Source of the DNA: Eledone cirrhosa
Lineage: Eukaryota
DNA length: 64,000 bases
Reading direction: 5' to 3'
NCBI GenBank assembly: GCA_964016885.1
Contig: OZ024743.1
Location: 230,764,001-230,828,000 of the forward strand
Position 1 is the first letter of the stretch. Every line of letters begins with the position of its first letter. Positions 1 through 64,000 of the stretch are shown here, in pieces. The notes beneath the pieces are model-generated. The model worked only from the letters and a program-made list of their open reading frames with translations. It was not told the DNA's origin and ran no database searches. The position numbers and the translations under genes are program-made.

Positions 1-470
1 CCGTGACTAACAGATGACCAGCAGAAAACACCTACCCCTAGTACAACACCGCATTATTTCATGTCCTATCACACACAGCCCTACCACATCCACACCACAC
101 ACAGCACCTCCACCTCACCACATACACGCCGACATTTTTATGGCAAGCCAAAACACCACATCCCGCAACTCACATCAACCATCGCTCCCCACTACCACCT
201 CGTAACTCTACCCCCCCACACCTATCACGCATGCCAAAACATTCCTCTTGGTCACTATATGAACGCGAAACGTTACAGACAACTCTATGCTTTATATGTA
301 CATTCTGTCATTATAACAGCAGAGATCCGACGAGCTTTCGTTTCCAGAATTGTGCCAGATTGAGACAGATCGAACCTCGAGCTGATCAACAGCGAAACGT
401 ACGTCACGAATAAATAAACGTAATGAAGACTTAACAAATCGTCCTTGTATTATCATATTAAACTCTGAGT
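1..470 (+). mobile_element. Probable 3' region of a Penelope-like element (non-coding)
   Basis: The motif cctcgagctgatcaacagcgaaac recurs on the minus strand at ~56185-56212 inside a (TA)n-flanked insert. The CA-rich 3' UTR resembles that of the other PLEs here. Confidence 0.35.
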
Positions 471-731
471 CCCAGATGTTATTTAACTGGAAAGTTTGTT
501 CAAACGAACCTCAAGCTGCTACCTGCAGCCTCACATATTCAGGACGTATCGGTGGGTTCTTGCTGTTTCCAGCTAGCATGCCTTTTGAAGTGTTACAAAA
601 AACGGGGCTGGACTAATCTTCTTTAACCATACTTGAAATCACTTTGAGATAGTTACTAGTGCTCCTATGACAATCGGGACGGCCTTTATCTCATGACAGT
701 CCCATATCCTTTTATTATTTTTATTATTCGG

Positions 732-878
732 CCATCCCTAATCAACTTCTTCGAGTTTCACCTAGAAAGGAAGGTGAGGTTGGAGAGAGAATTGCTGCCA
801 GTACATTTGCGAAAAGGTGGATGAATGTGGCGAGAATGGCCCGTGTGAGTGGGCGTACTCTGACCATGCTCCTATAGG
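732..878 (+). mobile_element. Tx1/L1-clade LINE, extreme 3' ORF2 fragment
   Basis: Similar to the C-terminal end of the Tx1 fragment at 50980-51130 (LINFFEFHLERKVRLER vs LINFFRFHMKRKIRVER). Confidence 0.65.
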
Positions 879-1571
879 CTGGCTAATGTGAGGACCAGAT
901 TCGTTCAAATTCGAAAATTCGGCTCCATCTCACACATAAATCAATTTATTTGGTTCAACTTTTATACTACGATAGAATATATCATTGCACATCTTATAGA
1001 TGGTCAAATGCAAAACGATGGCCACTGACGTCGTCTGAGCTTTTAGTTGTGTATTTGAGAATTCATCGGTTTCCAATCAAGTAGCGTGAGGAAATTGGCT
1101 TAGTGTTAAAGGTCATTACCTCCCTCCCCCAGCATGTCCCTTCGTCAGTCACCCGCGTTTCTCAGTGATAGAGGTCATCACCACCCTCCCCCCGTATGGC
1201 CTGTGTGTGGTCATATATGAGTCATCGAGAGGCAGTCGCTAAGATCTACACCTTTTCATCAAAGCAGATATTATTTGACCTACCCAAGCAACGCTGGGTA
1301 CTGCTGCTAGTATATATATATAGAGAGAGAAAGAGATTCGGATGATTTCAACGCCCTGTGTATGTGTGTGCGTATGTGTACGTGTGTGCGTATGTGCATA
1401 TACATACATTACATGCAGGTAATACACACATCTAGGACAACATACAACACACAAGTAGGTAATACACACATCTAGGACCGCATACAACAAAAGGCAGGCG
1501 AAAGGGGTGGACAAACGAGTTACTACCAGGGCAAACAATAAAAATATCGCGGGGAGCAATGGAAAACTTCT

Positions 1572-2005
1572 CTAATAATTTCTGAGGCAAGCCAGCACAC
1601 TCGCAGCGTTACCTCGGGTGAAGGTGAGGCTGAGGTACTGGAACAACCAAGCTTCACCAGCTACTTCTGTCAGGTGAGCCGCCAGTGAAGATAAGAATCT
1701 CGTAGTCAGTAGCCCGACTTCCCCAAACGAATCGAACGCCACAGGCTGGAAAATGTAGTTACCCAACAGATCACGGTATTTTAGAATGTTGTTCTGTTCA
1801 GCTGCGGAAGCTGTGGCTCTCGTCCTTACTGCTGCATACAGGATGTGGGAAGAAGCAAAGAGTCACTAACTGTGATGTCCCAGACTAGGCATCTGCCTCT
1901 TGACCAGGATCACAGGGTAAGACCATCAGGTCATTTCCCATCAATTCTGGACAACGCAGACGGTTTCAAAATTGAGGATATGTTTGCCCGGGCCAAAGCT
2001 CTTCA
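1572..2005 (-). pseudogene. CRE/NeSL-type non-LTR retrotransposon, C-terminal restriction-like endonuclease remnant
   Basis: Minus-strand translation shows PDGLTL..W..GRCLVWDITV, KYRDLLGNYIFQPVAFDSFGEVG and WLFQYLSL..RGNAASVL, typical of CRE-like RLE C-termini. Confidence 0.75.
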
Positions 2006-2071
2006 GTGGTAATAGAATAGTGTGTATGTGCGCGCGCGTGAGTGTGTCGTCATTCTATAAATAGACACGTG

Positions 2072-2153
<82 letters not shown>

Positions 2154-2329
2154 TTGTGTGTCATTTATGTGTATGTGTCACCGTTTTTAAGTTAGAGACA
2201 TATATGTGTGTATCCACTCCCTTCCTTTTAGACACACATAAATTCCCACAAACACACACACATATTTTTGACGGACGGATGGACAGAAATCGGTCAAATT
2301 TATATGCACGTGAATGTAGTTCCACCGAA

Positions 2330-2932
2330 GCAGCTTGCGAAGTTGAAGTATCATGAGTGATGGAAGGGAGGAGGCTGAATTAAGAGCAATAATTGCAAAA
2401 GCTGATGCAGTAATGCGCCAGCTTCATCATTCAGTTAACAGAAGGGAGGTAGGTGTAAAAGCCAAACTCACTGTCTTCCTGCTATTTCTGGCAACTCTTA
2501 CTGAGGGTCGTGAATCTTGAGTAATGACCGAAAGTATACAATTGCAAATACTAACGGCAGAAATGGGGTTCCTCAGAAGGGTCTTTGGAGTAACGTTGCT
2601 CGATAAAGGGCGTAGCTTAGAGATCAGAGAGTCACTCCTGGTAGAGCCGCTACTTCTCCGGATTGAGAGATCACAGCTCCGATACCATGGGCATGTGGTT
2701 AAAATGTCTCAGGAAAGAATCACTGGACATATTATAGCGGCAAACCCAACTAGCAATACACCCAGACGTAGACCCCGAGCAAGATAGTTGGATAACATCC
2801 ATGAGCTGGTTAGGCTTTGGGATCCAGCAGGATCAGTTAGAGATGTTTGCTTCTGACAGACTCGTTGGAAAGAGTGTTTGAGGAGGACTCTGCCCCCCAC
2901 GACTTTCTCAGAAGTAAGTGGGTGAAGAAGAA
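2330..2932 (+). mobile_element. RTE-clade LINE 3' fragment
   Basis: ORF 2524-2787 reads AEMGFLRRVFGVTLLDK..EIRESLLVEPLLLRIERSQLRYHGHV..RPRAR, the typical RTE C-terminus, followed by a gaagaag tail. Confidence 0.85.
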
Positions 2933-3311
2933 TATATTGTTAATTTACTTTTCAATATATATATCATAACTATAAGCATATATATTTGCATATAAAACCA
3001 ATACACACACTACATCTGCTGGCAGAAAACCACCCTTCAGGCTAGTATATATAATGAAGAAATCAGTGTCTTTGAATCTTACATCCTTCATTGTTACTGT
3101 ACATATATATAAATGTTGCTGATCTCCGAAACGCAACCAGGTCAGTATCTTCTGATGTACATGAGGTGCATCTGTAGCAATATCTAACCTCTCCGAGGCT
3201 GAGGTCAGAAGAGCAACTTAAGAAGTCGAATGTGGCAAAGCCTCTAGGAAGGATGAGATTCATCCAGAGATGTTATACAGAGATGTTATACAGAGAAGGT
3301 ATTTTCTAGCT

Positions 3312-3355
<44 letters not shown>

Positions 3356-3394
3356 GATATTAATAAATGGAAACTATATTTATAAAACCATATT

Positions 3395-3459
3395 TATTTC
3401 ATTATATATATTTCAAGGATACCAAGTTACATTATGGTATGCCTTCATCAGACAAAATA
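3395..3459 (-). ncRNA. Type I hammerhead ribozyme (family A)
   Basis: Reverse complement of 3996-4060. Confidence 0.8.
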
Positions 3460-3995
3460 CAATATATAACAGTTTTATAAATAGACATTGACGTACCCCT
3501 TTAAAAAAAGTGACCGTTGTTTTTGGAGGCCATCAGGATAGTGATTTTTTTACTTTAGTAAGTCATAGTGTTAAGAGTAAGTAAAAAGAGAGAAACGTGG
3601 AGAAAAGAAAGGGAGAGATAGATAAAGAAAAAGAAGAAAGCAAAAAGAAAAGAGAACAGAGGAAAAATAACGGGGAGATGTCAAACCATCAGACAGAGAA
3701 CAAAAATCCAGAGAGAGATATATATATAGAGATGGATTTTTTTTCTCTGTCTGATGGTTTGATATCTCCCCGTTATTTTTCCTCTGTTCTCTTTTCTTTT
3801 TGCTTTCTTCTTTTTCTTTATCTGTCTCTCCCTTTCTTTACTCCACTTTTCTCTCTCTCTCTCCATCTTTTTACTTACTCTTAACACTATGACTTACTAA
3901 AGTAAACAAATCACTATCCTGATGGCCTCCAAAAACAACGGTCACTTTTTTTAAAGGGGTACGTCAATGTCTATTTATAAAACTGTTATATATTG

Positions 3996-4060
3996 TATTT
4001 TGTCTGATGAAGGCATACCATAATGTAACTTGGTATCCTTGAAATATATATAATGAAATA
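3996..4060 (+). ncRNA. Type I hammerhead ribozyme (family A)
   Basis: Stem I TATTTTGT/ATGAAATA; core CTGATGA; stem II AGG-c-ATACCA..TGGTAT-CCT; GAAA; palindromic ATATATAT stem III; AUA cleavage triplet. Confidence 0.82.
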
Positions 4061-4191
4061 AATATGGTTTTATAAATATAGTTTCCATTTATTAATATCG
4101 TATATCTACTCCAAATATTTGTCGAGTGCTTTATATCAGTTATAAAAAATATTTGCTTGTTGTATCCCAACAATTTAAATAAAACTTTTGC

Positions 4192-4256
<65 letters not shown>

Positions 4257-6559
4257 AGGAAAGGAAATCGAATATATTTATATATGAAGCATTGTGATGT
4301 CTCCCGGGATAACAGTTACAACGCAAAATAGTTAAAAATATGAAAACTACAATAGAGTAAAACCAGACAAAACAACTGTTTAAACTTTTACGTAATTAAG
4401 GCACCTTTTTGAAAAGAAAGATTGACTGTAGCATTGAAAACGAATGGTTTTGGGAATAGAAATTCCTGTCGAAGGATAACGCACCGGCGATATTTTCGCT
4501 CTCTTCCTTCACTTGCGGTGAATACATACGTGAAATGTTCTATACTTTCATTGTCTTGGCTCCCAAATTATTTTTCAAAATTTGGTGTGCCTACTATATC
4601 GCTGCTTCAATTTTATTTTTTTTTTTATTAATGTTTGCTATTTGATAAGGGGTGTTGTACTAGAGTGTCGAATAAGATTTCACTGTGGTACATCCTAGAG
4701 CCCTTTACTTGTGAATTCAAATCCCGATGAGGTTAATTTCGACTTTAATGACCCCAGGCTCGTTGAAATAACATATTCAAATACTGGAGTTCATTTATTC
4801 AACTTTGCCATTCTCCAAATGTACTAGTTTTGTGCGTAAATTAGATACCGATACTTACTATTATGTTAGCATGTGTCAGGATAAGAATGTGTGCATTCAT
4901 AGATAAACAAAAAGCACAATCAAGTTATTTATGTCTGTAAACAGATACGAAATAATAAAACTGATAATATTAATTCCCCACTGATGACTGATACTCGTTA
5001 AACCAAACCGGGAGGAAATAGTCACGTTCAGTAACAATATATATTAGCTTTACTCACCATCTTGTGTTTTAACAGTGTATAATGTTAAAATACCATCAGT
5101 AGTATATTTACATAAGATTTATATTACTTTCTTTAACCTAACTATACAGCTTCAGGATTTTTTATGATTTATTTATTTTCATTTCATACGGCAGTTGGTG
5201 AAAAATATCATTTTTGATGACAAGTTTTCAACGAGCAAATTTCTAGTTTAATGCAGGATAAATATTTTAGTTACATCGAAGAAAGACATGTCCGACTGAT
5301 TTCTGCTCAAATTTCGTCTACCAAATACCAATTCATAGGACATTCTTCACATTTATGTTAAGGAGAAAAGAATCACTGAAGATACCGACCAGTGGTATCA
5401 AATCCACAATCGATTGATTGCTAAGCTATCTTCTTAACCATCTATTCTTTGTGCTAGCATTTCTTATTAATTTAATGTTGGTCTCGCTTTAGCCGTTGAT
5501 TTGATGATCATGTAGCAGGTAATGTCTTTTTGGGGGAGTAGGATGCTGTTGTTTCGCTGGGTTTTATTTTAAATATTGGTATATGAGATGTTTCTAGATC
5601 AATCCTGCTGCAGTAGTCTCACGAAAAGATGTATTGTGGCTGGCACTTCTACGTATTTTGCTTGTTGTCCACCCAGTATTTCCTTTTTCTTTTAACAAAC
5701 GCCCACGTATGTTTTGTAGAAGAGTCAACATGCAGCTCAAAGAAAGAAAGGAACCGATCTTCAGATCGGGCCATACAAGCTATGTTTCCATTGGACTTTT
5801 CATTGTTTAAAGGATATGGGATCATAACTCAAAATGCACAGAGTTAGATCAGTATCCTTACGCTTTACCAATTACCCAAATCCAGTGACCCTGATCATGT
5901 GCATATTTATCGATGTCGAAAATATGAAAGGCAAAGGTAACCTCCGAGGACATTCGAGTATATGGTCAATATAATGTTTTCGTTCGGTTTTGAATGTATG
6001 TTGTTGTTGGTAGTGGGGTGTAACCACCTTCTTCATACTCAAACACTGCACGAGAAGACAAGATCAAACGTACTATTTTTCTCTCTGCGGGCTACCGAAG
6101 CGTCTATCGTCTACGCCGAATAATGACCTGAATTGAACTGTCTACAAGGTTATGTTTAGTTTTTTGTAGTTGAGGTCCACTTTACGGAGACCACTGAACA
6201 TTTAGTTAGACAAAGTGCCAAAATGTAAAAGTCCAGGAAATCTACACACCAAAGTGTAAAGGACCAAGTAGGCAACCGTTAAAGTCTCGCCCGATCAAAT
6301 ACGTTCTAGCTGCAACCATCATCATTTTTGTTTCGGGTGTCATATATCAAACACTAATCTAGTTAATGTATCTTTCTTTGTCGAATAGGGCTGGGTCGCA
6401 TTCCATGGGTTTTTACATCTGTTTCGAATAGTCCCCTTGGTGACGTTTTATAGAAACACAATATAGTAGTCTACGTTACACATTGGGTACGCAATCGTTC
6501 TTTTTTTGATGAACAGTGTAATTACATTTAAATGATATCACCTTGATCACATTGACCGA

Positions 6560-6872
6560 CCAGTCTGTCGGGCGCCATTTGGCGCCACTGGTAACAGCAC
6601 GTGCTGTTTTAGCCAAATGATGACGCCATCCCACTGGCTCATTTGGCCGGTGCTTATCCCGGCTTCATGGCGTGAAGCGACTGAGAGTACAAGATTCCCC
6701 CTGGACAGGACGCCAGTCCATCGCAGGATTAAACCTCCGCTATTGCTGGTACTCATTTTCAGCTGAGTAAACTGGAGCAACGTGAAATAAAGTGTCTTGC
6801 TCAAGGAAACAACACAAAACAACCTTTCGATTGCAAGCCTACAGCTCTAACCACTAAACCATGCGCCTTCAC
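6560..6872 (-). mobile_element. tRNA-derived SINE with CORE-like and V-like central segments
   Basis: Minus strand: A-box-like ggcgcatggtttagtggttag, then ccttgagcaagacactttatttcacgttgctccagt, then cctgcgatggactggcgtcctgtccagggg. Domain names are from recollection. Confidence 0.7.
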
Positions 6873-7699
6873 TAAATGATATATATATATATATACATAC
6901 ACACAGACGCACACGCACACACACACACACACATACACACATACACACATATATATATATGCACAAACATGTCCGTATTATTAAGTAGTTCGCTCCGTAA
7001 CCATATATTTACCAGCACAGTCCAACTGGATAGCATTTGGGCAGGTAAATTCTACTATTGCCTCAATTTGACGTTTGGTTGACTGAACCTGAAGAAGGCC
7101 TCATGTGTGATTGCATGTGTATCAGTGGGAGATGGTGTCTCTGTCACCGCGATAGTAAGTCACATATGTACACTAAAATTATCCATAATTTGTTTTAATA
7201 TATTTTCAATAACAGGGTTTAAAAAATATTCATAAAATTCTGATTTATTTAAAGCTGCAACACAAGTCACGCATAATCTTTTATACAAAATCACTCAATT
7301 ATTGATAATAAATTCATTTTCCTCCGGCAAGGACGGAAAACAGTCTGGACATGATTTGACCTTATTTTGACCTCATCCGTGATGCAAATACAGGCATCCA
7401 CATACACAGACATCTTATGTGTGAAGATGTGTGTGCGCACATTTATACGCACGCACACAAACATACACAAACACATATCTATGTATGTGCATATTTTTCC
7501 CTGTTTGTGTGTTTTTTGTGGCTGTCTCTGTTGATGCATTATTCATAATATGATTTTAATAACGAAATTGTATATTATGTATGTAAACATGTATGCATAT
7601 ATATATATGCGTAATATTTAGTTACTGCATTTGAGCATTCAATGCTAATATGTGGGTCCGGCTATCGATGTGGCATTCAACATTTTGTATTTCATGATT

Positions 7700-7886
7700 G
7701 TGGATCGCCAGTATCGGTAGGTGTCGGACGCCATGCTTTGACGCATAGATTTATGGCCCTTGCTATTCTGAGTTCAAATCCCACTGAGGTTAACTTTGCC
7801 TTTCAACCTTACGAGGTCGATAAAAGAAAGTACCAGTAATGTACTGGATAATTGCTGGCCTTGTGCCAAAAGTAGAAACAATTATT
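7700..7886 (+). mobile_element. tRNA-derived SINE (abundant family, Nin/Deu-like core)
   Basis: B-box gagttcaaatcc, core gcctttcaaccttacgaggtcgataaa..gtaccag, and aattatt tail. Confidence 0.8.
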
Positions 7887-7952
7887 ATAGCTATTCTTAA
7901 GAAGCAGAATGTTAATAATATATTTATTGCGGCTACAACTCCAATCTATACC

Positions 7953-7957
<5 letters not shown>

Positions 7958-8046
<89 letters not shown>
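7958..8046. repeat. (TA)n microsatellite, representative of dozens of (TA)n, (CA)n and (GA)n tracts in the window
   Basis: Directly visible. Confidence 0.98.
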
Positions 8047-8048
<2 letters not shown>

Positions 8049-8580
8049 GAAATGACAGGAGGCTGGATTTGTGAAAATCCTTGAAAGGTTTATTATACTA
8101 TGATCATATCAATGACCGGGTTCCGTATGAATCCTGTGATATCATCAGGTATTCGAAATATAATACGTGAATGTAATAGATAAAATCCATGGGGCTGAAA
8201 ATCTAGGACCCGAGGGCGACCGCTATTCTGTTCCTTCAACCTCAGCCGGTCGCCCTAGAGTGACGTGGCTAAAGTTTATAGTATGCTACTACCGGTCAGA
8301 TAAACGAAAACAGAAAGGGATGGGAACATAAGTTAACGTCGATCTCATGACACAAGGTAAAAGAAAGGAAGGAGAGAGAAGAAGGGGGAAGAAAGAAGAA
8401 GGGAAGCCAGGGTTAATGTCAGCTAAAAGAAGAAAGGCAACTACTACCGGTCAGATATAGGCAAGCAAGAGGGGGAAGGAAGATAAGTCTGCGGGAGGAA
8501 GACAGGAAGAGGGGAGAAGAGAAGGAAGAGAAGAGAGAAGAGAGAAGTAGAAAAGTAAGGGTTGATGGCTACAAGAAGGA

Positions 8581-8583
<3 letters not shown>
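8047..8583 (-). mobile_element. (TA)n-inserted PLE-like tail with a degenerate HHR and a GC hairpin
   Basis: Minus strand CTGATGA-tatc..atac-GGAAC-CCGG-TC (~8110-8155); hairpin AGGGCGACCG/CGGTCGCCCT (~8213-8257); flanked by (TA)n. Confidence 0.45.
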
Positions 8584-8632
<49 letters not shown>

Positions 8633-8877
8633 TATGAAGAGAGAAGAAACATTTAGATATAATTAGTAATAAAATGTATCATACCTAAACTGCTCCTAAA
8701 TTCCTCGACTACGTAGTTACGTGGCATAAACACCGCCTCCGTGGTATTTTCTTCGTGGTTATAAGAGGCTTAGCTCTGTTTCTCGACCGTTATATCGCGT
8801 GACTATCTCCCCCTCCGCCTTTTGGGATTCTTTCTCACGTCGTGTAGACGCGTTCTTGAGACTAGTAAAATGAGGTA

Positions 8878-8965
8878 TCCTCTTGATAAGTTGGCAGACC
8901 TCGCAAGGACTCTATATCTTTGATATATTGTTTTTGTTTATGCCACGAAACTACGTAGTTGAGGA
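8878..8965 (+). ncRNA. Hammerhead ribozyme, U3-A8 core variant (family B)
   Basis: Stem I TCCTC/GAGGA; core TTGATAA; stem II GT-t-GGCA..TGCC-AC enclosing a long insert; GAAA; palindromic ACTACGTAGT stem III; GUU triplet. Confidence 0.75.
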
Positions 8966-9465
8966 ATTTAGGAGCAGTTTAGGTATGATACATTTTATTA
9001 CTAATTATATCTAAATGTTTCTTCTCTCTTCATAATGTATTTTTAACTCTGATACTGGTTCAGTCTGGTTCAAACTGAATTGGTCTGTCCCAGTCATTCA
9101 TTGAGCAACATCGGTGAAGTTGGCACCCTTAACTCACAGTTGGGTGCGGATGCATTCATGTATATATGTGTGTGTCCGCATGTATCTGTGTGTTTCTAAA
9201 TATATTAACTCCCTCTGGTCGAGCAATCTTTGAAGTGTGGGGACAACTGGAAAGCTTCCATTACTCATACTTCTCGCCTTCTTCACTACCTCTTCTACGG
9301 CCTCGATATGAATACCCCCTCCGCCTCCGTGGTATTTTCTTCGTGGTTATAAGAGGCTTAGCTCTGTTTCTCGACCGTTATATCGCGTGACTATCTCCCC
9401 CTCCGCCTTTTGGGATTCTTTCTCACGTCGTGTAGACGCGTTCTTGAGACTATTAAAATGAGGTA

Positions 9466-9553
9466 TCCTCTTGATAAGTTGGCAGACCTCGCAAGGACTC
9501 TATATCTTTGATATATTGTTTTTGTTTATGCCACGAAACTACGTAGTCGAGGA
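9466..9553 (+). ncRNA. Hammerhead ribozyme, U3-A8 core variant (family B)
   Basis: Same fold as 8878-8965, with a GUC triplet. Confidence 0.78.
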
Positions 9554-9784
9554 ATTTAGGAGCAGTTTAGGTATGATACATTTTATTACTAATTATATCT
9601 AAATGTTTCTTCTCTCTTCATAATGTATTTTTAACTCTGATACTGGTTCAGTCTGGTTCAAACTGAATTGGTCTGTCCCAGTCATTCATTGAGCAACATC
9701 GGTGAAGTTGGCACCCTTAACTCACAGTTGGGTGCGGATGCATTCATGTATATATGTGTGTGTCCGCATGTATCTGTGTGTTTC

Positions 9785-9829
<45 letters not shown>

Positions 9830-10089
9830 AAGTATATATATATATATATACTTTTGAATTGATCCGCATTCCATGGACCTATGATACTGCCGAATAGATT
9901 TACATATTTTAATTAACCCCTTTACTCAGCAAGTGCCACAGCAGCTGAAATAACGATGTCAACGGCAATATTAATAACGTTAATTAAAGGAACTGCTTTT
10001 CCTCTATTCTGCGCCAATGCATTAAACCTTCGTTTCCTGCATTACACTGGTTTCCTGCATCTGGCTTTAGCGTGGACGCAGTACAGTCG

Positions 10090-11390
10090 AATGTTTAGGA
10101 TTTTTGCTTTGGAATAATTTGGTCTCTAGTGAAATCTCTATTTGTTTAATCTAATTCTCACGGTCTTTACTCACTGTTTCCAAGATTCCATCTATTATTG
10201 GTATTACCACCACCTTTTCCCGTTACCTCAACTGCTTAACCTCCCAGGATAACCTGTTTTTTTTCCTCTTTATCGCATACCTTGTTATCAGCTGAACAGG
10301 CTATATCTATTATCCAACACTGTTTGCTTTATTTCTTCTATGCACCTATGTTCAATCTCGTGATCTCACTGTATCACAAAGTCCCACAGGTTCTTCACAT
10401 CATCAATCTCGATAATGCCATCAGGTGTATGTTCGTACTAATTTTCTGCTGTTTCAAGTGCATATTTGCCACAAAGGCCCCAATGGACTACCCTTACTAT
10501 ATTGTCGTTACGTATCTTATATTCTTTCTGAGCTAGTGGTGTACATTGACTTGTAGTATACCGTACAGCTTTTCCGTTCATACCACACATTCTACACCTG
10601 TCACTTTCTGCTGCGTGGTCTACTCTATGCTAGATGTAGTTAGTTCTTAGTGCTCGTTCTTCAGCGGCACAGATTAATAATTATGTTCCGATTTTAGATT
10701 ACTTTGTTTCTCTGTCTGTTCTATCTTCAACATCCCTATATAATTGTCCATACTTTCCTTTTTCTGTTCACCTACTTTCAATTTCACCCATATTCAAATG
10801 CTTGTATTGTTATTCTTCTTTACAATCTTAATTTTTTGTACAACCCTGACCTTCTTACTTTCAGCAACTTCTGTTCAAAGGCTTTCTTCGCACCCCACAA
10901 GTCCTCTCTCTCTCTCCTCTTTTTCGTGGTATATATAATCTTCCTGTGTTTCTCTTTTGGTGAAATACCCCATACCAAGTCAATATCTTTCTTGTTGTTC
11001 GGTCTCAACTGTTTAGCTCATACACTTTCCGCGTGATCATCCCGCTTCATATCGAAGGAGTGATGCCACCCAGGTATTGATAGCTTCCATCTTGTCCGTC
11101 CATTCAGTTTCGACTTGAAAATAAGTCTGAGTCTGCGCATGTATTTTTTCTTTCATTTCATCTTGCCTTATCTTATCAACTAACAATATCCCTAATTACT
11201 TATCACCTTCCTCTTCTCTTTCCTTTATAACCTTTCCTGATGGCAGCACCAACACCCCAATGCTTTTAATTTTGCCGCTGTTCAAGATTAACACAGCACA
11301 CGTTTTTAATCCGAACTTTATTCTTATGTCAGCTCTAAATCTATACACCGTATAAACGAGAGAGCCAAGTGTATTCCTTGGTCTCACAGA
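10090..11390 (-). pseudogene. R4/Dong-clade non-LTR retrotransposon remnant (RT thumb, zinc knuckle, RLE)
   Basis: Fragments include DIRIKFGLKTCAVLIL, YMRRLRLIFKSKLNG, AINTWVA, AAEERALRTNYI, CRMCG and IIDIA. Many frameshifts. Confidence 0.8.
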
Positions 11391-12189
11391 TTTGATCTTC
11401 TGTTATATTATATTTTTTAGTATTTTAATTTTCTTTCCTATTTCATTTAAGATTGAGAAGACGTTTCTTTTATTTTTTATCTTCTTTCGCATATTTGATT
11501 TCGATGTTTGTGTGTGTTTTGCTTTTCTTGCTTGTGTACATCTAATACTTACTCAATGTTTTTAGTAACATTAGCGACTGTTGCATATATTATATTATTT
11601 AGCCGTGGTTTTTATTCGTGTTTATTAAGTCTGTGATGTATAGAATAGCGTTTTTTTTTGTTTTTGTAATTATTTTTTTATTACAAATTTTCATCTTTTC
11701 GATGTGTATTATTTGGTTCATAGAGGGATTTTCTATTGTTTGGGAAATATTGGATTATTTCCAATTTTATCGTATTGTAATCTTGAGTTTCTTTGCCCTA
11801 CATTTTTTCCTTATATTTCGTTTCGTTCGTATTTTTTGTTGTGATGTGCTGAATAGGGTTTTGAGGGCAGTGGTTTGTTGTGTTTTGTTCTTTACTATAT
11901 CTCTTTTAGATATGTTGATTGTGTTTCATGTTTTATATTTTACATATGTATATGATCGTTATTTGTTATTTTAGATGATGTATTTCATGTTCAATATATA
12001 TATTTTTTGTCTTTAATATGCATCTACTTAAATATGAAGTTTGTTTGGGTCGAGGATTGAATCAAATTTAATGAGTGTGTGTTTTTTTTCAATATTAGTG
12101 CGTATGGTTTTGCCGTAAAATATGCTAAGAGAATCAAAGCATATTCCTCATGTGTCCATTTCTGTCATTATGATTGTATTATTTTTATT

Positions 12190-12640
12190 CGGTGGATTAG
12201 CAGTATCGGTAGAGGGTCGGACGCCATGCTTTGCAGCATTGAGTTATGTCCCTTTATGGTCTGAGTTCAAATCCCGCCAAGGTTAACTTTGCCTTTCATC
12301 CTTACGGAGTCGATAAGATAAAGAACCACTGTGGTTTATTTAATCGACTTTCCCCTCCAGTACTGGGGCCGATTTAATCAACTTTCCCCTCCCACCGAAT
12401 TACTGGCCTTGTGCCTATACTATAAATAATTGTTATTATTAGGTAGCACCTGTAGCTTCGCAGCATAGATTTATATCTCTTTACGTTCTCAGTTCAAATC
12501 CCATCGAGGTTAGCTTTGCCTTTCATCCTTACGGGGTCGATAAAATAAAGTACCAGTAATGTACTGGAGTCAATTTAATCAATCCCCCCATCACCCCCAC
12601 ACACAAATTACACGCATTGTGTCTCAGTCAAAAACCATTC
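12190..12640 (+). mobile_element. Two adjacent tRNA-SINE copies (Nin/Deu-like family)
   Basis: gagttcaaatcccgcc..gcctttcatccttacgg.gtcgataa occurs twice. Confidence 0.8.
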
Positions 12641-13064
12641 TTTCTTTGAGAATAGTATTTTAGATTGGAAGGAGTGTTATAGTGTCTGGCAAAATGCTTT
12701 AGTTACGAAGTTCAAACCTCAAAGCCATAACATTTTCATTTCAACTTTCCGTGGAGGATAAAATATAGTAGCAGACACGTGTTGGGGGTCAATAACATCA
12801 GCTTTCCTCCTCCCAACAAATTCTTGCGACTTGCTTGTGCTTAAAGTTGATATTATTTTTCGATAGTTTCATGCGTGATTCTACTACACCACCTGGTAAG
12901 CATTCGTATTTCTGAGATGAATGTAACATTGTATATTTATATTTTTACTGAGAAAGATTTATACACATATAAATGTATCTATATATTCATCTACACACAT
13001 GTACACATGCACACATACATACACGCACAGAAACTAACATGCAAGCTCATTATATGTGTTCTTA

Positions 13065-13290
13065 GGGCGATGGATTGGCAGTATGTGTAGAGGGTCGGAC
13101 GCCATGCTTTGCTGCATGGAGTTACGGCCCTTTATGATCTGAGTTCAAATACTACCGCCGAGGTTAACTTTGCCTTTCATCCTTACGGGGTCGATGAAAT
13201 AAAGTACCAGTCACGCATTGGAGTCAATTTCAGCGACTTTTCCCTCCACGAAAAATGGCTGGCTTGTGCCTATATAAGAAACCATTATAT
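13065..13290 (+). mobile_element. tRNA-derived SINE
   Basis: Same head, B-box and core as 13585-13775. Confidence 0.8.
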
Positions 13291-13584
13291 GTGTCTTCTT
13301 GTTCGTCTGTTCGTGTGTGTGTATGTTTGTCTGTGTGTAGGCATTATCATTGAATGATGCACTTTATATTAAATTACTTGCTGAATTCTGAAATCATTCT
13401 CCGTTTCACTCCTATCAACTCTATATCGCAAATCATCCATTGATTGAGGAAAATAAAATAAAAGCCTTAGTTTTAATATGGGGAACACATTTAATCATAT
13501 ATTTGATCAATCAGGCTGATATTGGTTTATATATTTATAAAAACAAAATGGTGTGAATTTTAGGAAATAGTTATGAACTCAAAT

Positions 13585-13775
13585 GGCGGTGAATTGGCAG
13601 TATCGGTAGAGGGTCGGACGCCATGCTTTGACGCATAGAGTTACGACCCTTGCCATTCTGAGTTCAAATCCCGCCGAGGTTAACTTTGCCTTTCATCCTT
13701 ACGGGGTCGATAAAATAAAGTACCAGTAATGTACCGGGTAATTGCTGGCCTTGTGCCAATAGTAGAAACAATTAT
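13585..13775 (+). mobile_element. Full-length tRNA-derived SINE with target-site duplication
   Basis: Head ggcggtgaattggcagtatcggtag, B-box gagttcaaatcc, core, and aattat tail. tatgaactca is duplicated on both sides. Confidence 0.9.
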
Positions 13776-14179
13776 ATGAACTCACGTTGAGGGAAATCAG
13801 TAAATATGTGTGCTTTGTTGCATATTCAAATGAGTTCCTGTTCTAAAAATATTTAGCACTTCTCTTTTGCAGAATTATAATCAGTGTTTAAAGCATTATT
13901 TAACAAAAAGTAGTAAAATCCCCAACATAAAGTATAATGGGCTGGAGAAAAATGAAAAATAGTTATATAAAAAACATATGCTTACTGAAATCGTAATTTT
14001 CAATATTTAAAACATAATTTAGCAAAAATTTAAAAAAAAAAGGTTTTAAAAAGAATGAAACAGTTCCTTTTAGATTTTTCATTTATTTTGTTTGTTTGTT
14101 TGTTTCGAGCATTGTGGGAGCAATGTTCCTTGTAGTGTAATTAGTATCCATCAGTTATTTATTTGGTTATATATCTCCA

Positions 14180-14345
14180 CTGAAGCAGGTGGAAACGTTC
14201 AAGTACATCGTGGCCGTGTTCAGGAGTGATGGAAGACAGGAGGCTGAATTAAGTGCAAGATTTGTAGGAGCTGGTATAGTAATGCGCCAGAAGTAGGGAG
14301 GTAGGTGTGAAATTAATGAAAATATGGATAAGAAGAAGAAGAAGA
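14180..14345 (+). mobile_element. RTE LINE fragment
   Basis: Similar to 2330-2460 (gtgatggaag..gaggctgaattaag..gtaatgcgccag). Confidence 0.6.
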
Positions 14346-14549
14346 ATGAAGTGGAAGAGGAGAAATGTCACCACTTGATATTTAAATATTGAATGTTTAG
14401 TTAGACCTTTATCCATTTAATATAGTTTTCTTGAGCTACTTGCTTTTTATGATATTCTTTTTTTATTTCTTCACATTTATTTTTAATTTATGTATTTTTG
14501 GCTACTTTTTTGTTATCCTACTATCTAATTTATATTTCAATCTTGCTGT

Positions 14550-15640
14550 TCATTTTTAAAAAATAATATTCCAGTTGCAGGAAATCTTCTTATATCCTCA
14601 TCATTAATCCCAGGATACTTAATTTTGCCGAAAATACTTTTAGTTGTTGATATCTTTCCTTCAAATGTATCATTAGATCTTGAACATTTGCATCTACTAA
14701 TAAGAAATATAAGACTTCCACCTGCTGGGTTATAAATGTTTTAAAGTCCTATGTTATGCTTGTGTTTTCGTTTTGCTTAACTGATTTGTACATTTTTTTA
14801 CTCTTATTTACAGGTTATAGTCAATGCATGCATCTGACCCCGGAAAATGTCGAGTTTAAGCTGAATTCATCCATAGTTATTTGATATATTTGGAGGAGGG
14901 GAATAAAAGTGATCTCGTTATTCGATATCTCTAAGGCTAAAGAACATACTATTGTTCTTGACGATTTATGCTGATGCATGATGTTTCCTATAATTAGATT
15001 ATGTTAGTTTGCAAATTCTTACTCCATGTTATAGGTATTTTTTCAATCCATATTTACCGACTGTTTCCTTCTAAATTATCATACGCATCTGATCTAATTT
15101 TTGGATGTCAATTTGGTTTTGTGAACTAATAGTTGTGTTGTTTTTTCTTGATTATTATAGAAATTGTCTAGTTCTTCATCATTAAAATCGATAGCTGATG
15201 CATAAATGCGTGTCATTAAGATGTTGCGTGCTTCAGCTCTAAGCAATTTATTACTGACATTACCGCAGAAATAAATCTAGTCTTCTGCTCCTTGAAACCT
15301 GCACTATATGTATATTTTTCTTCCTGCTTAAGCATATGTTCTGGCTATTATTTGTCATGAATTCTTCACAATTTGTCTGTTTTGTTTCATCAATCATTGT
15401 CAGATTCCATGACGAAATTACTATGTTATAACATGTACATTTTTTACCAATTGATAAAGCGTCTGTATACTTCAAGTTTCAATCATATAGGAATTTTTAC
15501 ACCGTGTCAAGATTTTGCTTGTTTCTATAGCATGTTTATAAATACCAGGGATAGAAATGACAATAAAGGACGCAATCTGTTTGATGCTGGGTTCTGAGAA
15601 ATCTACTATGGTGTTTCATCATGACTGTATCCCTCATGAT
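14550..15640 (-). pseudogene. Heavily decayed RLE-type (R4/R2-like) LINE fragment
   Basis: Only scattered motif remnants are readable and the frames are broken. Confidence 0.4.
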
Positions 15641-15789
15641 ATCATATTGTAATAGTCACATTTGAATTTTCTTTGATGAGATTTTACCTTCTGACAGTGT
15701 TTTGTTTTGTTTTTATTATACATCCCTAGTTACACACCATCTTCAAAAGGTAAAATGAATGGGAATAGTCCGTAAACATGAGGTCATGA

Positions 15790-15983
15790 AACAACTTATA
15801 GCTTCAGTATCGAGTAGAAGTGCCTACCAGAAATAATACCTGGGAACAACAATAATTCTAAGAAAGGTGTTGGAAAGTTGAAGTTGAAGGAATGACCCAA
15901 AATACCTTTGGACTTTGGCTATGACTCACTCTTTAGTGTCGGTATATCATCTGCCAGAACAAAAGCATTACGAATAATAATAA
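15790..15983 (+). mobile_element. R4/Dong-like 3' end
   Basis: LGTTIILRKVLES followed by a stop, a 3' UTR and a (TAA)n tail. Confidence 0.6.
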
Positions 15984-16300
15984 TTGTTTCTACTTTTGGC
16001 ACAAGGCCAGCAATTACCTAGTGCATTACATGTACTTTATTTTATCGACCCCGTAAAGATGAAAGGCAAGGTTAACCTTGGCGGGATTTGAAATCGGAAT
16101 GACAGGGCCGTAATTCTATGCGTCAAATCATGGCATCCGAAATAATAATAATTGTTTCTAATTTAGACACAAGGCCAGCAATTTGAAGAGGAGGGGAATG
16201 TTGATTAAATCGACCCCTTTTCATTACTGGTGCTTTAATCTATCGACACCGTGAGGATGAAAGGCAAATCTAACATCGGCGTTATTTGAAGTCCGAAAAT
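15978..16300 (-). mobile_element. Two tRNA-SINE copies
   Basis: Reverse complement of the SINE core and tail, present twice. Confidence 0.8.
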
Positions 16301-17071
16301 ATATTTACCTTGTTTAGTCGAGCCCCTTCTATTCGGAAGGAAGCAGGCAATTCATCAGTCATTGTGAGCCTACACAGCTGGGATGGACATATAAATGTCT
16401 CATTCGTCTAATAGGAATTTACAACCTCAGGTATTTTGATTACGACGGGGAATAATCCAATTGTTTGAAAAAACCCCAGCTAAACCACGAAAGGAGAATG
16501 AACGTGACTAAGCATTCCACAGATATGAGCAACCTTAACGTACTTCTAAATTTTTTTAGTGTCATGGTCTCTTAAAATTACAGATTCAGCGTACTTTTGA
16601 AAGCTGAAAGAACAAGACTAACGTAAAATCAATAGCACAAACGCAGCGGGACATCTAACTCTCGAACATACAATTGTGAGCGGAATGTCCCAACCACGGA
16701 GACACGAGCCGTCAAACAGCCACAAGCAGTAGAACGAGTAAATCTTCGTTAATATGTTCCATCCACACAAACCATCGCAGCATATATTATTCAAAGCAAA
16801 GTTGACTAGGATTCCAAGTGATAAGTCGAATATCGGACATCATTTCGGGTGAAAGTACAATTTATTACTCAACTATCCTTTGTCTCAATCGAAATACTAT
16901 GTAGGAAGACATGAATTGAAATTTCCGGTGAAACTTTGAAACCGTGTGAAATGATTCAGAAAGAAGCGATACAAACTTGAGAAAATATGGTAAACTACAG
17001 ATCCCCTTAACTTTTAGCTTTGTCGTTGAAATCTTTTAGTGTTCTATATACATATACATACATACACACAA

Positions 17072-17132
<61 letters not shown>

Positions 17133-17177
17133 AAGTTAAATAAAAAGTCAAATGTTTAAAATTTAGCTTCGTTTATT

Positions 17178-17232
17178 ACTGCTATATATATTTCAGTGAC
17201 AGCCATCTTTGGCTGTGACCTCTTCAGGCAGT
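17178..17232 (-). ncRNA. Type I hammerhead ribozyme (family D)
   Basis: Reverse complement of 17367-17421. Confidence 0.85.
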
Positions 17233-17366
17233 CCGAATTAATGTAATATAGACAAGTACATATGTTGTTGAGGTGTATAATTTTGTCAATACTCTGATAT
17301 GCCCAGGTCCTGGTTGGGTTGTTATTTCACTGATTCCAGTTACTTGTCTATACCACACTAATTCGG

Positions 17367-17421
17367 ACTGCCTGAAGAGGTCACAGCCAAAGATGGCTGT
17401 CACTGAAATATATATAGCAGT
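17367..17421 (+). ncRNA. Type I hammerhead ribozyme (family D)
   Basis: Stem I ACTGC/GCAGT; CTGAAGA; stem II GG..ACAGCCA-AAGA-TGGCTGT..CT; GAAA; palindromic TA stem III; AUA triplet. Confidence 0.87.
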
Positions 17422-17568
17422 AATAAACGAAGCTAAATTTTAAATATTTGACTTTTTATTTAACTTTATTTTACATTACGCCGGAGTAACCAAACCAACC
17501 TGCGCACTTCGTCGAGTGCTCCAGCTTGCATACTGAGGTGTTGGTATACAACCAACATATACTCAAAA

Positions 17569-17636
<68 letters not shown>

Positions 17637-17638
<2 letters not shown>

Positions 17639-17742
17639 AAAATGTTTGACCCCGACGGCAGAGCTCAAGACATTTTGATGGCAATTTCTGGAAATAGCCA
17701 TCGAAACGGCTTGAGCTCTGCCGTCGGGGTCCTGAACCTTTT

Positions 17743-17744
<2 letters not shown>
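17637..17744. repeat. ~110 bp hairpin-forming mini insertion between (TA)n tracts
   Basis: Arms gaccccgacggcagagctcaag / cttgagctctgccgtcggggtc. Relatives at 55903-56015 and 22275-22325. Confidence 0.8.
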
Positions 17745-17794
<50 letters not shown>

Positions 17795-17943
17795 TATATG
17801 TGTGTGTGTGTATGTGTGTGGTCTGTATAAATATGTATGTATATATAAATATTTGTATATATGCACTTATAACTCCTTTCAGTCAATTGACTACGGCCAC
17901 CCATACACAAATACATACATATATGCTTACATATATATATATA

Positions 17944-17988
<45 letters not shown>

Positions 17989-19701
17989 TTAAAATATATA
18001 AAATGACCCTTTGATTACTTTTTATATGGGAGGAGGGCGATACAAATGAATGGAAAACAAAATAAAAGAATAGGTAGTGTAAAAATATACAAGTAAAATA
18101 ATGAAATAAAACATATCAACAGCGTGTTAATTTAGAAAATCACTTTATAAAAGGAATTTCTTTTGACAATTCTGAAATGGTTTGTATTTAATTAGGATAT
18201 ACTTTGTTGGAATACGGCAAGACACAATGCACAAACATGAAATTGAATTACGAAGTAGTACGTTATTGAGAGAACATTTCACACACTAACACCAATACTA
18301 CAACAATTTCTTGCTATATCCCTCTCATCTTTACTATCATCATCACCATACTCCTGCTCCAACCCCCTCCCCCTACACATCATCATCAACATCATCAACA
18401 TCATCCTCATCTTCAACATCATCCTTCTCCTCCTCATCATCATCATTGTCATCGTCATCACCACCTAACACTGATATCAACAATAACATTATTAGGAGTC
18501 TACCACGAACTGAAACCAATACAACAGGAAAGAAAGAAAAATTCGATAATTAATAAACAAATAATAAATAAGTAAATAAACAATAAATAAATAAGCAATT
18601 CTTTAAAGACAATTATGTTGCTGCAAACAAAGTAAGGGAGAAAAAGATATAGGAAGACAATTCACAGATTTTCTTTCGGATAATAGAACAGAGCGAAATG
18701 GTGGGCGTGAGAGGAAGAGAGCGTTGGAGGAAAGATAGATCGGCGAGAAAGAAGAGTGAGAAAAACATTTCTTTAAATCTCAAATTTTTGGTTGTTCATT
18801 TGTTTTGATTTTTTTTTTTGTTGTTATTTTGTGATAATGTCCGTTTTTTTAGATATATATTTTTTCTCTTGTTACTTTCATATTTCTTTTCTTTTGTAAT
18901 TTAAAAGCTAATTTGTAAAACCATTTTCACCTGGGGATTTATTAATTTACGATAGAATTTACTAATAGATAGAAAGAGATAAACATAACGTATGTGAGTT
19001 TGAATAGAGACAGTTAAAGGCAGGCGAGAGGGAGCGGGATATGAAAAAAAGATGGAGGTTATGTAAGACGCAGAAGAAGGAATGTGAAAGATGTTTAGAA
19101 TGGTAGAGAGAGGGAGGAAGAGAGAGAAAGAGAGGAGCAGGGAAGCAAAAAGATAAAGAAATACATAAAGAAAGAAAGAAAGAAAGAAAGGAAGGAATGA
19201 AAGAGGACAAATGTAAAATAGAGAGAGAGAAAGAGTAATAATGAGGTACAAATAAGGAAAAAGAAACTGAAAAATAAAATACAAAAAGTTAGCTTAAATT
19301 GGAAATTTCTCATTTAATTTTAAATTGCCTCGTAACTGTAATTTTTCTCAACTTTGTCAATTCGAACTTCTAAACACTATACATCTACTCCGACCTCATC
19401 ATTCACCTCATACTACTGCTTTATTTAGCACTATAGATTTCAGATAAAATTTCAACCTACAGAAATTAATGTGTGTAAGCACAACACGCACACGTTTGCA
19501 CACACACACATAGTCATACAGACACACATACACACACAGATACTCACACAGACACAAACACACACAGAGACAAACAGATACTCACACACACAAACACACA
19601 CAGACACAGACACAGACATACATACCCACACACACCCACATACACATGCACACATATATATATGTATATATTTATATATGTATATATATATGTATTATAT
19701 A

Positions 19702-19749
<48 letters not shown>

Positions 19750-19939
19750 TATACAATTATACTAAGATCGCACCAAGTCTCATTAACAGAAAATGGCTAT
19801 ATATATTGCAAAAGAGGAAAAATATAGTTGTATGTATATATATATATATATATATACGTTGTTCCGGGTTGAATCGGAGGTAACCACAGTAAGTAAAGTA
19901 CTCAATACATTGCAGAGTATAACAGTTTTAATATAGATG

Positions 19940-19990
19940 AGATTCTACAGGACTAGAACTGTTTCATTCTTTAGAAATCATCAGGAATCT
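19940..19990 (-). ncRNA. Type I hammerhead ribozyme (family E)
   Basis: Reverse complement of 20016-20066. Confidence 0.75.
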
Positions 19991-20015
19991 GGGTATCAAA
20001 AAATGTTTGATACCC

Positions 20016-20066
20016 AGATTCCTGATGATTTCTAAAGAATGAAACAGTTCTAGTCCTGTAGAATCT
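20016..20066 (+). ncRNA. Type I hammerhead ribozyme (family E)
   Basis: Stem I AGATTC/GAATCT; CTGATGA; short stem II TTC/GAA with a T-T closing mismatch; GAAA; stem III ACAG/CTGT; GUA triplet. Confidence 0.75.
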
Positions 20067-21078
20067 CATCTATATTAAAACTATATATATATATATATAT
20101 ATATATACATTGGCAATGTATTTGCACTTAGGCAGCACTAGTCGAAAAAAGAAACAACAGCAGAAGAGGTCCCTATACACGCGAATGCGAAAAAACAATC
20201 ATTTGCATCAGGGTGTACTCAATTACAACATTAGAGGTGAATAATAATTAAAAAAATCTGACCTTATGTATAATAATTACTAAAGATAACAACAGCAACA
20301 ACACCGAATACTAAAGTAAGGAAAGTGTGTATCTTATATAAATCATAAACGTTTCTGATACTCCATTATCTGTAAAGTTATACGTATCGATTGTGTACGC
20401 GCAAACTGTAAGTGTACCTAATAATGTATTCCATAAGTTATTTGATCTGGCAGCATCGTCTTCAGTTGGTACTCATTCCAACTTCCAGCAAGCAACCCAG
20501 TAACCGGCATACCATAGTAGTTCTACAGTCGGCCTACAGTATCACATAACTTTGTAAAGATCGGTCAGTTAGCACAGTTGAAGCAGGAATTCTTGGTGTC
20601 AATTAAACAAAAAATTTATCTGAGACTTCAAATGTAGCTCTTAACAAGGCTAAAAGCATAATAATTATAGCAGTGCATTGGAGTTGTATTTGCAGTAAGA
20701 CAGCAAATGCCGAAAAAGTTTGAGGCTTACCTTATACACATGATGATGTAAGGAATGAGTTTTGGGCCTCAGAGTGGACTCAATTATCATATTAGAGGGG
20801 GAGAGATTATATAAAATTCTGACCACACGTATGCCAATTACAAAAGATAAATAAGGAATATGAAAGGGAAGATAATTTGTATTTTCCCCGCATCGTAACA
20901 GTTCCAATGCACCTGTTGTGTAAGCAGATGTTACGATTGTGCTTCCGCAATACTGTATATATATAGCTGATATGCTCCAAGTTACAAGTAAGACTGTTAT
21001 TCAATTTAGAGGCCTATACTTAAGAAAAGAAGGGTGTATTTGTTATATGTTTATATACATACATATATATATACAAAA

Positions 21079-21109
<31 letters not shown>

Positions 21110-21431
21110 GAGGTGTGTATGTGTATATACATACATATATATATACATATATGTGTGTGTGTGAGGTGTGTGTGTGTGTAAATGTAATCTGAGTTTTTCG
21201 AATACTAATAATAATATTCGATACGTTTGCAATTAAGCAAACAGACTATTTTATAAGCCATGCCAGTAGAATGAGCCCCTCATGATATATATATATACAT
21301 ATATATATATAAAATACAATATGTTGAGAAGGTAACACACCAGAGAGAGATATATAGTGCGTTATCAATAATACAGGGAAAAACCACCAGTGTATGGAAT
21401 CTATAACCTATGAAAGGCATAATTTATCGTG

Positions 21432-21521
<90 letters not shown>

Positions 21522-22326
21522 ATGTAGGCTGAACATTTCATAGGCTGACCTATATAATCTCACGTAATGTGACCAAAGAAGATTTATTTTTCTAAATGGT
21601 CCACTTTGCAGTTCACACACTTCTTCCACCCGTGCTGCAGTGTTTGAATCCCATTGGTGAAGAATCTTCCATACTGTTAGTCAAATAAGTTATCAACAGC
21701 TGATAAGACGTCATAATATTGCGATACTTGTTGCCAGCTATGTGGTTTTTTTCGTAATTTGGAACAGATGATAGGCAGATGGGCTCTAATCAGGAGACTA
21801 CAAAGAATCATCAACCAGTTCAAAGTCACAGTCACGCACTACAACCATTTCGATTAAGGTCTTGTTTGCTGGGGCATGGTTCTGAGGAAACAAGACAACT
21901 TTTGTCAATTTTCCTAGGCGTTTGGTCTTGATAGTCTTTCTTAATTGCCTCATTGAGATGGCAGAATACTTTCAATTGATGGTGTAGCCCTTTTGCTATT
22001 AATCAATACACACAATGCTTTGTGTAACCCCCCCCCCCCCCCCCGCGCCATCCATCCACCATCACCGCTGATTAAATGACCTTGGCTTACTTTGGACCAA
22101 GTGAGGAGAGGTGCTTCCGCTCCATAGATTGTCAGCTGTCTTGGATTCAAAGTGATGAACACAATACTCAACTAAGGTTTGGAAACGTTCAAGGAAATCA
22201 GCTGCATCTTGCTGAAATAGTATCACATTTTTCCGTGATGTCATCAAGTGATCAACCTGATCAACTTAGTTCGGAGCTAGCTGTCGAAACGGCTGGAGAT
22301 CAGCCACCGGGGTCCTGACTAGTTCG

Positions 22327-22387
<61 letters not shown>

Positions 22388-22438
22388 TTGTTATATATAC
22401 ATGTATATATACATATATATATACATATATATATACAC

Positions 22439-22485
<47 letters not shown>

Positions 22486-22585
22486 AATGAAGTAATTCCG
22501 TCGGAAAAGTCCAGGAAAAAAGAGTGCTCTATGTAAGCAACAGAGCTTAATTATTATTATGTAATAAACAACATAAGGCAATTAT

Positions 22586-22643
22586 TCCATTTACCAGTGG
22601 TTTCTTAAAAGCAAAAGGTTTTGCTTTCAATCCTCAGAATGAA
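22586..22643 (-). ncRNA. Type I hammerhead ribozyme in the Nematis-like pLTR
   Basis: Stem I TTCATT/AATGGA; CTGAGGA; stem II TTGAAAGCAAAA/TTTTGCTTTTAA; GAAA; stem III ACCA-c-TGGT; GUA triplet. Confidence 0.85.
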
Positions 22644-22770
22644 AAAATCCTTTTATACAGCTCCAACCGGGATTGACTGTAGCATATTCAATATTACATA
22701 TATGATTGGCACTTTCCAGCCCGATTAGTTGAGCACTCTACAGTTTTCAGGAATTTAACCAGCATACACC

Positions 22771-23403
22771 ATGGACCTTTATGATTTGGATTATTCAATC
22801 AAAAATATACCCACTCCTTCCAACACAACTTACACCAAAATCCTCATAGACAAAATCGAACATGTCGTTAAAAGAATGAGATGGAAGGCAATAGATTACG
22901 ACGGACTATTCAGGGCTGATACTAAAGATTGTTTTGACATCAAATCTCGTAAATATCCACCTAGAATTAAAGACATGGCCAGCTTCGAATTAGACCTCGT
23001 TAATCTAATTAATGATATCAAGTTTCGTAAGTACAATAATAACTTTCAAACCAAACTTTTTAACGATATTTCTGATTTTAGAAATTCTACAAACACTTTC
23101 GTTCTTTCTAATAAAACTAAAAACCTCTTTGAAGTTAATGGTACTTTGTATAACCAACTTTTAACTAATAGTATTACCAATAAATATCAATTAACTAATA
23201 ATAATACCTACAATACTATCAATAAAGAAGCTAAAGAACTAGCTAGTTCTTTACAAATAGATAACCGGATTGAAAGCTTAGCTAAGAGTAAAGCATATAT
23301 TACCTTTAAAGACCATAAATTGGACTTTACTAATCGACCTAGTTGTAGATTGATTAACCCGGCTAAATCCGAGGTTGGCCTTGTAAGTAAGAATATCTTA
23401 AGA
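22771..23403 (+). pseudogene. PLE ORF N-terminal region, truncated before the RT core
   Basis: The 230 aa ORF matches PLE N-termini up to SKNIL, then reads into a SINE head. Confidence 0.85.
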
Positions 23404-23460
23404 AACTATGCTGGAAAGCATGGCGTCCGACCCTCTACCGACACTGCCAATCCACCGCCC
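23404..23460 (-). mobile_element. 5' head (57 bp) of the tRNA-SINE embedded in the PLE
   Basis: aactatgctggaaagcatggcgtccgaccctctaccgacactgccaatccaccgcc is nearly identical to 50617-50672. Confidence 0.9.
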
Positions 23461-23746
23461 TAGACATTTTTAATAATGCCACCCCTTATTATAATAAAGC
23501 CCTTAAGAACAGCGGTTTTACAGAAAACATTTCTTATTCACCTACTCCCCCCCCCCCCGTAAAACTAACCACAATAACAGGAAAAGGAAGATTATTTGGT
23601 TCACACCCCCCTTCTCTCTAACTGTCAAAACTAATGTAGGAAGGAAATTCCTTGAACTATTAGACAAACATTTTCCTCCTAATCATAGATATTATAAGAT
23701 ATTTAATAGGAACGTAGTCAAGATCAGCTACTCTTGTTGCCCATCT

Positions 23747-24208
23747 ATGAAGTCCAAAATCACCAGCTCAAACCGGACGAGAATAAATCCAGGATGCAGT
23801 TGCAGGAAGCCGGACGAATGCCCATTGCAGGGTAGATGTAACACTAAATCTGTCGTTTATGAGGCTACGATAACACCAGTAATCAACAACCAGCCAGCCA
23901 GGAGTGAGCGATATGTCGGTATGACCCAGGACAGGTTTAAAACCAGATTTTACTCACATGTCGCTTCCTTTAAGCACTCCGATAAACGTACATCAACGGC
24001 CCTCGCAAGTAAGGTGTGGGAACTCAAGGATAGTAACATCCCGTACTCTATTGATTGGTCTATATTAGACCATTCGAGGGAGTACCAAAGGGGCACAAAG
24101 AATTGTTCTTTGTGTACCACAGAAAAGTATAGGATTTTGCTAAACTTGAGAGACACTTCCGCTTGCCTTAATTCAAAGACTGAGATCTCAGATGCTGTCC
24201 TCATCTGA
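23747..24208 (+). pseudogene. PLE GIY-YIG endonuclease domain
   Basis: CSCR..CPLQGRC..VVYEATI..YVGMTQDRFKTRFYSH..CSLCTTEK..LNSKTE. Confidence 0.9.
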
Positions 24209-24467
24209 GACCGCACCTGATCTGTAACTGGATTGACACTCCTATGAGAAATCAACCGCCTTGACTTTTGCTACGGTTTTTATTTTACTGTTTCTACGTT
24301 CTGTACTCTTGTATATTTACATTTATTATATATTTTTTCTCCCTTACCTCCCCTTATATTTTACCTTCTCCTATGAGCCCCCCCCCCTACCCCCCACATA
24401 TATTCTTTTTGCCTTGCCCTCCACATACCTATGTGTATGTGTATGTATATTTGTGTGTATATATGTA

Positions 24468-24498
<31 letters not shown>

Positions 24499-24642
24499 AT
24501 ATAGATATATGTGTGTATGTGTATGTGTGTATGTATATATGTTTATACGTATGTGTGTGTGTGCCTGTGTGTATGTATTTATATATGTATGTATTTGTGT
24601 GTGTGTGTATATATGTGTATGTGTGGATAAGCCAGGTTTCTC

Positions 24643-24703
24643 TCATTCTGAAGATTGTAGGAACATTTTTTTTTTTGCTTTTAAGAAACCCTTGGTAAAT
24701 GGA
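24643..24703 (+). ncRNA. Hammerhead ribozyme in the 3' pLTR (stem II degraded)
   Basis: TCATT CTGAAGA ... GAAACCCTTGGTA AATGG. Confidence 0.65.
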
Positions 24704-24739
24704 ATAATTGCCTTATGTTGCTTTAATACTTTACTACTA

Positions 24740-24872
24740 TATATACGTATATGTAAGGTCCTTATGATTTATCTAAGATTGAGTTTTACATACACACACG
24801 CATATGCGTGTGTGTATGCGTATGCATGTGTGTGTGCGTGTTTGTGTATGTGTGTATATGTGTATATGCATG

Positions 24873-24931
<59 letters not shown>

Positions 24932-25412
24932 ATATGTGTGTGTGTACATATGTGCGTGTGTATATATTGATAATTGTATGTGTGTGTGTGTGTGTGTGTT
25001 TGTGTTCTGTTGTGCGTGTATGATATATACGTATTTGTATGTGTATAATTGTTTAGCTATGTATGTAATTGTGTGTGTATGTGTACGTGTATATATATGT
25101 GTGTGTGTACGTTTGTATTTATGTATATATATGTGTGTATATGTATGCATATATGTGTGTGTGTGCATATAGTTGTATACACATGTGTGTGTGTATAGAT
25201 TGTACAACTGTGCGTGGTTATGCATGTATGCGTATGTATGCGTTTATGTATTTGTATTTGACATTTTTTTATGTGTGAGAGTGTGTGAATGCGTTGACTA
25301 TTTCGTGCGTATGTATATGTGCTTTTGTGTGTGTTTCTTACCACGCTTGTCTGTCCAGTTTTCTGCCTTATGTAACGGTCTCAATATTATATAATATATA
25401 TATATATAATAT

Positions 25413-25447
<35 letters not shown>

Positions 25448-25557
25448 TTTCTTTTTTCTTATATTTATTTGCGTGTGTGAATATGTAGAGGAGTGCATTT
25501 ATGTATGTGTATGCATGTACGTGTGTATATATGTTTGATTGTGTGAATGTATGTATG

Positions 25558-25604
<47 letters not shown>

Positions 25605-25830
25605 GTGTGGGTATGGCTATGTGTATGTATGTGTATGCGTGTACACACGCGCAGATATATATATATATATGTATATATATGCGTGTATATATATGTGTGT
25701 GTGTGTGTATGTGTGTGTATATATGCATGTGTGTGTGTGTATGTGTGTGTGCGTATATATATATATGTATGCGTGTGTGTGTGTAGATATGTTTGTGTGC
25801 GTGTGTGTGTGTGTGTGTGTGTATGAATGT
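24740..25830. repeat. Long cryptic (TG/TA) microsatellite expanse
   Basis: Directly visible. Confidence 0.95.
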
Positions 25831-26245
25831 TTGTATATGTTTGTTTTTTCAGAGGAACAAAGGCAGACAGATTTCTGTGTTCAGATTGGAGCCAATCCTT
25901 ATCATTAGGTTTCACTTTAGCTTACAGGTGTCTGTAAGATCAGTATGGGGTCAGTCATGGTAGATAGATTTGGAGGAAGGGGAGATTCCTTAAAAGCTAA
26001 ATTCTTAAAGGTTCTAGTAAATTGACGAAGGTTTAGGGAATTCTGTAGACAATTTCTAAGTATAATCTATACAACTGTAGCCATAAATTCACGAGACACT
26101 TTCAACAGAACATACCCACTCATACACTCGCGCGCACCCATGGGCGCGCGTACGCATGCGCGTATGCGCGCATGCACGCACACACATGTGTATGGGGGAA
26201 ATATATTTATATTTGTATACGCGTGCGTGCGTGCGCGCATAAACA

Positions 26246-26298
<53 letters not shown>

Positions 26299-26323
26299 AT
26301 GTATGTGTTTGTATACATATACA

Positions 26324-26412
26324 GATTCTCATCTATATTAAAACTTTCATGCTCTGCGGTGTACTGAGTGCCTTGCTTACTATGGCTGCCTCCGATTCAA
26401 CCCGGAATAACG
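26324..26412 (+). mobile_element. Family E copy comprising only sequence 3' of the HHR cleavage site
   Basis: gattctcatctatattaaaac...ccgattcaacccggaataacg matches the reverse complement of 19857-19945. Confidence 0.75.
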
Positions 26413-26431
26413 TGTGTGTGTATGCGTGTGT

Positions 26432-26474
<43 letters not shown>

Positions 26475-26624
26475 TGTGTGTGCCTTTATGTTTTTTCGTG
26501 TATGTGTGGTTGTATGTGTAGTCTTATTTTATTTTTCCTTTCCTTCTTCCTTCTCCAGCCTCACCTTCATATAGCTTGCTTTTTTGTTTTTAAGATCCAA
26601 ATTCAATAAACAAACCAGGATTTT

Positions 26625-26682
26625 TTCATTCTGAGCATTGAAAGCAAAACCTTTTGCTTTTAAGAAACCACTGGTAGATGGA
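26625..26682 (+). ncRNA. Hammerhead ribozyme copy with a G8C core change (probably inactive)
   Basis: Same fold as 22586-22643, but the core reads CTGAGCA. Confidence 0.65.
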
Positions 26683-26712
26683 ATACTTGCCTTATGTTGT
26701 TTATTACATAAT

Positions 26713-26783
<71 letters not shown>

Positions 26784-26892
26784 TATGCATGAAGGACTTC
26801 TCGATTACATGGAGAACCGTGGAAATTTAAAATAATTAAACGATTTATGTAACATCAGCATTTTATTTTCTTATATATATATATATATTTAT

Positions 26893-26960
26893 ATATTTCG
26901 TTTCTGAATTTGTTTAGCAAGATTTTTTATCTGAAAACCCTCCCAAAGTATAACAATATA
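26893..26960. mobile_element. Family X minimal head-to-head insertion (~65 bp) in (TA)n
   Basis: Minus arm atttcgtttctgaatttgtttagcaag plus plus-strand arm ccctcccaaagtataacaata; both are 3' ends of the family at 38923-40210 and 41335-41585. Confidence 0.75.
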
Positions 26961-27048
26961 TATGTATATATATATATGTATGTATATGTATATATATATG
27001 CCTATTCCATCCCGCCCGTCCCCTCAATCTATCATATTTGTAATTTTT

Positions 27049-27084
27049 TCTTCTGATGAAAGACTAGCGTCCGAAACGTTAAGA
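27049..27084 (+). ncRNA. Minimal PLE-type hammerhead ribozyme
   Basis: TCTT CTGATGA A AGAC-TAGC-GTCC GAAAC GTT AAGA; loopless palindromic stem III. Confidence 0.8.
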
Positions 27085-27168
27085 CCCTCTTCCTGCTATA
27101 TCAAGCGTTAACCTAATATATCCCTTCCATATACTGTACCGATTGTGTTGTTATTTCTCTTTACCTTT

Positions 27169-27201
<33 letters not shown>

Positions 27202-27797
27202 CAATGCTTACGTTGACCTCTCAAAATTCGTTAGATTTTCTGAATGGATTTTACATCGAAGCTGGATACCAATCCGGTGTACACCTGAACTTCCACAAGG
27301 AAATATTTCGTATCCTTGACATTTTCTTTGCTTCTGGCATTTAAATATTCCACGACTCTCTGTACCACTTTTCCTCTACTATAGTCTTCTTACATCACTT
27401 TCTTTTCACCCCTCTATTTTTCACTCCCACCCTAGTACCTTCAATATGCCCAATCTCAAATCTTTTCTCCACCAGCTCCATTCTACACTCAAGCGCTTCC
27501 TCCAACCTCTCCCCTCCCCTATATGCATCCAATCCTTCCTGCATCTATCCAACCTCATCTTTACCAAAACACGATAAAACAGTCACATCACATTTTTAAG
27601 TCTCTGTCTCCACCAACATCTCATTCCCCGCGGGTTTAGCATCAAGTTTCACCCCACCTCTTACTCTGCTCCCACCACTGAGCCCATCCTTACCCGGTCC
27701 TCTCGCCAGCTCTGCGGGCAACCATTCGATCAACTCTCTCCCAAATCCGTTATCTCGACCGAGATCCCCCCGGGGCCTATTTCCATCTCTCCTCTAC

Positions 27798-30200
27798 TTG
27801 CCCCACTTCCACGCCCAATCCCTTATCCAATTTATCCTTTACCTCAATCGCCTCCTTTTCAATTTCCTCACTTCCGTAAAACAACACAAACTCGACTCTC
27901 TCCGCACCCCGCCTGCCGCCACCACTCATACTCATATCACCTCCAACCCTAACCCCTCTAACCCGTCACCTACCACCCCCTTTCCTCTCCCCACCATTGA
28001 ATCTGCCCACCGTTTGCCCAACTACTTTGACCCCTCCGCTTCCGACTCTTTCACTCCCTCACGTCCCTGCACTGTAGTTACCATACCCCAGGACCTACCA
28101 CTATCCGAAGCTGAGCGCTCCCTCCTAGCCCGTGGTTTGCGTTTTATACCAACCACATCTACCTGCGACGAGTTCCGCACACGTGCCGAGATGGAAGAGT
28201 TCTTCCGTCGATTAAAGCTGAAAGCTTTTTTTCACGACATGCCATCATCGACACAGACGGATGACTTCATTCGTCTCAGTCGCCGGCAATCACATTGGAC
28301 GCCGAGTTCTGACCAGTTCAGCACCCTCGACTCCTTTGTAGATACTTACCGGCGTACGGTGAATCGGTTCCGTTCCCACCAGCATTCTCCTCGCGCTAAC
28401 ATCACGCGGACTGAAATCTCCGCTCTTCGCAAACTTCAGCCTCGTGATCACAGTGTCATTAAACCCGTTGACAAAGGTGGCGCTGTGGTGGTTTGGAGTG
28501 CTGACCTCTATAGGGCTGAGGCTCTCTGCCAGCTTCACAGTGCCTTTATATACCGCCCTTTATCCTCCGACCTCACTCCTGGCTACCAACATCTCGTGAC
28601 CTCCACCATTCACGAGCTCTTCTCCTCCTCTCTCCTTCCCCCACAGCCACCAACCTTATTGTACGCACCCCCTCGCACACTCACCAACTACTTCACCCCA
28701 AAATACACAAACAAAATAATCCTGGCCCTCCTATCGTTTCTGCGTGCAAATACCCCACCGAGATAATTTCTGACTATTTAGACACCATCCTCGCCCCGTT
28801 AGTCTGCAATCTCCCCTCGAACATCCACGATACAAATCATGCCCTTAGACTCTTCAACTCGTTCTGCTTCCCTCTTGGTTCCTCCCACTTTCTCTTTACC
28901 CTGGACATCACCGCTCACTATACCCTCATCCTTCATGATGACGGCCTCCTCGCTCTCCAACATTTTTTAGATTTACGCCCTACCCCTTAACCCAGCACTA
29001 CCACTCGTCTCCGTCTGGCTGAGCTTGTTCTCACCCTCAATGGATTTTCTTTTTCGGGTGAATTTTATCAACGGGTCTCTGGGGTAGCGATGGGAACCAG
29101 AATGGGTACAAACTATGTAAACTTGTTTATTGGCTACGTCGAAGCCCATATCTTCTCCCAGTACGCTGGAACGACTCCTGAGCTATACGGTCGTTATATT
29201 GACGACTGTATCGGCACCACCTCTCTATCACGAGAACAGCTCGACTGTTTTTTTTCTTATGTTCAATCTTTCCATCCTGCTCTTAATTTAACCGCCTCCC
29301 ACTCCGATTCTTCTGTCGCTTTTCTAGATATCTCTCTATCTATTAACCACTCTCACTGCACCCTCTCTACTTCCAACTTCATTAAACTAACATACTCCCA
29401 ATCTTCTCTCGACTTCACCTCCTCCTCTCCAACAAACACAAATACTCCATACCCTATTCACAATTCCTCCGTCTTTGTCGACTCTGTAGCCAGGACGACG
29501 ATTTCGAAACCCATTCCCTTCGCATGGCTTCCTCCTTCATCCAGCATGGATATCCCCCAACCTGATACAAGCTGCTCTCACCCGCGCCCGTGAAACAGAC
29601 CGCACCACAGCCCTCTCACCTCACCCCTCCCTGCCAACACCCGTGTTCCTTTCCCTCTCACCTACCACCCCACTCTACGATTCCGGTGACATATCCTGCG
29701 TTCCTTCCATATCCTCTCTTCTGACCCCGTTATTTCTCGCTTTTTTCAAACCCACCCATTACTGCTTTTAAACGCGCCCAGAACCTCCACGACTTCCTGG
29801 TTCGCAGTTCCTTTTCATCCTCTCCCACGACTCCACCCGTCTCTCATCCTTTTTTCCCGTTCCCGCTGCAACACTTGTCCCTTTATTTCCACCCTCACCA
29901 CTCTTACAGGCCCTAACGGGTATTTCCATATCCACCATTCCTTGTCTATGCCCTCCGGTGTTCGCTTTGCGGGTCTTTATATATCGCACAAAAGAGGCGC
30001 CGTATGGCGGACTGTTTTGCCGAACATTTGAGGGACATACAACTCGATTTGGATACTCCTGGAGCCCTTCATTTCTGTTCTCCTGGTTATTCTTCCATAC
30101 ATGTTTCAGTCAAGGGTGTCATGGATCACAGACCTGGTGCACCAGGACTGAACAAAGTCTGATTCACTGCCTTGGGTCCTATTCCCTCTTGGACTCAACT
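27798..30200 (+). pseudogene. Frameshifted PLE reverse transcriptase/endonuclease ORF
   Basis: ORFs 27798-28766 and 29090-29593 carry the DKG motif and the RT motifs GVAMGTRMG and YIDD. Confidence 0.88.
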
Positions 30201-30459
30201 CACCTCCCCAATTTCTCTAATACCCCGTCCATTATCACACCACTAGATTCCTATCGCTTTCTCTTGATCATTACAATTAATACATGCCGACTATATATGC
30301 TCACTCCACTTTTCCCTTCACTGCTCTGTAGACACATATACACAACAACATATTAACATACTTTTGCTCATGGCTTCGTACTTACATGCACACACACACA
30401 CACACACACTCTTTTACTCACATATACACATACGTTTAGCTTCGTACCGACGTATAATA

Positions 30460-30495
<36 letters not shown>

Positions 30496-30771
30496 CCACA
30501 CATACACACACATACACACACACATACACACACACACACACACACACAAACGCATGTGCACATGTATATTTCTTTTTACAAAACGTATTTTTTCATTTCA
30601 GGTAGACGCGCTCCATCATCCACTTTTCTAAAAATTAAATCATACACAAAAAGTCAGCACCAACAGGTTTGCAAGTGATGTCAACATGAATGGACCAGTT
30701 ATTTTTATCTAAAGATATTTATTCCAATTCCATCCCGCCTGTCCCCTCAATCTATTTTATTTCTCATCCTT

Positions 30772-30807
30772 TCTTCTGATGAAGGACTTGCGTCGGAAAC
30801 GTTAAGA
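30772..30807 (+). ncRNA. Minimal PLE-type hammerhead ribozyme (3' pLTR)
   Basis: TCTT CTGATGA AGGAC-TTGC-GTCG GAAAC GTT AAGA. Confidence 0.78.
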
Positions 30808-30909
30808 CCCTCTTCCTGCTATATCAAGCGTTAACCTAATAAATCCCTTCCATAGACTGTACCGATTGTGTTGTTATTTCTGTTTACCTTTTACACATAT
30901 ATATATATA

Positions 30910-31017
30910 TAATTGTTTCTACTTTTCGCACAAGGCCAGCAATTATCCCAGTGTATTACTGGTACTTTATTTTATCGACCCCGTAAGGATGAGTGGCAAA
31001 GTTAACCTCGGCGGGAT
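30910..31017 (-). mobile_element. tRNA-SINE 3' half
   Basis: Reverse complement of the SINE core and tail. Confidence 0.8.
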
Positions 31018-31061
31018 ATATATAATAATAATAATATGTGGAGAAGGAGCACACGAGTTGG

Positions 31062-31180
<119 letters not shown>

Positions 31181-31839
31181 GCGTATATATATATATATAT
31201 ATATGCGATTCTCGATAATTTATATTTGTATTAATCTCCAGATTCTAGCTATTGACCAGTTAATTTTCTTGATTTTTTAGTTGATTCTATTGACTGATGA
31301 ATAGCTTATGTTAATTTTAACCCCTCTGTTGAGAACTTTATTCGATTTGTGATGTTTTGCATTCTTGCAATAATATACACACCTGAATTCATTCGCCTGA
31401 TATAGGGGTTGCCTCCCTTGCCGATCCCCACGTGGGGTCAGCAATAGTCAGTCCTTGTATTAGCATTGAACTAAAACCTGTTGAGAAAGCGGCTTCCTTG
31501 TTCAATCATCTTACCAGAAGCCTAACATTAGTTATGTAAGCGGACAGTACTTGATTTAGGAATCGCAGAAACCCAAATGCTGGATTTTACCATCCTTCCA
31601 GGGGTCCGGGTAAATTTTCAATCACATATATTTTAAATTTGTTTGACCCGACTTACTTGATCGTTTTTTGGCTGTGCGGATGATTGTTTAACCATCATCT
31701 CAGTGTGTTTGGCTTTTAACGTTTGTTATAGCTCTGGTTCATCTGAATCATTGAGCACTTGCCACACATCTCGGAGGTTGTTTTTCGTTATTTCGTGTGC
31801 CGATATGCGTTTCTCGATAATTTATATTTGCATATATTT

Positions 31840-32869
31840 ATGAAAATATGGAGAAAAGACGATTTTTAGGAAGAAAAATTCTTTTTTTTTCCCTCTTATT
31901 TATTTCTCTTTTTTCTGGGTTCGAAATTGTGTGAAGTGTTAAGGTATTATTTAATTTATTTATTAATTAACAATGGCATTTATTTATTTATATATTTAAT
32001 ATTTGTCTATTACCGGTTTCAGCATTTTATGCATAATCAAAAGAGGGAATTTTTATTGGTGCAAGATGTTGGTGATGTTGAACATGTTAAGGAAATGCTG
32101 AAGAAAGAATAATGTTATTTACAAACAAGGTTTTTGAAGTGCAAAGAATACACAAAAAAAGAGGGTAGTGTGGAACATGATAAGTTAATGGGAAAGAAAA
32201 CATTATATTATTTACAGGCATAGTTCTTGAAGATAAGCAGTTCAAAATCTGTTATTATGGCAAGAGTGCCTAGTTGATCCATGATGAAGACAAATGGTAG
32301 TCTGGGGTTTGATATGATTTCCCTTTTTTCGAGAGTTAATATGCAGGGGAACGTAATGCAGGGTGGTCAGGTAGGGGAAAGAAAAATGAGAAGGGGTAAT
32401 TCATTTATATAAGAAAAAGGATTTGGTAGGGTGTTAGGGATGTAACTCTTTAGAGAACATATGAATTTTGTTTTGGTTCATTGTTCGTTCCAGTTTTAGT
32501 TTAGTCCGAAATTTAGTCCATTACCCCTTTTTTCTTTTTTCTTTTCACTTCAAAACCCTTCTTTATAAATAATATTATTCTTTCTTCACCATTTCTTTAA
32601 CATGTTCAACATCACCAATATTTTACACCAATACAAATTCCCCCTTTTGATAATGCATACAATGCTGAAACTGGTAGTCGACAATTATTTAATATAAAAT
32701 ATTAAATAAATGCCATTGTTAATAAATAAATAAACTAACTAATAAATTAACACTTCACACAAAGTAAAATATTTTGTTTTAAACATTTTCTAACCCAGAA
32801 AAAAGAGAAAAAAAAATAAAAGAGAAAAAATATATATTTTCTTCCTAATAATCGTCTTTTTCTCCCTAT

Positions 32870-32875
<6 letters not shown>
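31840..32875. mobile_element. Family F PLE-like inverted pair with a putative variant-core HHR
   Basis: 31840-32130 is a diverged reverse complement of 32560-32875; a third arm lies at 34905-35250. Motif TTGATAA-TGCAT..ATGCT-GAAACCGGTA. Confidence 0.65.
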
Positions 32876-32914
<39 letters not shown>

Positions 32915-32918
<4 letters not shown>

Positions 32919-33950
32919 GTTTAATAAATGAACAGGGAACAAAAAACAGAGAGACAGTACAAATGATATTGTTTTTAGTTTCACGCCTGAGAGTGTGGGG
33001 TGGGGGGGGGGGGGGGGGGGCCGGCGGCGACGTTTCGGGCATATGCCCTTCATCAGGAGAACAGTGGGTAGGAAGAGAATTCCGAGTGTGTGTGGGGGTG
33101 TGGTGGAAAGACATTTAAAAAAAGAGGGGGAGAGAAAAGGGATGAAAAACAATATTTTTAGAGAGTAATATATATATATATATTTTTTTTTAATCTTTGA
33201 TATGATCAACCTGATGTGCTTTTGATCAGGTTTCAGAGGAAATTAGAGGAAAAGCAGTGCGTATAATTTTTGAGTTTTCGCATATTCGTATATACACGTG
33301 TCTGTGTGAACGTTCTAATGTTTCTGGGATATCTGTCCATCAATTTATAACCGACTCACTGTTGGTCCACACTGCTAATCTGTGCCTTTTGCGGGTATTG
33401 ATTTCATGGAGACTTCCAATATTTTGGGATATTTGCGAGACATACGACTTTTGAGATCTGGTATATTTTATCATTTTTGATATAGCCGTTTTATTTATCG
33501 AAATTAAAGATGTATTCAGGATTTTGTGTAGTCGTTCCCAAAGTTGTCTTTCAATAGACAAGTGTTATAGCTTATTTCCTGCTTTTCCTGTCTTTACAAA
33601 TATTCCGTTTGATTTCTATGATTCCCATGATGGTAGGCACATTTTCCTTGAGGGTGTTGTATATTTTCTTGAAGTTTATATTCTTCCATACTTTAAATAA
33701 CTATTCTTCTCCAATCATTCTTCAGAGAAAAGGTTTGAGTAGTTTATCCCTGAATGGCCCCATCTGGTACTGAAAACGAATTTAGAATAATTAGTAATAT
33801 CTTTCACGCATTCTTTGTCGAAATAAAAAAAATGCCTTGCAGCAGATACATTTGGTTAGGTTTCAATATTTAAACAATTATTGAAATGGGTTTCGATGGA
33901 TATTCTCTGATATTTGTGGAAAATTCTATCAGATGAAATTTCAGCAGTTA
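32915..33950 (-). mobile_element. Decayed PLE 3' portion (GIY-YIG remnant and pLTR)
   Basis: Frameshifted endonuclease-like sequence upstream of an HHR-bearing tail. Confidence 0.6.
33026..33059 (-). ncRNA. Minimal hammerhead core (stem I disrupted)
   Basis: CTC CTGATGA A GGGCA-TA-TGCCC GAAAC GTC. Confidence 0.7.
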
Positions 33951-34299
33951 TGCTTAAAAACACAAATTCGTATATGCGTATATTTCAACAAATCATCAGA
34001 GGCACATAGATATACATATTTACGCAATGAAAGGTTCACGCAATGAAAGGTTCATGCAATGGAAGGTTAACACGAATAAGATAACACACACCTGTAGCAA
34101 GGAGCACGGATGGGTTAATGGCCGCATCAACGTAAACGCTCAGATGCAGGTATATACACAAATATATACATGGAAACATTTAAGAGAAGACAAAGACACA
34201 GATTCATCACAAATGCGACCCCAACAATTATACATTTACGAAACTATTTGCAAATTTACTTATTTTAAAAATTAACAAAATCAAGTCTTCCCATGTCTT

Positions 34300-34735
34300 A
34301 AATTTTTACTGCCTCTGCTGCGATACTTCGTGGCTGGTTCTACCGCAGGTGCAAGAAGAAGGATTTTTTAAAGACGAGAATTCGGATGCAATTGCATCTG
34401 CATACCTGGTCCTAACTTCTGTATCCACTAACGCTTGCCACTTTATTCTGTAGGTGATTCTGGACGAACTTGATTTGTGGGATTCTTTGGCTTTAAGTAT
34501 TACAAATATCTAGATGGTGATGTTGACAGCTCAGCTATTCTCTGAACACGAATATCCTGCACAGAATCGAAAAGATCAGACAAAATAACAAAATCTATTA
34601 TTGATCTATGTACCTGATATCCCATATACCAAATGTATTTATGGATATCTCTGTGCTTGAGGAAGGTATATACAATAGGGATGAATTACTAGGAGAAATC
34701 TAATAAGACCTCTACCTTCGACACAGGTGCATCAA
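34300..34735 (-). pseudogene. RTE-type AP endonuclease fragment
   Basis: TFLKHRDIHKYIWY..RSIIDFVIL..VQDIRVQRIAELST.HHL. Confidence 0.7.
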
Positions 34736-34782
34736 CAACGATGAACCTAAGTCGTATATATGTATATATATATATATATATA

Positions 34783-34833
<51 letters not shown>

Positions 34834-34845
34834 GTGTGTGTGTAT

Positions 34846-34905
<60 letters not shown>

Positions 34906-35251
34906 AGAAGAAAACGATTATTAGGAAGATAAATCTTTTTTTTTTTGGTTATGTTCTTGTCTTTTTTCTGGGTTAGAAAATGCTTAAAACATATTATTTT
35001 ACTTTGTGTGAAGTGTCAAAGTATCAATTAATTTATTTATTTATTAACAGTAGCATTGATTTATTTATTTACTAATTTATTTATTTAATAATTATCCATT
35101 ACCGGTTTCAGCATTTCATGCATTATCAAATTATGGAGTGGAGAGAAAAAAAAGGAATTTGTGTTTGTACAAAATGTAGAGGAGAAAATAAGGTGATGTT
35201 AAACATATTAAGGAAATGGGAAAGAAAGAATAATATTATTTACAAACATGG

Positions 35252-35364
<113 letters not shown>

Positions 35365-35979
35365 AGAGAACGGGCGGGGGAAGTTTTTCTCATCAGTTGT
35401 CTACTGGGACCTCGGATATTTCAACGCTTTAATGACAATATATCTACACCCAGAACGTTCAATAACCGGGTAAGTTGTTGGGAAAAAGGAGGGCGGAGGG
35501 AGGGAAAATAGAAGCGAAAAGAGGAAAAGGGAAGAAAAGGGAAACAGCGAAAAAAACAATAAACCTAAGAATGTGCAGCAACTGAATCCAAGACCACAGT
35601 TGTAAGAGAACATATGTTCAATAGTGTGTGATCGAACGAAAAAACAAGCGACTGACCCAAGCGAGTGTAAGTGAGAAAAAGAGTGCTAGAAGGTCAGATA
35701 TATTGTCTTTAAAGCGTTGAAATATCTGAGACCACCTGTAGATAACTGATGAGGAAAGTTCTTGCTTTCTTCTTATTCTAATTTCATTTTTAATCTTAAC
35801 TTTACTAGCAACTATTCAGCCATCCTATTCTCCACATATATATATATATGAGGATCCGCTAAGGTGAAACAATTGTTCTCTGTATGGTGAACTAACTGTT
35901 GTGTAACCACTTCTACCTAACTCGTCCCATGGACTGAGTCCTCTACCACTACGGATATTACCTTCCAGTGTTCTACCAC

Positions 35980-36037
<58 letters not shown>

Positions 36038-36890
36038 CATACATCGATCCATACATACATTCATACATACACACATATACACAAACGAACACGAACAGAC
36101 ACAAAGACTGAAACACTTTAGAGTATATATGAAATTATACACCCCTAGTAACACGGAGATTACTGAGAAATTTATGTGGGGGGCAGAGAAAGAGAGTGAG
36201 ATATTGAAAGAAGAATAAACAGACATTTAGGGTAAGATTGATGGAAAAATATGAATTATATATTAGAATAGAGCGGTGAATTGGAAAATCATTGAAACGT
36301 TGAATAAAATAGTGTGTGTTATTTCTGACACAAAACTCTGTACACTAAATCATACAGAAGTCAACTTTACCTCATAATTTTGAAGTCGATATAAAAATAA
36401 TAGTCCAGTACCGGGGTCTATTCGTCTTCTATATCACTTTCCCAGTTTCTCTCCTTCTCTAGACTAAATCGGCTGTGTTCAGACCTGGTGAAATTATTGC
36501 CTCTACCAGGATTTTAAAAGCACCTAGGAAACACCATATGTCACTGGTGTACCCGTAACACTCCATCTGAAGTTACTTTTAGATGCCGACATACAGAAAT
36601 ACATATTAGAATACAAAATTAGAATGCTTCATTTTCTCAAATATTTTTCAGTTTAAATAACCCCTCCTTAATTTCCTAATCCCATTCAGTTTTATTTTTC
36701 TGCATTCATTTATCGTCACATTTATTCACAACGTCGGTGTGTTGTAGAGACATTTATGCCAATGAATTAATCTGTGGCATTTCTGGATTACTATACGAAA
36801 TATTGTGATGTTTTGTGATGAATTGCATTGTGATTTCCAAAGAAACATTAACGTGTGCGTGAGTGTGTGAATACGCACACACACACACAT

Positions 36891-37009
<119 letters not shown>

Positions 37010-37335
37010 TGAGAGATATAGATATAGTCAGAGAGAGAGTGAGACAGAGATATTAGATAACTGGACGAACAACAAGATAAGCATATAGAGTGAATACAAT
37101 TCGATTTTTTTTGTAGCTTTAAACATCGTATTCCGGCGTATGGAATATATTTCTTTTTATCTTTAATAAAATCAGAATATGTTTGTAGAGAATACTTAAA
37201 AATCCCATAAAAAAAGTCAGTAAAATAACAATAAAAAACGGAGTAATATTTCTACTTTCAAATTCATAATTTCCTATTTGTCTTCCCGTCATTACATTTT
37301 ATGTTTCGTATATATTTATCTACCCAAGTGTTTTC

Positions 37336-37434
<99 letters not shown>

Positions 37435-37829
37435 ACTGTATATCATGTATATGTCTGTATATATCCTTATATATATATATGTATATATATTACTTTCAAT
37501 CTATATTCGTTGATTTATATGGCTCATCCGTTCATTCTCACGTTAATTTATAAACATTAATTTATATATGTATATGTGGGGGTATGCTCGAGTTTAAATA
37601 TCGATAGATATAATAATTGCATTAATATGGATTAATATAGATTCGTGTGAGTTCTATCATACACCATCGCCCTCACTTTAATCACATATTCTACATAGCC
37701 AATATATCAATTTATATGGGAAATTGTCTATCCACTTATTTTCTCTCTGTGGCAGTCTTTCTTGTAAACAGAATATAAATCTATCTATCCATCTATCTAT
37801 TTCTTTCAATCTTTTCTCCCCCACATCCC

Positions 37830-38050
37830 CCTCTCTGTACCTTATTCTCATACGTTTATTTTTCACTCCCACTCTAGTACCTTCACCAATTCTACCTCGC
37901 CCGTCCCTTCAATCTATCTACTTTCTCATTCTTTCTTCTGATGAAGAACTAGCGTCCGAAATGTTAAGACTCTTTCTGCAATTTCAAGTTAATATATTCC
38001 TTCCTTATACTGTAACGATTGTATTGTGATTTCTGTTTACCTTTTACATA
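37830..38050 (+). mobile_element. Solo pLTR of the Neptune-like PLE, with a minimal HHR at 37934-37969
   Basis: Similar to 27000-27172 and ends in (TA)n. Confidence 0.8.
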
Positions 38051-38085
38051 CATACATTACATACATATATATATATATATATATA

Positions 38086-38910
38086 TAAATTCAGCGAGAT
38101 TCGCATTTCGGCAGGTAGAAAAAGCGAAACGAAACGCAAAAATCAGAAATAATGCTTGCAAGTGCTCCATAGTTAAAAAAACCAGAGCTAAACAATATGT
38201 TAAAACGCCATACAAAACTGAAAAAGTGGTCAAAAAAGCATCACCCACCTAAGCCAAAAAGCAAATCAAGCTAAACCGGTCAAAACAAAATAAATGAAAA
38301 AAAAACACACATCTGGAGTCATTGGAATTGATGTTAAAATCCAAATGCAGGGTTTCTATGACACATAAATCAAAATACTGTCTGCTTAAAATTATAACAT
38401 TTAGGTATAATGATCGAACAAGGAATATCACGTTATCAGCAGGTATTTTGCTCTGTACCAACATTGTGATTGACACAGAGCCACGTAGACGCACATGTGG
38501 AATTCACAAGGGGAAAACCCCCAGATTTCGGCAAATTAATTCAGTATGTGTATACGATGCCAAAAATTGCATAAATAGCACGAATCGAATACGCACTCAA
38601 CCGGGTAGTTTATTAAATAAACGTATGTAATTAACCTGTTAATAACATTATTAACAAGTTAATAATAAGACTCGGGAGATTAATAGAAATATAAATTCAG
38701 CGAGAATCGCATTTCGGCGGGTAGAAAAAGCGAAACGAAGCGCAAAATTAAGAAATAATGCTGGTAAGCGCTCCATAGTTATAAAAAAAAAACAGAGCTA
38801 AACAGTATGTTAAAACGCCATACAAAACTGAAAAAGTGCTCAAGAAAGCATCAACCACCTAAGTCAAAAAGCAAATCAAGCTAAACAGGTCAAAACAAAA
38901 TAAATGATAA
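38086..38910. repeat. ~220 bp direct repeat with ~603 bp period, bounded by (TA)n
   Basis: 38086-38300 resembles 38690-38908. Confidence 0.85.
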
Positions 38911-39071
38911 TATATATATATATATTGTTATACTTTGGGAGGGTCATGTTGGCAATAAAAAACACACGCACCAGTCACGTTCACTTCAATTTATTATAAA
39001 TTAAATTTATAAATTTAGGAATTTATTAATTTCCGGTTGGTTGGTTGGTTCCAAGCAATTGTTCATATATT

Positions 39072-39114
39072 GTCAAAGTTCTTTCGTCAAACATTATGTG
39101 ACCTCTTCAGTGAC
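39072..39114 (-). ncRNA. Type I hammerhead ribozyme (family X)
   Basis: Stem I GTCA/TGAC; CTGAAGA; stem II GTCA..TGAC; GAAA; stem III AG-aa-CT; CUU triplet. Confidence 0.78.
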
Positions 39115-39971
39115 TGGGGATTATTTTCTTTGTTTTTGTGCCTCTCCTTTGTTCTGTCCTACGCCATCTTGTTTGTGTGTGTTGTGTGCTTAGTTTGCGC
39201 ATGTGTTACATCCGGGTGTCTGTGTGTGTGTTTATATCTGTTTATTTATTTGTTTATTTACATGTTACTGGCTGGTTGTTTCTTCTATGTGTGTGTATGT
39301 TTTCATTTTGTCATTAATTGTAAGGTGTGATGTTGCTATTCCATTCATGCTTTTATTTAATTTTGGTTGTAATTCATTTATATTTATTGTATAGATAAGA
39401 AATATATAATCTGTAAATTAAGCCCCCCATATTAACTATAAAACTAGAAATGTAGTATATAGCATAATTTGTACTGAAGGACAATGTAGAGATAAGAATA
39501 TATTGTACATAGGTGAGACAGCTCGTAGTATAGGAGAACAGATAAATGAACACTGGCGAGAGCTTCAAGATAGTAAAGAATCATCTGTACTCTACTAACA
39601 TGCTAAAATAGGACATAAGGGTAAATTAGAGAACATAGGAATAAAAATAGAATCTACACACAGAAAAGACGCAATGTTTAGACAAATCACAGAGGCAATA
39701 AACATAAATGAACTCCAACCAAAATTAAATAGAAAGCATGAATGGAATAGCAACATCGCAACTTACAATTAAGGACAAAATGAAAACACACACACACATA
39801 GAACAAACAACCAAGCAGTAACATGTAAATAAACAAATAAATAAACAAATATAAACACACACAGACACCCGGATGTAACACATGCGCAAACTAAGCACAT
39901 AACACACACACAAACAAGATGCCGTAGGACAGAACAAAGGAGAGGCACAAAAACAAAGAAAAGAATCCCCA

Positions 39972-40014
39972 GTCACTGAAGAGGTCACATAATGTCTGAT
40001 GAAAGAACTTTGAC
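39972..40014 (+). ncRNA. Type I hammerhead ribozyme (family X)
   Basis: GTCA CTGAAGA GGTCACATAATGTCTGAT GAAAGAACTT TGAC. Confidence 0.72.
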
Positions 40015-40221
40015 AATATATAAACAATCGTCTGGTTGTGGAACAAACCAACCTAAGGGAAATTTAGAAATTCCTAAATTTATAAATTTAATTTATAATT
40101 AATTGAAGTGAAACTCGTTGTGCGTGTGTTTCTTATTGGCAAAATGACCCTCCCAAAGTATAACAATATCGGTTTCAACACACGTTTTCAGATAAATAAT
40201 CTTGCTAAATATATATATATA

Positions 40222-40333
<112 letters not shown>

Positions 40334-40373
40334 CATATATATACAATATATACAAAAATCTCTCTCTCTCTCC

Positions 40374-40413
<40 letters not shown>

Positions 40414-40458
40414 TCAATGATATTAAGTAAATGGAAACTATATTTATCAAACCATATT

Positions 40459-40518
40459 TATTCTATTATATATATTTCAAGGGTACCAACATTTGGTACG
40501 CTCTCATCAGATAATATA
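40459..40518 (-). ncRNA. Hammerhead ribozyme (diverged family A copy)
   Basis: CTGATGA GAG-c-GTACCAA-ATG-TTGGTAC-CCTT GAAATATATA; stem II covaries with 3996-4060. Confidence 0.78.
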
Positions 40519-40614
40519 CAAGGTTTGATTTATAAAAATTGACATAACCAAGAAAAAATACCTTAACGGTTCAAGTTTTTCCTGGATAGTCATATATATA
40601 TATATATATATCAC

Positions 40615-40975
40615 TCAGAAGGTGTATGGGTGCTACACGAAAATGCTGAGGATGGCTCCGTACATTAATCAGTATACACTGAGGATGAAAATCTCAGAGA
40701 TGTATGGGGGCCTTTCAAACGTCAGCTCAAAAGTGATACAGAGGAGATTGAGGTTAGTTGGACATGCTCACCGAAATCCAGAGTTGACTTCACACTCAGT
40801 GCTCCTGTATGGACACACTGGAAGCGGAAGACCAAGGTTAATGTATGTTGATGCCCTAAGGACAGACTCTGTTCTGTTGGAGACGCAGGACATGGCAGTG
40901 ATAATGAGGGACAGAGACCGCTGGAGAGATCTCATCCATGGAACTCGGGAATTTCACCCGCCCTAGATAGATATA
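40615..40975 (+). mobile_element. RTE-clade LINE 3' end
   Basis: GCYTKMLRMA..YGGLSNVSSKVIQRRLRLVGH..GRPRLMYVDAL..MRDRDRWR, followed by a (TAGA)n tail. Confidence 0.8.
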
Positions 40976-40981
40976 TATATA

Positions 40982-41272
40982 AGACAACCTTCGATCGCGG
41001 ATGACCATGAGACTTTGCACCTAGAATGTTTTCCTTCGAGCTAGTTTATGTATTGAAGACGACTAGTCACGCTTCCATACCAATGTCCCTCAACGCCTCC
41101 GATTTGGTCCAAGGGAAAGGTAATGGCTGATATAGCTTAGCACCACCGACGCCACATCTCACTTCTACAACTTGACCTGGAATAACGTGAAATAAAATGC
41201 CTTGCTCAAGGATATAACGCATCACCCGGTAAAATATCAAGTGCAACGCCCTAACATCTAAGCCATGCACAT
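40982..41272 (-). mobile_element. CORE-like SINE
   Basis: Minus strand cttgagcaaggcattttatttcacgttattccag shares its core with 6560-6872. Confidence 0.6.
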
Positions 41273-41274
41273 TC

Positions 41275-41334
<60 letters not shown>

Positions 41335-41338
<4 letters not shown>

Positions 41339-41576
41339 CGTTTCTGAATTTGTTTAGCAATATTCTTTATCTGAAATCGTGTGTTGAAACCGATATTGTT
41401 ATACTTTGGGAGGGTCATGTTGCCAATAAGAAACACACGCACCAGTTGCTTTCACTTCAATTTAATTTATTATATATTTATAAATTTGTAAATTTATAAA
41501 TATATAATAAATTAAATTGAAGTGAAAGCAACTGGTGCGTGTGTTTCTTATTGGCAACATGACCCTTCCAAAGTAT

Positions 41577-41585
<9 letters not shown>
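41335..41585. mobile_element. Family X short head-to-head insertion in (TA)n
   Basis: ~41393-41488 is the reverse complement of ~41489-41583, and the left arm is longer. Confidence 0.85.
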
Positions 41586-41654
<69 letters not shown>

Positions 41655-41660
<6 letters not shown>

Positions 41661-42073
41661 TAAAACATGTCTATAGAATCACCAGATAAAAATATATACC
41701 GTTTCCTCTCCCAATTAGCATAATTAACCATATAAAAAATCAATTATACCAAGCTATAAGAATAAAGGCTCCTATGAAGAAATCTCCGACAAATAACCGA
41801 AAGCAGCACCTTCGCGGCGGTTACGACGGAGTATTTATCAAACATTTCGACAGCATGTATAAATCGACCAGATATACAGTCAACTAAACAGAATTAGGTG
41901 TAAAATAAACTAGAAGAAATGTGTACATATTTAATTACCTCTACCATGTCTATAGACATATTTTATGATATATAGCACTGATTATTTAATTTATTAATTC
42001 TTCATTGAGTCACAACGTGACCCGTTGCAAAACACATATATATCTATGACTTTATATATATATATATGTAAAC

Positions 42074-42133
<60 letters not shown>

Positions 42134-43082
42134 TCATCAAACATGTCTTTAGAATCACAAGATAAAATATATACTATTTCCTCTCGCAATTAGCATAATT
42201 AACTATATAAAAAATCGAATAGACCAGGCTATAAGAATGAGGCTTCTATGAAGTAATCTCCGACAAATAACCGAAACTAGCGCTTAGCGTCGGCCGTACC
42301 GGATTATTTATCGAATATTTCGACAGCGTAATCGCCTAGATATAGTCAACAAAACAGAATTAGCCACAAAGTGAGCGGTCGCAAAACACGTATATGTATA
42401 TGTATGTATATATATATGTAAACTTTTATATGTAATAATCTCCCACTAGGTTGAGATACAAATTTGGCTGTATTGTGCTGTGCTTTCTAGCAAAAATGCC
42501 ACCAGTTGTAAGCAAGTACCACACCCCTTCCAACTTGAACGCGACTACGTCACGATTATTAGCCATTTTGAAATGAATTCTTGGCGCGATCGCTTTGGAA
42601 AATTTAGTGTCTATATATTGAAGCCAGCTTCCTGAAGAATCCGGCGCTCGAGTTTACATAATTATTACATAATTATTGGAAAACTCAAAACACGGACGAA
42701 ACCATGGTAGAGGTATTTAAATGTATTCTATTTTCTCCTAGTTTATTTTAAACCTAATTCTGTTTAGTTGTCTATATCTAGGCGATTACGCTGTCGAAAT
42801 ATTCGATAAATATTCCACTACGGCCGACGCGAAGCGCTAGTTTCGGTTATTTGTCGGAGATTCCTTCATAGAAGCCTCATTATTATAGCCTGGTCTATTC
42901 GAATTTTATATAGTTAATATGCTAATTGGGAGAGGAAATAGTATATATTTTATCTTGTGATTCTATAGACATGTTTTATGATATATAGCTCGGATTGTTT
43001 AATTTATTAATTTTTCATTGAGCCACAAAGTCACCGGTTGCAAAACACGTATATGTATAGTATGTATATATATATATGTCAA

Positions 43083-43090
<8 letters not shown>
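41655..43090. mobile_element. Family G cluster: successive inverted-arm insertions in one (TA)n array
   Basis: Minus arms 41655-41948 and 42130-42362; plus arms 41949-42080, 42362-42430 and ~42435-43090; all share sequence. Confidence 0.8.
42627..42714 (+). ncRNA. Hammerhead ribozyme with an extended stem II (family G)
   Basis: Stem I CTTC/GAGG; CTGAAGA; stem II aTCCG/CGGAc extended by GAGTTT/AAACTC and ATAATTAT/ATAATTAT; GAAA; palindrome ACCATGGT; GUA triplet. Confidence 0.78.
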
Positions 43091-43133
<43 letters not shown>

Positions 43134-44052
43134 GGAAAAAATGAAACGAAATTTCATTTCTCACTCTTAGTACGGCTGTTACTTAAATATAAGTATGTAT
43201 ACGTACATACATATATGTATACAGACGTACAGTAGTATGTATATATATACATGCATGCACACATATATGTACGTATGGATTTACCGAACATTTATTATAA
43301 TGCTCGGTGTGTTTGTAAACAAACATCTCGAATTAAGCCGTACATTGTTTAGCAACCATCGTTGCCCTTTTGTTCAACACTGACAAAGGAACGATGTACT
43401 AGTTTCAAGCTTATTAGCTATCGTTAGCACCGTATACCTTCCCGCCAGATGATTGAACGTCTGAAAGTATATACTTTCCTTATGCATATTAACGGCTGAG
43501 CAGCCTAATTTGCATATCGAGTCAGTTAATCGGCCGGGCGCACCGAAAACGATAAACGGAGAAAATAAAACTTTTAGGTGTCTATGTGGTGGACTAACGA
43601 TTTTTTTAGGTTGTTAGTTATAGCGAGGGGCATGACTAAAGGATAGGCTAAGTTGGGTCGAATATTCTGTTTGCGAAGGAGCTCGCTCTGCGGTGGTGGC
43701 AGTTGATGACCAAGTCATCCATGTCATTGATGGGGGGGGGGGGGGGGGGGGGGGGGGGGCTTGAAAAACCTAAGTGATAGGCCTCGGTAAGACTGAGATC
43801 GCAACAGTTTCCTCTCCCATTAAACGCTTGAGATCTAGCTAAGATATCCCAAGTTAGTGAATGTTCAATATATCTAGCATATTATATGTTTAAAATCAAC
43901 AAACTTCTCGTTTAACGGTCTTTGTTGTTTTTCCTTCATCTATTCATCATTACAATTTTGATTTGACTGTTACATCAATAAATGCAATTAAACTGTAATT
44001 TAGCGACTTCCTAATCATACCTACTTATATGACAGTAAATATGTATACATAC

Positions 44053-44093
<41 letters not shown>

Positions 44094-44171
44094 TATTTAT
44101 TTATATATATATGTATGTATGTTTGTATGTATGTTTGTGTCTGTGTCTGTGTATGTATGTATGGATAGAAA

Positions 44172-44572
44172 CTTAGTCCTGCAGGATGTCCAAAGTCACC
44201 CTCCTCACCAAGAAACCTTGGTGGAGTTGCCAGTTTAGTCGCCAACGACTCCACCATGGGACAGCTTGTACTGGAATACATGTTACCAGTAGCACCATCT
44301 GTTTCCCTGACATAGAACAAAAGGACTAAGAAGAATAGCTTCACGGCACAGGCATTGCTTTATATCTGGAGATCTCTCTGCACTTGTCGTCACATGGTAC
44401 CATGGGCCCAGCACTATGTCAATAATTGTCACAAGTGTAGTGTTTGTACCAGAGTTTTCAAGTCGCTGGCTGGACAAAAAAGTCACACTCGTTCAGCGCA
44501 TCGGTAGGGGTTCACCTACATGGATATAAAGTAGTGGCCGTACTCGAAAACGAATTGGCAAAGCCACCATGT
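44172..44572. mobile_element. RTE/BovB-like pieces: inverted 5'-region fragment joined to a + strand 3' end
   Basis: 44440-44495 encodes CSVCTRVFKSLAGQKSHTR (C-terminal C2H2-like motif). Both pieces recur at 55195-55435 (-) and 55660-55790. Confidence 0.7.
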
Positions 44573-44941
44573 ATAGAAACACCCACGCTCATAGACACTC
44601 ATACGATACATACATACACAGTTTCTGTCTCAATCTGTTATAACACTCGTTTCATTTCATTCTGAATATAATTAATATTTTCATTGATTCTTTTTGTATA
44701 GTTTACATCCTTCATCCCTTTCCCCACAATAACATTCTCTATATATTTCTTACAATCTTATTCAGTTTATTCTCGAATTTCATTCGTTTCTCTTACGTTT
44801 CGTATAAGTGTTATTTCTTGCCATTGATTCCGACAACTTGTTCATGTATCTTTTTGAGAATTCTCTGGCTTACTGTCAAAATTCATTCTTTCTCGCCGTA
44901 TTTTTTCTGCTTTGCTAATCTATTTCTATTAAGTATCTGTC

Positions 44942-45105
<164 letters not shown>

Positions 45106-45315
45106 TATATGTATATATATATATAGAGAGAGAGAGATAGATACATAGATAAATAGGTAGATAGATAGATATGTGTGTGTGTGTGTGAGAGTTTGTGTGT
45201 GTGCGTGTGTGTGTGTGTGTGTGAGAGTTTGTGTGCGTGTGTGTGTGTGTGTGAGTTTGTGTGTGTGCGTGTGTGGGGGTGTGGGGGTGGTGGTGGGGGG
45301 TATGGGTGTGTGTGT

Positions 45316-45389
<74 letters not shown>

Positions 45390-45949
45390 CTGTAGATATA
45401 TAGATATAGATATATTATACACATACATATATTCAATCGTTCCTGTCACTAAATCACTGATTCTTCCCATGTTCCTTTCTCTCATCTTGCAGTCTGTCTA
45501 CTTTACCTAGATACCATGCTGTTCAACTCCCAGTATATATTCTCTCCACTTGCCATCTAACCCTTACATACGATCTGATCCACAATATTTCCATTTTTCC
45601 TTCACTTTCACTTCACATTCATTAAAAAAAAAATGTTTTCCTTTTCTATTCCATTTCTCGTTTAAATTTCTTATTCATTTTTTCCCTTGTACTTTAATTC
45701 ATTCTTCTCTTCTTTCTTTATAGATTTTGCAAACTTTAAAATATTTTTTCTTCTTGATGCATGGCTATTTTCAATCTATTCACTGCCCACCCCACCAGCC
45801 ACCATCGTATTCAACGTCTTCGAATCCTACATCGCACTCAGCGACTTTATTAACATTTCTTTGTCTTTTACGTATTTTTATTGTTCTTGATACTTCTCTT
45901 TCGGATACATTTTCTTATTCTTAATCTCCTCTCCCGCCTGCTGCTTCTC

Positions 45950-46028
45950 CTCCTTCTCCACCTCCTCTTTTTCTTCTTCTTCTTCTTCTTCTTCTTCTTC
46001 TTCTTCTTCTTCTTCTTCTTCTTCTTCG

Positions 46029-46078
<50 letters not shown>

Positions 46079-46135
46079 ATACTACTACTACTACTACCAC
46101 CACCACCACAAACACCACCCCCACCACCATCAACT

Positions 46136-46220
<85 letters not shown>

Positions 46221-46240
46221 AATCACCACCACCTCCTCCA

Positions 46241-46313
<73 letters not shown>

Positions 46314-46335
46314 GTTGTTGTTGCTGCTGCTGCTG
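45950..46335. repeat. Compound trinucleotide microsatellite (TTC)n(CTA)n(CCA)n(ATA)n(CTA)n(TGC)n
   Basis: Directly visible. Confidence 0.97.
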
Positions 46336-46848
46336 CTCCAAACAATAATACCTTTCCCTTTCTCCGTCATCCCCTCCACCATTTATATCACCTATTCCTT
46401 CGTCCCCATCAGATTTTATCCATATCAATCTGATATTTTCACGCTTTCCCCATTCATCCAATCCACTATGCCCATCACATCAACAAATATTCTCGCAACC
46501 ACACCCTCTCATCCCTATCACCATTTTTCTATTTCTCGCCATGTTTTCAACTCTATATCATTTGCTACCATGTTGTTAAATTGATTCCCAGAAGAAAATG
46601 TTTTGGTAAAGAATCAGAAAGAATGGCAGCCTAAAAATGCAACTGCTGTTAGGAACTTCCCTCAGGGTAAGACAAGTCGAATTGAAGGTGAAATGTCTAC
46701 GAAAGAAGATTCGTTGACAAGAGATCGCTCAGAGTTTTATAATGGGAATGTACGAAAATATATCCATATGTACGTATGTATGCATGAATGAATGAATGCA
46801 CGGACACACAAACACACCGATACACACACATACCCACACACATTTATG

Positions 46849-46934
<86 letters not shown>

Positions 46935-47487
46935 AATTCATGCACATCAAAATCCATTGCGCGAAGTTAGGTTTCGGGTTCTAACAATCTTACCTAAATG
47001 CAATCGATGATGGCCAACTATATCCTCTGGTGAAATCCATGTAAATGGCTAAACTAGATTTGGCCAAATATATCGTGGAATGGAGAGTGGCAACAGAACA
47101 TTTATAATCCGTTAGGGTGTATAAGTTCAAGATTAAAAGGATTTACTCATTGCATATAACCGAGAAAATCCGTAAAAAAGTGCAAGAATGTCCTTGAATA
47201 CGTGGAAAACTAGAAATGAAATAAAATGGAAATTGTGACATGATGTTATAGGTGATGTGTTAATGGTGCGATATGGTATATCTCAAAGTCTCCTTTGAAA
47301 TTGAAGTGTATTTATAAATACACACACACACATACACACACACAAACACACAAACACACACACACGCGCACGCACACGCATACACACACACATAAAAATA
47401 TATATGATGGCTGCCCCCTCGTTATCGAGTATGGCCATTGCAAGAGAAAAAAAAATAATAACAACACTAATAACGACAACAACAACA

Positions 47488-47518
<31 letters not shown>

Positions 47519-47544
47519 TAAACATATCTACACACACACACACA

Positions 47545-50410
47545 CGCACGATAGCAATTAACAGCGCTGCGATCGGATGTGGCTTTTTAGCCTAGCCAAT
47601 GATCTAAAATGTCTTGCACAGATTTGGCAACCAAAACATTCACTGGGAATAGCCGGCCTCTAAACCGTCACGCAGAGAGATTTCCAAAATCTCGACATCA
47701 CTGATGTGGTCCCTCCAGTGAACGCCATGGATCCGTCTGAGATACATCTGATGGAAACGCTCCAATTTGTTAAGGTGGTGGCGATATGTGACCCAGGTCT
47801 CGCAGGCATAGAGAAGAGAAGAGCGCACACATGCCTTGTACATCTTTACCTTTGTCTTCCTGCATATGTCTCGCCGACCCCAGAGTTGCCTTTCCAGCAG
47901 CTTTCCGAAAGCATCACTTGCTTTTCTAATCCTGAGTGGGATTTCATTATCAAGGTTGCTGTATCGATTGACAGTGCTTCCCAAGAATACAAACTGATCA
48001 ACCACTCCAAGTCGTTTACCATACACATAAATATTTGGTTCCCTGTACTGCCTACCGAGGGCAGGTTGGTACATGACGACGGTTTTCATGAGACTGACAG
48101 TCAATCCTAGAGCAGTGCAAGCATCACAAAATGCATTCAAAATGTGCTGCATATCACTCTCTGTAGGCTACAACATCGCAATCATCTGCATACAAGAGGT
48201 CTCTTATGATTGATGTAAATATTTTTGTTTTTGCAGCAAAGCGCCTGATGTTAAATATGCTGCCAGAGGTTCGATATCGGATGTAAACACCATGCTCGCA
48301 ATTCCTGAATGCAATATAGAAAACCATTGCAATGTTTATGGCAAACAGAGTCGGTGCTGGAATATCCACCTGTTTCACTCCATATTTTACTGAGATAGGC
48401 TCCGACATATTACCTCCGACATTAACCCAAGCCTTCATGTCGTCAAGGAAAGACCTAACCAAAGCAAGGAACTTATCAGGGCAACCAAGTTTCTGGAGCA
48501 CCTTCCATATTGCATTTCTGTTAACAGTATCGAAAGCTTTTGTCAGATCGACAAAAACCTGATATAGATCCAAATATTTTTCCATGCACTTCTCCTGGAG
48601 CTGTCTAGCTGAGAAGATCATATCAGTAGTGCCGCATCCAGCACGAAAACTAGATTGAATTTCAGGAAGAACACAATCTGCAATGCGTGTCAGCAGACGG
48701 TCCAGAAGCACCCTACATAAAACCTTCCCTACGACAGAAAGCAATGATATACCTCTGTAGTTGTCACAATCATTCCTGTTACCCTTTCCATTGTACAAGA
48801 CCACCATTACTGCATCTCTCCAGAAACAAAGAGTGAAGATGTTGCAGAAGTCTCTCACCACGATATTGTAGGAGCTCTGCATGTATGCCATCCATACCAG
48901 GAGACCTTCCACTGTTCAGCTCCGAGATAGCTACTGCAACCTCCACATGCGTCGGAGTTTCTGCGAGAGCCACTTTCACAGGACTTTCTGGAATAAGATT
49001 GAGGACATCTTCATTGACGACAGACGGCTGATTCAAAAGTTCATAAAAGTGCTCTCGCCACCTTCCTAGAATTCCTTGTGAGTCACGAAGAAGTTCTTTG
49101 CCATCCTTGCTGCGAACCGGTGTCACCAGAAAAGAAGACGGTCCATAAACCCCACTGAAGAGTCTGTACAACAGCTTTGTGTTATTGTAATCTGACGCAG
49201 TTTGTATCTCATCAGCTTCCTCACTCCACCACTGATTCTTCATCTCAGAAAGTCTCCACCTAACACAATATTTCACATCCTTGAGTTCCCTTTGCAACAT
49301 ATTCTTCTGTCGTTTTAGCGTCAAGTAGCGTGACAGAGCACGCCTCTTATCAGCCAACAAGTCTTCTATATGGTCATCATTTTCCTTAAACCAGTCTTGA
49401 TGTTTTCTCTGCACCAATCCCAGAACACGCCTGCCTACATCATAAACCGACTTTTTAATGGCAGGCCAATCCTCACTAGGATTTGCAACCTGCATATCTT
49501 CTCGCAATGTCCTCTTCACATTTTTATCCCTAAGACGAGCAGCATTCAATCTTCTGTGCAGGGTAACACCAGGAGCCCTGATTTTACTTTTAGTAATTAG
49601 TTTCCCTTTTGTGCGCACCAGGCGGGGTCCGTCCAGCACTCAACTCCACGAAGAGCACGAACACACTGCACATCCCGTCTGTCACGCATCCTGACAAGGA
49701 CTTAGTCTAAAATATGCCATTCCTTAGATGCAGGATGCATCCATGTAGACTTAAATTTGTTCTTTTGTTGGAACATGGTGTTGGTAACACACAGATCCAG
49801 CTCTTCACACATCTGCAACATGAGCATACCATTGTTGTTAACTTCCCCACTCATGCCTTCCGATTACATTCCATGTGTTCAAATCGCTACCCACTCTAGC
49901 ATTAAAGTCACGAAGCACGATGACTTTGTCTGCCTAAGGGATATTTCTTAAAACACCTTTCAAGGCATGGTAAAAGGACACTTTTTCTTCATCGACGTAA
50001 TTCATAGTTGGAGCATGCACACTCACCAGGGCCGCATATCTTCCTTTGTCCAGCGGAATTATCATGGACATAAGACGCTCACTAATCCCTACTGGGAATT
50101 CTTCTAATTTATCCACAAGAACAGTCTTAACAGCAAATGCTACCCCAACCTCTCTTCTTTTCCAGAAAAATGTACATTCTCCTCAAAATCCGTAAGATGA
50201 CCATCTCCAGCTAAACTCGTCTCAGATAAAGCTACAATGTCAAGATCGCAACGTCGAAGCTCCTTTGCAACAAGAGCGTTCCTTTGTTCAGGGCGTTCCA
50301 AGGAACGTCCGTATGTCCCAGCAGCCAAGACTAAATGTCTTGTTTGGCTCTATTACAGTGGCACGATGACGAGCGGGATCAGGCTGTTATAACCTGGGGA
50401 CCCTGCCCCT
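47545..50410 (-). pseudogene. RTE-BovB-like LINE, near full length but frameshifted (APE + RT + C2H2 end)
   Basis: DIVALSET; NYRGISLLSVVGK; QSSFRAG..TTDMIFSARQLQEKC; FVDLTKAFDTV; GVKQ; LLYADD; LLYACETW; CQICARHFRSLARLKSH. Confidence 0.93.
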
Positions 50411-50483
50411 ATTGCCAATTATCTCTGTTTTGGAAGATCATTTAATTGGAAAAAGAAACATAAAAGTAATAATAATAGTAACA

Positions 50484-50672
50484 ATAATTGTTTCTACTTT
50501 AGGCACAAGGCCAGCAATTACCCAGTGCATTACTGGTACTTTATTTTATCGACCTCGTAAGGATGTAAGGCAAAGTCCACCTCGGCGGGATTTGAACTCA
50601 GATCGTAAAGGGACGTAACTATGCTGGAAAGCATGGCGTCCGACCCTCTACCGATACTGCCAATCCACCGCC
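50484..50672 (-). mobile_element. Full-length tRNA-SINE with a ~19 bp TSD
   Basis: taataataatagtaacaata flanks both sides. Confidence 0.9.
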
Positions 50673-50732
50673 TTTAATAATAATAGTAACAATAATAATA
50701 ATAATAATACACTATTAATAATTATTAATTAA

Positions 50733-51785
50733 TGTTTTCTTTATTAACCACAAGGTTTGACACATAGTATAACATTAAGGATAACACATAACAATACAAA
50801 TGAGCATTTCTGCGTGTAAAAAAAGAACAAACACCGGGTGACAAAACGAAACAATGAAAAATTCTCAAAAGGGGGAGACCTCCGACGGTTGCTCGTGGAG
50901 AAAGCCCACAAGAAAAGCCGCGGTTACCCTGACCGCTAGGGCAAATGCCATATTCCCGTTTTCCTCCTAAAATGTTACAGGCACACGCTCAGGGTAGACC
51001 CATTCACATGGGCCATACTTGCCTCTCTCATCCACCTTTCAACAAACTGGCTGGAGGTCAGCACTTACCTCTCCACCCTGATTTTCCTCTTCATGTGAAA
51101 CCTGAAAAAGTTAATGAGGGCGTCAACAAAGAGTAAAGTACCGGTCTTCAACCCTTTCAGACCTGTCCACCATACAATCCATTTTACCATGGCCACCAGG
51201 CAGATCAAAACTGGCTGCCCTTCTCGGCTAAAGGAAGGCGGCGGGGCAATCTTCACGATGAACACAGCTGATAGCCGGATCCGTTCTACACGTGACAGCA
51301 GGTGTTCTGCATATACCCACAAATCAGCAATGCTCGGACACTGGACGAGTGCGTGCAGGACGGTTTCATCGCCCTGTGCGCACCTCGGGCAGGCTCGGCT
51401 GACGGCACTTCCATGCCTGTAGAGTCTATCCCGAACTGGCAAGGCTCCTCGGTATCACTGCCAGGCCAGGGATTTCTGGAAGTTGTCCATGGCCCCCAGC
51501 CCGAAAGTTCTCCAGAAGAGATTGGCTAGTTGGTTGTTCGCGCCGCCTAGAGTCGCCCCAATGACGTCGTTGCTCTTTCTTTCCACTAATCCTCTATAGA
51601 AAGCCAAGGTGGAGTTTCCAGTGATTGTATTGGTCGACTGGTCGAGGGCTGTAACGCCTGAAGTCATTCTACTCTCCAAGCGCTTCCTTCCGGTCTTCGC
51701 TTGGCCCAAGACTGCAGCTCCGCCAAGGAGACACGCTGGGGAAACATATGTCTAACAAAGGACGACCACACCTGATCACCTTGGA
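50733..51785 (-). mobile_element. 5'-truncated Tx1/L1-clade LINE (zf-RVT end, 3' UTR, AATAAA tail)
   Basis: PVRDRLYRHG..CPRCAQGDETVLHALVQC..W. Confidence 0.85.
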
Positions 51786-51839
51786 AATGAATATTAATTA
51801 ATGGAATCGTGCAATGCCTGTACGTGAAGAATATTTTTT

Positions 51840-52085
51840 AGTGAGGAAAGACTCTGCACTGAGCCAATCCCAGTCTCTGAGCGACAGTAGCTATAACCCG
51901 AAAAGAAGAAAAGATCAACATCATCGGTAACTACCGAGCCGCAGGTTTTATGTCGGAGTTAACCTAGTTTCCTGAGTTGCCTTATCCAAGAAGAATGCCC
52001 TGACAAAGGCTAGGGGTCCTTCACTCCCAGTGCTTTAAGTGCGCGATCGGGTGTCAAGCCCGACTATTTCTATGTCCCCGCGCAT
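51840..52085 (-). mobile_element. Probable 5' region of the RTE at 47545-50410
   Basis: agttgccttatccaagaagaatgccctgacaaaggctagggg resembles the RTE 5'-region motif also seen at 55543-55590. Confidence 0.45.
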
Positions 52086-52263
52086 AAAAAAGAAAACAAA
52101 AACTCACTTATTGACACTCATACGTACGGCATACAAACACACAAACACATACATACATACGCGCGCACACACCAACACTCATGCATACAAACGAACACAC
52201 ACACGCTACTCACTTATACACACACACATGCGCGCGCGCGCGCACACACACATACACACACAC

Positions 52264-52319
<56 letters not shown>

Positions 52320-52424
52320 TACCGTCATTACTGATCAAAGATTATGTCAACTGTTGACTTTCGAAAGAGTTCGTATAATTGAATCCGTTCGTGTTACTGT
52401 TCAGTATTATTATAATTGCTTCAC

Positions 52425-52575
52425 AACATAGAGCTATGGCTCTCCACGCTCCGAGCTCAAATCCCGCCGAGATCAACCTTGCCTTTCATTCCCACGGAGT
52501 CAACAAAAGAGACCACCAGTAATGCGCTGGGACAATCGCTGGCTACGTGCCAAAAGCAGAAAAATTATTATTATT
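52425..52575 (+). mobile_element. Diverged tRNA-SINE
   Basis: gagctcaaatcccgccgag..gcctttcattcccacggagtcaac. Confidence 0.7.
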
Positions 52576-53047
52576 AAAGTTGTTGTTTTCTTAAGGCCCG
52601 ATCGCTGGTGATGGTCATGGTGAGGGTGGCGCTGAATGGTAGTGGTGATGGTGGTGGCAGTTGATGTTGTTGCGTTGTGTGTGTGCGTTACTTTTTTTGT
52701 TTTTTTTAATCGTCAGCTGTTGTTGTTGTAAATGTTGTTCATATCATTTCATTCTGAAGCTGTTGTTGCTGTGAAAATTAGTGCCGGTGTTGTTGTTGTA
52801 GGTGTTGGGGTTGAACTCTGGTCTTTGACTGAGTGATGTATATATACACACACACACACACACACTCCTTCTGACTAGCCTCTGTGTCACGTGATTGATT
52901 CTTTAGAATCGGCCATTTGACTAGAAGCAGTGAGGATTTCAGTGCATGGAATTCAGTCCTCGCTACCTGTTCCATCTACCGAATTATTATTATTTTTATA
53001 TGAGCCGCCAGTGTCCGCGCATTGCCTGGAAACTTAGCTGATAATAG

Positions 53048-53129
53048 ACTCCCTGATGACGCAATGAATTCTCGACAGTTAGATTAAGTAACTGTCTTTA
53101 TCCCATTGCAGAAACTAATTAGTTGGAGT
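53048..53129 (+). ncRNA. Type I hammerhead ribozyme with an extended stem II (family C)
   Basis: ACTCC/GGAGT; CTGATGA; GCAATG/CATTGC plus GACAGTTA/TAACTGTC; GAAA; palindrome ACTAATTAGT; GUU triplet. Confidence 0.87.
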
Positions 53130-53613
53130 GAAAATTTAAGTAAGTAAGTAAAAAAATATTTAAAAAACATTTTTTTTTTGAAAAAGATTTTCTTATTTTA
53201 CGTCTTTTATATTATTGTTCTGCATCCTCCTGCATTGAACCACCTAGGTACTATGACATAACCTGTGTATTTGCTGGCATAGGCGTGCATCTGTGCGCTT
53301 ATGTTAGTTGATATATTAAATTATCTATATTTATCTCCAAATCACTGATTTGTCGAGCAAACCTGCCAAAACCACTTCTAAAAAAATTTTTTGGGGGGTG
53401 TTAGTAGGCGTCAGTCATCTTACCATCCCATTCCTTCTGACTAGCCTCTGTGTCACGTGATTGATTCTTTAGAATCGGCCATTTGACTAGAAGCAGTGAG
53501 GATTTCAGTGCATGGAATTCAGTCCTCGCTAGCTGTTCCATCTACCGAATTATTATTATTTTTATATGAGCCGCCAGTGTCCGCGCATTGCCTGGAGACT
53601 TAGCTGAGAATAG

Positions 53614-53695
53614 ACTCCCTGATGACGCAATGAATTCTCGACAGTTAGATTACGTAACTGTCTTTATCCCATTGCAGAAACTAATTAGTTGGAGT
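53614..53695 (+). ncRNA. Type I hammerhead ribozyme (family C, second unit)
   Basis: Same fold as 53048-53129. Confidence 0.87.
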
Positions 53696-53972
53696 GAAAA
53701 TTTAAGTAAGTAAGTAAAAAAATTAAAAAAAAATTTTTTTTTGAAAAAGATTTTCTTATTTTACGTCTTTTATATATATATATATATATATGTGTAGATA
53801 AATCTACCAAAATGTACGGTAGTGTCCAATCCGTATGAAGAATTCAATGTAATCCGAATATCATGAAAAGAGAAGATGTATTAAAACATTTTTTTCCGAT
53901 GAAAAATACAGGAAAACAGAGTCAAGATAAATTAATAAAAATAATGAATAAAAACAAAGAAACAGTTCCTTA

Positions 53973-54102
53973 TATTTCTGAAGACAGCATATATATGTGT
54001 AGGTATGTATATTCCCTCTGATAGCTTGTAAAAATGTTACGTAGATCTATATGATATACATACCAACACAAACATATATATCCTAGAAACGATCGTAAAA
54101 TA
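53973..54102 (+). ncRNA. Hammerhead ribozyme with a ~100 nt stem II (family H)
   Basis: TATTT/AAATA; CTGAAGA; ATATATATGT/ACATATATAT and GGTATGTATAT/ATATACATACC; GAAA; palindrome ACGATCGT; GUA triplet. Enclosed by inverted arms ~53928-53975 and ~54114-54163. Confidence 0.78.
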
Positions 54103-54157
54103 ATGAATTTGTTAATATAAGGAACTGTTTCTTTGTTTTTATTCATTATTTTTATTA

Positions 54158-54212
<55 letters not shown>

Positions 54213-54557
54213 AACACACACACATTCAACGCGGAGTAGAGATTTGGCAACAGGTCTGTGACTGTAGTCTACAACGGTAATGACATGTGTAAATGTAAAT
54301 GTGATGGTAAGGAAAGAGTGTAGACGTTATTGTGGTGGCGGGTGAGGCTGAAATGTATGTAATTCATTTGTCCGTTTTCTTCTCTTTGCAAAATTTGAAT
54401 TTTAGCCATGTTATATTGAGATGTAAGTAGATGTAAAATGTAAAATATAAATAAGGATTGCTCTGGCAAAATATCCGAAAATACATACATACATAGATAC
54501 ATACATACATACATACATACATACATACATACATACATACATACATACATACATACA

Positions 54558-54890
54558 TAGCAGACCAGATATTTTGATATGGGACAGGGAGAAGAAAGCA
54601 TGCACAGTAGTGGAAATTAGGTGCCCAGCAGATGCCAATATAATATCAAAGATTAGCGAAAAGGAGAATATTTATGCAGAACTGATGAGGAATCTGCAGA
54701 TACTTCCCCCTGATTACACTTACAGATTTATGCTTGTGATTGATGGGGAACTGGGGTATGTTAGTATCTGACTCAATGCAAACCATGAGAAGCTCGGCTT
54801 CATAGGTACAGAAAGAACACCACTAGCTAGGAAGTTACAAGTACAATGGAACAGTAAATATATCTGAAACATTCCAAAAATATTGCATTT
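54558..54890 (+). pseudogene. R4/R2-like RLE C-terminal fragment
   Basis: RPDILIWDREKKACTVVEIRCPAD..EKENIY..GELGYV. Confidence 0.75.
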
Positions 54891-55194
54891 AATAACTGCA
54901 TATTTACACATGTACAGATACAAAGCATATACGCATGCACACATACAACTCAAAACATACACATCCACACATAAAATAACATCCATATCTACACATGCAT
55001 GCATGCGGACATACATATCTACCTAGTTGATGTATACATTCCAATGAGAGAATCTTGTGTCTATGTTAGAAACCGACACTCTCTCTATTGGGAAAAAATT
55101 TGGAAATTATAAAACCAGAAGAACATACATATATACATATATACATATATACATATATGCATATATACATATATACATATATACATATATATGG

Positions 55195-55795
55195 TGGCTG
55201 CCAACTCGTTTTCGAGTACGGCCACTACTTTATATCCATGTAGGAGAACCCCTACCGATGCGCTGAACGAGTGTGACTTTTTAGTCCAGCCAGCGTATTG
55301 AAAACTCTGGTACAAACACTACACTTGTAACAATTATTGACACATAGTGCTGGGCCCATGGTACCATGTGACGACAAGTGCAGAGAGATCTCCAGATATA
55401 AAGCAATGCCTGTACCGTGAAGCTTTTATAGTGAGCAAAAGCACTGCACAAAGCCAATCCCACACTCTTAACAAAGATGATATTTACGAAAAAGAAGAAC
55501 AAGTCAACATCATAGGATACCATCATGGTTGCAGGTGTTATATCAGAGTTTTCCTTCTCCTAGAATTCTGCCTTGACAATGGTTAAGGGGTCATCTCTCC
55601 CGGTAATTTTGGATGGCCATTGACTCTTAAGAGCTCCTTTGCCCTTTGACAGGTTTTGTTTTTAGTCCTGCAGGATGTCCAAAGTCACCCTCCTCACCAA
55701 GAAACCTTGGTGGGGTTGCCAGTTTAGTCGCCAACGACCCGACCATGAGACAGGTTGTACTGGGATACATGTTACCAGTAGCACCAACTGGTGAC
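55195..55795 (-). mobile_element. Internally deleted RTE-like element (5' region plus 3' end)
   Basis: Shares both segments with 44172-44572, here in a consistent minus orientation. Confidence 0.7.
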
Positions 55796-55823
55796 CTGAC
55801 ATACATTTATATATATACATATA

Positions 55824-55902
<79 letters not shown>

Positions 55903-55903
<1 letters not shown>

Positions 55904-56098
55904 GAAAAAGTATGACCCCTACGGCAGAGATCAAGCCGTTTCGGCAGCTATTTGTGGACTAGAGATAGCCGTCGAAACGGCTTGAGCTCTGCCGTCGGGG
56001 TCATACTTTTTCCTATTTCCCACTCTACTACCCTAAGTATTGAGTACTCTGGTGCGTTATGGTCCATCTGGTTCCTTACCACAATTCCTTTGTTATAC
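55903..56098. mobile_element. Mini inverted insertion in (TA)n, related to 17637-17744
   Basis: gaaaaagtatgacccctacggcagag / ctctgccgtcggggtcatactttttc; the right arm extends further. Confidence 0.75.
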
Positions 56099-56351
56099 AT
56101 ATATATATATATATATATATACTATAAGATTAAAGGAACAAAGATTCAGTGTTGCATCATGACATATTTAATAACATATTATATATGTTTTACTATTGAT
56201 CAGCTCGAGGAACTACCTATTATTGACCAAACCTGACTCTATAATCGAAGACCATCATACATGGTTTCGTATGTGAGCTCGTCTCCTATTCTGTAATATA
56301 TATATATATATATACAAATATACATATATGTTTATAATATATATATGTATA

Positions 56352-56391
<40 letters not shown>

Positions 56392-56392
<1 letters not shown>

Positions 56393-58180
56393 AGAGTATT
56401 GAAGTCTGCTTGAAGCATTGTGGAATAATAAGGTAAATTTCTTTAAGGCGTTTGGAAGCCTTGACAATGCAGATGGGTAAATCTCCGGGTAACAGGATCC
56501 GGTGGTAGAGAGAGAGAGATGTAAGTGGGTGTACGTTGAGATGGTAATCTCTACTCCAAGGTCACGGGAATCACTCTCGCGCAGATAGAAGAGCACATCA
56601 ACGCCGCCTGGACCAACATCTGCGACCGGCGGAAGCACCCGAAGAAGCTGAGATACAACCTCCTCACGAGGAACAGCAGACTACCCGCCTTCTACCACCT
56701 CGTGAAAACACACAAACAGGGACCCGACCTGAAGATCAGGCCCATTTTATCGAGCGTGGAAGGACCACTCTACAAAATGTCATGGTTCCTAGCCAGAATA
56801 CTCAAACCTATCTTAGACTCCTTGCCGGACACGTTAACAGCTCCAAGGAGGTGTTGAAGCGCCTGCGTCAAATGGATCCCGACACCAGAAAGAATAACAG
56901 ATATGACTTCAGCCTTGATGTAGTCGCTCCCTACACTTCGTTCCCGGCACTCCCGGCCGTCAATATACTGATGGAACGCGACCAAATCCACCGACCTACA
57001 CTGCTTCGAGCTCACCACCACTGACATCCATCAACTACTATCCATCGTCGTCGACAACACCTATTTCGGATTCCTTGACCAGACATGCCAACAAACCTCG
57101 GGACTGCCCATGGAATCAAGCCTGTCGGGTGTGTTAGCGATCACTTACATGGACAACCTCAAGCGCAAGGCACTCAACGCCTGCCACCCCAACGCCGTCG
57201 CCTTTTTCTCAAGGTACGTGGACAATATCCTCATCCTCACATCTTCCCAAGACATGGCGAACAGAATCTAAGAGACGTTCAACAACACGGACGAGAACAT
57301 TGACTTCAGTGTTGAACACCCCAACGAAGACGAGTCACTTGCCCTCCTCGACTTCCGAATCAACATCACGGAACAGGGAGGGATCCACTGCAACTTCTAC
57401 CGAAAGGCAGCCTGCAGCGACATGTTCGTCCACTACAAGTCCGCTCTCACTAACAGTGCCAACAGAGGATACATCACAAACGAGATCGCGCGAATCAAAA
57501 ACAGATGCAGCGATCCCGAGAGTGGTGTCACTCATACCAAGCGATTCCTCGAGGTGCTGGAGACGAACGGGTACCCTACCTCGCTCACGGAGAGAGTAGG
57601 ACACACCAGACACACGAGACAGAGAGGCACCCAAGGCAAGTGTTTCCTTAAAATGTCACACTTGGGCGGGAATACCACCAACGCTATCTGCAAGGCTATA
57701 CGGAGGGAGGGCCTTGTCATCCACCTGGCCCAAACGGGCCCCTCCCTGCGAAGATGCCTCTCCAGGAAACCCGGGAAATCAACTGACGCGTGCTCCCTCA
57801 GAGACTGCCCAATGCGCCATGCGAACTGTTGCCTACGCACATACGTCGTGTATAAGATAGAATGTAACAAGTGCAACCAATACTATATAGGTGGCACAAT
57901 CCGGCCGTTGCACATCCGGATCAGGGAACACACTAAAACCAGGGCCTCGTCTTTCCGGAAACACATAGCCAAATGCGGAAACAAAGACGGAAGGCCCATT
58001 GTCACAATTCTAGCGACAGAAATAAACGTCGGCACGTTACGTACCAAGGAAACACTTTGGATCAAACGCCTAGGGCCACAATTAAACAACCGATCCAAGA
58101 GAAGCGAAATGAGGTGGTTGGTTTAAGTTAACAAACGATGCAGCAACACACGCACACACAAACACAAACGAGACATCAAC

Positions 58181-58219
<39 letters not shown>

Positions 58220-58794
58220 CAGTAGCATTCCACCATTCGAACATACTACACTGCCAATACAGAGGAACAAGGCAACAACACACGCACACACACACACACA
58301 CTCAAGTGACACAACAACACACGCACACACACACACACACAGTAACATTCAACACACAGGCAGAGAATGGACTAACAGCTAGCGCCACCCCTTTCCCACA
58401 ATTGAAAGAACTACTTCGGCCGCTGACCTCTGCCTGACCGACCACATTACACAGCGCACGCGCGCTCTGCTGAATACCTCAGATATTCAAAACAACGAAC
58501 AGTGGGACACGTTTCGCACCTTTCCGACAGACAACCTTTCTCCCACTCCGGAAAATACTCCCAGTTGAAGGATTTGAAACCGAAATATATAGGGACAATT
58601 AAATCTCTCGCAAGGTTGTTATTTTTATTTTTATCCTTTACGCTCTATCCTTCATTCCTCTACACGTCTTATACACGCCATTCATCTCAACGTACACCCA
58701 CTTACATCTCTCTCTCTACCACCGGATCCTGTTACCCGGAGATTTACCCATCGGCATTGTCGAGGCTTCCAAACGACTTAAAGAAATTTACCAT
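56392..58794 (+). mobile_element. 5'-truncated Penelope/Poseidon-like element with an inverted 5' pLTR, within (TA)n
   Basis: RT remnants KIRPILSS, QQTSGLPM..LSGVLA, RYVD. ORF 57422-58126 carries the thumb and GIY-YIG (VVYKIECNKCNQYYIGGTIRPLHIRIREH). 56430-56545 is inverted relative to 58680-58794. Degenerate HHR at 58558-58596. Confidence 0.9.
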
Positions 58795-58857
58795 ATATAT
58801 ATATATATATATATATACGATATTAACAAATGGAAACTATATTTATAAAACCATATC

Positions 58858-58922
58858 TATTTTATTATACATATTTCAAGGATATCATGCTAAATTATGG
58901 TATGCTTTCATCAGACAAAATA
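58858..58922 (-). ncRNA. Hammerhead ribozyme (family A copy)
   Basis: TATTTTGT CTGATGA AAG-c-ATACCAT..ATGATAT-CCTT GAAATATGTATA ATAAAATA. Confidence 0.72.
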
Positions 58923-59036
58923 CAATATATACCAGTTTTATAAATAAATATTGACATACCCTTCCAAAATGCAACCGTTACTTGTGGAAGACATCAGGGA
59001 TTGTCGAGGCTTCCAAACGACTTAAAGAAATTTCCC

Positions 59037-59093
<57 letters not shown>

Positions 59094-59096
<3 letters not shown>

Positions 59097-59265
59097 TAAA
59101 TTTCTTTAAGTCGTTTGGGTAAATCTCCGGGTAACAGGATCCGGTGGTAGAGAGAGATGTAACTGGGTGTACGTTGAGATGCGTGGCGTGTATAAGACGT
59201 GTAGAGGAATGAAGGATAGAGCGTAAAGGATAACTAAAAGCATGGACAAGAAAAATAAAATGAAC
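59094..59265 (-). mobile_element. Extra pLTR 3' fragment of the 56392-58794 PLE
   Basis: Reverse complement of ~58620-58794 with an internal deletion. Confidence 0.8.
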
Positions 59266-61203
59266 CAAGTCAGTCAGTCACATCTCGTCAGCCTACCGCT
59301 AGAGGTACGTTATTTCAGTGCTTTAGGATCGATTTCAACTGGCCTTAGTACTCAAGGGATAGTAACAAATGAACAAAGGACACGAATGGAAATTGTGTCA
59401 TATTTATATTAATTCGTAAATTTTTAACCACGAGAACTATTTTTTCATATATGTATATATAATCGTGTGTGTGTGTGTGTATGTGTGTGTGTGTGTGTGT
59501 GTGTATGTGTGTGTGTGTGTGTGTTTCCGCGCGCGTGCGCGCGTGTGTGTTTCTATATATTTATAAATACTCTATAAATGTATTGTATGTCACATTTTTA
59601 ATAATTGCAAGTAGATTATGGGTGTATCTGAGAGAATTACGCAATCATTAAAGACAGATGTCTGTCTAAAATATCAAAACAGCGAGAACAATCTGGAGAT
59701 AGATATTTTAGTACTGCAATACTATTAAGTATTGATCACTCTTCATCATTCGTATCCTGCCATCCCGTACAGTACATCCATCATTCGTATCATGCAATCC
59801 GGTACAGCATATTCAATAACGTTCTGGTCGGGTACCAGCAAACCTCTTAGGGTACCTTGGTGATGAGAGTTGCAAATGGCCTGGAGTCATTGATCACATA
59901 AAAGTGGAAAGACTATTGGAGACATAGTTTCCTTGGTCTGATTTGGCGAGAGGCAGCTTTCATTTGTTTTGTTTTTTTCTGTTTACTTGTAATGCAGTTA
60001 ACTCAATTAATGTTGGTGGTTTGGCTGTTACTCTCGCTTTATGAAATTCTGTTGATAATAATATAGGACATGATAGGGGTGTTATCCCTACAGTAAAACC
60101 ATCGAAGAAGCTTCATGCATATGTATTATAACGATACAATTGCAACGGATGTCGGTTAACCATGTAAGGGTTGAGATTGTGATTCATGAACTGGTGTCAT
60201 CAAAAGTATTGCCGAAGGAGCGTGAACTTATTTACAAAATTCAAGTACGTTGTAAAACATGCACTAAAGGTTATCCAATTTTTTCTGAGTTAAACAGTTT
60301 TCATGTTCTATTGCTACACTCGCTGCATGGTAATGTGAAAAGGAAGCTATTCTTTGGGGCTCTGTTGAAAACATGATTTAAGCACAAGATGCAGTGACAC
60401 TTTTGGGAATCACTGGTTTGTGTGAAAACAGTTAAGAGCTGGAGTTGTATTATTTATGAAAGGCAGGATAAAGTTTAAATCAACTATGAAATGGTTAAAC
60501 TTAGAACGATGTTAAAAGAAATTACTATTATTATATTCTTAGAAGAAATAAGGTTCTCATACTGTTCAACAATCAGCTCTATCTTCCATTTCTAATTTAA
60601 GAAGTTATGTACTTGACGGAGAGACAAATTAATGTCATTTAGTGCAGTATGACATGTTTTCGTATAAGTGTTGGAAACTGAGTCAGAAAGAAGACGATGG
60701 TATGTTTTCTTGTCGATATCATATCGATTTTTCGTTTCATCAAAGTTTACCAAGAGATTAAATTACTTCATGATGCTAAGATTATTTCTGGTTTTCTTTG
60801 AATATATTAGTTCTATTTTTAAATTTAATATTTTTATTATTATCTATATTAAGAAAAGAACACATCTTCGAATGTTTGCGATAAGGGTTCAAATAGTTGT
60901 TAGGAAAATGAATGTGTTTTTTACCCAGGTATTATTTATTTAGTGAATTTATTTATTTATTTATGTAGCTATTTATTTTCCTGTCATATGTAGCATGGTT
61001 TCATAGCATTGAAATGCATTTATTTCAGAATTAATGAGGTTATAATTGCATCTTAACAAGTCCATTCAATGTTGTACACACACATTCATATGTATTTATA
61101 AATTCATACATATATACGTGCAAACACACACACAGACACACACACACACAGAGACCAAATACATATCTGCATATATGCATATATATATATATATATATAT
61201 ATA

Positions 61204-61255
<52 letters not shown>

Positions 61256-61261
<6 letters not shown>

Positions 61262-62497
61262 GAAACACACAGATACATGCGGACACACACATATATACAT
61301 GAATGCATCCGCACCCAACTGTGAGTTAAGGGTGCCAACTTCACCGATGTTGCTCAATGAATGACTGGGACAGACCAATTCAGTTTGAACTAGACTGAAC
61401 CAGTATCAGAGTTAAAAATACATTATGAAGAGAGAAGAAACATTTAGATGTAATTAGTAATAAAATGTATCATACCTAAACTGTTCCTAAATTCCTCGAC
61501 TACGTAGTTTCGTGGCATAAACAAAAACAATATATCAAAGATATAGAGTCCTTGCGAGGTCTGCCGACTTATCAAGAGGATACCTCATTTTACTAGTCTC
61601 AAGAACGCGTCTACACGACGTGAGAAAGAATCCCAAAAGGCGGAGGGGGAGATAGTCACGCGATATAACGGTCGAGAAACAGAGCTAAGCCTCTTATAAC
61701 CACGAAGAAAATACCACGGAGGCAGAGGGGGTATTCATATCGAGGCCGTAGAAGAGGTAGTGAAGAAGGCGAGAAGTATGAGTAATGGAAGCTTTCCAGT
61801 TGTCCCCACACTTCAAAGATTGCTCGACCAGAGGGAGTTATTAATATATTTAGAAACACACAGATACATGCGGACACACACATATATACATGAATGCATC
61901 CGCACCCAACTGTGAGTTAAGGGTGCCAACTTCACCGATGTTGCTCAATGAATGACTGGGACAGACCAATTCAGTTTGAACTAGACTGAACCAGTATCAG
62001 AGTTAAAAATACATTATGAAGAGAGAAGAAACATTTAGATATAATTAGTAATAAAATGTATCATACCTAAACTGTTCCTAAATTACTCGACTACGTAGTT
62101 TCGTGGCATAAACAAAAACAATATATCAAAGATATAGAGTCCTTGCGAGGTCTGCCGACTTATCAAGAGGATACCTCATTTTACTAGTCTCAAGAACGCG
62201 TCTACACGACGTGAGAAAGAATCCCAAAAGGCGGAGGGGGAGATAGTCACGCGATATAACGGTCGAGAAACAGAGCTAAGCCTCTTATAACCACGAAGAA
62301 AATACCACGGAGGCGGAGGGGTATTCATATCGAGGTATCCTCTTGATAAGTCGGCAGACCTCGCAAGGACTCTATATCTTTGATATATTGTTTTTGTTTA
62401 TGCCACGAAACTACGTAGTCGAGGAATTTAGGAACAGTTTAGGTATGATACATTTTATTACTAATTATATCTAAATGTTTCTTCTCTCTTCATAATG

Positions 62498-62500
<3 letters not shown>
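61256..62500 (-). mobile_element. Family B retrozyme-like element, second locus (591 bp period, ~1.8 units plus an inverted arm)
   Basis: HHRs at 61493-61580 (-), 62084-62171 (-) and 62338-62425 (+); (TA)n at both ends. Confidence 0.9.
62338..62425 (+). ncRNA. Hammerhead ribozyme, U3-A8 variant (family B)
   Basis: TCCTC TTGATAA GTcGGCA..TGCCAC GAAACTACGTAGTC GAGGA. Confidence 0.78.
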
Positions 62501-62520
<20 letters not shown>

Positions 62521-62528
<8 letters not shown>

Positions 62529-63090
62529 CGTAAAATAAAAAAATTATAGTAATTAATTCATTTACTTAAATTTCACTCCAACTAATTAGTTTCTGAAAGG
62601 GGATATTCATAGTCTCCAAATGGAGACCATAGAGAATCCTTTCTTCATCAGAGAGTCATTCTCGGCTAAGATTCCTGACGATTCGTGGACACTGGGATCA
62701 AATACAAAAATAATTTAGTGGACGGAAAAAAGCTAGCGTGGACTAAATCCCTAACCATTGAAAAGTTCACTGTCTTCCTGGTCAGTGGCAAATTCAAAAG
62801 AATCAATCACGTGACATCGAGGTTAATCAGTGAGGTGTGGAATGTTAAAAAGACAGTAGCCAAGTTTAATACTATGAAACATAGTAGTAATTTAGGCAAA
62901 TTTTTGCTCAACAAAATAATTTGGAGATAATTATAAAGAATTACTATATCTACCAACATATTTATACAGATGTATACTTACGCTAGCAAATATATAGGGT
63001 TTGTCTTAGTAACTTTGTGGTTCATTACAAAGAGATGCAGAACAATTATATAAAAGACGTAAAATAAGAAAATTATAGTAATTAACTCAT
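62521..63090 (-). mobile_element. Diverged family C unit (529 bp period, ~1.1 copies) between (TA)n tracts
   Basis: ataaaagacgtaaaataa at 62521 and 63050; colinear with 52867-53772. Confidence 0.85.
62575..62656 (-). ncRNA. Hammerhead ribozyme (diverged family C)
   Basis: ACTCT/GGAGT; CTGATGA; GAAAGG/CCTTTC plus TATGGTCTCCA/TGGAGACTATG; GAAACTAATTAGTT. Confidence 0.85.
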
Positions 63091-63177
63091 ATATATATAT
63101 ATATATATTTATATAAAAGAAGTATCGTATAAGGTAATCCAAGTATCCAAGTCGAGGTTATGAGTAATCTGTACAGT

Positions 63178-63287
63178 GGATTTTGATAATTTGGCTCGTG
63201 ATAACAGTACTTAAAATCAAATGTCAAAGCAAGCACCGCATATAGCAATTGTTAGACACACCGAGCCAATTAAACATTTGTTAATAC
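63178..63287 (+). ncRNA. Degenerate hammerhead with U3-A8 core and ~80 nt stem II
   Basis: GGATT TTGATAA tTTGGCTCG..CGAGCCAAt TAAAC ATTT GTT AATAC; G12 is mutated to T. Confidence 0.55.
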
Positions 63288-63762
63288 TTGGAATAAACAC
63301 TTATGTATAGCTTATCCGTGTTATTGTTCACTCCTTCATTATATATCTAAATCTCTCTCTCTATATATATATATATATGTGTGTGTGGGTGTAAGTGTAA
63401 GTCTGTGTGTGTGTGTATGTGTGTGTGTGTGAGTGTGAGTGAGTGTGTGTGTGTTTGTATGTGCATACACAGAGAAAGAAAGTGAAAGTGAGAGAGAGGT
63501 GGTGAGATCGAGAGGGAGAGTGTGAAATACACAATCCTGGATGATGTTAATAGCCAATTATTATTTAAAACACTACGCCCAATGTGATTATAATAAGCGA
63601 ATACCACTCTTTTAGTTTTATATAGAACCATTGGTTGCGCAGACACAAAACGGAATAAAAGCCTTGAAATACACAAATAGGTACATAAGCATACAAATGT
63701 TTATCTATCTATATATCTATTTACCCACCTAGTAGTCAGATGTTCGAAAACACAGGCACACC

Positions 63763-63900
<138 letters not shown>

Positions 63901-63925
63901 TATATATACATATACATATATATAC

Positions 63926-63978
<53 letters not shown>

Positions 63979-64000
63979 CATATATACATATATATATATA

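Follow-up and report, generated by a model that had tools for sequence, protein, structure and literature searches.

A non-coding 591-bp repeat of Eledone cirrhosa that was probably copied into (TA)n microsatellites by PLE machinery from two fixed RNA start sites

To our knowledge, the assembly of the tandem, inverted and tailed insertions left by PLEs is still largely unexplained. In the literature on these elements (PMC8557442), PLE insertions are described as partial tandems next to which lies an inverted, 5'-truncated copy, with a tail of 30–40 bp that is often found at a single end. The same source gives (TA)n as the favoured target of several PLE clades, Naiad and Hydra among them, tentatively ties the target bias to a linker Zn-finger that is also carried by Neptune and Nematis, and reports that some non-autonomous PLE derivatives form multicopy insertions in head-to-tail arrangement. 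In an in vitro study, a PLE protein in purified form cut the two DNA strands, extended each of them and initiated reverse transcription at two internal sites of the RNA, the spacing of which corresponds to the tail; each strand made similar use of the two start sites (PMC11167929). Animal non-LTR retrozymes are defined by the presence of a type I hammerhead ribozyme in every unit (10.64898/2026.07.22.740005).

The DNA analysed here (the window) is a stretch of 64,000 nucleotides from Eledone cirrhosa (assembly GCA_964016885.1, contig OZ024743.1, positions 230,764,001 to 230,828,000 of the forward strand), which is a microsatellite-rich section of a genome of 3.0 Gb whose chromosomes are very large. 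Coordinates without a prefix are given relative to the first letter of the window. It contains two insertions of a 591-bp repeat, designated family B, which are referred to as locus A and locus B (Table 1). Unit positions are numbered q1–591, corresponding to window positions 61259–61849 on the plus strand, and positions in the RNA are given as r = 592 − q.

Table 1. Positions of family B and PLE-A features in the window
Feature	Position	Strand	Description
Short arm, locus A	8627–8732	-	q160–265, 106 bp; site 160 3' end, at 8627, adjoins (TA)n 8583–8629
Long arm, locus A	8733–9790	+	Approximately 1.8 units with a period of 588; site 1 3' end, at 9790, adjoins (TA)n 9788–9850
PLE-A, inverted arm	56391–56545	-	Carries the 42-nt tail (56391–56432) adjoining (TA)n
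PLE-A, main arm	56546–58792	+	3' end without the tail, at 58792, adjoining (TA)n
Target microsatellite, low side of locus B	61171–61258		(TA)n interrupted by (TC)n
Long arm, locus B	61259–62335	-	Unit 1, 61259–61849 (q1–591); unit 2, 61850–62335 (q1–487, truncated); inferred RNA sense, minus strand; 3' end at 61259 (site 1, ...GUGUUUCUAA)
Tail between the two start sites	61259–61417	-	159 nt, q1–159 / r433–591; predicted to be strongly structured
Inverted 5'-truncated arm, locus B	62332–62500	+	q328 down to q160, 169 bp; inferred RNA sense, plus strand; 3' end at 62500 (site 160, ...CAUAAUGUAU)
Head-to-head joint of the locus B arms	62332–62335		4-bp GAGG microhomology, overlap of the two alignments
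Microsatellite, high side of locus B	62498–62523		(TA)13

The first-pass annotation of the window had described locus B as a second, near-identical insertion on the opposite strand, 52 kb away from the first. This was borne out, as locus A (8627–9790) lies at a distance of 51.5 kb, has the opposite orientation and is 98.7% identical; its period of 588 rather than 591 bp results from a 3-bp difference at the unit joint. The two loci carry the same two 3' junctions, as had been claimed, with the long arm terminating in ...TGTTTCTAA and the short arm in ...CTTCATAATGTAT (also given as ...CATAATGTAT), in each case directly on (AT)n. The inner joints differ between the loci, and the short arms, for which lengths of about 100 and 170 bp had been annotated, were measured at 106 and 169 bp. 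The GAGG microhomology noted at the joint of locus B is a real alignment overlap. A segmental duplication, named in the annotation as the outcome that would speak against its reading, was not detected: the 2 kb of flanking sequence on each side of locus A showed no similarity to those of locus B (blastn, E ≤ 1e-3), and the two loci are therefore independent insertions.

The genome-wide sample comprised 41 arrays, namely the best 40 of at least 356 first-look candidates and locus A. Arrays were chosen as best-scoring full-unit matches, with short insertions and divergent relatives of family B falling outside the sample, and array sizes are therefore biased upward. The 40 scored candidates (the best 40 of at least 356) were 99–100% identical to the window copy, and the recent activity that the first-pass annotation had deduced from high identity is thus upheld. 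All of the 67 outer 3' ends in these arrays were located at q1 or within q155–176 (q1, 35 ends; q160, 27; q176, two; q155, q164 and q166, one each), with 32 of them near the second site; the random distribution of 3' ends that would have contradicted the annotation was not observed. Every array was set in (TA)n, and at least four TA repeats were present within 14 nt of 65 of the 67 ends; as a background, 4.8% of window positions are followed by (TA)4 within 15 nt. The 67 inner ends, by contrast, were scattered from q25 to q591. They formed clusters at the unit boundary (q591, 3 of 67) and at q53–64 (8 of 67), two enrichments that were spotted post hoc and whose Poisson values are merely indicative. 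Fixed outer and variably truncated inner ends indicate copies made from an RNA with its 3' end at q1 or q160, the sense of which is accordingly the reverse complement of the q numbering; the earlier interpretation of the outer ends as specific 3' ends of reverse-transcribed copies, set in a (TA)n target, agrees with this pattern.

By the tally, 26 of the 41 arrays were two-armed, that is, they carried an inverted, 5'-truncated copy in head-to-head arrangement, and 15 were one-armed. An inverted arm of 18 nt that the tally overlooked makes L018 the 27th two-armed array, and it obeys the same pairing rule as the others. All strand switches in the 26 arrays joined 5' end to 5' end, with an overlap of the arms of −4 to 12 bp. 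Site 1 was paired with site 160 in every one of these arrays (26/26), an outcome with a probability of 1.5e-8 if each arm chose its site independently with p = 0.5. The one-armed arrays ended at q1 in nine cases and at q160 in six. Either arm could be the longer one (15 versus 11 arrays), and both were able to exceed one unit. All 41 arrays contained more than one unit, and the longest arm comprised 6.9 units, in a sample that is biased towards full units. Arms longer than one unit imply a template that was multimeric, circular or re-used. The circular or multimeric template put forward in the first-pass annotation is consequently retained, with re-use of the template as a further option.

The arrays were more homogeneous internally than in comparison with each other, with a divergence of 0.229% within arrays versus 0.588% between arrays. 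Within arrays, the values were 0.232% for units of the same arm and 0.227% for units of opposite arms. Non-consensus variants were present in all units of an array in 40 cases, in part of the units in five and in a single unit in 82, and of the 22 multi-unit variants at positions that both arms cover, 20 were found in both. Since private variants are common to units and arms, each array can be traced to one unit sequence, with the singletons acquired since. These data suggest that each array, including its opposite arms, was born from effectively one unit, and the homogeneity favours an effectively single-unit template. In array L046, at positions 1465–1500 (G000:C2:144970864-144970899), a complete unit is preceded by a 12-nt copy of the 3' terminus (GTGTGTTTCTAA), by ATAT and by a second such copy; these short copies look like the result of repeated abortive re-initiation at the 3' site. 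Together with the inner ends at q591, they give a hint, noticed post hoc, of a unit-length template that was re-entered at its 3' site.

Further copies were encountered outside the scored arrays. One older member of family B (L075:1-348; G000:C3:274944465-274944812), 5'-truncated onto (TA)n, has 89–92% identity with the unit in the window; the family is therefore more ancient than the recent burst of copies with 99–100% identity. In the DNA sequencing runs, contigs broke at the (TA)n tracts, and the insertion was bridged by none of them; the (TA)n loose ends of run X1 contigs included, among those listed, positions 61844 and 62009, which correspond to q1 and q160. Contigs from runs coded as three other organisms (X4, X5 and X8) matched 61274–62132 and contained the unit with 2–3 differences per approximately 370–620 letters, which may reflect close relatives, host DNA in other samples or horizontal transfer. 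The four RNA-labelled runs yielded a sole match, a contig of 31 letters with 3 differences, which speaks neither for expression nor against it.

The unit does not encode a protein: stop-free frames in a dimer reach 86 codons at most. Rfam searches of positions 61000–62800 (E ≤ 10) revealed no hammerhead or other ribozyme family on either strand, and the CUGANGA hammerhead core was absent from both strands of the circularised unit. Sub-threshold matches of microRNA type on TA/CA repeats (for example mir-297, 41.6 bits versus a gathering value of 90) were rejected as low-complexity artefacts. In single-sequence structure predictions, made without covariation, the RNA of the inferred sense (minus strand) folded with z = −5.4 (0 of 100 shuffles as good), compared with z = −1.0 for the antisense (plus-strand) RNA (15 of 100 shuffles as good), and a 182-nt stretch spanning the tail reached z = −6.0, with 0 of 200 shuffles folding as well. 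The predicted structure includes hairpins at r523–586, which ends 5 nt before site 1, and at r344–431, so that both start sites are predicted to be located just 3' of long hairpins.

The choice of these sites had been attributed in the first-pass annotation to UA patches of the RNA that anneal to the cut (TA)n. Besides the unit joint, the unit contains alternating UA stretches with lengths of 5–7 nt at r183, r305, r315 and r553, and they were used by none of the 67 ends, whereas the much-used site 160 terminates in only UAU. Annealing to the target therefore does not account for the choice of sites, and this part of the annotation is not supported.

A PLE that was designated PLE-A is present 2.5 kb from locus B (56391–58792; Table 1). 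This copy is set in (TA)n and 5'-truncated, and it encodes a frameshifted RT with a C-terminal GIY-YIG domain. Adjacent to it, two further 3'-end fragments of this family (58996–59240) point towards each other from either side of (TA)n 59040–59094. PLE-A accounts for 16,989 first-look candidates in the genome. Its intact ORFs of 881–923 aa combine RVT_1 with a C-terminal GIY-YIG domain; in the 923-aa ORF, RVT_1 scored 43 bits and GIY-YIG 21 bits, slightly below the cut-off of 22.6. The family has two 3' ends that are 42 nt apart and both lie on (TA)n, with the extra 42 nt overlapping the start of the ORF. All seven two-armed insertions with both ends visible carried the tail on exactly one arm, and an eighth, whose arm is cut by the locus edge, was left unscored. 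No hammerhead was detected by Rfam in the window copy or the full PLE-A unit. In addition, GIY-YIG searches returned at least 10,595 first-look candidates, many of which outscore PLE-A on the Pfam model (L084–L103 were looked at), some of them in open frames of 844–1096 aa, and this suggests that several further PLE families exist in the genome.

Several other features of the window were recorded. A reverse transcriptase of the LINE type (RVT_1, YADD motif), distinct from PLEs, occupies several frameshifted ORF pieces at 47640–50182 on the minus strand. A palindromic element of about 108 bp with the arms GAAAAAGTATGACCCC...GGGGTCATACTTTTTC follows immediately after a (TA)n tract (55904–56011) and looks like a small foldback or MITE-type insertion. 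Open frames of 194–388 codons without a Pfam match (E ≤ 0.01) are located at 22759–24208 and 27600–30356 on the plus strand, and an unbroken run of 28 G is found at 43732–43759.

Sequences of a possible helper were searched for by blastn and Smith-Waterman alignment of the unit and by scans for its terminal motifs (≤ 2 mismatches) in the window, 30 PLE-A loci, 3 full-length PLE-A loci and 20 other GIY-YIG loci. The best local alignment of family B with the 3.27-kb PLE-A unit scored 13, against a shuffle mean of 12.8, and thus gave no similarity. The 30 PLE-A loci yielded only matches of the CA/TA type, apart from the old family B copy in L075, which is unrelated to PLE-A, and no similarity was detected in the 20 other GIY-YIG loci, a small sample of more than 10,000 candidates. 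A 3'-end sequence in common with an autonomous family was likewise not found among PLE-A and the 20 GIY-YIG loci sampled. The obvious candidate for the helper is PLE-A, an abundant family, yet it has no sequence in common with family B.

Family B resembles canonical EN+ PLEs in its partial tandems, its inverted 5'-truncated copy, its extension at one end and its two start sites, and it targets (TA)n as do the Neptune, Nematis, Naiad and Hydra clades. PLE-A, with its RT and GIY-YIG domains, follows the same one-tail rule on (TA)n. The differences concern the tail, which at 159 nt exceeds both the published 30–40 and the 42 nt of PLE-A, and the arms, which never start on the same site (26/26), whereas the purified PLE protein of the published assay used its two sites alike on both strands, so that the published biochemistry offers no explanation for the strict one-of-each rule. 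The putatively non-autonomous Chlamys elements of Chlamydomonas (MRC1 included; PMC8557442) are also non-coding, have a pseudo-LTR or head-to-tail multicopy organisation, target microsatellites, show very low divergence and live alongside autonomous PLEs. Their 3' ends are common to those of their partners according to the same text, whereas family B has none in common with the PLEs sampled. The non-LTR retrozymes (10.64898/2026.07.22.740005) likewise consist of non-coding tandem units, are proposed to be non-autonomous passengers of PLEs and are possibly copied from circular RNA; they differ from family B by their hammerhead ribozyme, and family B is therefore not a retrozyme. A full-text literature search returned no paper describing an element of this kind, and one may exist.

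With good confidence, we consider family B to be a non-coding 591-bp repeat that was likely copied into (TA)n by a PLE reverse transcriptase-endonuclease, with reverse transcription predicted to start at two fixed RNA sites that are 159 nt apart. It is likely a non-autonomous element mobilised by PLE machinery and is best filed as an unusual PLE-style non-autonomous passenger, one that lacks a ribozyme, carries a long tail and shows no similarity to a helper. Its behaviour is that of a known system, yet it does not share all of the features by which the members of that system are defined. Rather than representing a new kind of element, it is an uncommon version of an insertion style that is already known. 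Briefly, a PLE endonuclease would cut both strands of the (TA)n target, after which the freed 3'-OH groups would prime cDNA synthesis on the RNA of family B, using site 1 (r591) for one strand and site 160 (r432) for the other. The two cDNAs would grow toward each other and be joined head to head by microhomology, and the extension of a single strand would leave a one-armed, 5'-truncated array. Arms of more than one unit would be obtained from a template in which the unit joint was already present or from the re-use of one unit.

A more specific form of this mechanism is offered tentatively, as a possibility that we hold to be doubtful. Here, family B would be a ribozyme-less, retrozyme-like parasite of PLEs whose arrays are made anew at each insertion by the reiterative copying of a single unit-length RNA, either circular or re-used end to end, in the manner of a telomerase relative, and a dimeric PLE particle would obligatorily start its two cDNAs at different hairpin-flanked sites. 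If true, this would explain both the one-of-each rule in 26 of 26 arrays and the homogeneity across arms, and it would also account for the excess of inner ends at the unit boundary and for the 12-nt stutter copies in L046.

Other origins were weighed against the same data. A SINE-like passenger of a (TA)n-specific LINE, its inverted arms made by twin priming as in L1, appears improbable. LINEs are present, as exemplified by the RVT_1 ORF with its YADD motif on the minus strand (47640–50182), and fixed 3' ends, 5' truncation and inversions are known for LINEs too. L1 twin priming also resembles the events at family B in that two cDNAs from two DNA ends are combined into a head-to-head inversion with a microhomology joint. 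Its second site, however, is reached by chance annealing and varies between insertions, whereas that of family B is fixed (q155–176 in 32 of 32 ends), is always other than the first and was used while better UA runs remained idle (0/67). A LINE origin is further disfavoured by the strict pairing of sites, by the multi-unit arms on both sides and by the GIY-YIG PLE of the same genome, which behaves identically; an unsystematic look revealed no LINE whose 3' end matches. A very improbable origin, in our assessment, is a DNA-level element that integrates at TA, be it a rolling-circle element of the Helitron type or a satellite moving via circular DNA. Integration between A and T and the ability to form tandem arrays are features of Helitrons, and family B arrays are indeed tandem and set in TA repeats. 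Helitron termini read 5'-TC and CTRR-3', which are not matched by a family B array that, read in one orientation, starts with TTAGAAAC and ends with ...AATGTAT. Moreover, both outer ends have the same unit polarity, with the 3' ends facing outward, the 67 inner ends are truncated at scattered positions, and a strongly structured RNA is predicted from one strand only, a combination that an RNA intermediate fits better.

The arrays themselves could in principle have grown after insertion, if single units had integrated and were later expanded by unequal crossing-over or gene conversion. We judge this to be quite improbable. Three of the five partial variants are confined to neighbouring units (L049 at two sites, L027) and resemble local duplication, and a satellite-birth model is discussed for retrozymes in the report cited above (10.64898/2026.07.22.740005). 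Against such a history, all 41 sampled arrays, in a biased sample, exceed one unit, and arrays with a divergence of only about 0.1–0.2% already contain up to 6.9 units in one arm. The divergence of inverted versus direct arms (0.227%) next to that of direct units (0.232%) is, moreover, unattainable by unequal crossing-over of direct repeats. A snap-back (hairpin) origin of the inverted arm was rejected, as the inner ends of the two arms were located at different unit positions in 25 of the 26 arrays, with only L033 being symmetric (64/64). Matches of at least 100 bp between the flanks of other arrays were observed in 33 pairs; among the 20 pairs listed, they joined unlike sides and unlike structures (e.g. 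L005/L020), so that they were read as other dispersed repeats.

Copying of family B RNA by PLE machinery thus remains the preferred reading. The family provides hundreds of near-identical, very young and short insertions, each of which allows an exact reading of its two ends and its inner joint. It yields a clean in vivo rule, with one start site per arm and never the same one twice, it has a 159-nt tail that is much longer than described, and it furnishes evidence for one template sequence behind both arms and all units. It is also an example of a PLE-style passenger without a hammerhead ribozyme or detectable similarity to a helper. With a 591-nt RNA, both the geometry of priming and the origin of the tandem copies become directly testable.

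Follow-up and report, generated by a model that had tools for sequence, protein, structure and literature searches.

Results

A hammerhead-bearing repeat at 62520..63087

The window (the whole 64,000-nt stretch of Eledone cirrhosa DNA that was analysed) carries at 62520..63087 one copy of a non-coding repeat family, which has units of 517-571 nt and a type I hammerhead sequence with a covarying long stem II. No reading frame of at least 120 aa overlaps this insertion or the reference insertion at 52863..53776. Tandem copies in the host genome are spaced by 517-571 nt in 43 of 46 cases, indicating short tandem units with one type I hammerhead sequence each. As the earlier note had described, the insert is built on a 529-bp unit. 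The terminal motif lies at 62520 and again at 63049, and the overlap between the unit ends spans 47 bp at 93.6% identity. The features are collected in Table 1.

Table 1. Positions in the window of the features of the 62520..63087 insert and of the reference insert
Feature	Position	Strand	Remarks
Whole insertion	62520..63087	-	529-bp unit and ~40 bp of the unit before it; partial tandem, truncated at its 5' end; (TA)n on both flanks
GAGAA leader 5' of stem I; predicted pseudoknot 5' strand	62659..62663	-	
Stem I, 5' strand	62652..62656	-	
Hammerhead core CUGAUGA (positions 3-9)	62645..62651	-	
Position 10.1	62644	-	A here, C in most copies; no standard pair with A11.1 at 62594
Extended stem II	62595..62643	-	Proximal helix, 62643-62638 with 62600-62595
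Stem II loop strands and distal hairpin		-	5' strand, 62637-62632; hairpin, 62631-62608; 7-nt 3' strand, 62607-62601
UUCUC in the stem II internal loop; predicted pseudoknot 3' strand	62632..62636	-	
GAAA box, palindromic stem III and GUU triplet	62580..62593	-	Predicted cut between 62580 and 62579
Stem I, 3' strand	62575..62579	-	
Antisense segment, complementary across the cut site	62823..62839	-	A single change weakens it here
First of the family's two fixed 3' ends: terminal motif, then (TA)n	62520..62535	-	Repeated at 63049-63064
'Tail' region of ~117-125 nt with a long covarying hairpin	62932..63048	-	End near 62932 is the second fixed 3' end
Reference insertion, another subfamily	52863..53776	+	1.6 units of 566 bp; two hammerheads (53053, 53619)

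The type I hammerhead-like motif lies at 62575-62663 on the minus strand; it and the two motifs of the reference insert each contain a 49-nt stem II, flanked by the unpaired positions 10.1 and 11.1. The motif of the family has the core CUGAnGA, the GAAA box, the A15.1-U16.1 pair and an NUH triplet, which is GUU in 123 of the 125 aligned copies described below; its three stems are open at stem I, and 96-98% of alignment cells are paired in stems I-III. With a cut-off of E=1, a scan with Rfam models did not recover any hammerhead family; its matches were miRNA models on microsatellites. Positions 10.1 and 11.1 never form a standard pair in the 125 rows (CA in 115, AA in nine and TA in one). A GUU triplet and an unpaired 10.1/11.1 position usually slow hammerhead cleavage. 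Natural mismatches at the 10.1-11.1 pair are on record (Perreault 2011, PMC3088659), and eight of nine Xenopus retrozyme dimers showed no cleavage in vitro (Li et al. 2026, 10.64898/2026.07.22.740005).

Compared with the hammerhead at 53053-53129, the core CUGAUGA, the GAAA box and stem III are identical, and stem I differs by a change from C-G to U-G, exactly as had been reported. The sequences given earlier for the proximal helix (GCAATG/CATTGC changed to GAAAGG/CCTTTC) are also correct, but the change is not wholesale, since it affects two of the six pairs, both on two sides. Likewise, the sequences of the distal helix stand, but its 11-bp extent does not: it leaves a 2-nt loop, and a helix of 9-10 bp with a 4-nt loop folds instead, of which the outer four pairs alone can be aligned across copies. 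The 62520..63087 copy further differs from the 53-kb reference in a C to A change at position 10.1 and in a linker 5' of stem I that is one base shorter. The two units are 76% identical over aligned columns (395/519).

Copy number, subfamilies and sampling

The exact 21-mer that covers the GAAA box, stem III and the cut site has 9,320 matches in the 3.0-Gb host genome and none when reversed as a control, and the pattern of core, UUCUC and GAAAC is found at 7,795 genomic places. What had been described as a lone diverged copy belongs, as an ordinary member, to a subfamily that has 231 pattern matches genome-wide and in which the foot of the distal helix is usually C-G and in this copy is U-G. 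Copies with both core halves numbered 162; after 12 truncated or rearranged ones had been removed and duplicates merged, 125 distinct rows were left, a non-random sample made up of the first matches on contig 1 and of loci picked for diversity. The core is present across all subfamilies, at a mean identity of 79%. Mosaic tandems exist in the family: in the tandem inserts L037, L109 and L111, adjacent units are strongly different or belong to different subfamilies, which suggests template switching or repeated insertion at one site.

Stem II is maintained by compensatory change

In the MAFFT alignment of the 125 rows, standard pairs occupy 95.9% of 2,489 cells, compared to 41-47% with slid partners, and two-sided change is seen in 275 cells, compared to 95 in shuffles. 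All four outer distal pairs covary. The pair 34-84 takes all four Watson-Crick forms (AU in 44 rows, GC in 31, UA in 27 and CG in 21) and is broken in one row of 125. Covariation was tested with a script of our own that resembles R-scape without being R-scape (G-test with APC against 120 null alignments simulated on the tree). The result showed that three of the 20 proposed pairs, namely 34-84, 50-70 and 48-72, all in stem II, reach E<0.05, so that the lack of significant covariation by which the earlier note would have abandoned its claim was not observed; when all 5,460 column pairs were tested, none reached E<0.05 and the best gave 0.14. In a tree built from the 190 nt upstream (95 of the 125 rows), stem II types fall into clades. 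The inner distal helix with its loop is 13-25 nt long, and the 3' loop strand measures 7 nt in 123 of 125 rows. Among 55 full units, seven of 153 consensus pairs have p<0.01 (1.5 expected), four of them in stem II. The four forms of pair 34-84 and the significance of 34-84, 50-70 and 48-72 make it almost certain that stem II is under selection at the RNA level.

A predicted pseudoknot links the leader of stem I to an internal loop of stem II

A GAGAA found 7-9 nt before the core is the complement of UUCUC, the invariant strand of the loop, and the helix that the two would form (columns 11-15 with 43-47) is paired in 94.7% of cells over the 125 copies. In a subfamily with 566 matches the two strands read GGAAA and UUUUC, a change from G-C to A-U in 25 rows and, at the adjacent pair, from A-U to G-U in 26 rows. 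When stem III was allowed other loops within this architecture, a search gave 72 matches, compared to four in the control; the distant families so found consist of few decayed copies whose homology is judged by architecture alone. In one distant locus (L071) GAGAA and UUCUC are kept while every helix has changed, in two others (L078 and L079) the strands read AAGAA and UUCUU, and in a further one (L080) AAGAA faces the strand UUUUU, which keeps the pairing through a G-U pair. The chance of an equally long complement, given local composition, was 0.0006, 0.006, 0.01, 0.017, 0.043, 0.083, 0.146 and 0.455 in the eight cases calculated.

The pseudoknot pair alone is not significant in the tree-aware test (p=0.024, E=0.48), and the change within the family amounts to one event. 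The version rich in A and U is weak. The pairing is broken in 13 of 125 rows, a number enriched by the choice of loci among variants in which the middle G of GAGAA is changed. There are 84 such variants genome-wide, scattered over subfamilies and almost all uncompensated, and they include the 53048 reference copy, the first hammerhead of the 52863..53776 insert, in which a private change to GATAA breaks the predicted pseudoknot. A search for family-wide compensatory change by way of the middle-G variants found sporadic changes only; they make up two of 100 copies in the subfamily checked, a rate as expected from decay after insertion. Eight contig runs yielded 17 short contigs, mostly of low depth and of uncertain origin, a sample too sparse to be used; no listed substitution falls in their pseudoknot 5-mers, and one contig has an inserted base in the loop strand. 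Two candidates were rejected: an apparent GAAAA/UUCUC clade was a product of sampling (GAGAA stands in 98 of the 100 copies listed), and a pairing of the 3' loop strand with the 3' strand of stem I was not kept in the GGAAGUG subfamily.

Taken together, the complementarity and its partial maintenance suggest that GAGAA and UUCUC probably form a pseudoknot. The tertiary contact that had been proposed for the internal loop can thereby be specified as a predicted 5-bp pseudoknot with the stem I leader. The accompanying proposal, that the loop binds the reverse transcriptase (RT), found no support, and RT binding would be better sought, by analogy with a Penelope-like element (Frangieh 2024), in the region that holds the two fixed 3' ends described below. 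Pseudoknots between stems I and II occur in ~40% of hammerheads and are activating where tested (Perreault 2011, PMC3088659).

The same pairing can be read in the opposite sense, as an attenuator of the kind reported for the satCYDV-RPV (+) hammerhead, with an inactive monomer and cutting only as a double hammerhead in multimers. Attenuation and the double hammerhead are reportedly the subjects, to judge by titles, of work by Miller and Silver in 1991 and by Song in 1999. Where stem II begins, the satCYDV-RPV ribozyme has a C and an A that do not pair, resembling the family here. It is a type III hammerhead of a plant virus satellite, with a terminal loop 1 and an AUA triplet, whereas the present one is a type I hammerhead of an animal genomic repeat, with GUU and with the leader in place of loop 1. 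Both have a segmented long helix II with internal loops (Carbonell 2006, PMC1636495 Table 1). A stable pseudoknot between loops 1 and 2 is described for satCYDV-RPV, which De la Pena 2021 (PMC7936874) names as another pseudoknot case, and the pseudoknot predicted here would likewise join the loop 1 region to that of helix II. Stem III is also palindromic in this family and in the distant families. However, the pseudoknots tested by others activate (Perreault 2011, PMC3088659), a mirror-image termite ribozyme cleaves at 0.96 per min (De la Pena 2021, PMC7936874), and the family already has a separate predicted block, the antisense segment. We thus consider attenuation unlikely and prefer an activating pseudoknot.

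A segment half a unit away is complementary to the cut site

When 28 non-redundant units were folded as circles to a consensus, columns 208-223 paired with columns 460-474 in a duplex that spans the cut site. In the cases listed this antisense segment lies 241-253 nt upstream, about half a unit; its commonest form pairs over 14 bp with U17 unpaired, and the duplex reaches up to 14 bp and -17.5 kcal/mol. Compared with 30 shuffles in each of 13 units, the duplex was better than all in seven, better than all but one in two and unremarkable in four, which include the reference subfamily and the 62520..63087 copy. The segment lengthens with a one-base insertion in its target, and the GGAGUG and GGAAGUG classes each favour their own target (-15.3/-12.9 and -12.8/-15.8, a margin of 2.4-3.0 kcal/mol); a third class, of three units, does not discriminate. 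The best antisense column pair gave p=0.022 and E=3.4, and in the neighbouring 591-bp family a segment of this kind is not better than shuffles (11/30).

Single-sequence circular folds were computed for 45 of the 55 units, ten with a damaged motif being excluded. At P>0.5 the antisense pairing formed in 31 of 45 units, stem I in two and stem II in 33, and the blocked fold was lower in energy in all 45, by a median of 7.2 kcal/mol in models that omit pseudoknot and tertiary energies; the active fold is disfavoured by these models because such contacts are left out. In the 62520..63087 copy the pairing is weak (P=0.11). These models make it reasonably likely that the antisense segment blocks the cut site in a circle. 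Splinting of the cleaved ends by the same segment was dropped as a claim and kept as a possibility only, both ends being held in one of eight linear-monomer folds. Most metazoan retrozyme circles lack a blocking sequence, some mussel ones excepted, according to Cervera and de la Pena 2020 (PMC7229834), where RtcB is also reported to ligate retrozyme monomers far better than self-ligation.

A more sceptical reading would take stem II as merely a stable folding hairpin, and both the GAGAA/UUCUC match and the antisense match as chance or as leftovers of an old inversion. Neither pairing passes a family-wide covariation test alone, and the whole unit is structured, with its seven consensus pairs at p<0.01, as this reading expects. 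Against it, the two 5-mers have changed jointly in one large subfamily and in one distant family, the length of the 3' loop strand is nearly constant, and the antisense segment tracks an insertion in its target. We regard it as improbable, and retain the predicted pseudoknot and antisense block.

Inserts have the anatomy of Penelope-type copying

The analysis covered 106 complete inserts. Of the 164 3' ends in these, 74 lie at the unit end (no more than 65 nt away), 80 at the tail end (100-130 nt into the next unit) and ten elsewhere; (TA)4 follows 142 of the 154 ends at fixed sites. An inverted part is present in 59 of 106 inserts. Among the 58 inserts with two 3' ends, 48 have one tail end and one unit end, ten have an irregular end and none has two alike. 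The 48 free 5' ends are scattered along the unit, insert length ranges from ~0.3 to >2 units, and a same-orientation run exceeds one unit in 58 of 106 inserts.

The inserts thus show 5' truncation, partial tandems, inverted 5' copies, a one-ended tail, two 3' sites downstream of the hammerhead and an AT-rich microsatellite target, (TA)n. Penelope-like elements share these features (PMC8557442, PMC11167929): partial tandems, inverted copies, the one-ended tail and (TA)n targets are described by Craig 2021 (PMC8557442), and the tail has been shown to lie between two internal RT start sites (Frangieh 2024, PMC11167929). The family differs from those elements in having no reading frame, a tail of ~120 nt compared to 30-40, and a hammerhead that is not of their minimal type. 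Penelope-type copying of the family is highly likely.

The earlier note had attributed the monomer with its overlap to reverse transcription around a circle. The layout is compatible with this origin but is not diagnostic of it, given the range of insert lengths and the scattered 5' ends; the ~40-bp overlap is one ordinary truncation point among many and no proof of a circle. All 9,320 matches span the cut site, and therefore the templates were continuous there, either uncut or re-ligated; since loci were chosen by a motif that spans the cut site, inserts that start at it are uncountable in this sample. A circle may accordingly be unneeded: the template could be an uncut linear tandem, the ribozyme slow or assisted by protein, and the antisense segment a means of keeping the RNA uncut for RT to read through. 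Such a route is compatible with our preferred reading. It is favoured by the anole Penelope-like element, the single one tested in vitro: there the template was mainly linear RNA that had not been cleaved, unprocessed RNA inserts, ribozyme mutants insert normally and the ribozyme needs protein (Frangieh 2024, PMC11167929). Partial tandems and tails are also typical of Penelope-like elements without any shown circle (PMC8557442), and this family has mosaic tandems. On the other hand, conservation of the core in all subfamilies implies that cutting matters at some step, runs of more than one unit need restoration of length, other animal retrozymes accumulate as circles (PMC7229834), and the antisense segment sits half-way round the unit. 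A template without a circle is therefore rather unlikely in our view, and a circular one is somewhat favoured.

Penelope-like elements abound in the host genome, intact 714-aa frames among them, and Xenopus retrozymes resemble pLTRs (Li et al. 2026, 10.64898/2026.07.22.740005), so the repeats might be solo pLTRs shed by an autonomous element and not mobile as a family of their own. However, the 106 sampled inserts have (TA)n or other flanks on both sides and their own pattern of tails and ends. A search of 60 of 10,597 GIY-YIG candidate loci, one young family and the elements of the window did not find an autonomous partner whose pLTR is related to the unit; among the matches listed in this search, the strong ones were insertions of the repeat family itself. 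On the inserts and loci covered, shedding as solo pLTRs is very improbable, and the family is a likely non-autonomous Penelope-like element, that is, a non-LTR retrozyme.

Other repeats in the window and genome

A second repeat family, with a unit of 588-591 bp, is present at 61186-62523 and 8604-9850. It has a hammerhead-like core UUGAUAA (the U3-A8 variant), a long branched stem II, a palindromic stem III, GUC, an inverted part and a (TA)n end, and the 62520..63087 insert sits head-to-head in the (TA)n end of its copy at 61186-62523. The U3-A8 core has been described for a Schistosoma Penelope element (PMC4209133).

At 22759-24700 lies a broken copy of a young Penelope-like family with many genomic copies that have 714-aa open frames. 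From its motifs, we take this family to be Neptune-like. The pLTR of this copy contains microsatellites and a hammerhead variant at 24648; this hammerhead is unrelated to the repeat unit, and the element was rejected as the partner. A degenerate Penelope-like element at 26992-30911 has RT-like frames between two direct repeats with minimal hammerheads (27053, 30776), a related repeat lies at 37938, and another minimal motif is found at 33056 on the minus strand. A further hammerhead-like family, with an AUA triplet, a (TA)-type palindromic stem III and inverted arrangements, occupies 3330-4108, 40390-40549 and 58631-59233, one copy adjoining a GIY-YIG frame at 57272-58126 (Pfam E 1.4e-4). Fragments of a reverse transcriptase frame at 47640-49639 (minus) and 40529-40966 are presumably from an RTE-like LINE, by their motifs. 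The long perfect inverted repeats at 41414-41563 and 3646-3797, on which plant miRNA models score below threshold, are probably inversion junctions of repeats.

Elsewhere in the genome, the low-copy families L072-L077 and L081-L085 combine a palindromic stem III and different loops with a long stem II whose foot has an unpaired A or C opposite A. The unpaired 10.1/11.1 design is thus recurrent in the host genome.

Discussion

The reading that we prefer, with a probability of about 60%, joins pseudoknot-activated co-transcriptional cutting, ligation, an antisense lock and Penelope-type copying. Tandem copies would be transcribed, the GAGAA leader and stem II being made before the cut strand, so that they could pair as a pseudoknot that may substitute for the usual contact of loops 1 and 2 and align stems I and II. 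The ribozyme would then cut during transcription, possibly as a dimer through the palindromic stem III, and the released monomer is predicted to be ligated by a host ligase. In the refolded circle, the antisense segment half-way round is predicted to pair over the junction and to stop re-cutting while stem II is still formed. A Penelope-type RT-endonuclease would nick (TA)n, and RT would start internally, either ~60-80 or ~180-200 nt beyond the cut site, and copy through the junction to give truncated, tandem and inverted inserts. Selection would act on the copied RNA, genomic copies decaying afterwards. Going further, and tentatively, the RNA might be a two-state switch, in which the pseudoknot pre-assembles the ribozyme for cutting, the antisense segment locks and perhaps splints the circle, and a Penelope-type enzyme copies it from two internal sites.

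The family resembles animal non-LTR retrozymes (PMC7229834; 10.64898/2026.07.22.740005) in being non-coding short tandems with one type I hammerhead per unit, in numbering thousands of copies and in co-occurring with Penelope-like elements. Its units of 517-571 nt compare to 170-400 in Cervera and de la Pena 2020 and fall within the 51-972 of Li et al. 2026. It differs from those retrozymes, as far as the accessible parts of the papers go, by a long two-part helix II (~4 bp there), an unpaired 10.1/11.1 position, the predicted pseudoknot and the predicted antisense block, and it is known here from DNA alone. Non-LTR retrozymes have already been proposed to be non-autonomous Penelope derivatives (Li et al. 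2026; Cervera 2014).

The hammerhead also recalls the mirror-image design of HDV-like circRNAs (PMC7936874), which has a short stem, an internal loop and a capping hairpin of ~20 nt, a conserved 5' loop strand that pairs with the other arm and a 6-bp helix II. There, helix I carries the internal loop, whose partner is loop 2; in the present family helix II carries it, and its predicted partner is the leader of stem I. A literature search, with most subscription papers and supplements outside its scope, brought up neither a genomic type I hammerhead whose pseudoknot involves an internal loop of stem II nor a description of a one-ended tail in a retrozyme.

The findings bear on a question raised by Cervera and de la Pena 2020, namely what prevents a circle from being cut again, for which this family carries a built-in candidate block. 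Penelope-like mobilisers have earlier been proposed, by the same authors and by Li et al. 2026, from co-occurrence and sequence likeness, and the inserts described here bear the Penelope-specific one-ended tail. The thousands of copies in many subfamilies amount to a natural mutagenesis of an unusual hammerhead that Rfam models miss, of use for ribozyme design and circular RNA production. If the two-state switch is true, the satRPV ribozyme design would gain its first counterpart in an animal genome, and the inserts would directly record the mobilisation of a retrozyme by Penelope enzymes.
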